NCBI RefSeq assembly: GCF_036365525.1
Contig: NC_090409.1
Span: forward strand, 39,504,437-39,568,436
DNA from: Heterodontus francisci
Taxonomy: Eukaryota
Reading direction: 5' to 3'
Length of the DNA: 64,000 nt
The notes beneath the pieces were generated by a model, which was not told where the DNA came from, did no database searches, and saw only the letters and a list, made by a program, of their open reading frames with translations. The position numbers and the translations under genes were made by a program. Positions 1 through 64,000 of this stretch are shown here, one piece after another (the first letter of the stretch is position 1; each line of letters begins with the position of its first letter).

Positions 1-129
1 CTCCAGGACTAGAATTGACCAGGGATGTGTTTGCACTGGGGATGGTTCTGAAACACTAGGTGCTGACAGTCTCTGCTGTTAGTTTTGTTAGTGTGTCCCA
101 GTCTGTTAACGGCTTCATTCTGTCTCTAG

Positions 130-250
130 GTCCTGGACCCTCTACTGGATTGGTAGTTGGATTGGTCATCGCAATTCTGGTTCTTGTTTGCATAATTCTT
201 GTTCTTCTTTGCATAATTCTGGTTTTCATAATCCAAAACCGACAAAGATG
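130..250 (+). CDS. Transmembrane exon of B7/butyrophilin-like IgSF paralog A (5' part of gene lies left of the window)
   Basis: ctctag|GT acceptor and TG|gtgagt donor. Reads (G)PGPSTGLVVGLVIAILVLVCIILVLLCIILVFIIQNRQR(W). Inverted homolog of 14795-14900. Confidence 0.85.
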
Positions 251-1395
251 GTGAGTTCCAGAATGATCTGCAGTTCCCATTGTTAATTCTAGTTTTGTTT
301 TATTATATTTGGTGTTGTGGAAATGTTGTGTACACTGATACACTTTGTGCTGTGTAGGATGTTTCAATGCTGCATTATCCAGTCACTTCCAGCTTGTTGT
401 CATCCTCTAGCTGCTGAACTGAAGGTGAAGAGCAGGAATGTGCGGCTCCCTCTATCACACAGTTAATAGACACTCGCCTAATCTCTGCAGCAAACAACTC
501 ACCAGCCTACACCTAAAATCCCCTTGTCCCCTCTCCTCTGACTTTTCACCAGCCTCTGATCCTTGCTCTGTTCCCCAGTCACTGACTCCATCCCCTTCCC
601 TGGCCACTGTCTGAGGCTGAACCAGACTGTTCACAACCTCGGAGTCCTATCAGACCCTGAGCTGAGCTTCTGACTCCATATTCTCCCATCACTCAAATCC
701 CACCTACCTCCGCTTCTGTGATGTACCCTGTGTCCACTCTCATCCCTTGACCTGACCATCAGTGGTTTTGATCACTAACAATAAAATATGTTGCATTTCT
801 CTGCCTCCCTCAACATCCACATCTCCCTGCCCATCTCTTGCCCATCTGCCAGTTGTGGGGGGGAAACTATTGCAGATTCTCTAACTCTGTCCTCTGACTC
901 TTTTTTCCCCATCACAATATTTCTGCCTCCGTCAGCCTGTTTGGTCACTGCTGGGTCGGGTTTGATCACATCAGGGAATATCCTGTCCATCTGACTCCTC
1001 TCAATAATTCAGGATCAGTCTGGAGAGTCTGGACATTCCCAGCCTCCTCCTGTCTGATCTGATCCCCATCATCTTCAGCTCAGTGTTAACTGAGATCCTC
1101 ATCAATTCTTCTTAATCTCCAATGTTGAGGTGAGCTGTCATTTTTCTATTGGTCTGGTTCCTCGGTTAGCACAGGTCCTGTGGAGTGTCCAGCTCTTGCC
1201 CATTGCCTCCTCTCCTCTGCACTCTGTGCTCCATCACCGTGCAGCTCCTGTGACCCATTTTCCAGCTGCCATTGGGGCCCAGGAGGTTGAGTGTAATTTA
1301 ATCGGTCTGTGCTCCTGAACAGCTCCTTTACACACTTGTACAAAGTGTTGGATTCTTTTAATGTAACCTGAACTCTGCTGTTTTTTCCCTCCCAG

Positions 1396-1564
1396 GAAAG
1401 CGAACAAACACAACATCAATCACAATGAAGCATCTAATGTCATCCCTTTGACAGGGGTGACTTGTTTAGGTAGCAAGGTCCCATGTTTCACAACAGCACC
1501 TGAGCATCAGAATGGAGCAGCTGGAGAACAAAACCTTCTGGGGAACGGGGCTGTCCAGCACTAA
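1396..1564 (+). CDS. Terminal cytoplasmic exon of IgSF paralog A
   Basis: Polypyrimidine tract plus cccag|G. Phase matches the TM exon (TG|G=Trp). Open frame KANKHNINHNEASNVIPLTGVTCLGSKVPCFTTAPEHQNGAAGEQNLLGNGAVQH to TAA at 1562-1564, conserved in paralog 13459-13633. Confidence 0.8.
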
Positions 1565-1894
1565 CTGAGTTTACACTGCACTGAGCCTGGGTCAGGGAGG
1601 GAAAATCAGCCCAGTATTGTGGTTATCCAGTGAATCCTGGTGGAAAGTCTGAGATCGGGATCAACAATCACTTCCCACTCTGTACAAATCCCTCTGACCA
1701 GCAGAGTCTTGAGATAATCACCCAATGAAAGTTTTGTCCCGTTACTCGAAAACCTGTCCGATTGATATTTCATTGTATCTCAGTATTACTGATACAGTGT
1801 CCAAACCCAGTCTCAGGAACACACAGGACCAACTTCAGCTGTGTAACCCATTGATCACTCCCTGTGTGAGATGGTAACTTCCAAAGTATCCAAA

Positions 1895-3019
1895 TGATGA
1901 GCGAGTGGTTTTATGAAAGTGACTCTGTTTTCCTAAATAATTTTTTTAAAAAAAGGAATTTCTAGTTAAGCTAAGTAAATGTTTTTTTAATGAAGAGGAC
2001 AATGAGGGCTGATTGACCAGTGTTGCTCTTTGTCACCTGGCTGGGCTCGGCTTTGAACAGAAGCCATGGCAACAGAGGCAGAAATTGACAAGCCCAGTAA
2101 CAACAGACAAGATCTGGGTGGGCAGAGAACTGCCAAGCTGTTTGGTTGTTCGTCAGTGCGTGTGTGATACCTTCTGGAAGGAGACAAAAGTCAAATGCTG
2201 CTGAAGTGTCAAAGAAGGACAGAAAAAGGAAAGAATTCCAAGGAAGAACAGAAGACTACAACCCAGTGCTTTTACTTGCAACTCCCTCAAAGATTCTGAA
2301 GTTCAGTGTGTTAATTTGTCTTGTTCCTGCATTTCAACAAGGCCTGCTAATTTGCTTTTCAACACCGCCTGAAGAGAACTAATTCTGGAAGAATCCTTTT
2401 TAACAGTTGCTCGGACGTTGGACTGTCTGCAAGTTTGGTGCAGTGCGTCTCATCTGCTATTCTTTTAGGGTGGACACGTGATCTATTTGTGTTTTTGTCT
2501 GTAACAGAGCTCTAATCTAAAAATTCTTTTTATTTTTCCAGTTGACCGATATATGTATAAGAATATATGAACATATGAATTAGGAGCAGAAGTAGGCCAT
2601 TCAGCCCCTTGAGTCTGCTCCGTCATTCAATAAGATGTGTTTGTGTCTCACATCCCACACTCCCATCTACACCTCCCCCACCGCCCCCCATAACCTTTGA
2701 TTCCCTTGTCTAACAAGAATCTATCTGTCTCCACTTTAAATATATTCAATGATTCCGCCTCCACCACTTTCTGAGGCAGAATATATGTATATATGACTTT
2801 TATTAAAAAAAAACTTCAGGTTGCATATTCAAAAATATGCTGGTATTTTTCTTTAGCTTTTTTTAAATAAAATTGTTAATTTTGGACTGTTAAGAGGGCT
2901 GGTTAGTGTGTTCTATTCTGGGGAATAATAGTGTGGGGAAACTTTTAAAGAATATGCTGTGACCTGTGGAGAAGTGGGACTGAATTAACAGTGCACACCT
3001 CCTGCTTTGGTCATATCAA
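1895..3019 (+). mobile_element. 5' LTR of gypsy element (left boundary approximate; contains a ~220-bp CR1/SINE 3' insert at ~2557-2780)
   Basis: Ends ggtcatatca, followed by a degenerate tRNA-Pro-like PBS (tgggggctc, ~3028) and gag. Homologous LTR at 12200-13118 (-). Confidence 0.55.
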
Positions 3020-5360
3020 TATTTATTTGGGGGCTCTCTTTTTCCAGGATAAACCAACGCTGACCAAGTTCAATTGTAAGTGGGTTATAATAATTGGAAA
3101 AGGGAATATAAAAAGAACCAGGTTTCGTGTGTCATGGAGTAACATTTACACCACTGGAATGTCTTTAACAGCAGCTGCAACTTGTCTGGGGAAGGTGAAT
3201 GTATCCCTCAGTGATTTGAGATACTTAACCAAGATGAAATTAAAGGATTTGGCAGACCTGTTGACATTAGAGTTACAACCAGGGGCGAAGAAAGCAGGAA
3301 TAATTGACATAATAGCCCTACATTTGAAATTGGAAGAAGAAAGCAAACCAGAGGGTAATGCAGTTGAATTAACTAAAATTCAGTTACAGACAAAGCAACT
3401 GGAGCTTCAACAAGAAACAGAATTGGAAAAAACTTGAGGCTGAAGAAGAAATGTCAGTGGAAAAACTTGAATTTGCAAAAGAGGAAAGTGAAAAAGGGAG
3501 AGCATTTCAGAGAGAAAGAAAGAAGGGAATTTGAATTTTTTTTTAAAAGCTGGAACTAAAGTAACAGGGTGATCCTGACTCCAGGAAGAATCTAAGTCCA
3601 ACCCAGGACACAGTGAAAAGCTGTTTAAATTGATACAAGCTCTCCCTAAGTTTGAAGAAAGGGACGTAGAGGTATTTTTCATTGCTTTTGAAACGATAGT
3701 TAAACAAGTGAAATGGCCAAAGGAAAGCTGAACACTGCTTATGCAAATCAGGTTGATGGGCAGAGTTCATGAACTTTATGCCATGCTTTCTGCAGAGGCT
3801 TCCACAGATTGAGATGGTAAAAAAGGCCATTCTCACTGCGTACGAGTTAGTCCCTGAAGTTTACTGACAGAAGTTTCAGAACCTCTGGTGATTGGCTGGG
3901 CAGATTAACATAGAATTTGAGAGGGTAAAACAAATTAATTTTGATTGTTGGATACGAGCATTAAAGATGGAAACCACGTATGAGAACCTTAGAGAACGGA
4001 TTCTCCTGGAAGAATTTAAGAATTCACTCCCTCCAGTTGTAAGAACTCGGGTAGAGAATCAGAAGGTTTCAACAGCCGACAGGCAGCAGAAATTGCTGCT
4101 GATTGAGTTTGTGTATAAACTCAAACCCCTTTGTCCGTCACCTCCACAAACCCAAGCAGGATAGGAGGTGGGAGAGTGAAAGGAAGGCAAGTAGCCGGGG
4201 ACAAGAATGGACAGCTGGGAATGCACCAGGATCTCCTCCTTGGTCCAGAAAAGAAGATGCTGAGGGTGGGAGTGAGGTCCGCAAGCCTAAATGTTACCAT
4301 TGTCACAAGGTGGGACATATTCGAGCAGATTGCTGGAAGTTGTGAATTAAACCCATGGGATTTAATACGGTGCATAAAGACAATGAAGAGAAAGAGGCCC
4401 TGACCGAGCATGTAGATCAGGCTGTAGTTCTGACTGCAGCTGTAAGGACAAGTACAAAAACCACAGAGTGTAGGGGTTGTGAATAAGATACTGGAAATTC
4501 TTGTCAAAAGGAAAAGTAACTCTTATCCCTCGAGTGAGGCAGGCAAACCTATAATTATACTTAGGGATACAGGAGCCACCCAAACGTTTGCTGGGAAAAG
4601 GCATAAAATTTGCACCAGAGAGTGCACTGAATGCTAATGTTTTAGTGAATGGTATTGATGGGGAGTGTATACCCCTACCTTAGAGTGTGATCTAATGTCT
4701 GGAATGGTAACTGTAGGAGTTGTTCATAGCTTGCCAGTAGACAGAGTTGATCTACTCCTGGGGAAAGATTCCAGGACTTTTTCCTCGTGTAATAACCCGA
4801 GCAATGGCTAAACAAGTTCCATTGTCGGAGGTAAAATTGCCACCACAGTCAGGTAGTTGAATATATGAAACTATCTTTGGGGATTTAGATAATCCAAATG
4901 AAATATTTGATAAATCTTCTCTGATCACAGCTCGGCTAGCTGACCCAGAGTTGAAGAATGTGACACAAACAGCTCTATCAGAAGCTGAGGTAAAAGGAGT
5001 TCCAGAAGGCTCTGATATTGAAAATGGGATTGTGATGAGGAAGTGGAGACCTTCTCACAGACCTGTGGATGAAGACTGGACAGTTCTTCATCAGATAGTG
5101 GTATCTCTAAAGTATCACCGGGAACTATTCAGGTTAGTGCGTGGGATTCCTCCAGCGGGACATATAGGGATCCGGAAGACCGAAACACATAGAAATCAAC
5201 ATTACTACTGGCCAGGTCATTCCAAGGACATGGTGCAGTTTTGTAAAATGTGCCATACATTCCAGATTGTGGGAAAACCACAACCTGCCATAATTCCCAT
5301 CCCAGTTATTGGGGAACCATTTAGTAGGGTGTTGGTAGACTGTGTAGGACACTTAACAAA
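3020..5360 (+). mobile_element. Degenerate Ty3/gypsy (Gmr1-like) LTR retrotransposon internal region: gag, protease, integrase N-terminal part
   Basis: Gag-like LPKFEERDVEVFFIAFETIVKQVKWPK; CCHC knuckle CYHCHKVGHIRADC (~4292-4335); protease LRDTGAT (~4561); then directly integrase HIGIRKT..YYWPG..CKMCHTFQ..EPFSRVLVDCVG. The PR-IN order is diagnostic of Gmr1. Multiple stops and frameshifts. Confidence 0.85.
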
Positions 5361-5610
5361 AAGTAGTAGAGTTGGTGAGGGGGAGCCAATGGATGTGGTT
5401 TATTTGGACTTTCAGAAGGCTTTCGACAAAGTCCCACATAAGAGATTAGCGTGTAAAATTAAAGCACATGGGTTTGGGGGTAGTGTATTGCGATAGATAG
5501 AAAATTTTTTGGCGGACAGGAAACGAAGAGTAGGGATAAATGGGTCTTTTTCCGAATGGCAGGCAGTGACTAGTGAGGTACCACAGGGATCGGTGCTCGG
5601 ACCCCAGCTA
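5361..5610 (+). mobile_element. CR1 LINE RT fragment
   Basis: MDVVYLDFQKAFDKVPHKRL and VPQGSVLGP motifs. Confidence 0.85.
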
Positions 5611-5619
5611 ACCAGTGCA

Positions 5620-5990
5620 AGCCTGATTAAAAAAACAGGTTTGCACTTGCTGCTGTTCAATATTCAGTCCGTTAACACCTAATCTGTACTAATGCTTTCT
5701 CTTTCAACACACCATTAACATATTGTTTGTCTTTGCTCCATGACCTTTTGGTCAGCTATGTGGCCTTGTCCAATCTTCACCTTCTCCTTTGTTATCTCTT
5801 GCCCCACCCCCACCTCACTTGCTTATAACCTGTGACTTTTCTAATATTTGTCAGTTCTGAAGAAGGGTCACTGACCTGAAACGTTAACTCTGCTTCTCTT
5901 TTCACAGATGCTGCCAGACCTGCTGAGTGGTTCCAGCATTTCTTGTTTTTATTTCAGATTTCCAGCATCTGCAGTATTTTGCTTTTATTG
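5620..5990 (+). mobile_element. Penelope-like element terminal (pLTR) fragment
   Basis: Homologous to 31940-32253, which follows GIY-YIG coding sequence. Contains a hammerhead core. Confidence 0.75.
5850..5895 (+). ncRNA. Minimal hammerhead ribozyme motif (Penelope-associated)
   Basis: CTGAAGA-aggGTCA c TGACct-GAAA-cgtt: both conserved core boxes, stem II GGTCA/TGACC, palindromic ACGT stem III. Confidence 0.6.
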
Positions 5991-6879
5991 CTCCGTTTCT
6001 AGTTCAGCTTGGACCGCTGCGCCATCTAGTGCTGAACTCCTTTACTACAGGAACCGGACTCTGCGTTGATCTGTCCTCCCTCCCTTTGCTATTAATCTCC
6101 TCTGGGTCTGTCACCCTGCGACGATGAAGGGTTTTGATGGAGTAAAGAGGGAGAAACTTTCCAGGAAGGAAAGGAGGGAGACATTACACTGCCATCAAAA
6201 ACTCTGCTGCCCCGTATCCTAACTCACACCAAGTCCCGTTTATCCAACACCCACTTCCCCGCACTGTGCCATGTGAAACATCTTGTGATGTTCTATTACA
6301 TTAAAAGTGCTATATAAATGCAAGTTGTTGTTATGTGAATACAAACTCTTCTCTCAGTTCCGCCTCATGGCCTGGAACCCAGCTGTCTCCAAGCTGGTTC
6401 TCACCCATCCCTGTTTTTGTGAGATTGTGACTCTGTATTTCTGTGGGAGAATTATCATCCTTTCATTATTCTTGGTATGAACACCATATCCCAGCCCTTC
6501 CAATGACCCTGTGGCTAAAGGACCATCTGGTGCCCTAAGGGAAAAGATCCCTCAGCCAGAGCAGCAGCTAATATTGATCTCAGTACTCTGAGTGAGAGGG
6601 GAATGAGTGGCTGGTGTTCCTGTCCTGATCCCTGTCTGGAAACTCCTGCTGGACATCAGGATCAGGCTGAGATGCAATGTTAAATAAGCTGCTGAATCTA
6701 AAGGAGTTGTTTAACAAGGCTCTGCTCCCAGCATCGAGCCTTCCTACACAGTGAATGTAGCAACAGAGAAAGGGCCACAACACAGCAGGCCAAATATTCC
6801 AACCCTCACCTAGGTGAGTCCTTCCTGGTTTATTTATCAATTTTTAGCATTTAACCTAAACACAAAACAGATTATCTGG

Positions 6880-8080
6880 TCACTTATCTCTCTGCTACCT
6901 GTGGGAACTTGCTGTGTGTAAATTGGTGAGAAAGACACTGTATAAATGGGAGAAACTGAAACTGAATTTTACCTTTTGGAGATACATTGAACTGTTGGTT
7001 GGGGCTCTCTCCTCATGTTGCTCTGATTTGGAACATGTTTGACTGTCCGTGTGGCCTCAAGACACACGACTTTTAATGGAATCCATACTTCAGGATAAAC
7101 TAGATCTTCCTCATTGTTGTGAGTGAGTTTACTTCAGTACCCAGGACACATTGATCACTCCATTTAGTTGCTGTTGGCCTTGTTTCAGTATCTGAGACAC
7201 ATTGAATGTCCTCAAGGCTGTGGCTTTTTCACCTCTATTATAATCCCCACTTGTTATCTCTACCCCGGTGAGCAGAGGTGAGAATTCCAGTCTCTGAATA
7301 CTGGGTTTACATCCAGCAGGGAACTGGTACCCGATGGGAGCGGAGAGTCAACCCACCACCCATTGTATCTACCCAGACTCTCCTGGTAGGGCGTTGTTAG
7401 TCAGGATAAGGACCTGTCTATATAAAGAAAGAGTCTTCCTTATGGAGCACAATCTACTGGGTGTAAAAGCAGTGGAAGGAATCAGCTGCCTCATTTTAAA
7501 ATGATATATTAATTCCTGAGATGTGGGTGTCACTGGCAAGGCTGGTATTTATTGTCCATCCCGAGACACCCCTTGTGAAGGTGGTGCTGGGTCTTCTTGA
7601 ACCGTTTCAGTCCCGTGTGGTGAAGGTGCTCCCGCGGTGCCGTTAGGGAGGGAGATCCAGGATTTTGACCCAGTGACGATGAAGGAACGGCCGATATATC
7701 TCCAAGTTGGGACGGTGTGTGTGTGACTCGGATGGGAACATGGAGGCGATGGTGTTCCCATGCTCCTGCTGCCCTTGTCCTTCTCGGGGAGGCTGGAGGT
7801 TGTGGGTTTGTGAGGTTTTATTGAAGAATGTGGGACTGGGAACAGAAGAGAAAGAAGACTTGTTATCCTCCTTGTCCTGTCACCCTCCTCTAGGAAACCT
7901 CAATCCCAGACAATAAATTCATTCATTAAATAAAAAACACCTTTACAATAAATACAACTGCTTTTCCCATTCCAATAAACACTTTACCCCAATTATTCCT
8001 TCTCTGATATTCCTTACTGTGATTTGCCCCTCAATAAACTGAACTTTCTAAATTTGGTCAGTGTGACCTTTCACCTCCTG
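6880..8080. repeat. Direct segmental duplication, copy 1 (partner ~27780-28970)
   Basis: Near-identical sequence. ORF-track pairs 7549..7761/28436..28648 and 7707..7916/28594..28803. Confidence 0.9.
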
Positions 8081-8639
8081 ACACCCTTTTCAATTTCATT
8101 GTTTCGGATTACATTGGAGATACAGCAGAGAAACAGGTCATTCTTTTCCTCAATTTTAAATTATTCATTCTTGGAATGTGGGCACTGTTACCAAGGACAG
8201 CATTTATTGCCCATCCTTAATTGTCCCTGACAAGGTGGCAGTGAGCTTCCTTCTTGAACCGCTGCAGTCCATGTGGTGGATTTACACCCACAGTTCTGTC
8301 CTGTAATTTTGCTGTCGAGGTTTGATAAAACTGAGTGTCTTGCTCGGCCATTTCAGAGGGCAGTTAAGAGTTAACCACATTGCTGTGGGTCTGGAGTTAC
8401 TTGTAGACCAGACCAGACCAGGTAAGGGCGGTAGATTTACCTTCCCGAAAGGATATTAGTGAATCAGATGGGTTTTTACAACAATCGGTAATGGTCATCT
8501 TTAAACTAGCTTTTTAATTCCAGATTTAAGTGAATTCAAATTTCACCATCTGCTCTGGTGAGATTCGTAATTATCGAGTTTCCTATTATCACATTTCTAT
8601 TCTTCTCTCCCCTCCCCTGGACAGCCTCCTGACAGGGCC

Positions 8640-9340
8640 AGTGTCTGCGGGACCTCCTTCTCAACCTCTCCTAAATCCCCACTACCCAGCTCCGTATTAG
8701 TCACACCCTCCCTTTCCTGAACCTGTGTTTTCCTCTGGGGTGTATTCTGGATAAAACTGTCCAGAAATTCCTCCCCCTCTCTTATGTGTCAGAGTCTCTC
8801 CAGCTCAATGACTCTGAGCCGGAGAGATTCGAGATGGAGACATCACCTGCAGACGTGTTTGCTCAGGACAGTCTCGCTGTCCACAAACTCCCACATTCTG
8901 CAGTCCAGACACACAATCTGCTCTGCTATATCTTAAACTAGCCTTATTTTATTTATTTAACTGAAGTCTTTAATCAATGATTATTTGTAATTTTATAACG
9001 TAGTTTAACACGTGAAATAATAACCTTAATACACTACTTATACTTTCCCAGTTCTATGTTTAAACCACTGACGTAGTTTAGAGAAAAAGAAGCCTTAAAA
9101 CTCACTAACTAATCATTTACCTGTTTATCTAATTAATGCCTCTGGACTTCAGCTCTCTGGTCTCACTGTCTCCCTCTCCCTCTCTCGATCACTCCTTGTT
9201 TTGTGAAAGACCAGAACAGCACCTCTTCCCTCCCTGCGCCGAATTCCCTCACTCACCAAATTGTCCGAGTGAAGTACTCTGTCGCAGCAGTACGCCATCG
9301 TGCTGGCCTCCATGCTGCTCACTTGGTGTGTAAGTAAAAA
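8640..9340 (-). mobile_element. CR1 LINE 5' end with decayed ORF1 N-terminus
   Basis: Minus strand reads VCLDCRMWEFVD...KHVCR*CLHLESLRLRVIELERL, typical of the CR1 ORF1 zinc finger/leucine zipper start. Confidence 0.65.
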
Positions 9341-9419
9341 CCAATTCCAAAGACCTGAGTCAGGCCCTGCTGACCGGGTAAGCAGTTCTAACTCGTCACC
9401 TCATTAACTAACCGTGTAG

Positions 9420-9680
9420 CGACATGAGGGGAGGGCGGATCTTTTTTGGGCAGCGAGTGTTTGGGATGTGGAATGCGCTGCCTGAGAGTGTGGTGGAGGC
9501 ACATTCAATGGTGGCTTTCAAAAGGGAATTGGATAATGATGTGAAGAGTAAAGTTGTGCGGGGGCTAGGGGAGGAAAAGGCGGGGGGGGCAGTGAGACTA
9601 GCTGAGTTGCTCTGACAGAGAGCCAGCACAGACAGGACGGGCCGAATGGCCTCCTCCTCTGCTCTCACCATTCTCTCATT
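9420..9680 (+). mobile_element. CR1 3' end fragment
   Basis: FFGQRVFGMWNALPESVVEA..AFKRELD plus gggccgaatggcctcct 3' UTR motif. Confidence 0.8.
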
Positions 9681-9719
9681 CCATTCACTTCAACCCCTTC
9701 TCCCTCCAACGGCTTCTGC

Positions 9720-9900
9720 TCGCGCCGGGGGGGGCGGGGTCACAGCCAGCCTCCCAATCAGCGGCCGAGCCGGACTGTCACTCAGCTCTCGCCCCGCCCC
9801 CCGGCCCCGCCCCTTGGCGGCAAGGGCTTCTCCTGGCGCCAGTGTGTCAGGCTCACACTGCCGAGTGTGTGTGTGTAAGCTTCACACTACTGCTCCTGTG
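9720..9900. promoter_or_regulatory. Small CpG-rich promoter-like patch
   Basis: GC boxes (ggggcgggg, ccccgcccc x2) and CCAAT (~9754). No downstream gene identified. Confidence 0.35.
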
Positions 9901-10859
9901 TGTCTGCATGGATTGCAGATAGAATTCACACAGTCTCTGCATTAGAAATAGAAAAGCTCAGCAATCTCACACAATATCAGCTGAGTCCACATTGCCTCAC
10001 AGCTGATTCTTATTTCTAATCTTTACAGTGGCGAGTGTCTGACATTAAACTGAAATATCCCACAGCCTCTCTTCATATCTATCTCTTCAATTCAATCATT
10101 ATGGATCTGACTGCTGTCATATATAATGTTTTATACACTTCCTACATTTCCTGTTCCTGATCTCTGTCTCTCCTGTTGAAATCTTGGCGCCTGTCTCGGG
10201 GAAGGAGCTGGGCTGTGATGCCTCCCACAGTCAAATAGCCTGTCTACATCCAGTGTAACACCAGAGAGGGCCTGGAGACCGCAGAACGGTCTGGAACGAA
10301 GGTCTTGGCCATAAACGAGTTCGTTTTGGTGTGTAATGTTGATTGGACAATATATTTAAAATTTGTACAAAAAAGGGATTTGGGGGAAGTGGTTCCTGAA
10401 GATCAGGTGTTGAGGAACAAGTCTGGATCCCTGATAATGAGTTACTCTGTCAACCTCCTGATTGATCTAATGCTGGGTCAGAGGGGTTTGATCTGGTTAG
10501 GCCCCATCTGGAGTCACTGTGTTCAGTCTGGGCACCGCCCTTCAGGATGGATATATTGCCCGAGAGGGTGCAGTGCAGATTCAGCAGAATGATACTGGAG
10601 TGAAAAGGGTTAAATTACAAGGACAGGTTGCACAGACGAGGCTTGTATTCCCTTTTCTATCAAAAATTAAAAGGTGATCTAATCGCTGTGTTTAAGGTAA
10701 TTAAAGGATTTGACAGAATAAATAGGAGAGCCAACACAGATTAGATGGGCTGAACAGCCTCATTCTGAGTTGTAACTATTGTTTAATTGAGTTCTCTCCC
10801 CCTACATGCCCCATTCAGGTCAATAGCCCTGAACCAACATCACTTTAAATAAAACTGAT

Positions 10860-11030
10860 GATCTGAATCATTATCACATTGCTGTTCATGGGATCTTGCT
10901 GTGCACAAGGTAGCTGCTGCATTTCCTACATTACAACAGTAACTACATTTGAAAAAGTACTTCCCTGACTGTGAAACACTTTGGGATGTCCTGAGGTGGT
11001 GAAAGACGCTATATAAATGTAAACTCTTTC
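10860..11030 (+). mobile_element. DeuSINE-like (SacSINE1/AmnSINE-type) fragment; further copies ~27120-27270 and ~55460-55925
   Basis: gggatcttgctgtgcaca..gctgctgcatttcctacattacaacagt..aaaagtactt conserved Deu-domain-like text, recognised from memory. Confidence 0.6.
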
Positions 11031-12199
11031 TTTTATAGAGAGTACCAGAAATGCTCACACTATCAAAGCTCGACAGTCCTGCCACATCCAGTCTTGAACG
11101 GTGGGGAACAATTAAACAACAGGCGGAGGAGGCTCCATGAACATCCCCATCCTCAGTGATGGGGGAGCCCAGCACCAGTGAAAAAGACCAGGCTGAAGTG
11201 ATCACAACCATCTTCAGCTGGAAGTGCCGACTGGATGATCCATCCCGGCCTCTTCCTGAGATCCCACAATCACAGATACCGTCATCAGACAATTCAATTC
11301 ACTCCAGTTAGGATCAAGAGACTTCCTGCCTGTACACAGCAGCATCTCTGTTCAGGCAGTGACAGACAGAGTCATTAAACATAACAAGACTGTACATTCA
11401 CTAATATTAACACTGACTTCTCTTTAATCAGAGATTAAATCAAAAATTACATATAGAAAAGTAACATTAATTATACAGAATAGAGGTACAGATATAGACA
11501 AAATCTATAGGACTCAGTTTCAATTGTAGAAAACATGTATAAAATATTTACAGTATAAATTACACATAAAAACAGTGACAATGAGGACCTGGACTGCAGA
11601 GAGAGAGAGATCGGAGTCCAAGATATACAAATCATTAAAAGCTGGTGAACAGGCACAGATCCTTGAATTAATAAATATTGCTCGAGTGCAAAAGTGAGGA
11701 CTTTCTGGTAAACCTTCATAAATTCACCAGTTTCAGCTTCAGCTGGAGTATTGAGTCTGGGGATCACACTTTAGGGAGGATGTCAAGGCTTTGGAGAGGA
11801 GATTTACTAGAATGGTTCCAGGGTGAGAGACTTCAGTAACAGAAACCACAGAAGGAGCCCATTCAGCCCATTGTGTCAACACAGCCGAAAAAACTGGCCG
11901 CCCAATATAATATGTGGAGACTGGAGAAGCCACAGGCAGTTTCAATCTATAAAATATCTAGAAGATGGAATCGGTATATAAACAGTTACTGGCAATAATG
12001 TCGCTGCTGGTTTTGCCCAGTGGATGCTGCTGCACAGAGAGTTTCTGAAGCCTCTTCCCATGTTCACCACTGTGGGAGAACCATCGCTACAAGGACTGCA
12101 GTGGTTCAGGTACAGATGGACAATAAATGGGGCCCTGCCAGTATCACCCACACTGAGAACAGGTTAATAAATGCATCACAAACTACCTGATGTTCCCAC

Positions 12200-13118
12200 T
12201 GTTTGGACCGAGGCGGGAGGAGTGCACTGTTAATTCAGTCCCGCTTCTCCACAGATCACAATATATTCTTTAAGTTTTCCATTTGTTGAAACAATTCCCC
12301 AGAATAAAACACACTAACCAGGTTTCTTTACTAAACAAAATTAACAGATTATAAAACAATTCTTAACTAGTAATGCAGTAAAATAATATCACAGATCAAA
12401 TTTTTAAATATCCAACATTAGATTTTAAAATGTCCCCTTTACCTTAGTTCCTTCACACTCACACATTCCTATACATAAATCAGTTAACTGGAAAAAGAAA
12501 AAGAATTTTTAGATTAGAGCTCTGTTACAGACAAAAACACAAATAGATCACGTGTCCACCCCAAAAAGAATAGCAGATGAGACTCACTGCACCAAAGAAG
12601 CAGACAGTCCAACGTCTAAGCAACTGTTACAGAAACTTCCAGAATTAGTTCTCTTCAGGCAGTGTTGAAAAGCAATTTAGCTGGCCTTGTTAAAATGCAG
12701 GAACATGACAAATTAACATGCTGAACTTCAGAGTCTTTGAGGGAATTGAGAGTAAAAGCACTGGGTTGTAGTCTTCTGTTCTTCCTTGGAATTCTTTCCT
12801 TTTTCTGTCCTTCTTTGGCACTTTAGTAGCACTTGACTTTTGTCTCCTTCCAGAAGGTATCACACACATGCACTGACTGACAACCAAACAGCTTGGCAGT
12901 TCTCTGCCCACCCAGATGTTCTCTGTTGTTACTGGGCTTGTCAATTTCTGCCCTTTGCCATGGCTTCTGTTCTAAGCCGAGCCCAACCAGGTGACAAACC
13001 GTTGCCAATCATCCCTCACTGTCTTCTTGAGTGAAAAACATTTAGCTTAATTTTAAATTCCTTTATTTTATTAAATAATTTTTTAAAAGTCACTTTCATA
13101 AAACCACTCGCTCATAAA
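12200..13118 (-). mobile_element. LTR paralogous to 1895-3019, without adjacent PBS or internal region
   Basis: Reverse-complement homology, including the LTR-end motif gtgggactgaattaacagtgcac. Confidence 0.55.
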
Positions 13119-13458
13119 GAGGATATTTTGGAAGTTACCATCTCACACAGGGAGTGATCAATGGGTTTCACAGCTGAAGTTGGTCCTGTGTGTTCCTGAG
13201 ACTGGGTTTGGACACAGTGTGTATCAGTAATACTGAGATATAATGTAATATCAATCGGACAGGTTTTCTAGTAAAGGGACAACACTGTCACTGGGTGATT
13301 ATCTCAAGACTCTGCTGGTCAGAGGGGTTTGTGCAGAGTGGGAAGTGATTGTTGATCCCGATCCTGAGCTCAGACTTTCCACCAGGATTCACTGGATAAC
13401 CACAATACTGGGCTGATTTTCCCCTCCCCGACCCAGGCTCAGTGCAGTGTAAACTCAG

Positions 13459-13633
13459 TTAGTGCTGGACAGCCCCGTTCCCCAGAAGGTTTTGTTCTCC
13501 AGCTGCTCCATTCTGATGCTCAGGTGCTGTTGTGAAACATGGGACCTTGTGACCTAAACAAGTCACCCCTGTCAAAGGGACGACATGAGATGCTTCATTT
13601 TGATTGATGCTGTGATGCTTTTGAACACAATTC
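13459..13633 (-). CDS. Paralog B terminal cytoplasmic exon
   Basis: ctcccag|G acceptor; (W)NCVQKHHSINQNEASHVVPLTGVTCLGHKVPCFTTAPEHQNGAAGEQNLLGNGAVQH*. Confidence 0.8.
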
Positions 13634-16600
13634 CTGGGAGAAAAAAAACAGCAGAGTTCAGGTTACATTAAAAGAATCCAACACTTTGTACAAGTGTGTA
13701 AAGGAGCTGTTCAGGAGCACAGACCGATTAAATTACACTCAACATCCTGGGCACCAATGGCAGCTGGAAAATGGGTCACAGGAGCTGCACGGTGATGGAG
13801 CACAGAGTGTAGAGGAGAGGAGGCTTATAGAGGAGGCAATGGGCAAGAGCTGGACACTCCACAGGACCTGTGCTGACCGAGGCACCAGACCAATAGAAAA
13901 ATGACAGCTCACCTCAACATTGGAGATTAAGAAGAATTGACGAGGATCTCGGTTAACACTGAGCTGAAGATGATGGGGATCAGATCAGACAGGAGGAGGC
14001 TGGGAATGTCTGTACTCTCCACACTGATCCTGAATTATTGAGAGGAGTCACAGATGGACAGGACATTCCCTGATGTGATCAAACCCGACCCAGCAGTGAC
14101 CAAACAGGCTGACGGAGGCAGAAATATTGTGATGGGGGAAAAAGAGTCAGAGGACAGAGTTAGAGAATCTGCAATAGTTTCCCCCCCACAACTGGCAGAT
14201 GGGTAAGAGATGGGCAGGGAGATGTGGATGTTGAGGGAGGCAGAGAAATGCAACATATTTTATTGTCAGTGATCAAAAGCACTGATGGTCAGGTCAAGGG
14301 ATGAGAGTGGACACAGGGTATATCACAGAAGCGGAGGTAGGTGGGATTTGAGTGATGGGGAGAATATGGAGTCAGAAGCACAGCTCAGGGTCTGATAGGA
14401 CTCAGAGGTTGTGAACAGTCTGGTTCAGCCTCAGACAGTGGCCAGGGAGGGGGATGGAGTCAGTGACTGGGGAACAGAGCAAGGATCAGAGGCTGGTGAA
14501 AAGTCAGAGGAGAGGGGCCAAGGGGATTTTAGGTGTAGGCTGGTGAGTTGTTTGCTGCAGAGATTAGGCGAGTGTCTATTAACTGTGTGATAGAGGGAGC
14601 CGCACATTCCTGCTCTTCACCTTCAGTTCATTAGCTAGAGGATGACAACAAGCTGGAAGTGACTGGATAATGCAGCATTGAAACATCCCACACAGCACAA
14701 AGTGTATCAGTGTACACAACATTTCCACAACACCAAATAGAATAAAACAAAACTAGAATTAACAATGGGAACTGCAGAACATTCTAGAACTCACCATCTT
14801 TGTCGCTTTTGGATTATGAAAACTATAAATCCCTGAAGAAGAAGAAGAAAAAGAATTCCGACAACCAATCCAACTACTGCTCCAGTAGAGGGTCCAGGAC
14901 CTAGAGACAGAATGAAGCCGTTAACAGACTGCGACACACTAAACAAAACTAACAGCAGAGACTGTCAGCACCTAGTGTTTCAGAACCATCCCCAGTACAA
15001 ACACATCCCTGGTCAATTCTAGTCCTGGAGGGATGTGGGAGATTAAACACCAATAAACAGCCGCAGACACAGGAAGCCACCCCACAGCTCGACTTTCTTA
15101 CACACCCACAATGTGATCAATATATGGTTTCCAATGGAGATAACCAGACCCTGACCAGCAGCAGCCTCCCTTTAATTAAACCCAACAGCCCGCTGAAATA
15201 AAGCAGGAATTTAAAATAATTTGCCGTTTGGGTAAACCACAGGATTGGATGGAACGCTGGTTTACAGTGGGATCAGTATTACTTTCCACTGACTTCAATG
15301 CTGAGGAGTCCTGGGGCCTATGGGGAACCGGTGGGGTGTAGTGGGACTGTTACTGGACTAGTACTCCAGAGCCCAGGTGAATGCTCTGGGGACAGGGGTT
15401 TGAATCCCACCCACAGCAGATGGTGAAATTTGAATTTAATTAATAAAATCAGTAATTTAAAATAAAAAGCTAGAATAATGGTGACCATGAAAACAGTCGA
15501 TTTGTTCATGAATGTCCTTCAGAGAAAGAAATCTGCTGGTCTGGCCTACACGTAACTCCAGACTCACAGCAATATGGTTAACTCTGAACTGCCCTCTGAA
15601 ATGGCCGAGCAAGCCACTCAGTTCAACAGCAATTAGGGATGGGCAATAAATGCTGGCCTGGCCAGTGACGCAGACATCCCACTAACATGAATAAAATAAA
15701 ACAAAGTGACTGCTGACAATGCAACCCACTGCCAACATCAGAGTGCTCCCAGCTTCACACATGTGCAGATCAGAGTCTTGCTGTTAGTACAGTGCTGCCC
15801 ATGTGCAGTCTACGTCAGCACCCGGTTTACCAGGACTTATTCATGTCTACGCTCAAACATCATTGTGTACTGCAATGTCTGCTCACCGCTCACCCCCAGC
15901 CTCGCTTCATCTCCCCTCCCCACCCCACCCACTCACTCCACACTTCACACCTCCACCTATCTGTGGGCCATTCACTCCAGCCTCCCCACTCCCTCTGCCA
16001 CCCCACGATTGCTGCCTTTCTTCCTCGCACAGAGACAGAAAAGATAAGCAGGGGAGGAGAGGGGGAGGGGAGCAGAGGGATGGCAGAGGGAATGAAGCAG
16101 CGATGCCAGGAGCAAGTGGTGAGTAGACTGCTGCGGTAGGCAGCGATGATGGCAGGAGGGAGCGAGGTACTGATGGAGGTGGCGACGGCAGGAGGGAGCG
16201 AGGTACTGATGGAGGTGGCGATGTCAGGAGGGAGCGAGGTACTGCTGGGGGTCGGATGGAGGTCGTGATGTCAGGAGGGAGCGAGGTACTGCTGGGGGTG
16301 GGATGGACGTGGCAAAGGCAGGAGGGAGCGAGGTACTGTTGGGGGTGGGATGGAGGTGACGAAGGCAGGAGGGAGCGAGGTACTGATTGAGGTGGCGAAG
16401 GCAGGAGGGAGCGAGGTACTGATGGAGGTGGGATGGAGGTAGTGATGTCAGGAGGGAACGAGGTACTGTTGGGGGTAGGATGGAGGTAGCGAAGGCAGGA
16501 GGGAGCGAGGTACTGATGGGGGTGGGATGGAGGTGGCGAAGGCAGGAGGGAGCGAGGTACTGATGGAGGTGGCGATGGCAGGAGGGAGCGAGGTACTGCT

Positions 16601-19600
16601 GGGGGTGGGATGGAGGTGGCGATGGCAGGAGGGAGCGAGGTACTGATGGGGGTGGGATGGAGGTGGCGAAGGCAGGAGGGAGCGAGGTACTGATGGAGGT
16701 GGCGATGGCAGGAGGGAGCGAGGTACTGCTGGGGGTGGGATGGCGATGTCAGGAGGGAGCGAGGTATTGCTGGGGGTGGGATGGAGGTGGTGATGGCAGG
16801 AGGGAGCGAGGTACTGTTGGGGGTGGGATGGAGATGGCGATGGCAGGAGGGAGCGAGGTACTGTTGGGGGTGTGATGGAGGCAGTGATCACAGCCACTGT
16901 GGGCATTTGTGTTTCATTTGTTTTGTGATAAATTGAGCGTCGCCATCTTTATTACTGGCAGCTGCCAAAAAAGGTCACAGACAGCGACGTTTCAGTGGAT
17001 CAGGCTGCATTTTCACATATGCAAGTATTGCGACACCTAGTGGATGAATTGTCAGAAAATGCAGCAAAAGAATAAAAAACTCCCTCCTGACTGTATACCA
17101 CTGTGCCCCCACCTCGGGTGGGTCTGTCCTGCCAGTGGGACAAGACATACCCAGGGATGGTGATAGAGGAGTCTGGGATGTAGGGTTGATTCTGTGAGTG
17201 TGACTGTCTCACACAGCTCGCCCAACATGGAGACCAGTCTCCAGAGGTCAGTGAGGGGGACTTTGCAGTGTTGACTGGGCTGGGTTTGCCTTTGCTGTGT
17301 CCTTATTCGATTCCTGGGTCACAGCCAGTGGGCCAGTTTTATTCTTGTTTTTCTTTCTAGTGGTTTGATACAAACTGATTGAAGTGGCCGAGCAAATCAG
17401 AGGGCAGTTAAAAGTCAACCAGGTTAATGTGGGACAGGAGTCACATATAGACCAGACCGGGTAAGGACGGCAGGTTTCCTTCCCGAGAGGGACATTAGTG
17501 AACCAGTTGGGTTTTCCAACAATCCAACAGCTTCATGGTCACTTTTATTGGGACCAACTTTATATTTCCAGATTTATTTTAAACTGAATTTCAATTCTGA
17601 AAGTGCCATGGTGGGATTTGAAGCCACGTTCTCTAGATTATTAGTCCAGGCCTCTGGATTACTAGTCGAGTAACATAACCACTGCACTGCCGTACCCATA
17701 AAATCAGAGAGTAAATGCAGAATACCTGAAACAGAAACCTCTCACCTGTTACAGAGAGATGGACTGAATCAGTTTGTTGCCATTGATAGTGCTCACCGAT
17801 CCTCTTGTAAATCTGACACTGATACTCATTCTGGTCTGACTGCCTGAGGTCAGAGATCATTAGTGACCAGTTGCCTTGTTCCAGTTGATCTTGGAACAGG
17901 TTTGTTCTGTTTCTGAACTGTGGGTCTTGTTGTGTTAAATCATCGTTCCCATCGATAAACTTGTGTAAAATTTCACGATTGGATATCCACCAAATTACCT
18001 GTAATTCAGAGACTGGGACATTCCCTTTGTAGATACAGGGCAGCACAACCTGCTCCCCAAGGAACCCAGAAACTGGAAAAGATTGAAAGTATTTATCCAC
18101 AGATATAACCTCCCTGCTGGTACATTCCATCCCAAGCTTCACATGGTTACACTGCGATGCTTGATTTACAAGAAGCACTGATCAGTAACTCACTGCTTTC
18201 ATTTCTGTGGGAAGGTTAAAGGTCAGCAATGCAGTATTTATAATGACAAGTCTCCAGTACAGTGTACACTATTCTTGTCATTTTTAAAATGGAAACATCT
18301 CCGTGTCACACACTGAAACAAGTAAATATCTACATTTTTACAATTTAACGCTGGTTTTACAACTGGGTCAATATTACTTGCCGTTGACCTCAATTAGCAT
18401 TGCACCAATCCCAGTTTCCCAACTGGAGGGTTCGGTTAAAATTGTACCGAATCTTTTCACAGACTCCCAGAAACACTGATGCTAGTGGGAAGCAGGAATC
18501 CTCAGAGTTCTGTATCAGAGGGACAGGAAGGTGAGTCTCAGAAACAGAAATAACAATTGCAGGTAGTTTAAGGAGCAGTTACAGGTAACGGTGTCCCACA
18601 TCACTCACTCTCACAGAATCATTCATTGGTAAAATATCACAGCATTTCAAACCTTCCAATATTACTACCTGTCTATCCAGCATGATCAAATGTAAAATCT
18701 AAAAACACATGCAGTAGTTTAGAAATAGATTTACCTGGTACAGGTGTGTTCGGTACAGGTGTACGAGCTCGCTCTAAAGAAAACATCATGTGTTTAGTAT
18801 TGTGTGTGAAACAAACTGCAGAAATGTTCAAAGACTCTATCGGGCTGGAGGGAAACACATCCCGGGAGGAACGAGACTTGGGTCAAACTGATCAGGAACA
18901 GGGTCGGCAGAGTGAAAAATCCAACAGGATTGCATTCACTTTGAGGGATAGAATGGAAGTTTTCCAGAGTTACCCCCAACAGGATCATTCCCAGCAGACT
19001 ACACCCACCTGTGGAGAGAATTCCCACAGGATCCTGGGCGACTGGGATACACTTTCAAGGTAAGTGCACTGGGTCTTGTAAAGGCTGCCTGAGGGGTGCT
19101 ATGGACCCCACCTCCTGCACCCCAACATCTGGAGACAGATGGAGCACGTTTCTGGAGAGTGAGAGCAGCTTGATAGCACCGTTAACTCCTTCCATCACCC
19201 AGTTTAGCAGCTCTGTCCTTCAGGGCTCAGCCAGCTCGGTCAGTGGTGGGATTACAGAGTGACCCTTGGTGATGGAAAGTGAAGTCCCCACTCAGTACAT
19301 TCTGTGTCCTTGTTACCCTCAGTGCTTCCTCCAAGTGGTGTTCAACATGGAGGAGAACTGATTCATCAGCTGAGGGAGGGCAGTAGGTGGGAATCAGCAG
19401 GAGGTCTCCAGGCCCATGTTTGACCTGAAGCTGTGAGATTTCATGGGGTTCAGAGTCAATGTTGAGGAGTCCTGGGGTCACTGACTCCAGACTGGATACC
19501 ACTGTGTCCCCACCTCTGGTGGGTCTGTCCTGCAGGTGCGACAGAACATACCCAGGGATGGTGATAGAGGGGTCTGGGATGTCGGGTTGATTCTGTGATG

Positions 19601-21705
19601 ATGACTCTGTCACACAGCTCTCCCAACATGGACACCAGTCTCCAGATGTCAGTGAGGGGAACATGGCAGTGTCAACTGGGCTGCATTTGCCTTTGCTGTG
19701 TCCTGATTCAATATGTGTGTCACAGCCAGTGGGCCGTTCAATTTTATTCCTGTTTTCCTTTCCAGTGGTTTGATACAAACTGATTGAAGTGGCCGAGCAG
19801 GTCAGAGGGCAGTTAAAAGTCAACCAGGTTAATGTGGGACTGGAGTCATATAGACCAGACCGGGTAAGGACGGCAGGTTTCCTTCCCGAGAGGGACATTA
19901 ATGAACTGAATTTAAATTCAGTTCAAAATAAATCTGGAAATTTTAAATTCTGAAAGTGCCATGGTGGGATTTGAACTCAAGTTCTCGGGATTATTAGACC
20001 AGGCCTCTGGATTACTAGTCTAGTAACATAACCACTGCACTACTGCACCCATAAAATCAGAGAGTAAATGCAGAATACCTGAAACAGAATCCTCTCACCT
20101 GTTACAGAGAGATGGACAACTTGATGAAAGACTGGACTCGACCTCTGCAGAATCTGACATCGATACTCATTCTGGTCTGACTGCCTGAGGTCAGAGATCA
20201 TGAGTGACCAGTTGCCTTGTTCCAGTTGATCTTTGAACAGGTTTGTTCTGTTTCTGAACTGTGGGTCTTGTTGTGTTAAATCATCGTTCCCATCGACAAA
20301 ATTATGTAAAACTCCGCGCTTGAATATCCACCAAATTACCTGTAACTCAGAGACTGGGACATTCCCTTTGTAGGTACAGGGCAGCACAACCTGCTCCCCA
20401 AGGAACCCAGAAACTGAGTAACCTGGAAAAGATTGAAAGTATTTATCCACAGATATAACCTCCCTGCTGGTACATTCCATCCCAAGCTCCACATGGTTAC
20501 ACTGCGATGCTTGATTTACAAGAAGCATTGATCAGTAACTCACTGCTTTCATTTCTGTGGGAAGGTTAAAGGTCAGGCATTAAGGGCCTTCAACTAAAAC
20601 CAGCTTGTGCTGGATATTTGTATCCACAGAGCAGCTGGACAGCACTTTGAATCGTGTGTTTCCCATTGTACACATGCTGGGAGAACACATCAGGATCTTG
20701 GTCACCCTGCCCACCTCCCCCCTTTGGGAGAACAATGACAGACTGGGGGTGCACAATGTGAGGTGGAGCTCAGGAGCAGAAAACTGACCCTGAAATGTAA
20801 AGACAGGAACGGGTGGGGGAGGGGGTACCCGAGGATGTGGAAAGGGCTTTGGACAGGTTGGGGGGACAATGACGGATGAGTACACTGTGTAGGGGGTGAG
20901 GCAGCACCTGATGGTCTGAAAGGGGCCGAGGCAATGTGGATCCTCACCTCTCCACCACTAACCTGTCAGACCTTGCTCCTCACCCTAATACGGCCAGACT
21001 CTGCCCCCTCCCAGGACCCAAAACACAATCCCCAATCCTGATGACCCTACTCCCCATGCTCAGAGGCAATTCCCAGTTCTATTTGATCCAGGACTGTCCC
21101 AGACTCCTGATCCCAGTGCTCAGGACCCCATCCCAGTACCACTGGACCCCAGTCACCCATCCCAGTGTCACTGAGTGTTGCTCAGTGTCCAGATTCCACT
21201 GTTCACATCACAGGGGTTAATCTGAAGACATTAACTGCCTTCCTTTCAGGTCTCATGATCATTATGTGTAATGTGAATCGACTGTGTCCACTCCCTCAAT
21301 GGGCCCACTCACAGTGAACACAGCACCTTAAAGCAAGATGAATTCCTGATATAATGAAGACTATTCCCCAGTAATATACACATTACTGATTTCAGTCCCA
21401 GACACCCAGACAAATGTTCTTTCCAGGAGATAGCTAACTGCAGTCTGTATAAATTCACAAGGTTAGCACCATCCAGGAAGATAAATCCTGATATAATCCA
21501 TGTCACCAGCAGCCCCGAACTCTGCTGAAATGTGAGAGCAGTCACAGCGTTTACCTGAAACAGCAGCAACAGCATTTAACAGCAGCAGCAGGAGGAGGAG
21601 TTTCTGTAAGTTGGGTCCCTGCAACAAGAAAACACAGTTACCCCCCTTTACCACAGTTTCTTGCTGCTCATGTCCATTACTGAGCCGGGACAGGACACAG
21701 TCCAT
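13459..21705 (-). CDS. Spliced 6-exon gene: B7/CD276/butyrophilin-like type I membrane protein with two IgV domains (paralog B, 373 aa)
   Basis: Exons of 151+324+39+327+106+175 = 1122 nt. All junctions GT-AG and phase-compatible (1,1,1,1,2). No internal stop. Architecture: signal peptide, V, linker, V, TM, tail. Confidence 0.85.
14795..14900 (-). CDS. Paralog B transmembrane exon
   Basis: ctag|GT ... TG|gtgagt; (G)PGPSTGAVVGLVVGILFLLLLQGFIVFIIQKRQR(W). Confidence 0.85.
15330..15705 (+). mobile_element. tRNA-derived SINE; related copies on - strand at ~17380-17695 and ~19790-20050
   Basis: A-box/B-box-like head (ggtggggtgtagtgg...ggtttgaatccc), LINE-derived tail gggatgggcaataaatgctggc, A-rich end. 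Confidence 0.6.
16140..16880. repeat. Intronic G-rich minisatellite (~36/48-bp units, core GGCAGGAGGGAGCGAGGTACTG)
   Basis: About 17 tandem imperfect copies seen directly. Confidence 0.9.
17746..18072 (-). CDS. Paralog B second IgV exon (B7-like V-set)
   Basis: ttttccag| ... |gtgag, 327 nt, phase 1-1. VVLPC..VIWW..QDPQFRNRTNLFQDQLEQGNWSLMISDLRQSDQNEYQC: canonical B-strand C, C-strand W, F-strand DxxxYxC. Confidence 0.92.
18735..18773 (-). CDS. Paralog B 39-nt Pro/Thr-rich linker micro-exon
   Basis: tttctttag| ... CAG|gtaaat; (E)RARTPVPNTPVP; phase 1-1. Confidence 0.7.
18840..19700 (-). mobile_element. CR1/L2-group LINE endonuclease fragment (family also at ~17080-17260 -, ~11050-11305 +, ~46510-47085 +)
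   Basis: ITIPGYVLSHLQDRPTRGG..LLIPTYCPPSADESVL..GDF APE-like motifs. Confidence 0.75.
20099..20422 (-). CDS. Paralog B first IgV exon (B7-like V-set)
   Basis: ttttccag|GT ... CAG|gtgag, 324 nt, phase 1-1. GYSVSGFLGEQVVLPCTYKG..FRNRTNLFKDQLEQGNWSLMISDLRQSDQNEYRC..VHLSVT. Confidence 0.92.
21555..21705 (-). CDS. Leader (signal peptide) exon 1
   Basis: ACCATGG start; MDCVLSRLSNGHEQQETVVKGGNCVFLLQGPNLQKLLLLLLLLNAVAAVS; G|gtaaac phase-1 donor matching the V exon. Exact start is ambiguous because in-frame ATGs also lie upstream in the repeat. Confidence 0.8.
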
Positions 21706-24700
21706 GGTCCCTCTCCCCATTACTGACCTCCCTCCCTCCCGGATCTGAGACACATTGAGACCGGGAGCAGCCCTGACACAGTCCATGGTCCCTCTCCCCA
21801 TTACTGACCCTCCCTCCCTCCCTCCCGGCTCTGAGACACATTGAGACCGGGAGCAGCCCTGACACAGTCCATGGTCCCTCTCCCCATTACTGACCCCCCT
21901 CCCTCCCGGCTCTGAGACACATTGAGACTGGGAGCAGCCCTGACACAGTCCATGGTCCCTCTCCCCATTACTGACCCTCCCTCCCTCCCGGCTCTGAGAC
22001 ACATTGAGACCGGGAGCAGCCCTGACACAGTCCATGGTCCCTCTCCCCATTACTGACCCCCCTCCCTCCCGGCTCTGAGACACATTGAGACCGGGAGCAG
22101 CCCTGACACAGTCCATGGTCCCTCTCCCCATTACTGACCCTCCCTCCCTCCCTCCCGGCTCTGAGACACATTGAGACCGGGAGCAGCCCTGACACAGTCC
22201 ATGGTCCCACTCCCCATTACTGACCCTCCTCCCTCCCGGCTCTGAGACACATTGAGACCGGGAGCAGCCCTGACACAGTCCATGGTCCCTCTCCCCATTA
22301 CTGACCCTCCCTCCCTCCCTCCCGCCTCTGAGACACATTGAGACCGGGAGCAGCCCTGACACAGTCCATGGTCCCTCTCCCCATTACTGACCCTCCCTCC
22401 CTCCCTCCCGGCTCTGAGACACATTGAGACCGGGAGCAGCCCTGACACAGTCCATGGTCCCTCTCCCCATTACTGACCCCCCTCCTTCCCGGCTCTGAGA
22501 CACATTGAGACCGGGAGCAGCCCTGACACAGTACATGGTCCCTCTCCCCATTACTAACCCTCCCTCCCGGCTCTGAGACACATCGAGACCGGGAGCAGCC
22601 CTGACACAGTCCATGGTCCCTCTCCCCATTACTGACCCCCCTCCCTCCCGGCTCTGAGACACATTGAGACCGGGAGCAGCCCTGACAGTCCATGGTCCCT
22701 CTCCCCATTACTGACCCCCCTCCCTCCCGGCTCTGAGACACATTGAGACCGGGAGCAGCCCTGACACAGTCCATGGTCCCACTCCCCATTACTGACCCCC
22801 CTCCCTCCCGGCTCTGAGACACATTGAGACCGGGAGCAGCCCTGACACAGTCCATGGTCCCTCTCCCCATTACTGACCCCCCTCCCTCCCGGCTCTGAGA
22901 CACATTGAGACCGGGAGCAGCCCTGACACAGTCCATGGTCCCACTCCCCATTACTGACCCCCCTCCCTCCCGGCTCTGAGACACATTGAGACCGGGAGCA
23001 GCCCTGACACAGTCCATGGTCCCGCTCCCCATTACTGACCCCCCTCCCTCCCGGCTCTGAGACACATTGAGACCGGGAGCAGCCCTGACACAGTCCATGG
23101 TCCCTCTCCCCATTACTGACCCCCCTCCCGGCTCTGAGACACATTGAGACCGGGAGCAGCCCTGACACAGTCCATGGTCCCTCTCCCCATTACTGACCCC
23201 CCTCCCTCCCGGCTCTGAGACACATTGAGACCGGGAGCAGCCCTGACACAGTCCATGGTCCCACTCCCCATTACTGACCCCCCTCCCTCCCGGCTCTGAG
23301 ACACATTGAGACCGGGAGCAGCCCTGACACAGTCCATGGTCCCTCTCCCCATTACTGACCCCCCTCCCTCCCGGCTCTGAGACACATTGAGACCGGGAGC
23401 AGCCCTGACACAGTCCATGGTCCCACTCCCCATTACTGACCCCCCTCCCTCCCGGCTCTGAGACACATTGAGACCGGGAGCAGCCCTGACACAGTCCATG
23501 GTCCCGCTCCCCATTACTGACCCCCCTCCCTCCCGGCTCTGAGACACATTGAGACCGGGAGCAGCCCTGACACAGTCCATGGTCCCTCTCCCCATTACTG
23601 ACCCCCCTGCCTCCCGGCTCTGAGACACATTGAGACCGGGAGCAGCCCTGACACAGTCCATGGTCCCACTCCCCATTACTGACCCCCCTCCCTCCCGGCT
23701 CTGAGACACATTGAGACCGGGAGCAGCCCTGACACAGTCCATGGTCCCGCTCCCCATTACTGACCCCCCTCCCTCCCGGCTCTGAGACACATTGAGACCG
23801 GGAGCAGCCCTGACACAGTCCATGGTCCCGCTCCCCATTACTGACCCTCCTCCCTCCCGGCTCTGAGACACATTGAGACCAGGAGCAGCCCTGACACAGT
23901 CCATGGTCCCTCTCCCCATTACTGACCTCCCTCCCGGCTCTGAGACACATTGAGACCGGGAGCAGCCCTGACACAGTCCATGGTCCCTCTCCCCATTACT
24001 GACCCCCCTCCCTCCCGGCTCTGAGACACATTGAGACCGGGAGCAGCCCTGACACAGTCCATGGTCCCACTCCCCATTACTGACCCCCCTCCCTCCCGGC
24101 CCTGACACAGTCCATGGTGCCTCTCCCCATTACTGACCCCCCTCCCTCCCGGCTCTGAGACACATTGAGACCGGGAGCAGCCCTGACACAGTCCATGGTC
24201 CCTCTCCCCATTACTGACCCCCCTCCCTCCCGGCTCTGAGACACATTGAGACCGGGAGCAGCCCTGACACAGTCCATGGTCCCTCTCCCCATTACTGACC
24301 CCCCTCCCTCCCGGCTCTGAGACACATTGAGACCGGGAGCAGCCCTGACACAGTCCATGGTCCCTCTCCCCATTACTGACCCTCCCTCCCGGCTCTGAGA
24401 CACATTGAGACCGGGAGCAGCCCTGACACAGTCCATGGTCCCACTCCCCATTACTGACCCCCCTCCCTCCCGGCTCTGAGACACATTGAGACCGGGAGCA
24501 GCCCTGACACAGTCCATGGTCCCGCTCCCCATTACTGACCCCCCTCCCTCCCGGCTCTGAGACACATTGAGACCGGGAGCAGCCCTGACACAGTCCATGG
24601 TCCCTCTCCCCATTACTGACCCCCCCTCCCTCCCGGCTCTGAGACACATTGAGACCGGGAGCAGCCCTGACACAGTCCATGGTCCCACTCCCCATTACTG

Positions 24701-26090
24701 ACCCCCCTCCCTCCCGGCCCTGACACAGTCCATGGTGCCTCTCCCCATTACTGACCCCCCTCCCTCCCGGCTCTGAGACACATTGAGACCGGGAGCAGCC
24801 GACACAGTCCATGGTCCCTCTCCCCATTACTGACCCCCCTCCCGGCTCTGAGAGACATTGAGACCGGGAGCAGCCCTGACACAGTCCATGGTCCCACTCC
24901 CCATTACTGACCCCCCTCCCTCCCGGCCCTGACACAGTCCATGGTCCCGCTCCCCATTACTGACCCCCCTCCCTCCCGGCTCTGAGACACATTGAGACCG
25001 GGAGCAGCCCTGACACAGTCCATGGTCCCACTCCCCATTACTGACCCCCCTCCCTCCCGGCCCTGACACAGTCCATGGTCCCTCTCCCCATTACTGACCC
25101 CCCTCCCTCCCGGCTCTGAGACACATTGAGACCGGGAGCAGCCCTGACACAGTCCATGGTCCCTCTCCCCATTACTGACCCCCCTCCCTCCCGGCTCTGA
25201 GACACATTGAGACCGGGAGCAGCCCTGACACAGTCCATGGTCCCTCTCCCCATTACTAACCCTCCCTCCTGGCTCTGAGACACATTGAGACCGGGAGCAG
25301 CCCTGACACAGTCCATGGTCCCTCTCCCCATTACTGACCCTCCATCCCGGCTCTGAGACACATTGAGACCGGGAGCAGCCCTGACACAGTCCATGGTCCC
25401 TCTCCCCATTACTGACCCCCCTCCCTCCCGGCTCTGAGACACATTGAGACCGGGAGCAGCCGACACAGTCCATGGTCCCTCTCCCCATTACTGACCCCCC
25501 TCCCGGCTCTGAGACACATTGAGACCGGGAGCAGCCCTGACACAGTCCATGGTCCCACTCCCCATTACTGACCCCCCTCCCTCCCGGCCCTGACACAGTC
25601 CATGGTCCCGCTCCCCATTACTGACCCCCCTCCCTCCCGGCTCTGAGACACATTGAGACCGGGAGCAGCCCTGACACAGTCCATGGTCCCTCTCCCCATT
25701 ACTGACCCCCCTCCCTCCCGGCTCTGAGACACATTGAGACCGGGAGCAGCCCTGACACAGTCCATGGTCCCACTCCCCATTACTGACCCCCCTCCCTCCC
25801 GGCCCTGACACAGTCCATGGTCCCGCTCCCCATTACTGACCCCCCTCCCTCCCGGCTCTGAGACACATTGAGACCGGGAGCAGCCCTGACACAGTCCATG
25901 GTCCCTCTCCCCATTACTGACCCTCCCTCCCTCCCGGCTCTGAGACACATTGAGACCGGGAGCAGCCCTGACACAGTCCATGGTCCCACTCCCCATTACT
26001 GACCCCCCTCCCTCCCGGCTCTGAGACACATTGAGACCGGGAGCAGCCCTGACACAGTCCATGGTCCCTCTCCCCATTACTGACCCCCCG
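21695..26090 (-). repeat. ~81-bp minisatellite, ~55 units, overlapping the start codon
   Basis: Unit (minus) GGGGGGTCAGTAATGGGGAGAGGGACCATGGACTGTGTCAGGGCTGCTCCCGGTCTCAATGTGTCTCAGAGCCGGGAGGGA, with 77-85 bp and ~53 bp variants. Confidence 0.97.
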
Positions 26091-26119
26091 GGTGTGAGAC
26101 ACTGACAATACCTGCAGTG

Positions 26120-26308
26120 CTTTTCTATCCATTGCCCCTGATCCTCAATCACCAGCTCCCGGAGACAGTCACATTAAACACTTTTCCATCCATTGCCCCT
26201 GATCCTCCCACCAGCTCCCGGAGACAGTCACATTAAACACTTTTCCATCCATTGCCCCTGATCCTCAATCACCAGCTCCCGGAGACAGTCACATTAAACA
26301 CTTTTCTA
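26120..26308. repeat. ~60-bp tandem triplication
   Basis: Three copies of tccattgcccctgatcctc..caccagctcccggagacagtcacattaaacactttt. Confidence 0.9.
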
Positions 26309-26419
26309 TGTCATCATTCAGAGGCGGATCTGTCCCAGTCTTTGTGTCTGGGTCCATTCAGAGGGGGATCTGTCCCAGTCCCAGTCCCGGTCCCTTCCCC
26401 TCCCCCATGGTCTGAAGTG

Positions 26420-26810
26420 AACAGTTTCCCGGGAGCTGACACTCGGATTGTTGTTTCACTCAAATCCCTTCCCGGGAAAAGCAGCTTTTAACACAGCTTT
26501 TCCTGACAGAGACTGCACCATTATTACACACTCCCCCACTCAGTGTGACAATGGATCAGTCCAGGCCCGCCCACAAAGTTCACTGATGAAGTTAATGAAG
26601 TGTCTCCATTTCTTCACTCACACTCAGTGAATGTGGTCAGTTTACAAATTCTCCCTGTGGCTGCATGGGTTTCCAGGCCCGCCCACCAGGTTCTGTTTAT
26701 CGTAAACGTTCAATTACTAAAACCACAAATTCACCGCAGTCCTCACAGACTTGTTTAATTTAATCACACAAACCACCTTTACTGCAGAAGCAGGAAATGG
26801 AAACTGCTGA
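26420..26810 (-). promoter_or_regulatory. Candidate promoter of leader 1
   Basis: TTCCCGGGAA palindrome (26469-26478), two ggcccgccc GC boxes, ISRE/EICE-like GGAAATGGAAACT (26793-26805). Confidence 0.35.
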
Positions 26811-27779
26811 AATATCTCAGACTTTGTAAAAACATATACAGAGTTTCACCCTTTCAGCTCCATTCTCCTCCCCCTGTGCTGTTTCTATTCTATTTTATTC
26901 TCTGACTGTTCCTCAGAACTGAATCCACATCTTCCAGGGTGTTTTCTTTCACTGAATTTGAGATCCAGCTGTGGTTCAGTTGGTAGCTCTCCAGGACTTG
27001 GGCACAAAAATCAAGCTTTATTTGAGGGTGGGTGCACAGGGAGCCCCGCACTGCCGGAGGGCGCGGTGCAGAGGGAGCTGTCTGAGAAACGGGGAGGGGT
27101 GGGGGGGGTGTTCTGGGTGGTCACTATCACATTGCTGGCTGTGGGATCTTGCTGTGCACACACTGACTGCTGCATTTCCTACATTACAACAGTCAATACA
27201 CTTCAGAAAAAGTACATCATTGGCTGGGAAGCATTTTCAGATGCCGGTGGTCGTGAAAAGCAAGACTTGCGAGACTTTTTTCTCCCGCCACATCAGCTCC
27301 ATCAGTGAGAGCTCGAACCTCCCTCTCTGTTACATCTCCCAGACTTTACCCACTCAGCCCATCTGCTGCTGAAGCCCTCATTCCTTCCTTTCTTACCTCC
27401 ACACTCAATTATTCCAACCCTCTCCTGGCCTGAATGAGGCTCCACATTGAGGATTGAACCTGACAAACGTTTACCTTCACTGTCAAAACTCACATGAAGA
27501 ATGGATGTTTATGTGGGCAAACAGAGGGCTGCTGGTATCCACGTGTCAGACATGACTCAGTGGGTAACACTCACCTCAGTCAGAAGGTACTGCAGTACTG
27601 AGTGAGTGCTGCACTGTCAGAGGTACTGTCTTTCAGGTGAGAGGTTAAACCGAGGGCCCTGTCTGCCCTCTTTGATGTGAAGGATCCCACAACCACAAAG
27701 CCAGATCCTCCTGGTGTATTTGTCAATGTTTAGAATTTAACCAACACATAAAACAGTTTAGTGCAGACATTTATCACAT

Positions 27780-28970
27780 GGTTATTTGTGGGAACTTGTT
27801 GCGTGTAAATTGGTGAGAAAGACACTGTATAAATGGGAGAAACTGAAACTGGAATTTACCTTTCGGAGATACATTGAACTGTTGGTTGGGGCTCTCTCCT
27901 CGTGTTGCTCTGATTTGGAACATGTTTGACTGTCCCTGTGGCCTCAAGACACACGACTTTTAATGGAATCCATACTTCAGGATAAACTAGATCTTCCTCA
28001 TTGTTGTGAGTGAGTTTACTTCAGTACCCAGGACACATTGATCACTCCATTTAGTTGCTGTTGGCCTTGTTTCAGTATCTGAGACACATTGAATGTCCTC
28101 ATGGCTGTGGCCTTTTCACCTCTATTATAATCCCCACTTGTTATCTCTACCCCGGTGAGCAGAGGTGAGAATTCCAGTCTCTGAATACTGGGTTCACATC
28201 CAGCAGGAAACTGGTACCCGATGGGAGCAGAGAGTCAACCCACCACCCATTGTATCGACCCGGACTCTCCTGGTAGGGTGTTGTTAGTCAGGATAAGGAC
28301 CTGTCCATATAAAGAAAGAGTCTTCCTTATGGAGCACAATCTACTGGGTGTAAAAGCAGTGGAAGGAATCAGCTGCCTCATTTTAAAATGATATATTAAT
28401 TCCTGAGATGTGGGTGTCACTGGCAAGGCTGGTATTTATTGTCCATCCAGAGACGCCCCTTGTGAAGGTGGTGCTGGGTCTTCTTGAACCGTTTCAGTCC
28501 CGTGTGGTAAAGGTGCTCCCACGGTGCCGTTAGGGAGGGAGATCCAGGATTTTGATCCAGTGACGATGAAGGAACGGCCGATATATCTCCAAGTTGGGAC
28601 GGTGTGTGGGTGACTCGGAGGGGAACATGGAGGCGATGGTGTTCCCATGCTCCTGCTGCCCTTGTCCTTCTAGGGGAGGCTGGAGGTTGTGGGTTTGTGA
28701 GGTTTTATTGAAGAATGTGAGACTGGGAACAGAAGAGAAAGAAGACTTGTTATCCTCCTCGTCCTGTCACCCTCCTCTGGGAAACCTCAATCCCAGACAA
28801 TAAATTCATTCATTAAATAAAAAACACCTTTACAATAAATACAACTTCTTATTCCATTAAACATTTCCCCCAACAATTCCTTCTCAGAGCTTCCTTAATG
28901 TGAGTTATCCCTCAATAAAATAAACTTTCTGAAGTTGGCCATTCACTTTGACCTTTCACCTCCTCACACA
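27780..28970. repeat. Direct segmental duplication, copy 2 (partner ~6880-8080)
   Basis: Near-identical sequence. Confidence 0.9.
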
Positions 28971-29019
28971 TATTTAAATTTCAACTGTTTTATCTTTGAA
29001 CTGTTTCTGCTCGGGTCAG

Positions 29020-29340
29020 TGGCACCTGAGACAGCCGCCAATCAGGTGCCACAACGCCCTGTCACTCAGGATTCCCCGCCCAACCGACGGGCTGAGAAAA
29101 CAGCCAGCCAATCAGGGAAAGGATGTGCGAGCTGCACTTCCGCCAATCGGTGCTTTCCGCAGATATGACGACACTGTAAAGCGGGATTGCTATTGGTCCC
29201 TGATGCCATTAGAAACCGATAAACAAGGTTACGTGTTCAGCCGCTGATTGGCTGATGGCTCGCCCAATGGCGGAGGATGAAGAAGGCGGGGGAAAATCAG
29301 CCGCCATTTTATGACGCAGTCTGATTCACCGCCAAACTGT
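29020..29340 (+). promoter_or_regulatory. CpG-rich multi-CCAAT/YY1/CRE promoter-like element (inverted paralog ~53690-53960)
   Basis: At least 6 CCAAT/ATTGG boxes, GC boxes, CCGCCATTTT (YY1) followed by TGACGCA (CRE-like) at ~29301-29318. Confidence 0.55.
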
Positions 29341-29595
29341 TAATTCCGGGAATTGTGAAACAAATGTTTGTTTGAGGTGATATTTCGGCGTCGATGTTAT
29401 CCAGAGGAGATGCGTTTGCTCAGGATGCAGTGTGATCGGGAACACCGGGATTTTCAGGAGCAGCCGGTAACAGCAGCTGAGGAACAAATGTCAGAAATGG
29501 ATGTTTGTCTCCACAGAGCAGCTGGACATCGCTTTGAATCGTGTGTTTCCCATTGTAAACATATTGGTCACAATGTCCACCCCCAGTCTGTCATT

Positions 29596-32253
29596 AAAAT
29601 TAAAGCAAATGACTGCAGATGCTGGAAATATAAAAAAAAAGGCTGGAAATACTCAGCAGGTCTGGCAGCGTCTGTGGAGAGAGAAACAGAGTTAATGTTT
29701 CAGCTCAGTGACCCTTCATCAGAACTGACAAATATTAGAAATGTGAAAGGTTCTCAGCAAGTAAAGTGGGGGTAGGGCAAGAGGTAACAAAGGAGGTCTC
29801 GATAGGACAAGGTCACAGTGAGTAACTGACCAGAAGGTCACGGAGCAAAGGTAAACAATATGTTAATAGTGTGTTGAAAGACAAAGCATTAGTACAGATA
29901 GGGTGTTCATGGCCTGAAACTGAACAGCCACAAGCAAAACAATAAAAAAGTGGGTAAGCAAACTGAACAAACTAAGATAAAATAAAAACAAACAAAAAAG
30001 AACTAAAAATAAAAGTAAAATGGGGGGCCCGCTATGCTTTGAAGTTATTGAACTCAATGTTCAGTCCGGCAGGCTGCAGCGTGCCTAATCGGTAGATGAG
30101 ATGCTGTTCCTCGAGCTTGCGTTGATGTTCACTGGAACACTGCAGCAATCCCAGGGCAGAGATGTGAGCACGAGAGCGGAGGGGGAGGGGAGTGTTGAAA
30201 TGGCCAGCAACCGGACGCTCGGGTACATGCTTTCGGACCAATTCTCCATTGCACTACCACCTCATCACCTATCCACGGCACCTTCCCCTGCAATTGCAGG
30301 AGGTGTAATACCTGCCCATTCAATTCCTCTCTCCTCACTATCCCAGGCCCCAAACACTCCTTTCAGGTGAAGCAGTGATTTACTTGTACTTCTTTCAATG
30401 TAGTATTCTGTATTAGCTGCTCACAATGTGGTCTCCTCTACATTGGGGAGACCAAGCACAGAGTGGGTGACCGCTTGGCTGAACACCTCCAATCAGTCCG
30501 CAAGCAGGACCCTGAGCTTCCGGTTGCTGGCCATTTCAACACTCCCCTTGCGCCCCCCCACCCCCCCGCCCTCATGCTTACATCTGTGTCCTGGGATTGC
30601 TGCAGTGTTCCAGTGAACATCAACGCAAGCTCGAGGAACAGCATCTCATTTCCCAATTAGGCACACTACAGCCTGCCGGACTGAACATTGAATTCAATAA
30701 TTTCAGAGCATGACGGGCCCCCATTTTACTTGTATTTTGTGTTACTTATTTCTTCAATTGTTCTGTTTTATTTTTATCTTAGTTTGTTCAGTTTGCTTAC
30801 CCACTGTTTTTTTTCATGTTTGTACTTGCGGCTGTATAGTTTTCAGTTCATTAACACCCTCTCTGTACTAATGCTTTATCTTTCAACACACCATTAATAT
30901 ACTGTTTGTCTTTGCTCCATGACCTTCTGGTCAGTTACTCTCTGACCTTGTCCCATCTACACCGCCTTTGTTATCTCTTGCCCCAACCCCACTTTACTTG
31001 CTTAAAAAGCTTCACATTCCTGTAAGGACTCCATTCCATTCTCCCAGTTTCTCCGTCTCCGACACATCTGCTCTGATGATGCGACCTTCCATGATGGTGC
31101 TTCTGTTATGACCTAAACCGAGGATTTCCCCCCCACTGTTGTTGACAGGGCCCTCAACCGTGTCCGGCCCATTTCCCGCACCGCTACCCTCACTCCTTCC
31201 CCTCCCTCCCAGATCCGTGATAGGGTTCCCCTTGTCCTCACTTTCCACCCCATCAGCCTCCATATCCAAAGGATCATCCTTCGCCATTTCCGCCACCTCC
31301 AGCGTGATGCCACTACCAATGGCATCTTCCCCTCCCTTCCCCTGTCAGCATTCTGAAGGGATCGTTCCCTCCGTGACACCCTCGTCCACTCCTCCATTAC
31401 CCCCACCACCTCGTCCCCGTCCCATGGCACCGTCCCCTGCAATCGCAGAGGTGTAATACCTACCCGTTTACCTACTCTGTCCTCACTATCCCAGGCCCCA
31501 AACACTCCTTTCAAGTGAAGCAGCGATTTACTTGTACTTCTTTCAATGTAGTATACTGTATTCACTGCTCACAACGTGGTCTGCTCTGCATTGGGGAGAC
31601 GAAACGCAGACTGGGTGACCGCTTTGCGGAATACCTCCACTCAGTCCGCAAGCAGGACCCAGAGCTTCCGGTTGCTTGCCATTTCAACACTCCCCCCTGC
31701 TCTCATCTCTATCCTGGGATTGCTGCAGTGTTCCAGTGAACATCAACACAAGCTCGAAGAACAGCATCTCATTTTCCGATTAGGCACACGACAGTCTGCC
31801 GGACTGAACATTAAGTTCAATAACTTCAAAGCATGGCCGGCCCCCCATTTTAATTTTATTTTTAGTTATTTTTACAATTTTTTTTCTTCTGTTTATTTCA
31901 TTTCATCGTAGTTTATTCAGTTTGCTTACCCACTGTTGTTTTTTTCATGTTTGTTACTTGCTGCTGTTCAATATTTAATCCGTTAACACCTTATCTGTAC
32001 TAATGCTTTGTCTTTCAACACACCATTAACAAATTGTTTGCCTTTGCTCCAAGACCTTTTGGTCAGCTGTGTGGCCTTATCCAATCTACACCTTCTCCTT
32101 TGTTACCTCTTACCCATCCCCACCTCACTTGCTTATAACCTTTGACATTTTGAATATTTGCTAGATCCGAAGAAGGGTCACTGACCAGAAACATTAACTC
32201 TGCTTCTCTTTCCACAGATGCTGCCAGACCTGCTGAGAATTTCTTGTTTTTAT
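29596..32253. mobile_element. Penelope-like retroelement insertion with inverted and tandem partial copies, 14-bp TSD
   Basis: GIY-YIG-type FTCTSFNVVYCIHCSQRGLLCIGETKRRLGDRFAE (31515-31739). 29596-30240 is inverted relative to 31600-32253. CCCAGTCTGTCATT is duplicated at 29582-29595 and 32254-32267. Uninterrupted site seen at 52681-52710 (-). Confidence 0.88.
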
Positions 32254-32514
32254 CCCAGTCTGTCATTGTTCTCCCAATGTGAGGTGGAGCTCAGGAGATG
32301 AATTCCTGATATAACTAACACGATTCCCCAGTAATATACACATTACTGATTTCAGTCCCAGACACCCAGACAAATGTTCTTTCCAGGAGACAGCTAACTG
32401 CAGTCTGTATAAATTCACAAGGTTAGCACCATCCAGGAAGATCAATCCTGATATAATCCATATCACCAGCAGCCCCGAGCTCTGCTGAAATGTGAGAGCA
32501 GTCACAGCGTTTAC

Positions 32515-32662
32515 CTGAAACAGCAGCAACAGCATTTAGCAGCAGCAGGAGGAGGAGTTTCTGTAAGTTGGGTCCCTGCAACAAGAAAACACAGTTACCC
32601 CCCTTTACCACAGTTTCTTGCTGCTCATGTCCATTTCTGAACCGGGACAGGAGACAGTCCAT
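32515..32662 (-). CDS. Leader exon copy 2 (orphan or alternative first exon)
   Basis: MDCLLSRFRNGHEQQETVVKGGNCVFLLQGPNLQKLLLLLLLNAVAAVS, intact G|gtaaac donor. No V exon found between it and 21705. Confidence 0.55.
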
Positions 32663-33095
32663 GGTCCCGCTCCCCATTACTGACCCCCCTCCCTCCCTCC
32701 CTCCCGGCTCTGAGACACATTGAGACCGGGAGCAGCCCTGACACAGTCCATGGTCCCTCTCCCCATTACTGACCCCCCTCCCTCCCGGCTCTGAGACACA
32801 TTGAGACCGGGAGCAGCCCTGACACAGTCCATGGTCCCTCTCCCCATTACTGACCCCCCTCCCTCCCGGCTCTGAGACACATTGAGACCGGGAGCAGCCC
32901 TGACACAGTCCATGGTCCCTCTCCCCATTGCTGACCCTCCCCCGGGTGTGAGACACATTGAGACCGGGAGCAGCCCTGACACAGTCCATGGTCCCTCTCC
33001 CCATTGCTGACCCTCCCCCGGGTGTGAGACACATTGAGACCGGGAGCAGCCCTGACACAGTCCATGGTCCCTCTCCCCATTACTGACCCTCCCCC
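32655..33095 (-). repeat. Start-codon minisatellite, 6 units
   Basis: Six ccatggtcc cores; the distal units are a 76-bp cacacccgg variant. Confidence 0.92.
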
Positions 33096-34109
33096 GGGTG
33101 TGAGACACTGACAATACCTGCAGCTCCTTTCCCATGGGGAGATGGAGAAGAATCACTTCCTGCTCAGCCGCATGTTCAAGCCGGTCCTGGAGCATGCGAC
33201 CCAGCGAGGGGCGGGGCCTGGGATTTCGGGGCGGGGCCAGGCAATAGGAGCGGCCACTATCTGCATCTGGGCCCATGGTGTGGGGAGGGGCTGTTACTCT
33301 GAGGACAGACAGAGGGAGATCAGTCCCGGTACCTTTCCCCTCTCAGAGGGGATGAAATGAACAGCCGGCAGGGAATCAGCACTTGCTTGTTCTTTGACTC
33401 AAATCCCTTCAGACAGAGGCTGCACCATTATTCCACTCACTCACAACCCCCCCCTTCTCAGTGTGAAAATGGGTCAGTCCAGTCCCCCCGCCGCCATCTG
33501 AGTCACGTGACTGCTGAACCCAATCGGCGGGAATTTGACTTCAAATTAGACCGGAAATGATGTGAATTCTCAGACTTTGTCAAAACAGAAACAGAGTTTA
33601 ACCCTTTCAGCTCCATTCTCCTCCTCCTGTGCTGTTTCTATTCTATTTTATTCTCTGACTGTTCCTCAGAACTGAATCCACATCTTCCAGGGTGTTTTCT
33701 TTCACTGAATTTGAGATCCAGCTGTGGTTCAGTTGGTAGCTCTCCAGGACTTGGGAACAAAAATCAAGGTTAACACAGCAGTGCAGAGAAATTTACAGGC
33801 AACACAAAAATTGGCCTGGTGGTTAATAGTGAGGAGGGAAGCTGGAGACTGCAGGAGGATATTGATGGACTGGTCAGGTGGGCAGAAAAGTTCCAAATGG
33901 AATTTAACCCAGAAAAGAGAGAGGTGATACTTTTTGGGGAAGTCAAACAAGGCAAAGGAATACACAATTAATGGGAAAATACTGAGAAATGTAGAGTAAG
34001 TGAGGGACCTTGGAGTAAATGTCCAGAGATCCTGTCGATAACCACCCTTTCAACCTGTCCTGCTAAGAAGGCATTTGGAATACTTTCCTTTATTAGCAGA
34101 GTATAGAAT

Positions 34110-37100
34110 GGCTCCTGGGCTGGAAGCTCCCTAGGAAGCTCCCTTGCTGTTCAACTCTATCCATGGCCATCTGCTCCCATCCCTAACGTTTTCTCCCCCA
34201 ATCTGCCCTCTTAAACTGTTTAAATTCCCCAGGCTCTTTAAATCAGTTCATTTTAGCCCTATCTAAAAGTTAACAGTTAGTTTAGTGTATGTTACCTGGG
34301 CCCACTGCCCTCCCCCAGCCACACCTGCTCTTTGTTTTCTCAATGAAATTGATCCGGATGAAACTGACGAGCACAGCTGCCGATACTTTAATCTCCGATC
34401 CTGCTGTCTTCACAGTCCAGAGTGTCTGCAGCCACGGCATGCGGTAAGTCCATTGAGGTGAAGAAGGAGCTGCGGGACCCGAGAGAAGTCCTGTGAAAAG
34501 GTGCCCCGAACACCCAAAAAATCCACGAACGGCCCCCCCGGCCGCAACTTCAAAGCGCCCGCGGGAGATGGCTCGGAGAGCATCTGCAGCGCACTGTCGG
34601 CAATGCTGCATGCCTTTATTTAAACCACTGCAAAAAAAAAAAACCCTTAGCAAATGTAATCACCTCTAAGTCTGCCAAATGATGCTTCACCTCCCGAAGG
34701 ACGTGGATGAGCTTTCCGGACGTCGATGGTGGGCACTGAGGAAATGGCTTATTACCTGCACCAGATTCCACCCCCCCTCCCCCCCCCTTTACCCCCCTTC
34801 CACCCCCCTCCCCTTCCCTGCTCCACCCTCTCAGCTCACCCCCTCACAACCCCGTCCCAGCCCGCCCCCCCCCGCACCCCCTTCCCCTGCACCCCCTTCC
34901 CCTGCACCCCCCCCCTCCTCCCTCTACCCCTCCCCCTTGCATCCCCTCCTCCCACCGGCACCATCCTACACCTGTGTAGGGGCCCCAACAACCCCACTGC
35001 CTTGTGGGCGTCTCGGGAGAGACCAAGGCTAAGGGAGTAAACCCTAACAGAAAATCCGGAGCGGAACCCCGTAGGCGGTCATGTGTCACCTTTGGCATGT
35101 TTCCGGCAGTTCCTGCAGCCATACTGGTGCCAAACGTCGTGTCCTGCACTCCTTTGGACCCCACCAGAAAGGCCGAGAGGGGGGTTTTGACGACTGGGCA
35201 ACTCTCAACCTCCATAAATTTGCCCAGGCATGCGCCATGGAGAGGTCACTCCATAGTTGCCTCACAGCGACTGAAACAACACGGAAGGCAGCAGTTACGG
35301 GTTATAAGTCCAGATAAATTGGCGTAGAAACTGGGCGCCACGGGTTGCCTTTGTCGGTGGGAGAGGTCATTGCACCTCACTGGACAGCTACCGCCCGCCT
35401 CAAACCGGGCAGCCCCCGGTCAATAAGGTTCTGTCCCGCCACAGTCTGCCTGCTTCAATGGGTGCTTGGAGCTCAGGGTCATTGCCCGAAAGGTGGACTG
35501 ATACACCGCACCAAACAACATGAAAAAAGGAAAGAAGGTACCAGCCCTTCGCTTTGCAAGCTGGAACGTCAGAACTATGTGTCCTGGCCTGTCGGAAGAC
35601 CTTACACAAATCAACGATTCTCGGAAGACCGCCATCATTAACAACGAGCTCAGTAGACTCAATGTGGACATTGCAGCACTTCAGGAGACTCGCCTCCCCG
35701 CGAGTGGCTCTCTAGCAGAGCAAGACTACACCTTCTTCTGGCAGGGCAGGGATCCTGAAGAACCAAGACAGCATGGAGTGGGCTTCGCCATCAGAAACTC
35801 CTTGCTCAGCATGATAGAGCCTCCCTCAAATGGCTCGGAACGCATACTGTCCATCCGACTGCTCACCACCTCTGGTCCAGTACACCTACTCAGCATCTAT
35901 GCTCCAACACTCTGTTCCGCACCTGAAGCTAAAGACCAGTTCTATGAACAACTCCATAACATCATTAGCAGCATCCCCAACACCGAACACCTATTCTTGC
36001 TGGGGGACTTTAATGCCAGGGTTGGGGCCGACCATGACTCATGGCCCTCCTGCCTTGGGCGCTATGGCGTTGGAAGGATGAATGAGAACGGGCAGAGACT
36101 GCTTGAGTTGTGTACCTATCATAACCTCTGCATCACCAACTCGTTCTTTCACACTAAACCCTGTCACCAGGTTTCATGGAGGCACCCAAGATCACGTCGT
36201 TGGCACCAGCTAGACCTCATTGTCACAAGGCGAGCCGCCTTAAACAGTGTTCAAATCACACGCAGCTTCCACAGTGCGGACTGCGACACCGACCACTCCC
36301 TGGTGTGCAGCAAGGTTAGACTCAGACCAAAGAAGTTGCATCATTCCAAGCAGAAGGGCCACCCGCGCATCAACACGAGCAGAATTTCTCACCCACAGCT
36401 GTTACAAAAATTTCTAAATTCACTTGTAACAGCCCTTCAAAACACTCCCACAGGGGATGCTGAGACCAAGTGGGCCCACATCAGAGACGCCATCTATGAG
36501 TCAGCTTTGACCACCTACGGCAAAAGTGCGAAGAGAAATGCAGACTGGTTTCAATCTCATAATGAAGAGCTGGAACCTGTCATAGCCGCTAAGCGCATTG
36601 CACTTTTGAACTACAAGAAAGCCCCCAGCGATTTAACATCCGCAGCACTTAAAGCAGCCAGAAGTACTGCACAAAGAACAGCTAGGCGTTGCGCAAACGA
36701 CTACTGGCAACACCTATGCAGTCATATTCAGCTGGCCTCAGACACCGGAAACATCAGAGGAATGTATGATGGCATGAAGAGAGCTCTTGGGCCAACCATC
36801 AAGAAGATCACCCCCCTCAAATCTAAATCGGGGGACATAATCACTGACCAACGCAAACAGATGGACCGCTGGGTTGAGCACTACCTAGAACTGTACTCCA
36901 GGGAGAATGCTGTCACTGAGACTGCCCTCAATGCAGCCCAGCCTCTACCAGTCATGGATGAGCTGGACGTACAGCCAACCAAATCGGAACTCAGTGATGC
37001 CATTGATTCCCTAGCCAGCGGAAAAGCCCCTGGGAAGGACAGCATTACCCCTGAAATAATCAAGAGTGCCAAGCCTGCTATACTCTCAGCACTACATGAA

Positions 37101-38767
37101 CTGCTATGCCTGTGCTGGGACGAGGGAGCAGTACCCCAGGACATGCGCGATGCCAACATCATCACCCTCTATAAAAACAAAGGTGACCGCGGTGACTGCA
37201 ACAACTACCGTGGAATCTCCCTGCTCAGCATAGTGGGGAAAGTCTTTGCTCGAGTCGCTCTGAACAGGCTCCAGAAGCTGGCCGAGCGTGTCTACCCTGA
37301 GGCACAGTGTGGCTTTCGTGCAGAGAGATCGACTATTGACATGCTGTTCTCCCTTCGTCAGATACAGGAGAAATGCCGCGAACAGCAGATGCCCCTCTAC
37401 ATTGCTTTCATTGATCTCACCAAAGCCTTTGACCTCGTCAGCAGACGTGGTCTCTTCAGACTACTAGAAAAGATCGGATGTCCACCAAAGCTACTAAGTA
37501 TCATCACCTCATTCCATGACAATATGAAAGGCACAATTCAACATGGTGGCTCCTCATCAGAGCCCTTTCCTATCCTGAGTGGTGTGAAACAGGGCTGTGT
37601 TCTCGCACCCACACTTTTTGGGATTTTCTTCTCCCTGCTGCTTTCACATGCGTTCAAATCCTCTGAAGAAGGAATTTTCCTCCACACAAGATCAGGGGGC
37701 AGGTTGTTCAACCTTGCCCGTCTAAGAGCGAAGTCCAAAGTACGGAAAGTGCTCATCAGAGAACTCCTCTTTGCTGACGATGCTGCTTTAACATCTCACA
37801 CTGAAGAATGCCTGCAGAGTCTCATCGACAGGTTTGCGTCTGCCTGCAATGAATTTGGCCTAACCATCAGCCTCAAGAAAACGAACATCATGGGGCAGGA
37901 TGTCAGAAATGCTCCATCCATCAATATTGGCGACCACGCTCTGGAAGTGGTTCAAGAGTTCACCTACCTAGGCTCAACTATCACCAGTAACCTGTCTCTA
38001 GATGCAGAAATCAACAAGCGTATGGGTAAGGCTTCCACTGCTATGTCCAGACTGGCCAAGAGAGTGTGGGAAAATGGCGCACTGACACGGAACACAAAAG
38101 TCCGAGTGTATCAGGCCTGTGTCCTCAGTACCTTGCTCTACGGCAGCGAGGCCTGGACAACGTATGCCAGCCAAGAGCGACGTCTCAATTCATTCCATCT
38201 TCGCTGCCTTCGGAGAATACTTGGCATCAGGTGGCAGGACTATATCTCCAACACAGAAGTCCTTGAAGCGGCCAACATCCCCAGCTTATACACACTACTG
38301 AGTCAGCGGCGCTTGAGATGGCTTGGCCATGTGAGCCGCATGGAAGATGGCAGGATCCCCAAAGACACATTGTACAGCGAGCTCGCCACTGGTAACAGAC
38401 CCACCGGCCGTCCATGTCTCCGTTATAAAGACGTCTGCAAACGCGACATGAAATCGTGTGACATTGATCACAAGTCGTGGGAGTCAGTTGCCAGCATTCG
38501 CCAGAGCTGGCGGGCAGCCATAAAGACAGGGCTAAATTGTGGCGAGTCGAAGAGACTTAGTAGTTGGCAGGAAAAAAGACAGAGGCGCAAGGGGAGAGCC
38601 AACTGTCCAACAGCCCCAACAAACAAATTTCTCTGCAGCACCTGTGGAAGAGCCTGTTACTCCAGAATTGGCCTTTATAGCCACTCCAGGCGCTGCTTCA
38701 CAAACCACTGACCACCTCCAGGCGCGTATCCATTGTCTCTCGAGATAAGGAGGCCCAAAAGAAAAGA
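34110..38767 (+). mobile_element. Full-length RTE-clade non-LTR retrotransposon
   Basis: Flanked by TSD ATAGAAT (34103-34109 / 38768-38774). Single ORF, ~55-nt 3' UTR ending in (AAAAG)n-like tail, 1.4-kb 5' region. Confidence 0.9.
35520..38711 (+). CDS. RTE ORF: AP endonuclease, reverse transcriptase and C-terminal C2H2-like finger (1063 aa, intact)
   Basis: ASWNVRT, LQETR, GDFNA, DTDH (APE); QCGFR, FIDLTKAFD, GVKQGC, LFADD, FTYLGS (RT); CSTC..HSRRC. Confidence 0.96.
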   Translation: MKKGKKVPALRFASWNVRTMCPGLSEDLTQINDSRKTAIINNELSRLNVDIAALQETRLPASGSLAEQDYTFFWQGRDPEEPRQHGVGFAIRNSLLSMIEPPSNGSERILSIRLLTTSGPVHLLSIYAPTLCSAPEAKDQFYEQLHNIISSIPNTEHLFLLGDFNARVGADHDSWPSCLGRYGVGRMNENGQRLLELCTYHNLCITNSFFHTKPCHQVSWRHPRSRRWHQLDLIVTRRAALNSVQITRSFHSADCDTDHSLVCSKVRLRPKKLHHSKQKGHPRINTSRISHPQLLQKFLNSLVTALQNTPTGDAETKWAHIRDAIYESALTTYGKSAKRNADWFQSHNEELEPVIAAKRIALLNYKKAPSDLTSAALKAARSTAQRTARRCANDYWQHLCSHIQLASDTGNIRGMYDGMKRALGPTIKKITPLKSKSGDIITDQRKQMDRWVEHYLELYSRENAVTETALNAAQPLPVMDELDVQPTKSELSDAIDSLASGKAPGKDSITPEIIKSAKPAILSALHELLCLCWDEGAVPQDMRDANIITLYKNKGDRGDCNNYRGISLLSIVGKVFARVALNRLQKLAERVYPEAQCGFRAERSTIDMLFSLRQIQEKCREQQMPLYIAFIDLTKAFDLVSRRGLFRLLEKIGCPPKLLSIITSFHDNMKGTIQHGGSSSEPFPILSGVKQGCVLAPTLFGIFFSLLLSHAFKSSEEGIFLHTRSGGRLFNLARLRAKSKVRKVLIRELLFADDAALTSHTEECLQSLIDRFASACNEFGLTISLKKTNIMGQDVRNAPSINIGDHALEVVQEFTYLGSTITSNLSLDAEINKRMGKASTAMSRLAKRVWENGALTRNTKVRVYQACVLSTLLYGSEAWTTYASQERRLNSFHLRCLRRILGIRWQDYISNTEVLEAANIPSLYTLLSQRRLRWLGHVSRMEDGRIPKDTLYSELATGNRPTGRPCLRYKDVCKRDMKSCDIDHKSWESVASIRQSWRAAIKTGLNCGESKRLSSWQEKRQRRKGRANCPTAPTNKFLCSTCGRACYSRIGLYSHSRRCFTNH

Positions 38768-39244
38768 ATAGAATATAAGCAGGGAGGTTACACTGGAGCT
38801 ATATAAAACACTAGTTAGGCTACAACTTGAGTATGGTGTGCAGTTCCGATCACTTCATTACAGAAAATGGATGCAATTGCACTGGAGAGGGTACAAAGGA
38901 GGTTTTTTGAGGATGTTGCCAGGACTGGAAAATAGCAGCCACGAGGAAGAATTGGATAGGCTGGGTTGTTTTCCTTGGAACAGAGGAGACTGAGGGGAGA
39001 TTTGATTGAGGTGTCAAGGTTGTGAGGGACCTGGATAAAGTTGATGGGAAGCTCCTTTTATCTCAGTGCAATGGTCAGTGACTAGGGGACATAGATTTAA
39101 AGTGATTGGTAGAAGGATTAGAGAAGGGAGATGAGGAAACATTTTATCACCCAGATGGTGGAGGAGGTCTGGAACTCACTGCCTGAAAGGGTCATAGAGG
39201 CAGAAACCCTCAACTCATTCAAACGGTGTCTGGATACGCACCTG

Positions 39245-41880
39245 AATATTGAGGAGTACATGACATTTAGGAAGGAGAGGAAGCTAGGAAAAGGTGGAGG
39301 GGTTGCTCTGTTAATTAATGATGGTATTAGCACTATTGAGAGAGACGACCCAAGTTCTGAAAACCAAGCTATAGAAGCAGTTTGGGTCGAGATGAGAAAT
39401 GATAAAGGCAAGAAGTCACTTGTGGGAGTGGTGTAGAGGCCCCCTAACAGTAACCACACAGTAGAACGGGGTATAAAAGAAATATGGGAGCATGTCAGAA
39501 AGGTCCGGCAAAAATCATGGGGAATTTTAATCTACGTATAGACTGAAAAATTCAGATGGGCAAAGGCAGCCCAGATAAGGAGTTCATGGAATGGTTTTGC
39601 GATAGTTTCTTAGATCACCACATTCTGGAGTCAGAGAGCAGGACATACTAAACCTCATGTTGTGCAACAAGAGAGGATTAACTCATGACCTCGTAGTGAA
39701 GGTCCCCTCAGCTGTGATCATAGTACAATTGAATTTTATATTCAGTTTGAGGGAGAGAAGAGTGGGTCCACAACTAGTATGTTAAAGTTAAACAAGGACA
39801 ATTGTGAGGACAGGAATACAGAAGGTGGAGAGGCTAGCATTCCAGGCTAACTGCTAAGATGGCCAAATACACAAACAGACGTGGTCAGACCGGATTTGTC
39901 ACATGACTAACTGGCTGGTGGAGTTTTTTTGAATCTGAACTTGCCACAGAGTTTTAAAACACAAAACTGTTTGCTCCTGGACTGAAAAGACCTCTCTCCT
40001 GTCTGCTCTCATCTCGCTCTCACCAGCTTCGGAAGCCATTGAAGACACACGAACCCCAAGATAGAAAAGTGTCCTATGGTGAACAAGGTTTAAAAATACC
40101 GGGCCCCAACGAAAAGCAAGAATTACCTACAAGTGAGAACTACAGCGAGCTAGAAGCACCGTAACAAGAAACTCTTCTGATATTGCCTTAAAACTCTTTT
40201 CTTCTGCTCTTTTCTCTCTCTATTTACATGTGTGTATTGTGTATACATGCTAGTGGGGGGTGGGGGGAGGGTGGTGTGTATCCATATTAGTTAACCAAAT
40301 TAGAGTTTAAGTTTTAATTAATTTCACTTTTCTTCTTTAAACCTAAGAAAGCCTGTTTGTACTCATTCTTTGCCTTATAATTGGAAAGCGGTGAACAAGC
40401 ATTCACCAAGGGGGAGCTCAAAGTACACTGTATAAAATTAAACCCTGTTACAATAAGACCAGGTGAAGGCTGAGAAAGAACCCGAGGCACCTTTCTCACC
40501 TGGTTTAGTTTAGTTTTGAGATACAGCACTGAAACAGGCCCTTCGGCCCACCGTGTCTGTGCCGACCATCAACCACCCATTTATACTAATCCTACACTAA
40601 TTCCAAATTCCTACCACATCCCTATCTTTCCCTACCACCTACCTATACTAGGGGCTATTGCTAATGGCCAATTAACCTATTGGCCATTATAAGTCTTTTG
40701 GCATGTGGGAGGAAACCGGAGCACCTGGAGGAAACCCATGCAGACACAGGGAGAACTTGCAAACTCCACACAGGCAGTACCCAGACTTGAACCTGGATCG
40801 CTGGAGCTGTGAGGCTATGGTGCTAACCACTGCGCCACCCTATGTGGTCATAACACTGGCTAGAAATATGAAGACAGATAGTAAGAGTTTCTGTAGATAT
40901 TTTAAAAAAAAGTTAACAAAGATGCTCCACAGATGATGCCAGATCAGAGTATTTCCAGCACTTTTTGTTTTTAATTTAACAAAGTGAGCGTCAGGGAAAA
41001 AAGGAGATGGCAGATGAATTGAACAGGTATTTTGCATCAGTCTTCAACATATAGGATATAAGTAACATCCCAGAAATAGCTGTAAATCAGGAAATGGAAG
41101 GGATGGAGGAACTTGAGAAAATTACCATCACCAGGGATGTAGTACTGAGCAAATTGTTGGAGTTGCGGGCTGACAAGTCTCAGGGTCCTGATAGACTTCA
41201 ACCCAAGGACTCAAAAGTGGCTAATGAAATAGTTGATGGGTTGGTTTGAATTTTCCAAAATTCCCTAGATTCAGAGAAGGTTCCATTAGATTGGAAAATA
41301 GCAAATGGAACTTCTTTATTGAAAAAGGGAGGGAGCCAGAAAGCAGGAAACTACAGGGCAGTTAGCTTAACATTTATCATCGGGAAAATGTTAGATATTA
41401 TAAAAGACATTACGGCAGGGTACATAGAAAAATTCAAGGTAACCAGAGAGAATCAACATTGTTCTGTAAAAGGGAAATCATGTTGAACCAATTTATTGGG
41501 CTTCTTTGAAGTAGTAACATATGCTGTGGATAAAGGGGAACTGGTGGATGTACTGTACTTAGAATTCCAGAAGGCACTTGATAAGGTCCACATCAAAGGT
41601 TATTGTGGAAAATAAAAGCTCATGGCATAGGGAGTTACATATTAGCATGGATAGAAGATTGGCTAGCTAACAGGAAACAGTAGGCATAAATGGGTCATTT
41701 TCTGGTTGATAAGGTGGAACAAGTGGTGTGCCACAGATGTCAGTGCTGGGGCTTCAACTTTTTACAATTTATATAAATGACTTCGATGAAGGAACCAAAA
41801 GGTACGGTTGCTAAATTTGCTAACGATACAGAAATAGGTAGGAAAGTAAATTGTGAAGGGGACAATAAGGAGGCTGCTCA
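39245..41880 (+). mobile_element. Decayed CR1 ORF2 with nested LTR-like segment (~39803-40855) and SINE (~40510-40840, -)
   Basis: FRKERKLGKGGGVALLI, GNYRAVSL and VDVLYLEF-like remnants. The nested segment begins tgtgagg and ends ggtcataaca. Confidence 0.7.
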
Positions 41881-42235
41881 GGGTCAGAAACAGCAGACTG
41901 AGAGAAAAAGGACAGAGCAGAGTCATCTGAACTTCACCGGCCAATCGGGTGAGTCCGCTCTGTCGACCCGCCCACTGTAAACACCACTGTCCAATCGCCT
42001 TCTGATCTCTGATCACCAGCTGCAATCAGCAGTGACGTTTTCGTATTTGTATTTGCGCATGTGCCAAAACAGCGCCACCTGCTGATCGCGTTCTCAACAA
42101 TTGCGGTCATTTTTAAAACCGGATCCAGGTTTTAGCGGCAGATTCCCAGTCTCCTGTGTCCGGGAGGAGATGATCCAGGATCAGGGCAATGGATGGAAAA
42201 ACACTGCAGGTACTGTCAGTGTCTCACACCCGGGG

Positions 42236-43127
42236 GGTCAGTAATGGGGAGCGGGACCATGGACTGTGTCAGGGCTGCTCCCGGTCTCAATGTGTCTCAG
42301 AGCCGGGAGGGAGGGAGGTCAGTAATGGGGAGAGGGACCATGGACTGTGTCAGGGCTGCTCCCGGTCTCAATGTGTCTCAGAGCCGGGAGGGAGGGGGGG
42401 TCAGTAATGGGGAGTGGGACCATGGACTGTGTCAGGGCTGCTCCCAGTCTCCATGTGTCTCAGAGCCGGGAGGGAGGGGGGTCAGTAATGGGGAGCGGGA
42501 CCATGGACTGTGTCAGGGCTGCTCCCGGTCTCAATGTGTCTCAGAGCCGGGAGGGAGGGAGGTCAGTAATGGGGAGAGGGACCATGGACTGTGTCAGGGC
42601 TGCTCCCGGTCTCAATGTGTCTCAGAGCCGTGAGGGAGGGAGGTCAGTAATGGGGAGCGGGACCATGGACTGTGTCAGGGCTGCTCCCGGTCTCAATGTG
42701 TCTCAGAGCCGGGAGGGAGGAGGGTCAGTAATGGGGAGAGGGACCATGGACTGTGTCAGGGCTGCTCCCGGTCTCAATGTGTCTCAGAGCCGGGAGGGAG
42801 AGAGGTCAGTAATGGGGAGAGGGACCATGGACTGTGTCAGGGCTGCTCCCGGTCTCAATGTGTCTCAGAGCCGGGAGGGAGGGAGGTCAGTAATGGGGAG
42901 TGGGACCATGGACTGTGTCAGGGCTGCTCCCGGTCTCAATGTGTCTCAGAGCCGGGAGGGAGGGAGGTCAGTAATGGGGAGCGGGACCATGGACTGTGTC
43001 AGGGCTGCTCCCGGTCTCAATGTGTCTCAGAGCCGGGAGGGAGGGGGGTCAGTAATGGAGAGTGGGACCATGGACTGTGTCAGGGCTGCTCCCGGTCTCA
43101 ATGTGTTTCAGAGCCGGGAGGGAGGGG
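42236..43127 (+). repeat. Start-codon minisatellite, 11 units, with no leader exon behind it (joined to CR1)
   Basis: Same unit and same upstream flank as 26090-26150, in opposite orientation. Confidence 0.95.
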
Positions 43128-46100
43128 TGTATAAATGTGAGTATGAAGACAGAGGTTATACTGCAGCTGTACCAAACCCTGGTTAGAGCCCACTTGGAGT
43201 ACTGTGAGCAGTTCTGGGCACCATACCTTAGGAAGGATATATTGGCCATGGAGGGAGTGCAACGGAGGTTTACAAGAATTTGTTTCAGATTTCCAGCATC
43301 CGCAGTATTTTGCTTTTATTTACAAGAATGATACCTGGACTACAGGGTTTAAGTTATGAGGAGAGATTACACAAATTAGGCCTGTTCTTGCTGGAATTTA
43401 GAAGGTTAAGGGGTGATCTGATTGAAGTCTTCCTGTTATTAACAGGGAAAGACAGGCTAGATAAACTATTTCCACTGGTTGCAGATTCTGAAACGAGGGG
43501 GCATTGTCTATAAATTAGGGCCAGACCGTTCAGGAGAGATGTTGGGAAGCACTTCTTCACGTAAAGGGTGGTAGAGGTTTGGAACTCGCTCCCACAAACA
43601 GCAGTTGAAACTAGAACAGCTGTTAGTTTTAAATCAGAGATAGATTTTTTTGTTAAGTAAAGATATTAAGGGATATGGAGTTAGGCAGTGGATCAGCCAT
43701 GATCTCATTGAATGTGGGACAGGCTCGAGGGGCTGAATGGCCTCCTGCTGTTCCTATCTTCCTATTGGTAATGTTTTAATAGTGGTAGTATTTAACTGTA
43801 ACAGCTGTGGTAGTTCAGGAAGGCCTGCCTCCTCACCCTGACCCTCAAGCCATACGTCACCCACTGTCTCTCCCTAACGGGCTATGGTCAGAGCAGCTGA
43901 TTTTGTAGGGTATATTCATAATGGAAAGATATATTAATGTTGGTAAAGTTTAGTATTAGCAGCATTTAGGTTATTATTACTATTGGCAGGATTTTAGTAT
44001 TAGTGGCAGCAAGGTTTAATTGTCGTACCGAGAGAGAGCGACTGACCAACCCAGCCAGCCAATGAGTCTGCAATACAGAGGAAACAAAGATTAGAAAATT
44101 CGAGTTTGGCAGTGCTCCAGGTATCTACTTTAATGCAGGGAGTATAGCAAATTAAGCATACTAGCTGAGAGCACAGACATATGGCAGTATGATATCATAG
44201 CTATTACAGAAACATGGTTTAAGGAGGGACAGGATTAGCAGCTCAATGTTCCTGGTTTATGTGGTTTTCAGACGCGATAGCGAGAGGGATAGAAAGGAGG
44301 GGGAGTGGTAATTTTGGTCAAAGAAACTATTACATCGGTGAGGAGAGGTGATATGTTAGATGGCTCATCAAATGAGGCCACATGGATTGAGCTAAGGAAC
44401 AGAAAAGGGACAATCACTGCTAGGAATGTACTATAGAGCCCCAAACAGACAGAGGGAGGTAGAAGAGTAGATATGTAGGCAAAGGGGAGATTCAAGTGGT
44501 TCAGAATAAACCTATTCCCACAAAGAAAAAGGGTGGGACGACCAAATCTAGAGCCCCATGAAAGTCAAGGTGCTTGCAGAGTAAGATAATGCAGAGAAGG
44601 AAAGCTTATGTCCGACACTGAGAGCTCAATACTACAGAAAGCCGAGAGGAGTATAGAAAATGGAGGGTGAAATCAAAAAGGACAGCAAAGAGCGGGCAAG
44701 AAGACCGAATAATTACAGACCAGTCAATTTAACCTCAGTGTGCAAATTAGTGGATTCAATTCTGAGAAACAGGATAAACTGTCACTTAGAAGGGCACGGG
44801 TTAATCAAGGATAGTCAACATGGATTTGTTAAAGGAAGATCGTGTCTGACTAACTTGCTTGAAGTTTTTGAAGAAATAACGAGGATTGATGAGGGTAGTG
44901 CAGTTGATGTGGTCTACATGGATTTTAGCAAGGCAAGGTCCCACATGGCAGACTGGTTTTAAAAAAAAATAAAATAAAATCCCATGGAATCCAGGGAAAT
45001 GTAGCAAGCTGGATATAAATTGGCTCAGTGGCAGGAAATGAAGGATAATTGTTGACTGGTGTTTTTGTGACGGGAAGGCTGTCTCCAGTGGCGTTCCACA
45101 GGGCTCCGGACTAGATCCTCTATCTTGTGGGAGATGTTAAAGATTTGGATGTAAATGTAAGGGGCATGATCAAGATGTTTGCAGACGATACGGAAATTGG
45201 CTGTGTGATAGATAGAGAGGAGGATAGCTGTAGGCTGCAGGAAGATATTGATGGACTGGGCAGGTGAGTAGAAAAGTGGCAAATGGAATTCAACTTGGAG
45301 AAGTGTGAGGTGATGCATTTGGGGAGGTCAAACAAGGCAAAGGAATACACGATTAATGGAAGAATATGGAGGGGTGCAGAGGAAGTGAGGGACCTTGGAG
45401 TGAATATCCACAGATCCCTGAAGGTAGCAGGACAGGTCGATAAGGTGGTTAAGAAAGCCTCGGGAATCCTTTCCTTTATTAGAGAAGGTTTAGAATACAA
45501 GAACAGGGAGGTTATGCTGGAACTGTATAACTCATTGGTTAGGCCACAATTGGAGTACTGTGTGCAGTTCTGGTCACCTCATTACAGAAAGGATGTCATT
45601 GCACTAGAGAGGGTACAGAGATTAGAGGATGTTGCTGGGCCTGGAAAAATGCAGCTATGAGGAAAGATTGGATAGGCTGGGGTTGTTCTCCATGGAACAG
45701 AGAAGGCTAAGGGGAGATCTGCTTGAAATGTACAAAATTTTGAGGGGCCTGGATAGAGTGGAGGTGAAGGGTCTATTCACCTTAGCAGAGAGGTCAGTGA
45801 CGAGGGGTCAGACATTTAAAGTGATTGGTAGAAGAATAGAAACATAGAAAATAGGAGGAGTAGGCCATTCGGCCCTTCAAGCCTGCTCTGCCATTCATTA
45901 TGATCATTAAAGGGGAGATGAAAAATCTTTTCACCCAGAGGGTGGTGGGGGTCTGGAACTCACTGTCTGAAAGGGTAGTTGAGGCAGAGACCCTCAATTC
46001 ATTCAAAGGTGTCTGGATATGTACCTCAAGTGTCAGTCTGCAGGACTACGGACCAAATCACTGAAGGTGGGATTAAGCTGGGTGGCTTGTTTTAGGGCTG

Positions 46101-46160
46101 GTGCAGACATGATGGGCCGAGTGGCCTCTTCCTGTGCTGTAAACATTCTGATTCTATGAT
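43128..46160 (+). mobile_element. Two consecutive decayed CR1 elements (~43128-43765 and ~43990-46160)
   Basis: LYQTLVRAHLEYCEQFWAPY, NYRPVNLTSV, SQHGFVKGRSCLTNL, MEFNLEKCEVMHLG, RLRGDL motifs; (attct)n-type tail. Confidence 0.85.
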
Positions 46161-47214
46161 TAGCCTAAAGTCCCCCTGTTGGATGTGGTGGGGTGGGGCT
46201 ACACTGATTGACATGAGAACCCACCAATAGGAACTGAGCTAAAACCAGACTACAGTAAAATACTGAAATCAAAAAACAGACAAATACTTTGACCAGTTCT
46301 GATAAAATGTCAGTGACTAGAAAGCAGGATATAGTTTATAATTCCAGTTTCTGTCCAGGCTGAGGCCAGGCTTGTTTTTAAATCTTTCAGTGTCAAATCC
46401 AAAATTTAATTAAGAATTGCAGAGAGCAGAACAAGTACAAAATATTCATATAAGCAAGGACAAAAATGGTGCAGTCAGTGTGAGGAGGCCTCGCATGTTC
46501 CCTTCCAGGTCACTCACCATCCTGACTTGGAAATATCCCCCCGCCCCCCAGACTCAACATTCTGGGGGTTACCAATGACCAGAAACTGAATTGGACCAAC
46601 CACACAAATACCGTGGCGACAAGAGCAGGCTTGGAATTCTGAGGCGAGTAACTCACCTCCTGACTCCCCCAAAGCCTGTCTACCATCTACAAGGCATAAG
46701 TCAGGAGTGTGATGGAATACTCTCCACTTGCCTGGATGGGTGCAGCTCCAACAACACTCAAGAAGCTCGACACCATCCAAAACAAAGCAGCCCGCTTGAT
46801 TGGCACTCCATCCACAAACATTCACTCCCTCCACCACCGACGCACAGTGGCAGCAGTGTGTACCATCTGCAAGATGCACTGCAGCAATGCACCAAGGCTC
46901 CTTAGACAGCACCTTCCAAACTCACGATTTCTACCAATTAGAAGGACGAGGGCAGCAGATGCATGGGAACACCACCACCTGCAAGTTCCCCTCCAAGCCA
47001 AACACCATCTCAACTTGGAACAATATCGCTGTTCCTTCACTGTCGCTGGGTCAAAATCCTGCAACTCCCTTCCGAACACTACGGGTGTGCGTATATCACA
47101 TGGACGCAGGGGTCAGGAATGTTCCCCCTCTGTCTGGACCCCATCCCCGTGGTCCGTGTTGCAATGTGTAGCACTTGCTGTTGGCTGACATTGGTTGAGC
47201 AGCAGCTTCCATGT

Positions 47215-47567
47215 CTGCAGGAAGGGATGATCCAGGATCGGGGCAATGGGTGGAAAAGCACTGCAGGTACTGTCACTGTCTCACAACCGGGGGGTCAGTA
47301 ATGGGGAGCGGGACCATGGGCTGTGTCAGGGCTGCTCCCGGTCCCAATGTGTCTCAGAGCCGGGAAAGAGGGGTGGGGGTCAGTAATGGGGAGCGGGACC
47401 ATGGGCTGTGTCCTGGCTCACGTTGTGAATTTATACAGACTGCAGTTAGCTGTCTCCTACAAAGAACACTTGTCTGGGTGTCTGGGACTGAAATCAGTAA
47501 TGTGTATATTACTGGGGAATAGTCTTCATTATATCAGGAATTCATCTCCTGCGCTTCACTTTGGGAG
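47215..47567 (+). pseudogene. Deleted leader-region paralog (2 repeat units; signal-peptide body and donor missing)
   Basis: ATGGGCTGTGTCCTGGCTCA jumps directly to the intron-1 sequence ttgtgaatttatacagactgcag, homologous to 21350-21460. Confidence 0.7.
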
Positions 47568-48190
47568 CATTGTCTATAATCTACACTTAAAGAATTCACA
47601 AATGCGGACTGGTGAAAGGTATATCAATGTTTCATTCACACATTAAATCATCAAATACAAACTCTCACTACTTGCACAGTATACTACCCGTCAAGACACG
47701 ATGTGATCAGTTTTAGACTTGTGGCTGCCCTTCTCTTCAGAGTCCTTGACTCAGGTATCTTCCAGTGTACTTCCTCAGGTTTCTTGTGCCGTCCCAAGTT
47801 TCAGTCAGGGATTAAATCTGGTTTCCAAGACCCTCCCCTCTTGCTTAAGGATAGAGGTCTGGTATAATAATGATAATTCCTTATTTGGTTCAGTGAGAAC
47901 CTGGTCAGCACTTCTTGTTTCTTTGCACTCTCCCATTGTCTACTGTGGGTTTAATCATATCTCATATCCATCGTAACTCCTTTATCTGGATTGTGCAAGG
48001 ACAGTCTGGTAGCATCTCTCATTTCAGCCTGTTTTTCTGTCCTGTCTACAATTCCTTGGTCATCTGTGCTGTTCCCCTTTCTGCCCAGCGCGTGCACCCC
48101 CCCCCCCCACCCCCACGTTTCAACAAACTGTATTGTTGTGTGACTAGCCCTTTGTTTCAACTGAGTTCTTGTGTTTTTACTGGGTCTACA
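47568..48190 (-). repeat. ERV 3' LTR
   Basis: Colinear, visibly diverged copy of 52069-52677, adjacent to the PPT. Confidence 0.88.
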
Positions 48191-48459
48191 GTCCCCCCCC
48201 CCCCCCCCCACCCCCCTCCATTGATCCTGCAGGGCTATGCCCAAGGGATCACACTGTTATGTCTCTTAGGTAGTCTACTTGTGTAATTACAATTTCATTT
48301 TCAAAGCAAGAGCATAAACAGTGTAATGTTAAACAAAACACAATTTAAGTATCACTATTACATCATCACTTGTGTCAACACAAGTCGCAATTTTATTTTT
48401 AGAATACATTTATCATTCATTAATTCATTTTAAGCATTTAACAATAGGTTATACAATTA

Positions 48460-48600
48460 CCCAGTTCTGAAGAAGGGTCACTGACCTGAAACATTAACTC
48501 TGCTTCTCTCTCCACAGATGCTGCCAGACCTGCTGAGTATTTCCAGCATTTTTGTTTCAGATTTCCAGCATCTGCAGTATTTTGCTTTTATTTTTATTTA
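48460..48600 (+). mobile_element. Penelope pLTR fragment with hammerhead core nested in the ERV
   Basis: ctgaagaagggtcactgacctgaaacatt at 48467-48495. Confidence 0.7.
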
Positions 48601-48624
48601 TACAGTTACTCTCATATTACATAA

Positions 48625-50568
48625 TTAATTGTCTATCTTTTTATACAGCAAGTTTGAATACTGATTGCCTTTAAGGTAGCTGTCCAATCTGCGTTCATAC
48701 ATCCTCTCACATTGCTTCATCAATTTCAGTTTCCAAATTAGGTCTGTTACAGATAACACCATGATACCCAGGACATGAGAGAGAATTCTAAACCAGGGGT
48801 GTATCTGCACATTTGACCCCCAGTTCCACAAGTCCTCCCACCAAGCTGCTTCGACTGTTCCAGATTGTAGTTATCATTTCTGTCCTTTATGTATGTCTAC
48901 CAACTCCATCTCTCCTACTCTGCTTGGTATTTGTGGATTGAAACTGAACTTAACTGTGGCTCACCAGACAAGTCTGGTTATGTCTGTACTGGTACTCCTT
49001 CGCCATGGCTGTTAAGCAATATCTCCCTTTCCCATATAGGCCACATGGGTCAGCCCCGACAGTGCTTTCCTTGTCTCCATGGTGCAATTTACAGCAACAT
49101 TAAATCCACATTTTGACTCTGCTGTTCTATATATAGGATGAGGACATGTGACCACCTGGCTTCCCAGCCTACACTCAGACAAGGTTGTCCCAGTTATCTC
49201 CTTCCAATTTCCACAACATAATGTAATATAACATAGTATCTTATAGGGGTAGTAAGGGGAAAAGATTACATATTTTCTACATCGTACAATTGCATCCCTA
49301 ACTTATCTCTTGGAATTACAGGTATTCCCGACGCTACTCCAGTACTCCGATCTTGTATTTACACACTCCTGACCTTTCCATACCTTAAGTTTTCAGATTT
49401 GGCACCTGGTAATTTTAATCATTTGTGTAACTAGCTGAGTCCTCCAACTGGGTGTCATTTCTCCAAACTGACAAATGTCCCACACCAATTTGATTCAAAT
49501 TTTCCTGAGTTTGTTCTAGCATCTACGAACCGTACGAAATACAAACACTTTCATTATTTGAAATGTCGTGGACCTCCTTTCCCTTTTCTATTATATCATT
49601 AATAGTGTGAGCATGACCTTCCAGTACCCTTACCAGTCCTGTCACTGCATTCGTCAAATCCTGTCCTCCTTTAGCTACACCACTCTGTCCCTTTTGCAAA
49701 ATATCCTTTACTAGCTGGCTGAGAGTTCTAACCTTTTGGTCCATGCTTTCCAAATCTATAGTACTGACAACTGAAGTTCCTGTATTAAAGACTGTAGCCA
49801 CGTCACTCACTAAACTACATTTACATCTCTTTCCCTTTATTATTCCCTCGTCACCGAACTCTTTTCCCAGCAATTGTTGCAGTAATACCTTGTACAACTC
49901 TCAGGTCTTCTCAGGGCACCAGTCATGGATCGGAGATATTCAATATTACTGGTAACAATTGTATATCACATACAATTTTCTTCGTTTTTATTATCGCAAG
50001 TCCATTTTCGGGTCCTGCAGTTAAGGCAGGACAAGGGAGATCAGTCACTTGTGGCTGCTGGGTTGTAACCTGACTTGTTGGTAAATCAGATGTGGGGGGT
50101 AACTGTGGGGGTTGGTGCCTCTCGCCCGAATAACCCCACGATTTGCAATAGGGGATGTCCTTCTCTATTTTTTCCGAAACATTCAAGCTCGTATCTCCTA
50201 CCGTTGGGTAATTTCACACACATTGATCGGTCTCTGCAGTTTTCATCATTGCACTGCCAGACAGGGAACTCGGCTCGGGACCTTGGAGTGGCCCTAATAA
50301 TGGTGGTCTCTTTTGGGCATTCAATACATACCCATTGTCCACTAGTGACGTTTACATTGAAAGTCATTAACTCGTCACGAACCAGTTCATCTTTCTGTAG
50401 CTGCAGGTAGTTGCCATGTATTTCTACTGGTCGGGCGATGTCATCCGGATCTCCTCCCCCGAACCAGTTTCCGTTACAGCACTTGGTGTTATACGGTCTG
50501 TCATCCTCCACCGCATTGACTGCCACAATCGCAGCAACTGTCACAAGTGATAGATGCCAAAGTTTCAT
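48625..50568 (-). pseudogene. Retroviral env-like glycoprotein pseudogene
   Basis: Splice acceptor ttgcag| 8 nt before the ATG. Signal peptide MKLWHLSLVTVAAIVAVNA, Cys-rich domain, P/T-rich hinge, decayed furin site KRCKC, fusion-peptide/heptad region, Cys-rich CPHPIY..CGF..NC, membrane anchor WNWG..HPWFRILSHVLGIMVL. Several frameshifts. Confidence 0.75.
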
Positions 50569-50989
50569 CCTGGTACCTGCAAGATCAAGATATCAGCTGC
50601 TCATATTTACAGTTCTGATTCATGAATGATGAATACAGTTTGGTTATGAATTCCAAGTACCAAAATCTGTCAAATTCCCTGTCCTGATGCCAAGGACAAC
50701 ACAGGTTCAACTAGTTCACAACCAAAACACTCAAGTTTCCCACAAATGTAACATACATGTAAAAAAAATAGATCCAGTAACAGACTCATGCTTTCATAGA
50801 GGCCAGACAACAAAGAGTAAACAAATATCAGTTCGACAGAACACATGCTGCACATCCCAAGGACATTCATTTCATTCATGGAAGCTTTCAACATTCACAC
50901 ATTCGAATCAAAAGACAAAGTAACCTCTTTTTACTCACTTGAAATTTCACTAAAACAGTCTTTTTGTAACTCTGTCATAAACCTAGTCA

Positions 50990-51943
50990 TTAGCCGTCTG
51001 ACCCCCACCTGTTCTGGTACCATAGCTAAGGCCAGGGTGGGGGCTGAAGGCTCGATTGGGGGGTTTGGGCGGAGGTCATCCCAAGGACTAACTATCGTCA
51101 TGGTACTAGCTGGCCTTATCTGCCAAGTCGGCCCGATTAAAGTCATCCTTCTCCCTATTCAAAGGTGCATATTATACCCCTTTGTGCTGAGAGCTGAGAC
51201 TGTAGTTTGCTTCTCTCCTGCTAACATTTTGTATGAACCGCTGACTGGTACGCCCGCTCCTGCTGGGAGCGGTATAGAACCGTCACTGTGGTCTGTAAGT
51301 CAGAGCATTTCTGTTCAGCTCTTGTGAGCTGTTCCTTCACTCTCTCCTCTTCCTCCCTCTCAGCCTGACTGAGACTGTGTTCAGCCTTTCCGGCCTGAGA
51401 CTGGAATTTGCTCATGTGAACCATCTGTGCTGCACTAACTGTTTCTGCCTTCAGGACCCTATCACACCACTCAGCAGTGGATTTCACTAACTTCAGCACC
51501 CGTTTGGCTCGGTGGGTACGCATATCCTCCCAAAGCTGTACCTCAACGGACCCCTGGCCCATGTGCTGATTAACTGCAAAATCTATGCACGAGACAGATC
51601 CCTGGCCCATGTGCTGTTTAACTGCAAAATCTATCCACGAGACAGACCCCTGGCCCGTGTGCTGTTTAACTGCAAAATCTATGCACGAGACAGACCCCTG
51701 GCCCGTGTGCTGTTTAACTGCAAAATCTATCCACGAGACAGACCCCTGGCCCGTGTGCTGTTTAACTGCAAAATCTATCCACGAGACAGACCCCTGGCCC
51801 ATGTGCTGTTTAACTGCAAAATCTATCCACGAGACAGACCCCTGGCCCGTGTGCAGCTTAACTGCAAAATCTAGCCACGAGGGCCACTTGATGTTCAAAT
51901 ATCTTCGGACATCCAACTCCCACTCTGGCCTGGCCAGGGCCAT
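50990..51943 (-). pseudogene. ERV gag N-terminal fragment with in-frame 48-bp tandem repeat (~51551-51880)
   Basis: ORF begins ~100 nt after the PBS; (SWIDFAVKQHTGQGSV) x~7, then coiled coil and a Pro-rich PIEPSAP segment. Gag identity is inferred mainly from position. Confidence 0.6.
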
Positions 51944-52043
51944 AATTACTCAACTGTTCACCAATCCATTCAACTCAACTTAGTTTTTAAATTAATTTGA
52001 ACGCGGCAAGACTATTCAAAATAACTTGAAATAGCACTACAAC

Positions 52044-52064
52044 CGAGCCCACCCAGGGGCGCCA
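52044..52064 (-). other. Primer binding site complementary to tRNA-Asn 3' end
   Basis: TGGCGCCCCTGGGTGGGCTCG versus the complement of vertebrate tRNA-Asn(GTT), TGGCGTCCCTGGGTGGGCTCG: one mismatch. Lies 4 nt from the LTR. Confidence 0.85.
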
Positions 52065-52068
52065 ATTA

Positions 52069-52677
52069 TGTTGTGCCTAATCTGCACTTACTCTGAAAGA
52101 ATTCAAGAAAGCGGACTGGTGGAAGGTCCATCAATGTTTTATTCACACATTAAATCATCAAGTACAAGCTCTCACTACTTGCACAGTATACTACCCGTCA
52201 GGACACAAGGTGATCAGTCTTAGACTTGTGGCTGCTCTTCTGTTTGGAGTCCTTGACTCGGGGTATCTTCCAGTGTTCTTCCCTGGGGTTCTCATGTCAT
52301 CCCAAGTTTCAGTCAGGGGTTAAATCTGGTTTCCAAGACCCTCCCCTCTTACCTAAGCATAGGGGTCTGGTATAATAACCATGATAATTCCTTATTTGAT
52401 TCAGTGAGAACCTGGTCAGCACTTGCTTCTTTACACTTTCCCATTGTCTACTGTGGGTCTAATCATATCTCAAATCCATAGTAACTCCTTTATCTGGATT
52501 GTGCAAGGACACTGGTAGCATCTCCTTTCAGCCTGTTTTTCTGTACGGTCTACAATTCCTTGGCCATCTGTGCTGTTCCCCTTTCTACCGAGTGCCCCCC
52601 CTGTGTTTCAACATACTGTATTGTTGTGTGACTAGCCCTTTGTTTCAGCTAAGTTCTGTGTTTCTACTTGTTCTACA
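52069..52677 (-). repeat. ERV 5' LTR
   Basis: TG...CA termini, adjacent to the PBS. Confidence 0.88.
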
Positions 52678-52879
52678 GGAGAACAATGACAGACTGGGGT
52701 GGACATTGTGACCAATATGTTTACAATGGGAAACACACGATTCAAAGCGCTGTCCAGCTGCTCTGTTGGAGACAAACATCCATTTCTGACATTTGTTTCT
52801 CAGCTGCTGTTCACAGCTACTCCTGCAAATGCCAGTGTTCCCCATCACACTGGATATCCTTACAGCAAACAGTGCACCA

Positions 52880-53570
52880 TTTAACAATGTGGTCCCCTCT
52901 GCACTGAGGAGACCAAATGCAGACTGGGTGACCGCTTTGCAGAACACCTCTGCTCAGTCCGAAAGCATGACCGAGTTTCCGGTTGCCATTTCAACATCCC
53001 CCCCCCCCCGCTCTCATGCCCACATCTCTGTCCTGGGATTGCTGCAGTGTTCCAGTGAACATCAACACAATCTCGAGTAACACCATCTCATTTACCGATT
53101 AGGCACACAACAGCCTGCCCAACTGAACATGGAGTTCAATAATTTCAGAGCATGACGGGGAGTTGCGGGGGGGGGGGGGTCCCTTTTTATTTTCAGCTTT
53201 GTTTTATTTCATTTTGTTTCTTTTTTTTGTGTACCATGTACCTACCCACTGCTTTATTCCCCCCATGTTTGTTCTTGGGGCTGTCCAGTTTTCTGTCCAT
53301 TAACACCCTCTCTGCACTAACACTTTGTCTTTCACCACACTATTAACTCACCCTTTACCTTTGCTCCATGACCTTCTGGTCAGTTACTCTCTGTGACCTT
53401 GTCCTATCAACACTTTCTCCTTTTATCTCTTACCCCACCCCCTGCTTTACTTTGCTTATAACCTTTTACATTTCTAATATTTGTCAGTTCTGATGAAGGG
53501 TCACTGACCTGAAACATTAACTCTGCCAGACCTGCTGAGTATTTCCACCATTTCTTTTTTTATTTCACCG
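52880..53570 (+). mobile_element. Penelope-like 3' fragment with hammerhead core (53490-53520)
   Basis: Homologous to 31570-32253; ctgatgaagggtcactgacctgaaacatt. Confidence 0.75.
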
Positions 53571-54747
53571 TTTAACTGTCTCAATTCCCACTCCAGTAAA
53601 TGCTCAGTGTGTAAATCCCGGATCACACTGGATCCTGAGCGGCCGCATCTCCTCTGTATAACATCCAGGCTGAAATATCACCTCAAACAGACATTTGTGA
53701 ATCAGACTGCGCGCTAAAATGGCGGCCCCTCCTCCCCCCCCCCCCCCCCCGCCCGCTTTCTTCCTCCTCCACCATTGGGCGAAGTGCCAGCCAATCAGCA
53801 GCTGTCCTCAGCCCCCCCCCGTGGCAGGGAAGGTCACATGGGACCAGGGACCAATGGAAAATCCGGCCTTGCAGTGTCGTCACAGATACACGAAACACTG
53901 ACTGGCGGAGCTGCACCTCGGGCTGCCTTTCTGATTGGCTGGGAAGCCTGAGTGACAGGCCGGGCGCCGCGTATTTCCAGCCTTGCTTGTTTTTTTTCAC
54001 TGTGAAGGGACTCCTGACAACGCAGCGGCCTGCTGACGTCCACATGCGCAAACGGTCTCCTGCACTGAGGTGATGCGCATGTGCAGCTTGCCTTGCCGGT
54101 GCATGGGCAGACAATCTTTCTCCCTCTATCTCTCTGTCCGGAGGTGCGGTCCTTCTGATGAAACTTTAAAGAGCGCAATGTCAAACATGTCCGTAATGTG
54201 CTGAAGCTGTTTTTCTGTGATAAATTGAGCAGCGCCATCTTTAATCCTGGCAATGCCTGAACGTCTATCAATGACGTTTGGTGGATGAGTCTGTATTTGC
54301 GCATGTGCTAGTACAGCGCCACCTAGTGTGATGGGCAGCGACACCCACATTCAGTCATGTGAATTCCTGACACAATGAAGACTATTCCCCAGTAATATAC
54401 ACATTACTGATTTCAGTCCCAGACACCCAGACAAATGTTCTTCCCAGGAGACAGCTAACTGCAGTCTGTATAAATTTACAAGGTTAGCCTGTCTGAACTT
54501 TGCAGGGAGGAAAGCAGGAATACAGAAATTTCACATGATGTAGGATGGAGCTTTGCATCTATCAGAGAGGGAGCAGCAATTTCATCTGAATGAAGGAAGG
54601 TCCTGTTCAGTAGCTCCCTGGCTGCATCTTAAAGAGCAGTGAACTACCATTGGATTTGGGACTGAGGATTACAGAATCACCCAGGCTTCAACACTGAACC
54701 AACTAATCCGAGCTCTGCTGAAATGAGAGAGCAGTCACAGCGTTTAC

Positions 54748-54898
54748 CTGAAACAGCAGCAACAGCATTTAGCAGCAGCAGCAGGAGGAGGAGTTTCTGG
54801 AAGCTGGGTCCCTGCAACAAGAAAACACAGTTACCCCCCTTTACCACCGTTTCTTGCTGCTCATGTCCATTTCTGAGCCGGGACAGGACACAGTCCAT
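54748..54898 (-). CDS. Leader exon copy 3 (orphan or alternative first exon; unexpanded repeat)
   Basis: MDCVLSRLRNGHEQQETVVKGGNCVFLLQGPSFQKLLLLLLLLNAVAAVS, intact phase-1 donor, single ACCATGG unit. Confidence 0.55.
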
Positions 54899-55049
54899 GG
54901 TCCCGCTCCCCATTACTGACCCTCCCGCCCCCCGGGTGTGAGACACTGACAATACCTGCAGCGCATTTCCAACCATTTTCTGACAGAAGCTTCACCATTA
55001 TCACAAACCCTCCTCCCTTCTCAGTGTAGGAATGGTCCAGTCATTAAAA

Positions 55050-55350
55050 ATGGGGCTCTGATGAGGAAGTAGAGACCTCCTCACAGACTTGTGCAAGCAG
55101 AATGGACGGCTGTTCAGCTGATTGTAATACCACCTCAGTATCGCCAGAAACTGCTAAGGATAGCACATGAAATTCCTATAGTGGGACATGTGGGGATCTG
55201 GAAGATCAAATCACGTATAAATCAACATTATTACTGGCCAGATTGTGGGAAAACTGCATCCTGCCAGAAAACCAGCACCTCTAATTCCCATCCCAATTAT
55301 TGGAAAAACATTTAGCAGGGTGTTGGTAGACTGTGTAGGACCTTTACAAA
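55050..55350 (+). mobile_element. Gmr1-like gypsy integrase fragment
   Basis: AHEIPIVGHVGIWK..QHYYWP..FSRVLVDCVGPL; homologous to 5030-5360. Confidence 0.8.
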
Positions 55351-56025
55351 CACATTCCTTATGGCAGTTCCCTTGGCACCAGCATGGCATGGACAGTCCT
55401 GCCTATTCCCCTGTCCCTTACAGTGTGAGGGACTGAAACCTCACCCAACATCACAGGTCACCTGTGGTTCAGTGGGGAGCTCGAGTCCAAAGGTCGTGGG
55501 TTTACAGACTCACTCCAGAGACCTGAGCACATAATTCAGACTGAAATTCCCAGTCCCGAGGGAGCACCGCAGTGTCGGATGTGCTGTACAGAGGGAGTGC
55601 CACATTGTCAAAGGTGCTATCTTTCAGATGAGATGGTAAATCGCGGCCCCGCCTGCTCTCTTTGGTAAAAACACCCATTGCCAATAGTAAAAAAAAGTCG
55701 AGGCCCTCTTCAACCATCAATCAACATCATTAAAAACAGATTATCTGGGTCATTATTTCATTGCTGTTTAGGGCAGTTGGCTGTGTGCAAATTGGCTGCT
55801 GTGTTTCCTACTTTAAAACAGTGAGATTTGGGCCAAAATAAATGTTCATTTCAAAAGTACTTATTGCTGTAAAACGTGATGGGGCGTCCTGTGGCTGTGA
55901 AAGGCGCTATATAAAGGCAAGTTTTTCGAAGTTGTCCAAGGTGCCCCTGCCATACCGCAGTGTGATCATGTGGTGGCGCTGTTGCTCCGTTTGCAGTTGA
56001 GTTGGACAGTGGCGTCATCTAGTGG

Positions 56026-59000
56026 CTGAACCCCTTTAATACAGGAACCAGACTCTGGGTCGATCCGACTGAACCCCTTTAATACGGGAACCGGACTCTG
56101 GGTCGATCCGACTGAACCCCTTTAATACAGGAACCGGACTCTGGGTCGATCCGACTGAACCCCTTTAATACGGGAACCGGACTCTGGGTCGATCCGACTG
56201 AACCCCTTTAATACAGGAACCGGACTCTGGGTCGATCTGACTGAACCCCTTTAATACAGGAACCGGACTCTGGGTCGATCCGACTGAACCCCTTTAATAC
56301 AGGAACCGGACTCTGGGTCGATCCGACTGAACCCCTTTAATACGGGAACCGGACTCTGGGTCGATCCGACTGAACCCCTTTAATACGGGAACCCGACTCT
56401 GGGTCGATCCGACTGAACCCCTTTAATACAGGAACCAGACTCTGGGTCAATCCGACTGAACCCCTTTAATACAGGAACCGGACTCTGGGTCAATCCGACT
56501 GAACCCCTTTAATACGGGAACCGGACTCTGGGTCGATCCGACTGAACCACTTTAATACAGGAACCGGACTCTGGGTCGATCTGACTGAACCCCTTTAATA
56601 CAGGAACCGGACTCTGGGTCGATCCGACTGAACCCCTTTAATACGGGAACCGGACTCTGGGTCGATCCGACTGAACCCCTTTAATACGGGAACCGGACTC
56701 TGGGTCGATCCGACTGAACCCCTTTAATACAGGAACCGGACTCTGGGTCGATCCGACTGAACTCCTTTAATACAGGAACCGGACTCTGGGTCGATCTGAC
56801 TGAACCCCTTTAATACAGGAACCGGACTCTGGGTCGATCCGACTGAACCCCTTTAATACAGGAACCGGACTCTGGGTCGATCCGACTGAACTCCTTTAAT
56901 ACAGGAACCGGACTCTGGGTCGATCCGACTGAACCCCTTTAATACGGGAACCGGACTCTGGGTCGATCCGACTGAACCCCTTTAATACGGGAACCAGACT
57001 CTGGGTCGATCCGACTGAACCCCTTTAATACAGGAACCGGACTCTGGGTCGATCCGACTGAACCCCTTTAATATGGGAACCAGACTCTGGGTCGATCCGA
57101 CTGAACCCCTTAAATACGGGAACCAGTCTCTGGGTCGATCCGACTGAACCCCTTTAATACAGGAACCGGACTCTGGGTCGATCCGACTGAACCCCTTTAA
57201 TACAGGAACCGGACTCTGGGTCGATCCGACTGAACCCCTTTAATACGGGAACCGGACTCTGGGTCGATCCGACTGAACCCCTTTAATACGGGAACCGGAC
57301 TCTGGGTCGATCCGACTGAACCCCTTTAATACAGGAACCGGACTCTGGGTCGATCCGACTGAACCCCTTTAATACAGGAACCGGACTCTGGGTCGATCCG
57401 ACTGAACCCCTTTAATACGGGAACCGGACTCTGGGTCGATCCGACTGAACCCCTTTAATACGGGAACCGGACTCTGGGTCGATCCGACTGAACCCCTTTA
57501 ATACGGGAACCGGACTCTGGGTCGATCCGACTGAACCCCTTTAATACGGGAACCGGACTCTGGGTCGATCCGACTGAACCCCTTTAATACGGGAACCGGA
57601 CTCTGGGTCGATCCGACTGAACCCCTTTAATACGGGAACCGGACTCTGGGTCGATCCGACTGAACCCCTTTAATACGGGAACCGGACTCTGGGTCGATCC
57701 GACTGAACCTCTTTAATACGGGAACCGGACTCTGGGTCGATCCGACTGAACCCCTTTAATACGGGAACCGGACTCTGGGTCGATCCGACTGAACCCCTTT
57801 AATACAGGAACCAGACTCTGGGTCGATCCGACTGAACCCCTTTAATACAGGAACCAGACCCTGGGTCGATCCGACTGAACCCCTTTAATACGGGAACCGG
57901 ACTCTGGGTCGATCCGACTGAACCCCTTTAATACAGGAACCGGACTCTGGGTCGATCCGACTGAACCCCTTTAATACGGGAACCGGACTCTGGGTCGATC
58001 CGACTGAACCCCTTTAATACGGGAACCGGACTCTGGGTCGATCCGACTGAACCCCTTTAATACGGGAACCGGACTCTGGGTCGATCCGACTGAACCCCTT
58101 TAATACGGGAACCGGACTCTGGGTCGATCCGACTGAACCCCTTTAATACGGGAACCGGACTCTGGGTCGATCCGACTGAACCCCTTTAATACGGGAACCG
58201 GACTCTGGGTCGATCCGACTAAACCCCTTAAATACAGGAACCGGACTCTGGGTCGATCCGACTGAACCCCTTTAATACAGGAACCGGACTCTGGGTCGAT
58301 CCGACTGAACCCCTTTAATACAGGAACCGGACTCTGGGTCGATCCGACTGAACCCCTTTAATACAGGAACCGGACTCTGGGTCGATCCGACTGAACCCCG
58401 TTAATACAGGAACCAGACTCTGGGTCGATCCGACTGAACCCCTTTAATACAGGAACCGGACTCTGGGTCGATCCGACTGAACCCCTTAAATACAGGAACC
58501 GGACTCTGGGTCGATCCGACTGAACCCCTTTAATGCAGGAACCGGACTCTGGGTCGATCCGACTGAACCCCTTTAATAAGGGAACCGGACTCTGGGTCGA
58601 TCCGACTGAACCCCTTTAATACGGGAACCGGACTCTGGGTCGATCCGACTGAACCCCTTTAATACAGGAACCGGACTCTGGGTCGATCCGACTGAACCCC
58701 TTTAATACAGGAACCGGACTCTGGGTCGATCCGACTGAACCCCTTTAATACAGGAACCGGACTCTGGGTCGATCCGACTGAACCCCTTTAATACAGGAAC
58801 CGGACTCTGGGTCGATCCGACTGAACCCCTTTAATACAGGAACCGGACTCTGGGTCGATCCGACTGAACCCCTTTAATACAGGAACCGCACTCTGGGTCG
58901 ATCCGACTGAACCCCTTTAACACAGGAACCGGACTCTGGGTCGATCCGACTGAACCCCTTTAATACAGGAACCGGACTCTGGGTCGATCCGACTGAACCC

Positions 59001-62000
59001 CTTTAATACAGGAACCGGACTCTGGGTCGATCCGACTGAACCCCTTTAATACAGGAACCGGACTCTGGGTCGATCCGACTGAACCCCTTTAATACAGGAA
59101 CCGGACTCTGGGTCGATCCGACTGAACCCCTTTAATACAGGAACCGGACTCTGGGTCGATCCGACTGAACCCCTTTAATACAGGAACCGGACTCTGGGTC
59201 GATCCGACTGAACCCCTTTAATACAGGAACCGGACTCTGTGTCGATCCGACTGAACCCCTTTAATACAGGAACCGGACTCTGTGTCGATCCGACTGAACC
59301 CCTTTAATACAGGAACCGGAATCTGGGTCGATCCGACTGAACCCCTTTAATACAGGAACCGGACTCTGGGTCGATCCGACTGAACCCCTTTAATACAGGA
59401 ACCGGACTCTGGGTCGATCCGACTGAACCCCTTTAATACAGGAACCGGACTCTGGGTCGATCCGACTGAACCCCTTTAATACAGGAACCGGACTCTGGGT
59501 CGATCCGACTGAACCCCTTTAATACAGGAACCGGACTCTGGGTCGATCCGACTGAACCCCTTTAATACAGGAACCGGACTCTGGGTCGATCCGACTGAAC
59601 CCCTTTAATACAGGAACCGGACTCTGGGTCGATCCGACTGAACCCCTTTAATACAGGAACCGGACTCTGGGTCGATCCGACTGAACCCCTTTAATACAGG
59701 AACCGGACTCTGGGTCGATCCGACTGAACCCCTTTAATACAGGAACCGGACTCTGGGTCGATCTGACTGAACCCCTTTAATACAGGAACCGGACTCTGGG
59801 TCGTCCGACTGAACCCCTTTAATACAGGAACCGGACTCTGGGTCGATCCGACTGAACCCCTTTAATACAGGAACCGGACTCTGGGTCGATCTGACTGAAC
59901 CCCTTTAATACAGGAACCGGACTCTGGGTCGATCCGACTGAACCCCTTTAATACAGGAACCGGACTCTGGGTCGATCCGACTGAACCTCTTTAATACAGG
60001 AACCGGACTCTGGGTCGATCCGACTGAACCCCTTTAATACAGGAACCAGACTCCGGGTCGATCCGACTGACCCCTTCAATACAGGAACCGGACTCTGGGT
60101 CGATCCGACTGAACCCCTTTAATACAGGAACCGGACACTGGGTCGATCCGACTGAACCCCTTTAATACAGGAACCGGACTCTGGGTCGATCCGACTGAAC
60201 CCCTTTAATACAGGAACCGGACTCTGGGTCGATCCGACTGAACCCCTTTAATACAGGAACCGGACTCTGGGTCGATCCGACTGAACCCCTTTAATACAGG
60301 AACCGGACTCTGGGTCGATCCGACTGAACCCCTTTAATACATGAACAGGACTCTGGGTCGATCCGACTGAACCCCTTTAATACAGGAACCGGACTCTGGG
60401 TCGATCCGACTGAACCCCTTTAATACAGGAACCGGACTCTGGGTCGATCCGACTGAACCTCTTTAATACAGGAACCGGACTCTGGGTCGATCCGACTGAA
60501 CCCCTTTAATACAGGAACCGGACTCTGGGTCGATCCGACTGAACCCCTTTAATACATGAACAGGACTCTGGGTCGATCTGACTGAACCCCTTTAATACAG
60601 GAACCAGACTCTGGGTCGATCCGACTGAACCCCTTTAATACAGGAACCAGACTCTGGGTCGATCCGACTGAACCCCTTTAATACGGGAACCGGACTCTGG
60701 GTCGATCCGACTGAACCCCTTTAATACAGGAACCGGACTCTGGGTCGATCTGACTGAACCCCTTTAATACAGGAACCGGACTCTGGGTCGATCCGACTGA
60801 ACCCCTTTAATACAGGAACCGGACTCTGGGTCGATCCGACTGAACCCCTTTAATACAGGAACCGGACTCTGGGTCGATCCGACTGAACCCCTTAAATACA
60901 GGAACCAGACTCTGGGTCGATCCGACTGAACCCCTTTAATACAGGAACCGGACTCTGGGTCGAACCGACTGAACCCCTTTAATACAGGAACCGGACTCTG
61001 GGTCGATCCGACTGAACCCCTTTAATACAGGAACCAGACTCTGGGTCGATCCGACTGAACCCCTTTAATACAGGAACCAGACTCTGGGTCGATCCGACTG
61101 AACCCCTTTAATACAGGAACCGGACTCTGGGTCGATCTGACTGAACCCCTTTAATACAGGAACCAGACTCTGCGGTCGATCCGACTGAACCCCTTTAATA
61201 CAGGAACCGGACTCTGGGTCGATCCGACTGAACCCCTTTAATACAGGAACCGGACTCTGGGTCGATCTGACTGAACCCCTTTAATACAGGAACCAGACTC
61301 TGGGTCGATCCGACTGAACCCCTTTAATACAGGAACCAGACTCTGGGTCGATCCGACTGAACCCCTTTAATACGGGAACCGGACTCTGGTTCGATCCGAC
61401 TGAACCCCTTTAATACGGGAACCGGACTCTGGGTCGATCCGACTGAACCCCTTTAATACGGGAACCGGACTCTGGGTCGATCCGACTGAACCCCTTTAAT
61501 ACGGGAACCGGACTCTGGGTCGATCCGACTGAACCCCTTTAATACAGGAACCGGACACTGGGTCGATCCGACTGAACCCCTTTAATACAGGAACCGGACT
61601 CTTGGTCGATCCGACTGAACCCCTTTAATACAGGAACCAGACTCTGCGGTCGATCCGACTGAACCCCTTTAATACAGGAACCGGACTCTGGGTCGATCCG
61701 ACTGAACCCCTTTAATACAGGAACCGGACTCTGGGTCGATCCGACTGAACCACTTTAATACAGGAACCGGACTCTGGGTCGATCTGACTGAACCCCTTTA
61801 ATACAGGAACCAGACTCTGGGTCGATCCGACTGAACCCCTTTAATACGGGAACCGGACTCTGGTTCGATCCGACTGAACCCCTTTAATACGGGAACCGGA
61901 CTCTGGGTCGATCCGACTGAACCCCTTTAATACGGGAACCGGACTCTGGGTCGATCCGACTGAACCCCTTTAATACGGGAACCGGACTCTGGGTCGATCC

Positions 62001-64000
62001 GACTGAACCCCTTTAATACAGGAACCGGACACTGGGTCGATCCGACTGAACCCCTTTAATACAGGAACCGGACACTGGGTCGATCCGACTGAACCCCTTA
62101 AATACAGGAGCCAGACTCTGGGTCGATGCGACTGAACCCCTTTAATACAGAAACCGGACTCTGGGTCGATCCGACTGAACCCCTTTAAAACAGGAACCGG
62201 ACTCTGGGTCGATCCGACTGAACCCCTTTAATACAGGAACCAGACTCTGGGTCGATCGGACTGAACCCCTTTAATACGGGAACCGGACTCTGGGTCGATC
62301 CGACTGAACCCCTTAAATACAGGAACCAGACTCTGGGTCGATCGGACTGAACCCCTTTAATACGGGAACCGGACTCTGGGTCGATCCGACTGAACCCCTT
62401 AAATACAGGAACCAGACTCTGGGTCGATCCGACTGAACCCCTTTAATACGGGAACCGGACTCTGAGTCGATCCGACTGAACCCCTTAAATACAGGAACCA
62501 GACTCTGGGTCGATCGGACTGAACCCCTTTAATACGGGAACCGGACTCTGGGTCGATCCGACTGAACCCCTTAAATACAGGAACCAGACTCTGGGTCGAT
62601 CGGACTGAACCCCTTTAATACGGGAACCGGACTCTGGGTCGATCCGACTGAACCCCTTAAATACAGGAACCAGACTCTGGGTCGATCGGACTGAACCCCT
62701 TTAATACGGGAACCGGACTCTGGGTCGACCCGACTGAACCCCTTAAATACAGGAACCAGACTCTGGGTCGATCGGACTGAACCCCTTTAATACGGGAACC
62801 GGACTCTGGGTCGATCCGACTGAACCCCTTAAATACAGGAACCAGACTCTGGGTCGATCGGACTGAACCCCTTTAATACGGGAACCGGACTCTGGGTCGA
62901 TCGGACTGAACCCCTTTAATACGGGAACCGGACTCTGGGTCGGTCCGACTGAACTCCTTAAATACAGGAACCGGACTCTGGGTCGATCCGACTGAACCCC
63001 TTTAATAAGGGAACCCGACTCTGGGTCGATCCGACTGAACCCCTTTAAAACAGGAACCGGACTCTGGGTCGATCCGACTGAACCCCTTTAAAACAGGAAC
63101 CGGACTCTGGGTCGATCCGACTGAACCCCTTTAATACAGGAACCAGACTCTGGGTCGATCCGACTGAACCCCTTTAATACAGGAACCGGACTCTGGGTCG
63201 ATCCGGCTGAACCCCTTTAATACAGGAACCAGACTCTGGGTCAATCCGGCTGAACCCCTTTAATACAGGAACCGGACTCTGGGTCGATCCGGCTGAACCC
63301 CTTTAATACAGGAACCAGACTCTGGGTCGATCCGGCTGAACCCCTTTAATACAGGAACCGGACTCTGGGTCGATCCGGCTGAACCCCTTTAATACAGGAA
63401 CCGGACTCTGGGTCGATCCGGCTGAACCCCTTTAATACAGGAACCGGACTCTGGGTCGATCCGACTAAACCCCTTAAATACAGGAACCGGACTCTGGGTC
63501 GATCCGACTGAACCCCTTTAATACAGGAACCAGACTCTGGGTCGATCCGGCTGAACCCCTTTAATACAGGAACCGGACTCTGGGTCGATCCGGCTGAACC
63601 CCTTTAATACAGGAACCGGACTCTGGGTCGATCCGACTGAACCCCTTTAATACAGGAACCGGACTCTGGGTCGATCCGACTGAACCCCTTAAATACAGGA
63701 ACCAGACTCTGGGTCGATGCGACTGAACCCCTTTAATACAGAAACCGGACTCTGGGTCGATCCGACTGAACCCCTTTAAAACAGGCACCGGACTCTGGGT
63801 CGATCCGACTGAACCCCTTTAAAACAGGAACCGGACTCTGGGTCGATCCGACTGAACCCCTTTAATACAGGAACCGGACTCTGGGTCGATCCGACTGAAC
63901 CCCTTTAAAACAGGAACCGGACTCTGGGTCGATCCGACTGAACCCCTTAAATACAGGAACCAGACTCTGGGTCGATCTGACTGAACCCCTTTAATACAGG
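56026..64000. repeat. 43-bp satellite array (~185 units in window; continues beyond)
   Basis: Unit CTGAACCCCTTTAATACRGGAACCRGACTCTGGGTCGATCCGA; period 43 (56026 to 56069). Confidence 0.99.

Follow-up and report, generated by a model that had tools for sequence, protein, structure and literature searches.

An apparently undescribed V-only B7-like gene cluster of sharks with a variable putative binding face

Gene structure, transcripts and surroundings in the horn shark

We analysed a stretch of 64 kb from the horn shark Heterodontus francisci (the window), and all coordinates are positions in this window. It holds on the minus strand a gene for a membrane protein with two V-set immunoglobulin domains, together with further 5' modules of the same kind and the 3' end of a convergent paralogue (Table 1). 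A first-pass annotation made from the sequence alone had proposed a six-exon minus-strand model from 21705 to 13459 (exons 21705-21555, 20422-20099, 18773-18735, 18072-17746, 14900-14795 and 13633-13459). Its open frame of 373 aa, GT/AG sites and compatible phases hold, but the start in exon 1 does not. The first 29 codons end in a pyrimidine tract followed by AG, with the acceptor at 21619, and the ATG at 21705 was rejected as start codon, being part of the 81-bp repeat unit that fills intron 1. We examined 43 horn-shark RefSeq models, and none begins with this N-terminus. Because of these intron features and the RefSeq models, the approximately 35 residues placed ahead of the signal peptide core are to be regarded as an artefact, namely intron 1 sequence. 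The corrected start is a 7-codon exon beyond the 81-bp array, and the resulting protein of 351 aa opens with an ordinary signal peptide and matches, without a single difference, RefSeq XP_067874631.1, automatically named 'CD276 antigen homolog isoform X2'. RefSeq gives three alternative 5' ends for the gene within the window and in addition an isoform that skips V2. Two more repeats were noted here, a 61-bp repeat (26120-26306) just upstream of exon 1, with unit ATGs resembling the exon-1 start of the paralogues and short upstream ORFs, and a degenerate G-rich 47-bp tandem array (16145-16890) without Ig similarity in the intron between V2 and the transmembrane (TM) exon.

Contigs from four of seven runs (two samples, two studies), which we presumed to be RNA, were compared with positions 16900-21690. 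In one organism (two runs) the summed contig depth amounts to about 10,000-90,000 in exon bins, whereas unique intron bins reach only tens; high values also occur in those intron bins that contain dispersed repeats. Both joints of the linker micro-exon were found, that to V1 in contigs of two runs (X1 and X2) and that to V2 in one run with a short side of 25 letters. Loose ends in three runs carry TM-exon-type letters directly after V, and in one run (X5) exon-1-type letters stand at the signal-exon acceptor (loose end 21623). Given the splice joints and the contrast in depth between exons and introns, we take the runs to reflect transcripts; as contigs cannot separate paralogues, they support the splice forms and not this copy alone. 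The horn-shark gene is real, spliced and expressed, and a machine annotation of it already exists.

Table 1. Features of the locus in the 64-kb window
Feature	Position	Strand	Support or remark
Coding exon 1 (7 codons, phase-0 donor)	26112..26132	-	model identical to XP_067874631.1
81-bp tandem array in intron 1, with the ATG first taken as start in every unit	21694..26089	.	repeat scan
N-terminal extension of the first-pass model: 3' end of intron 1, non-coding in the supported model	21619..21705	-	acceptor, RNA loose end, RefSeq N-termini
Signal-peptide exon	21555..21618	-	helix 11-24 in structure model
IgV domain 1 exon	20099..20422	-	joint to micro-exon in RNA contigs, runs X1 and X2
Pro/Thr linker micro-exon, 39 nt	18735..18773	-	joints 18773/20099 and 18072/18735; low-confidence coil in model
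IgV domain 2 exon; skipped in RefSeq isoform X5	17746..18072	-	
Transmembrane exon, Gly-spaced start, without charged residue	14795..14900	-	loose ends 17744-17746: TM-exon-type letters directly after V
Cytoplasmic tail exon and stop, without tyrosine	13459..13633	-	
Alternative coding exon 1 (5 codons), in a RefSeq isoform of the gene	27860..27874	-	
Second copy of the 5-codon alternative exon 1	6973..6987	-	duplicated block 6823-8098 / 27709-28983
5' module 2: exon 1 (33135-33118), short array, signal-peptide exon (32575-32515)	32515..33135	-	RefSeq alternative 5' end of the same gene
5' module 3: exon 1 and signal-peptide exon; next 34 kb without V exon	54748..54976	-	
5' module 4: exon 1 and array, no signal-peptide exon within the window	42189..43126	+	
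5' module 5: exon 1 and partial array fused to intron-2 sequence; signal-peptide exon missing	47246..47567	+	
Convergent paralogue, 3' end: TM exon 130-250, tail exon 1396-1564	130..1564	+	inverted duplication

Regarding the surroundings, the previously claimed two gene bodies and five 5' modules, lying in both orientations, were recovered, but only three of the five modules, all on the minus strand, keep a signal-peptide exon; the two on the plus strand show none within the window. Only two V exons are found in the window. The V exon of the convergent paralogue lies beyond it, and the TM exon of this paralogue matches RefSeq models of single-V 'MOG-like' proteins. The size of the 81-bp array in intron 1 varies between modules, with about 4.4 kb (21694-26089), 11 units (42232-43126), 5 units (32695-33108) and approximately one unit near 54900. 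Among the long ORFs of 2500-56000, five of which were scanned, no marker gene of an MHC-paralogous region was found. The window also contains a LINE (35502-38711, plus strand) with an uninterrupted stop-to-stop frame of 1069 aa holding endonuclease and reverse transcriptase domains, and a fragment with an integrase zinc-binding domain that runs into a LINE-like piece (4861-5496, plus strand). What looks like a decayed LTR or provirus-like element lies at 47582-52678, where direct repeats of about 600 bp (86% identical) surround about 3.9 kb of fragmentary minus-strand ORFs, including one at 50086-50592 whose start resembles a signal peptide, together with a 48-bp array; Pfam gave no significant match for three ORFs of this element. 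A 43-bp satellite with at least 185 copies (96% matches) occupies 56026-64000 and runs past the window end.

Domain composition, relatives and distribution of the family

Both V domains are matched by the V-set family of Pfam (PF07686, E 5e-14 and 3e-11), and the 39-nt Pro/Thr exon, the TM exon and the tyrosine-free tail of the original model were all borne out. The last exon does encode the 58 aa given for the tail, but the complete cytoplasmic tail has 63 aa; likewise the DxxxYxC hallmark is present, with Asn-Glu, however, where small or Gly residues are usual. Cysteines occur in the ectodomain only at positions 44, 117, 162 and 235, which are the two canonical ones of each V domain. The AlphaFold model (mean pLDDT 61) consists of two V sandwiches, a low-confidence linker, a single TM helix and a disordered tail. 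A homodimer prediction for V1 scored 0.02 and was counted neither for nor against any reading. Pfam matches of the TM and tail exons to syndecan, podoplanin and scorpion short toxin were below the cut-off and taken as chance.

The absence of an IgC domain, which had likewise been proposed, was confirmed by tblastn and HMM searches in six frames, neither of which located a C exon anywhere in the window. Four B7/BTN-type middle or C segments gave no tblastn match under E 1 and the C-domain HMM nothing under E 0.2, while the control V domains matched the window at E 1e-17. A C domain is found in none of 106 family proteins. The membrane-proximal IgC by which B7 proteins are strictly defined is absent from the gene, and the RNA loose ends read from V straight into TM-type sequence. 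The protein is thus outside the domain definitions of both B7 and butyrophilin.

The V domains are of B7 type, as the first-pass annotation had recognised, their best solved relatives being B7-H4, PD-L1, MOG and CD276. Per domain, the B7-H4 IgV ranks first among solved structures, followed by PD-L1 and MOG, with BTN and CD276 lower. B7-H4/VTCN1 (PDB 4GOS) reaches 63 bits against V1 and a Foldseek E of 2e-10, human CD276 against V1 only 31 bits per V, and the family profile gives 75 bits per domain for the B7-H4 IgV, 57 for PD-L1 and 38 for CD276. B7-H4 and PD-L1, the best single-domain matches in sequence and fold, are single-copy V-C genes, whereas the shark family lacks the C domain and comprises many copies with one to three V domains. 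MOG shares the V-TM layout and matches V1 with 44 bits, and RefSeq names single-V paralogues 'MOG-like'; MOG is a single-copy myelin gene, and the likeness does not amount to orthology. BTN and BTNL proteins have a related V domain (29-37 bits); those shark proteins that were scanned are V-set only by Pfam, without IgC or B30.2 and with the 63-aa tail. Butyrophilins with IgV, IgC and B30.2 are described across jawed vertebrates including sharks (PMC12841164).

In a tree of V domains with 42 rows, a set without named HHLA2, mammalian B7 or mammalian or shark BTN, the shark sequences hold together as a single group (94/99), next to which stand a horn-shark V-C 'CD276 antigen-like' gene and two fish V-only proteins (98/92, long branches). 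The best tree does not join the family with frog VTCN1-like V domains, and such a clade is not rejected (p-AU 0.128); a search for shark VTCN1 with a frog V-C region gave 12 matches, of which the ten named ones were all frog and none shark. Grouping with four fish BTN-type rows, a set chosen after the tree was seen, is rejected at p-AU 0.02. Taken strictly, the term 'butyrophilin-like' is therefore not supported, given this rejection, the missing B30.2 and the rank of the BTN structures below B7-H4 and PD-L1. One-to-one orthology to a described gene is likewise not supported, with at least 14 loci and no IgC. CD276 (B7-H3) is the source of the automatic name. The horn-shark 'CD276 antigen-like' gene, near the family in the tree, has 34% identity in its V-V-C isoform to the protein studied here; it differs by its IgC and by its place on another sequence, of 39.0 Mb as against 44.1 Mb. 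This is a separate V-C B7-like gene of the horn shark (XP_067875583.1, XP_067875586.1); the V domain in its V-V-C isoform is exactly repeated, possibly by a recent exon duplication or an assembly artefact. The gene in the window does not have the profile of a CD276 orthologue, i.e. single-copy, V-C and highly similar to human CD276.

An exhaustive HMM search yielded 4703 representatives at E 0.001 or better. By HMM, 120 of 144 non-family proteins have V domains only, in a search whose V-only query favours such proteins and which includes some fused gene models. Twenty non-family proteins were looked up (17 from ray-finned fish, one from a frog and two from sharks), and several are V-V-TM. The V-linker-V-TM layout, which had been called atypical, is thus not unique, since several ray-finned fish carry V-V-TM proteins of the same V type. 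These fish proteins (e.g. XP_055369852.1, XP_041841782.1, XP_045920656.1 and XP_018940502.1) are V-V-TM or V with a Pro/Thr stalk and bear the same kinds of automatic names, but match at about 45-67 bits per V compared to 170-205 bits within the shark family. They are scattered in the tree, so that loss of the C domain looks repeated. Expansion of B7 paralogues is reported only for turtles and Cladistia in the B7 section of PMC13262535.

A profile search for the family itself returned 75 proteins, of which 73 are named and belong to 12 species of shark, the sawshark Pristiophorus among them. We take these species to represent five orders. Rays and chimaeras contributed none of the 75 matches, which is weak evidence of absence as the search needs shared words. 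Of the 12 species, 9 have forms with two V domains, and models with three are present in the horn shark. A Pro/Thr exon separates V domains in five other species and precedes the TM segment in 33 of 53 post-V strings. Charged TM cores and Yxx[LIMV] after the TM segment were each found in 3 of these 53 strings, a conserved tail motif in 32, across sharks; a GxxxG count of 53/53 was set aside as evidence because it is inflated by the Gly-rich stalk. A separate scan found no ITIM/ITSM/YxxL-type motif in 69 family tails. For the horn shark we count at least 14 RefSeq loci on one 44.1-Mb sequence, a number inferred from RefSeq isoform numbering, and some of the near-identical copies may be duplicates made by the assembly. 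The 17 horn-shark V strings all fall in a single clade (96/84), and the copies have therefore turned over or been homogenised within the lineage. Loci and clade agree with the earlier description of an expanding, rapidly turning-over family; its supposed lineage specificity holds in that the horn-shark copies form their own clade, but the family is not species-specific. The suspicion that it is uncharacterised also stands, as no published description was found by title or abstract; subscription papers and supplements may list the genes. In the basking shark, the annotated model of one family member (XP_078389634.1) runs together with a KRAB/PR-SET 'PRDM7-like' gene. A gene of this kind may thus adjoin the cluster and could serve as a synteny marker.

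Variation on the GFCC' face

Across 56 non-redundant V domains of sharks, the C/C'/F/G strands and loops have an average entropy of 1.64 bits compared to 0.50 bits on A'/B/D/E (p 3e-8), where p-values are descriptive since the variable patches were picked after inspection of the alignment. Of the 20 most variable positions 19 fall in the C/C'/F/G set and none in the A'/B/D/E set. Two N-glycosylation sequons on the D and E strands are nearly fixed, as is the sheet opposite the GFCC' face. A higher variability of loops than of cores is common to all Ig domains. When V1 and V2 of the gene are compared, 18 of 57 bases differ in the CC' and F/FG patches versus 6 of 210 in the flanking introns; two synonymous changes lie inside the CC' patch. 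Over the first 88 codons pN (0.053) is below pS (0.107) and overall dN/dS does not exceed 1, hence blanket positive selection is not supported.

CC' and FG types occur in mixed combinations among the horn-shark V strings. In a site-compatibility test on 17 of these strings, which are predicted proteins including near-duplicates, neighbouring sites were more compatible than distant ones (p 0.003-0.024). The pattern points to recombination or short-segment exchange between copies. The stretch 12459-15030 has an inverted copy at bases 1-2570, which holds the TM and tail exons of the convergent paralogue. Introns of the two copies are 97.5-98.4% identical versus only 83% for the TM exons (130-250 and 14795-14900, with a 15-base length difference), and judging from this comparison the TM exon too seems to have been exchanged or selected.

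Possible function of the family

Our preferred reading, held tentatively and with a little less than even confidence, is that of a B7-type non-signalling ligand diversified on its binding face. A shark multigene family of type I membrane glycoproteins would have arisen from the B7 superfamily through loss of the IgC domain, with the Pro/Thr exon possibly acting as a glycosylated spacer in its place, and duplication or skipping of V exons may set reach and valency. The variable GFCC' face would be the putative contact surface for a partner bound in trans, while glycans would cover the opposite face, and the copies may diversify via duplication and short exchanges of loop segments. The GFCC' face is the contact surface in PD-L1. 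The protein XP_067874631.1 has neither an ITIM/ITAM-type motif nor a charged TM residue; it is therefore most likely a ligand for lymphocyte or NK-type receptors, and the designation 'receptor' is not supported. The conserved tail motif (32/53) suggests an intracellular role, which the ligand model does not explain. More doubtful, though conceivable, is the narrower proposal that this highly expressed cluster supplies the variable ligands of some orphan receptor family on shark lymphocytes, be it CD28-like, NK-type or gamma-delta TCR, or else is a system of self-recognition, as a shark parallel to chicken BG.

Chicken BG proteins have heptad-repeat tails, whereas the shark proteins have one short tail exon, and their V domains carry the two canonical cysteines only, with no extra one at the CDR1 equivalent. 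In PMC5043582, BG is described as a tandem multigene cluster with V-only ectodomains, copy-number change and loop-cassette exchange, in which a cysteine in CDR1 links dimers; from the cassette swaps its authors infer recognition of varying ligands. The sharks share the V-only ectodomain, the tandem cluster and the signs of segment exchange, a likeness of layout and pattern. Variation driven by pathogens, with microbes or parasites binding host surface proteins that serve as decoys or escape variants, has been proposed for some chicken BG and would equally lead one to expect face-restricted variation and segment exchange; the loop-cassette swaps with their inferred varying ligands (PMC5043582) and the lineage-specific clades of copies also fit. 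We consider it unlikely for the shark family, where changes are in CC', F and FG/G, unlike the BG cassettes in CDR1/CDR2-equivalent loops.

Cell adhesion through the GFCC' face is well established, and paralogue-specific pairing of single- or double-V proteins in trans, of the myelin P0 or the CD2/CEACAM type, could serve adhesion or self-recognition. The V-TM layout attracts automatic names such as MOG-like, sodium channel beta-4-like and JAM-like, and Gly-spaced residues begin the TM segment, but B7-H4 and PD-L1 head the sequence and fold searches and quick copy turnover would be unusual for structural adhesion genes, so that we rate this role as slightly less likely still. Signalling by an immune receptor family, via the tail motif or an associated chain, could draw on the retention of that motif across sharks and on ectodomain variation resembling that of paired-receptor families; it is very unlikely with no tyrosine-based motif in the 69 tails (3/53 loose matches in another scan), charged TM cores in only 3/53 and no activating/inhibitory pairs seen. 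About as unlikely is a plain shark orthologue of CD276 or VTCN1, to which the RefSeq name, the B7-H4 IgV as best single-domain structural relative and the frog VTCN1-like clade that was not rejected would point. At least 14 loci are not one-to-one, the IgC is absent, the separate horn-shark V-C gene scores far higher to human CD276, and the best tree pairs the family with that gene and two fish V-only proteins and not with the frog rows.

Of the three traits regarded as 'atypical', one is an artefact and one is common to bony fish, and taken alone the gene is an ordinary annotated member. Of interest is an apparently undescribed shark-wide cluster of V-only B7-like genes with a variable putative binding face. 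Judging from the comparison, clusters of V-only B7-like genes seem to have arisen more than once, in sharks, in ray-finned fish and in birds. Among living animals whose immunity relies on antibodies and TCRs, sharks are the oldest group. Several CD28-family genes of cartilaginous fish still await functional and ligand studies (PMC11599192). The variable-face shark family, now scattered under at least eight inconsistent automatic names, offers a concrete candidate set of ligands, and its members are probably fast-changing immune ligands.
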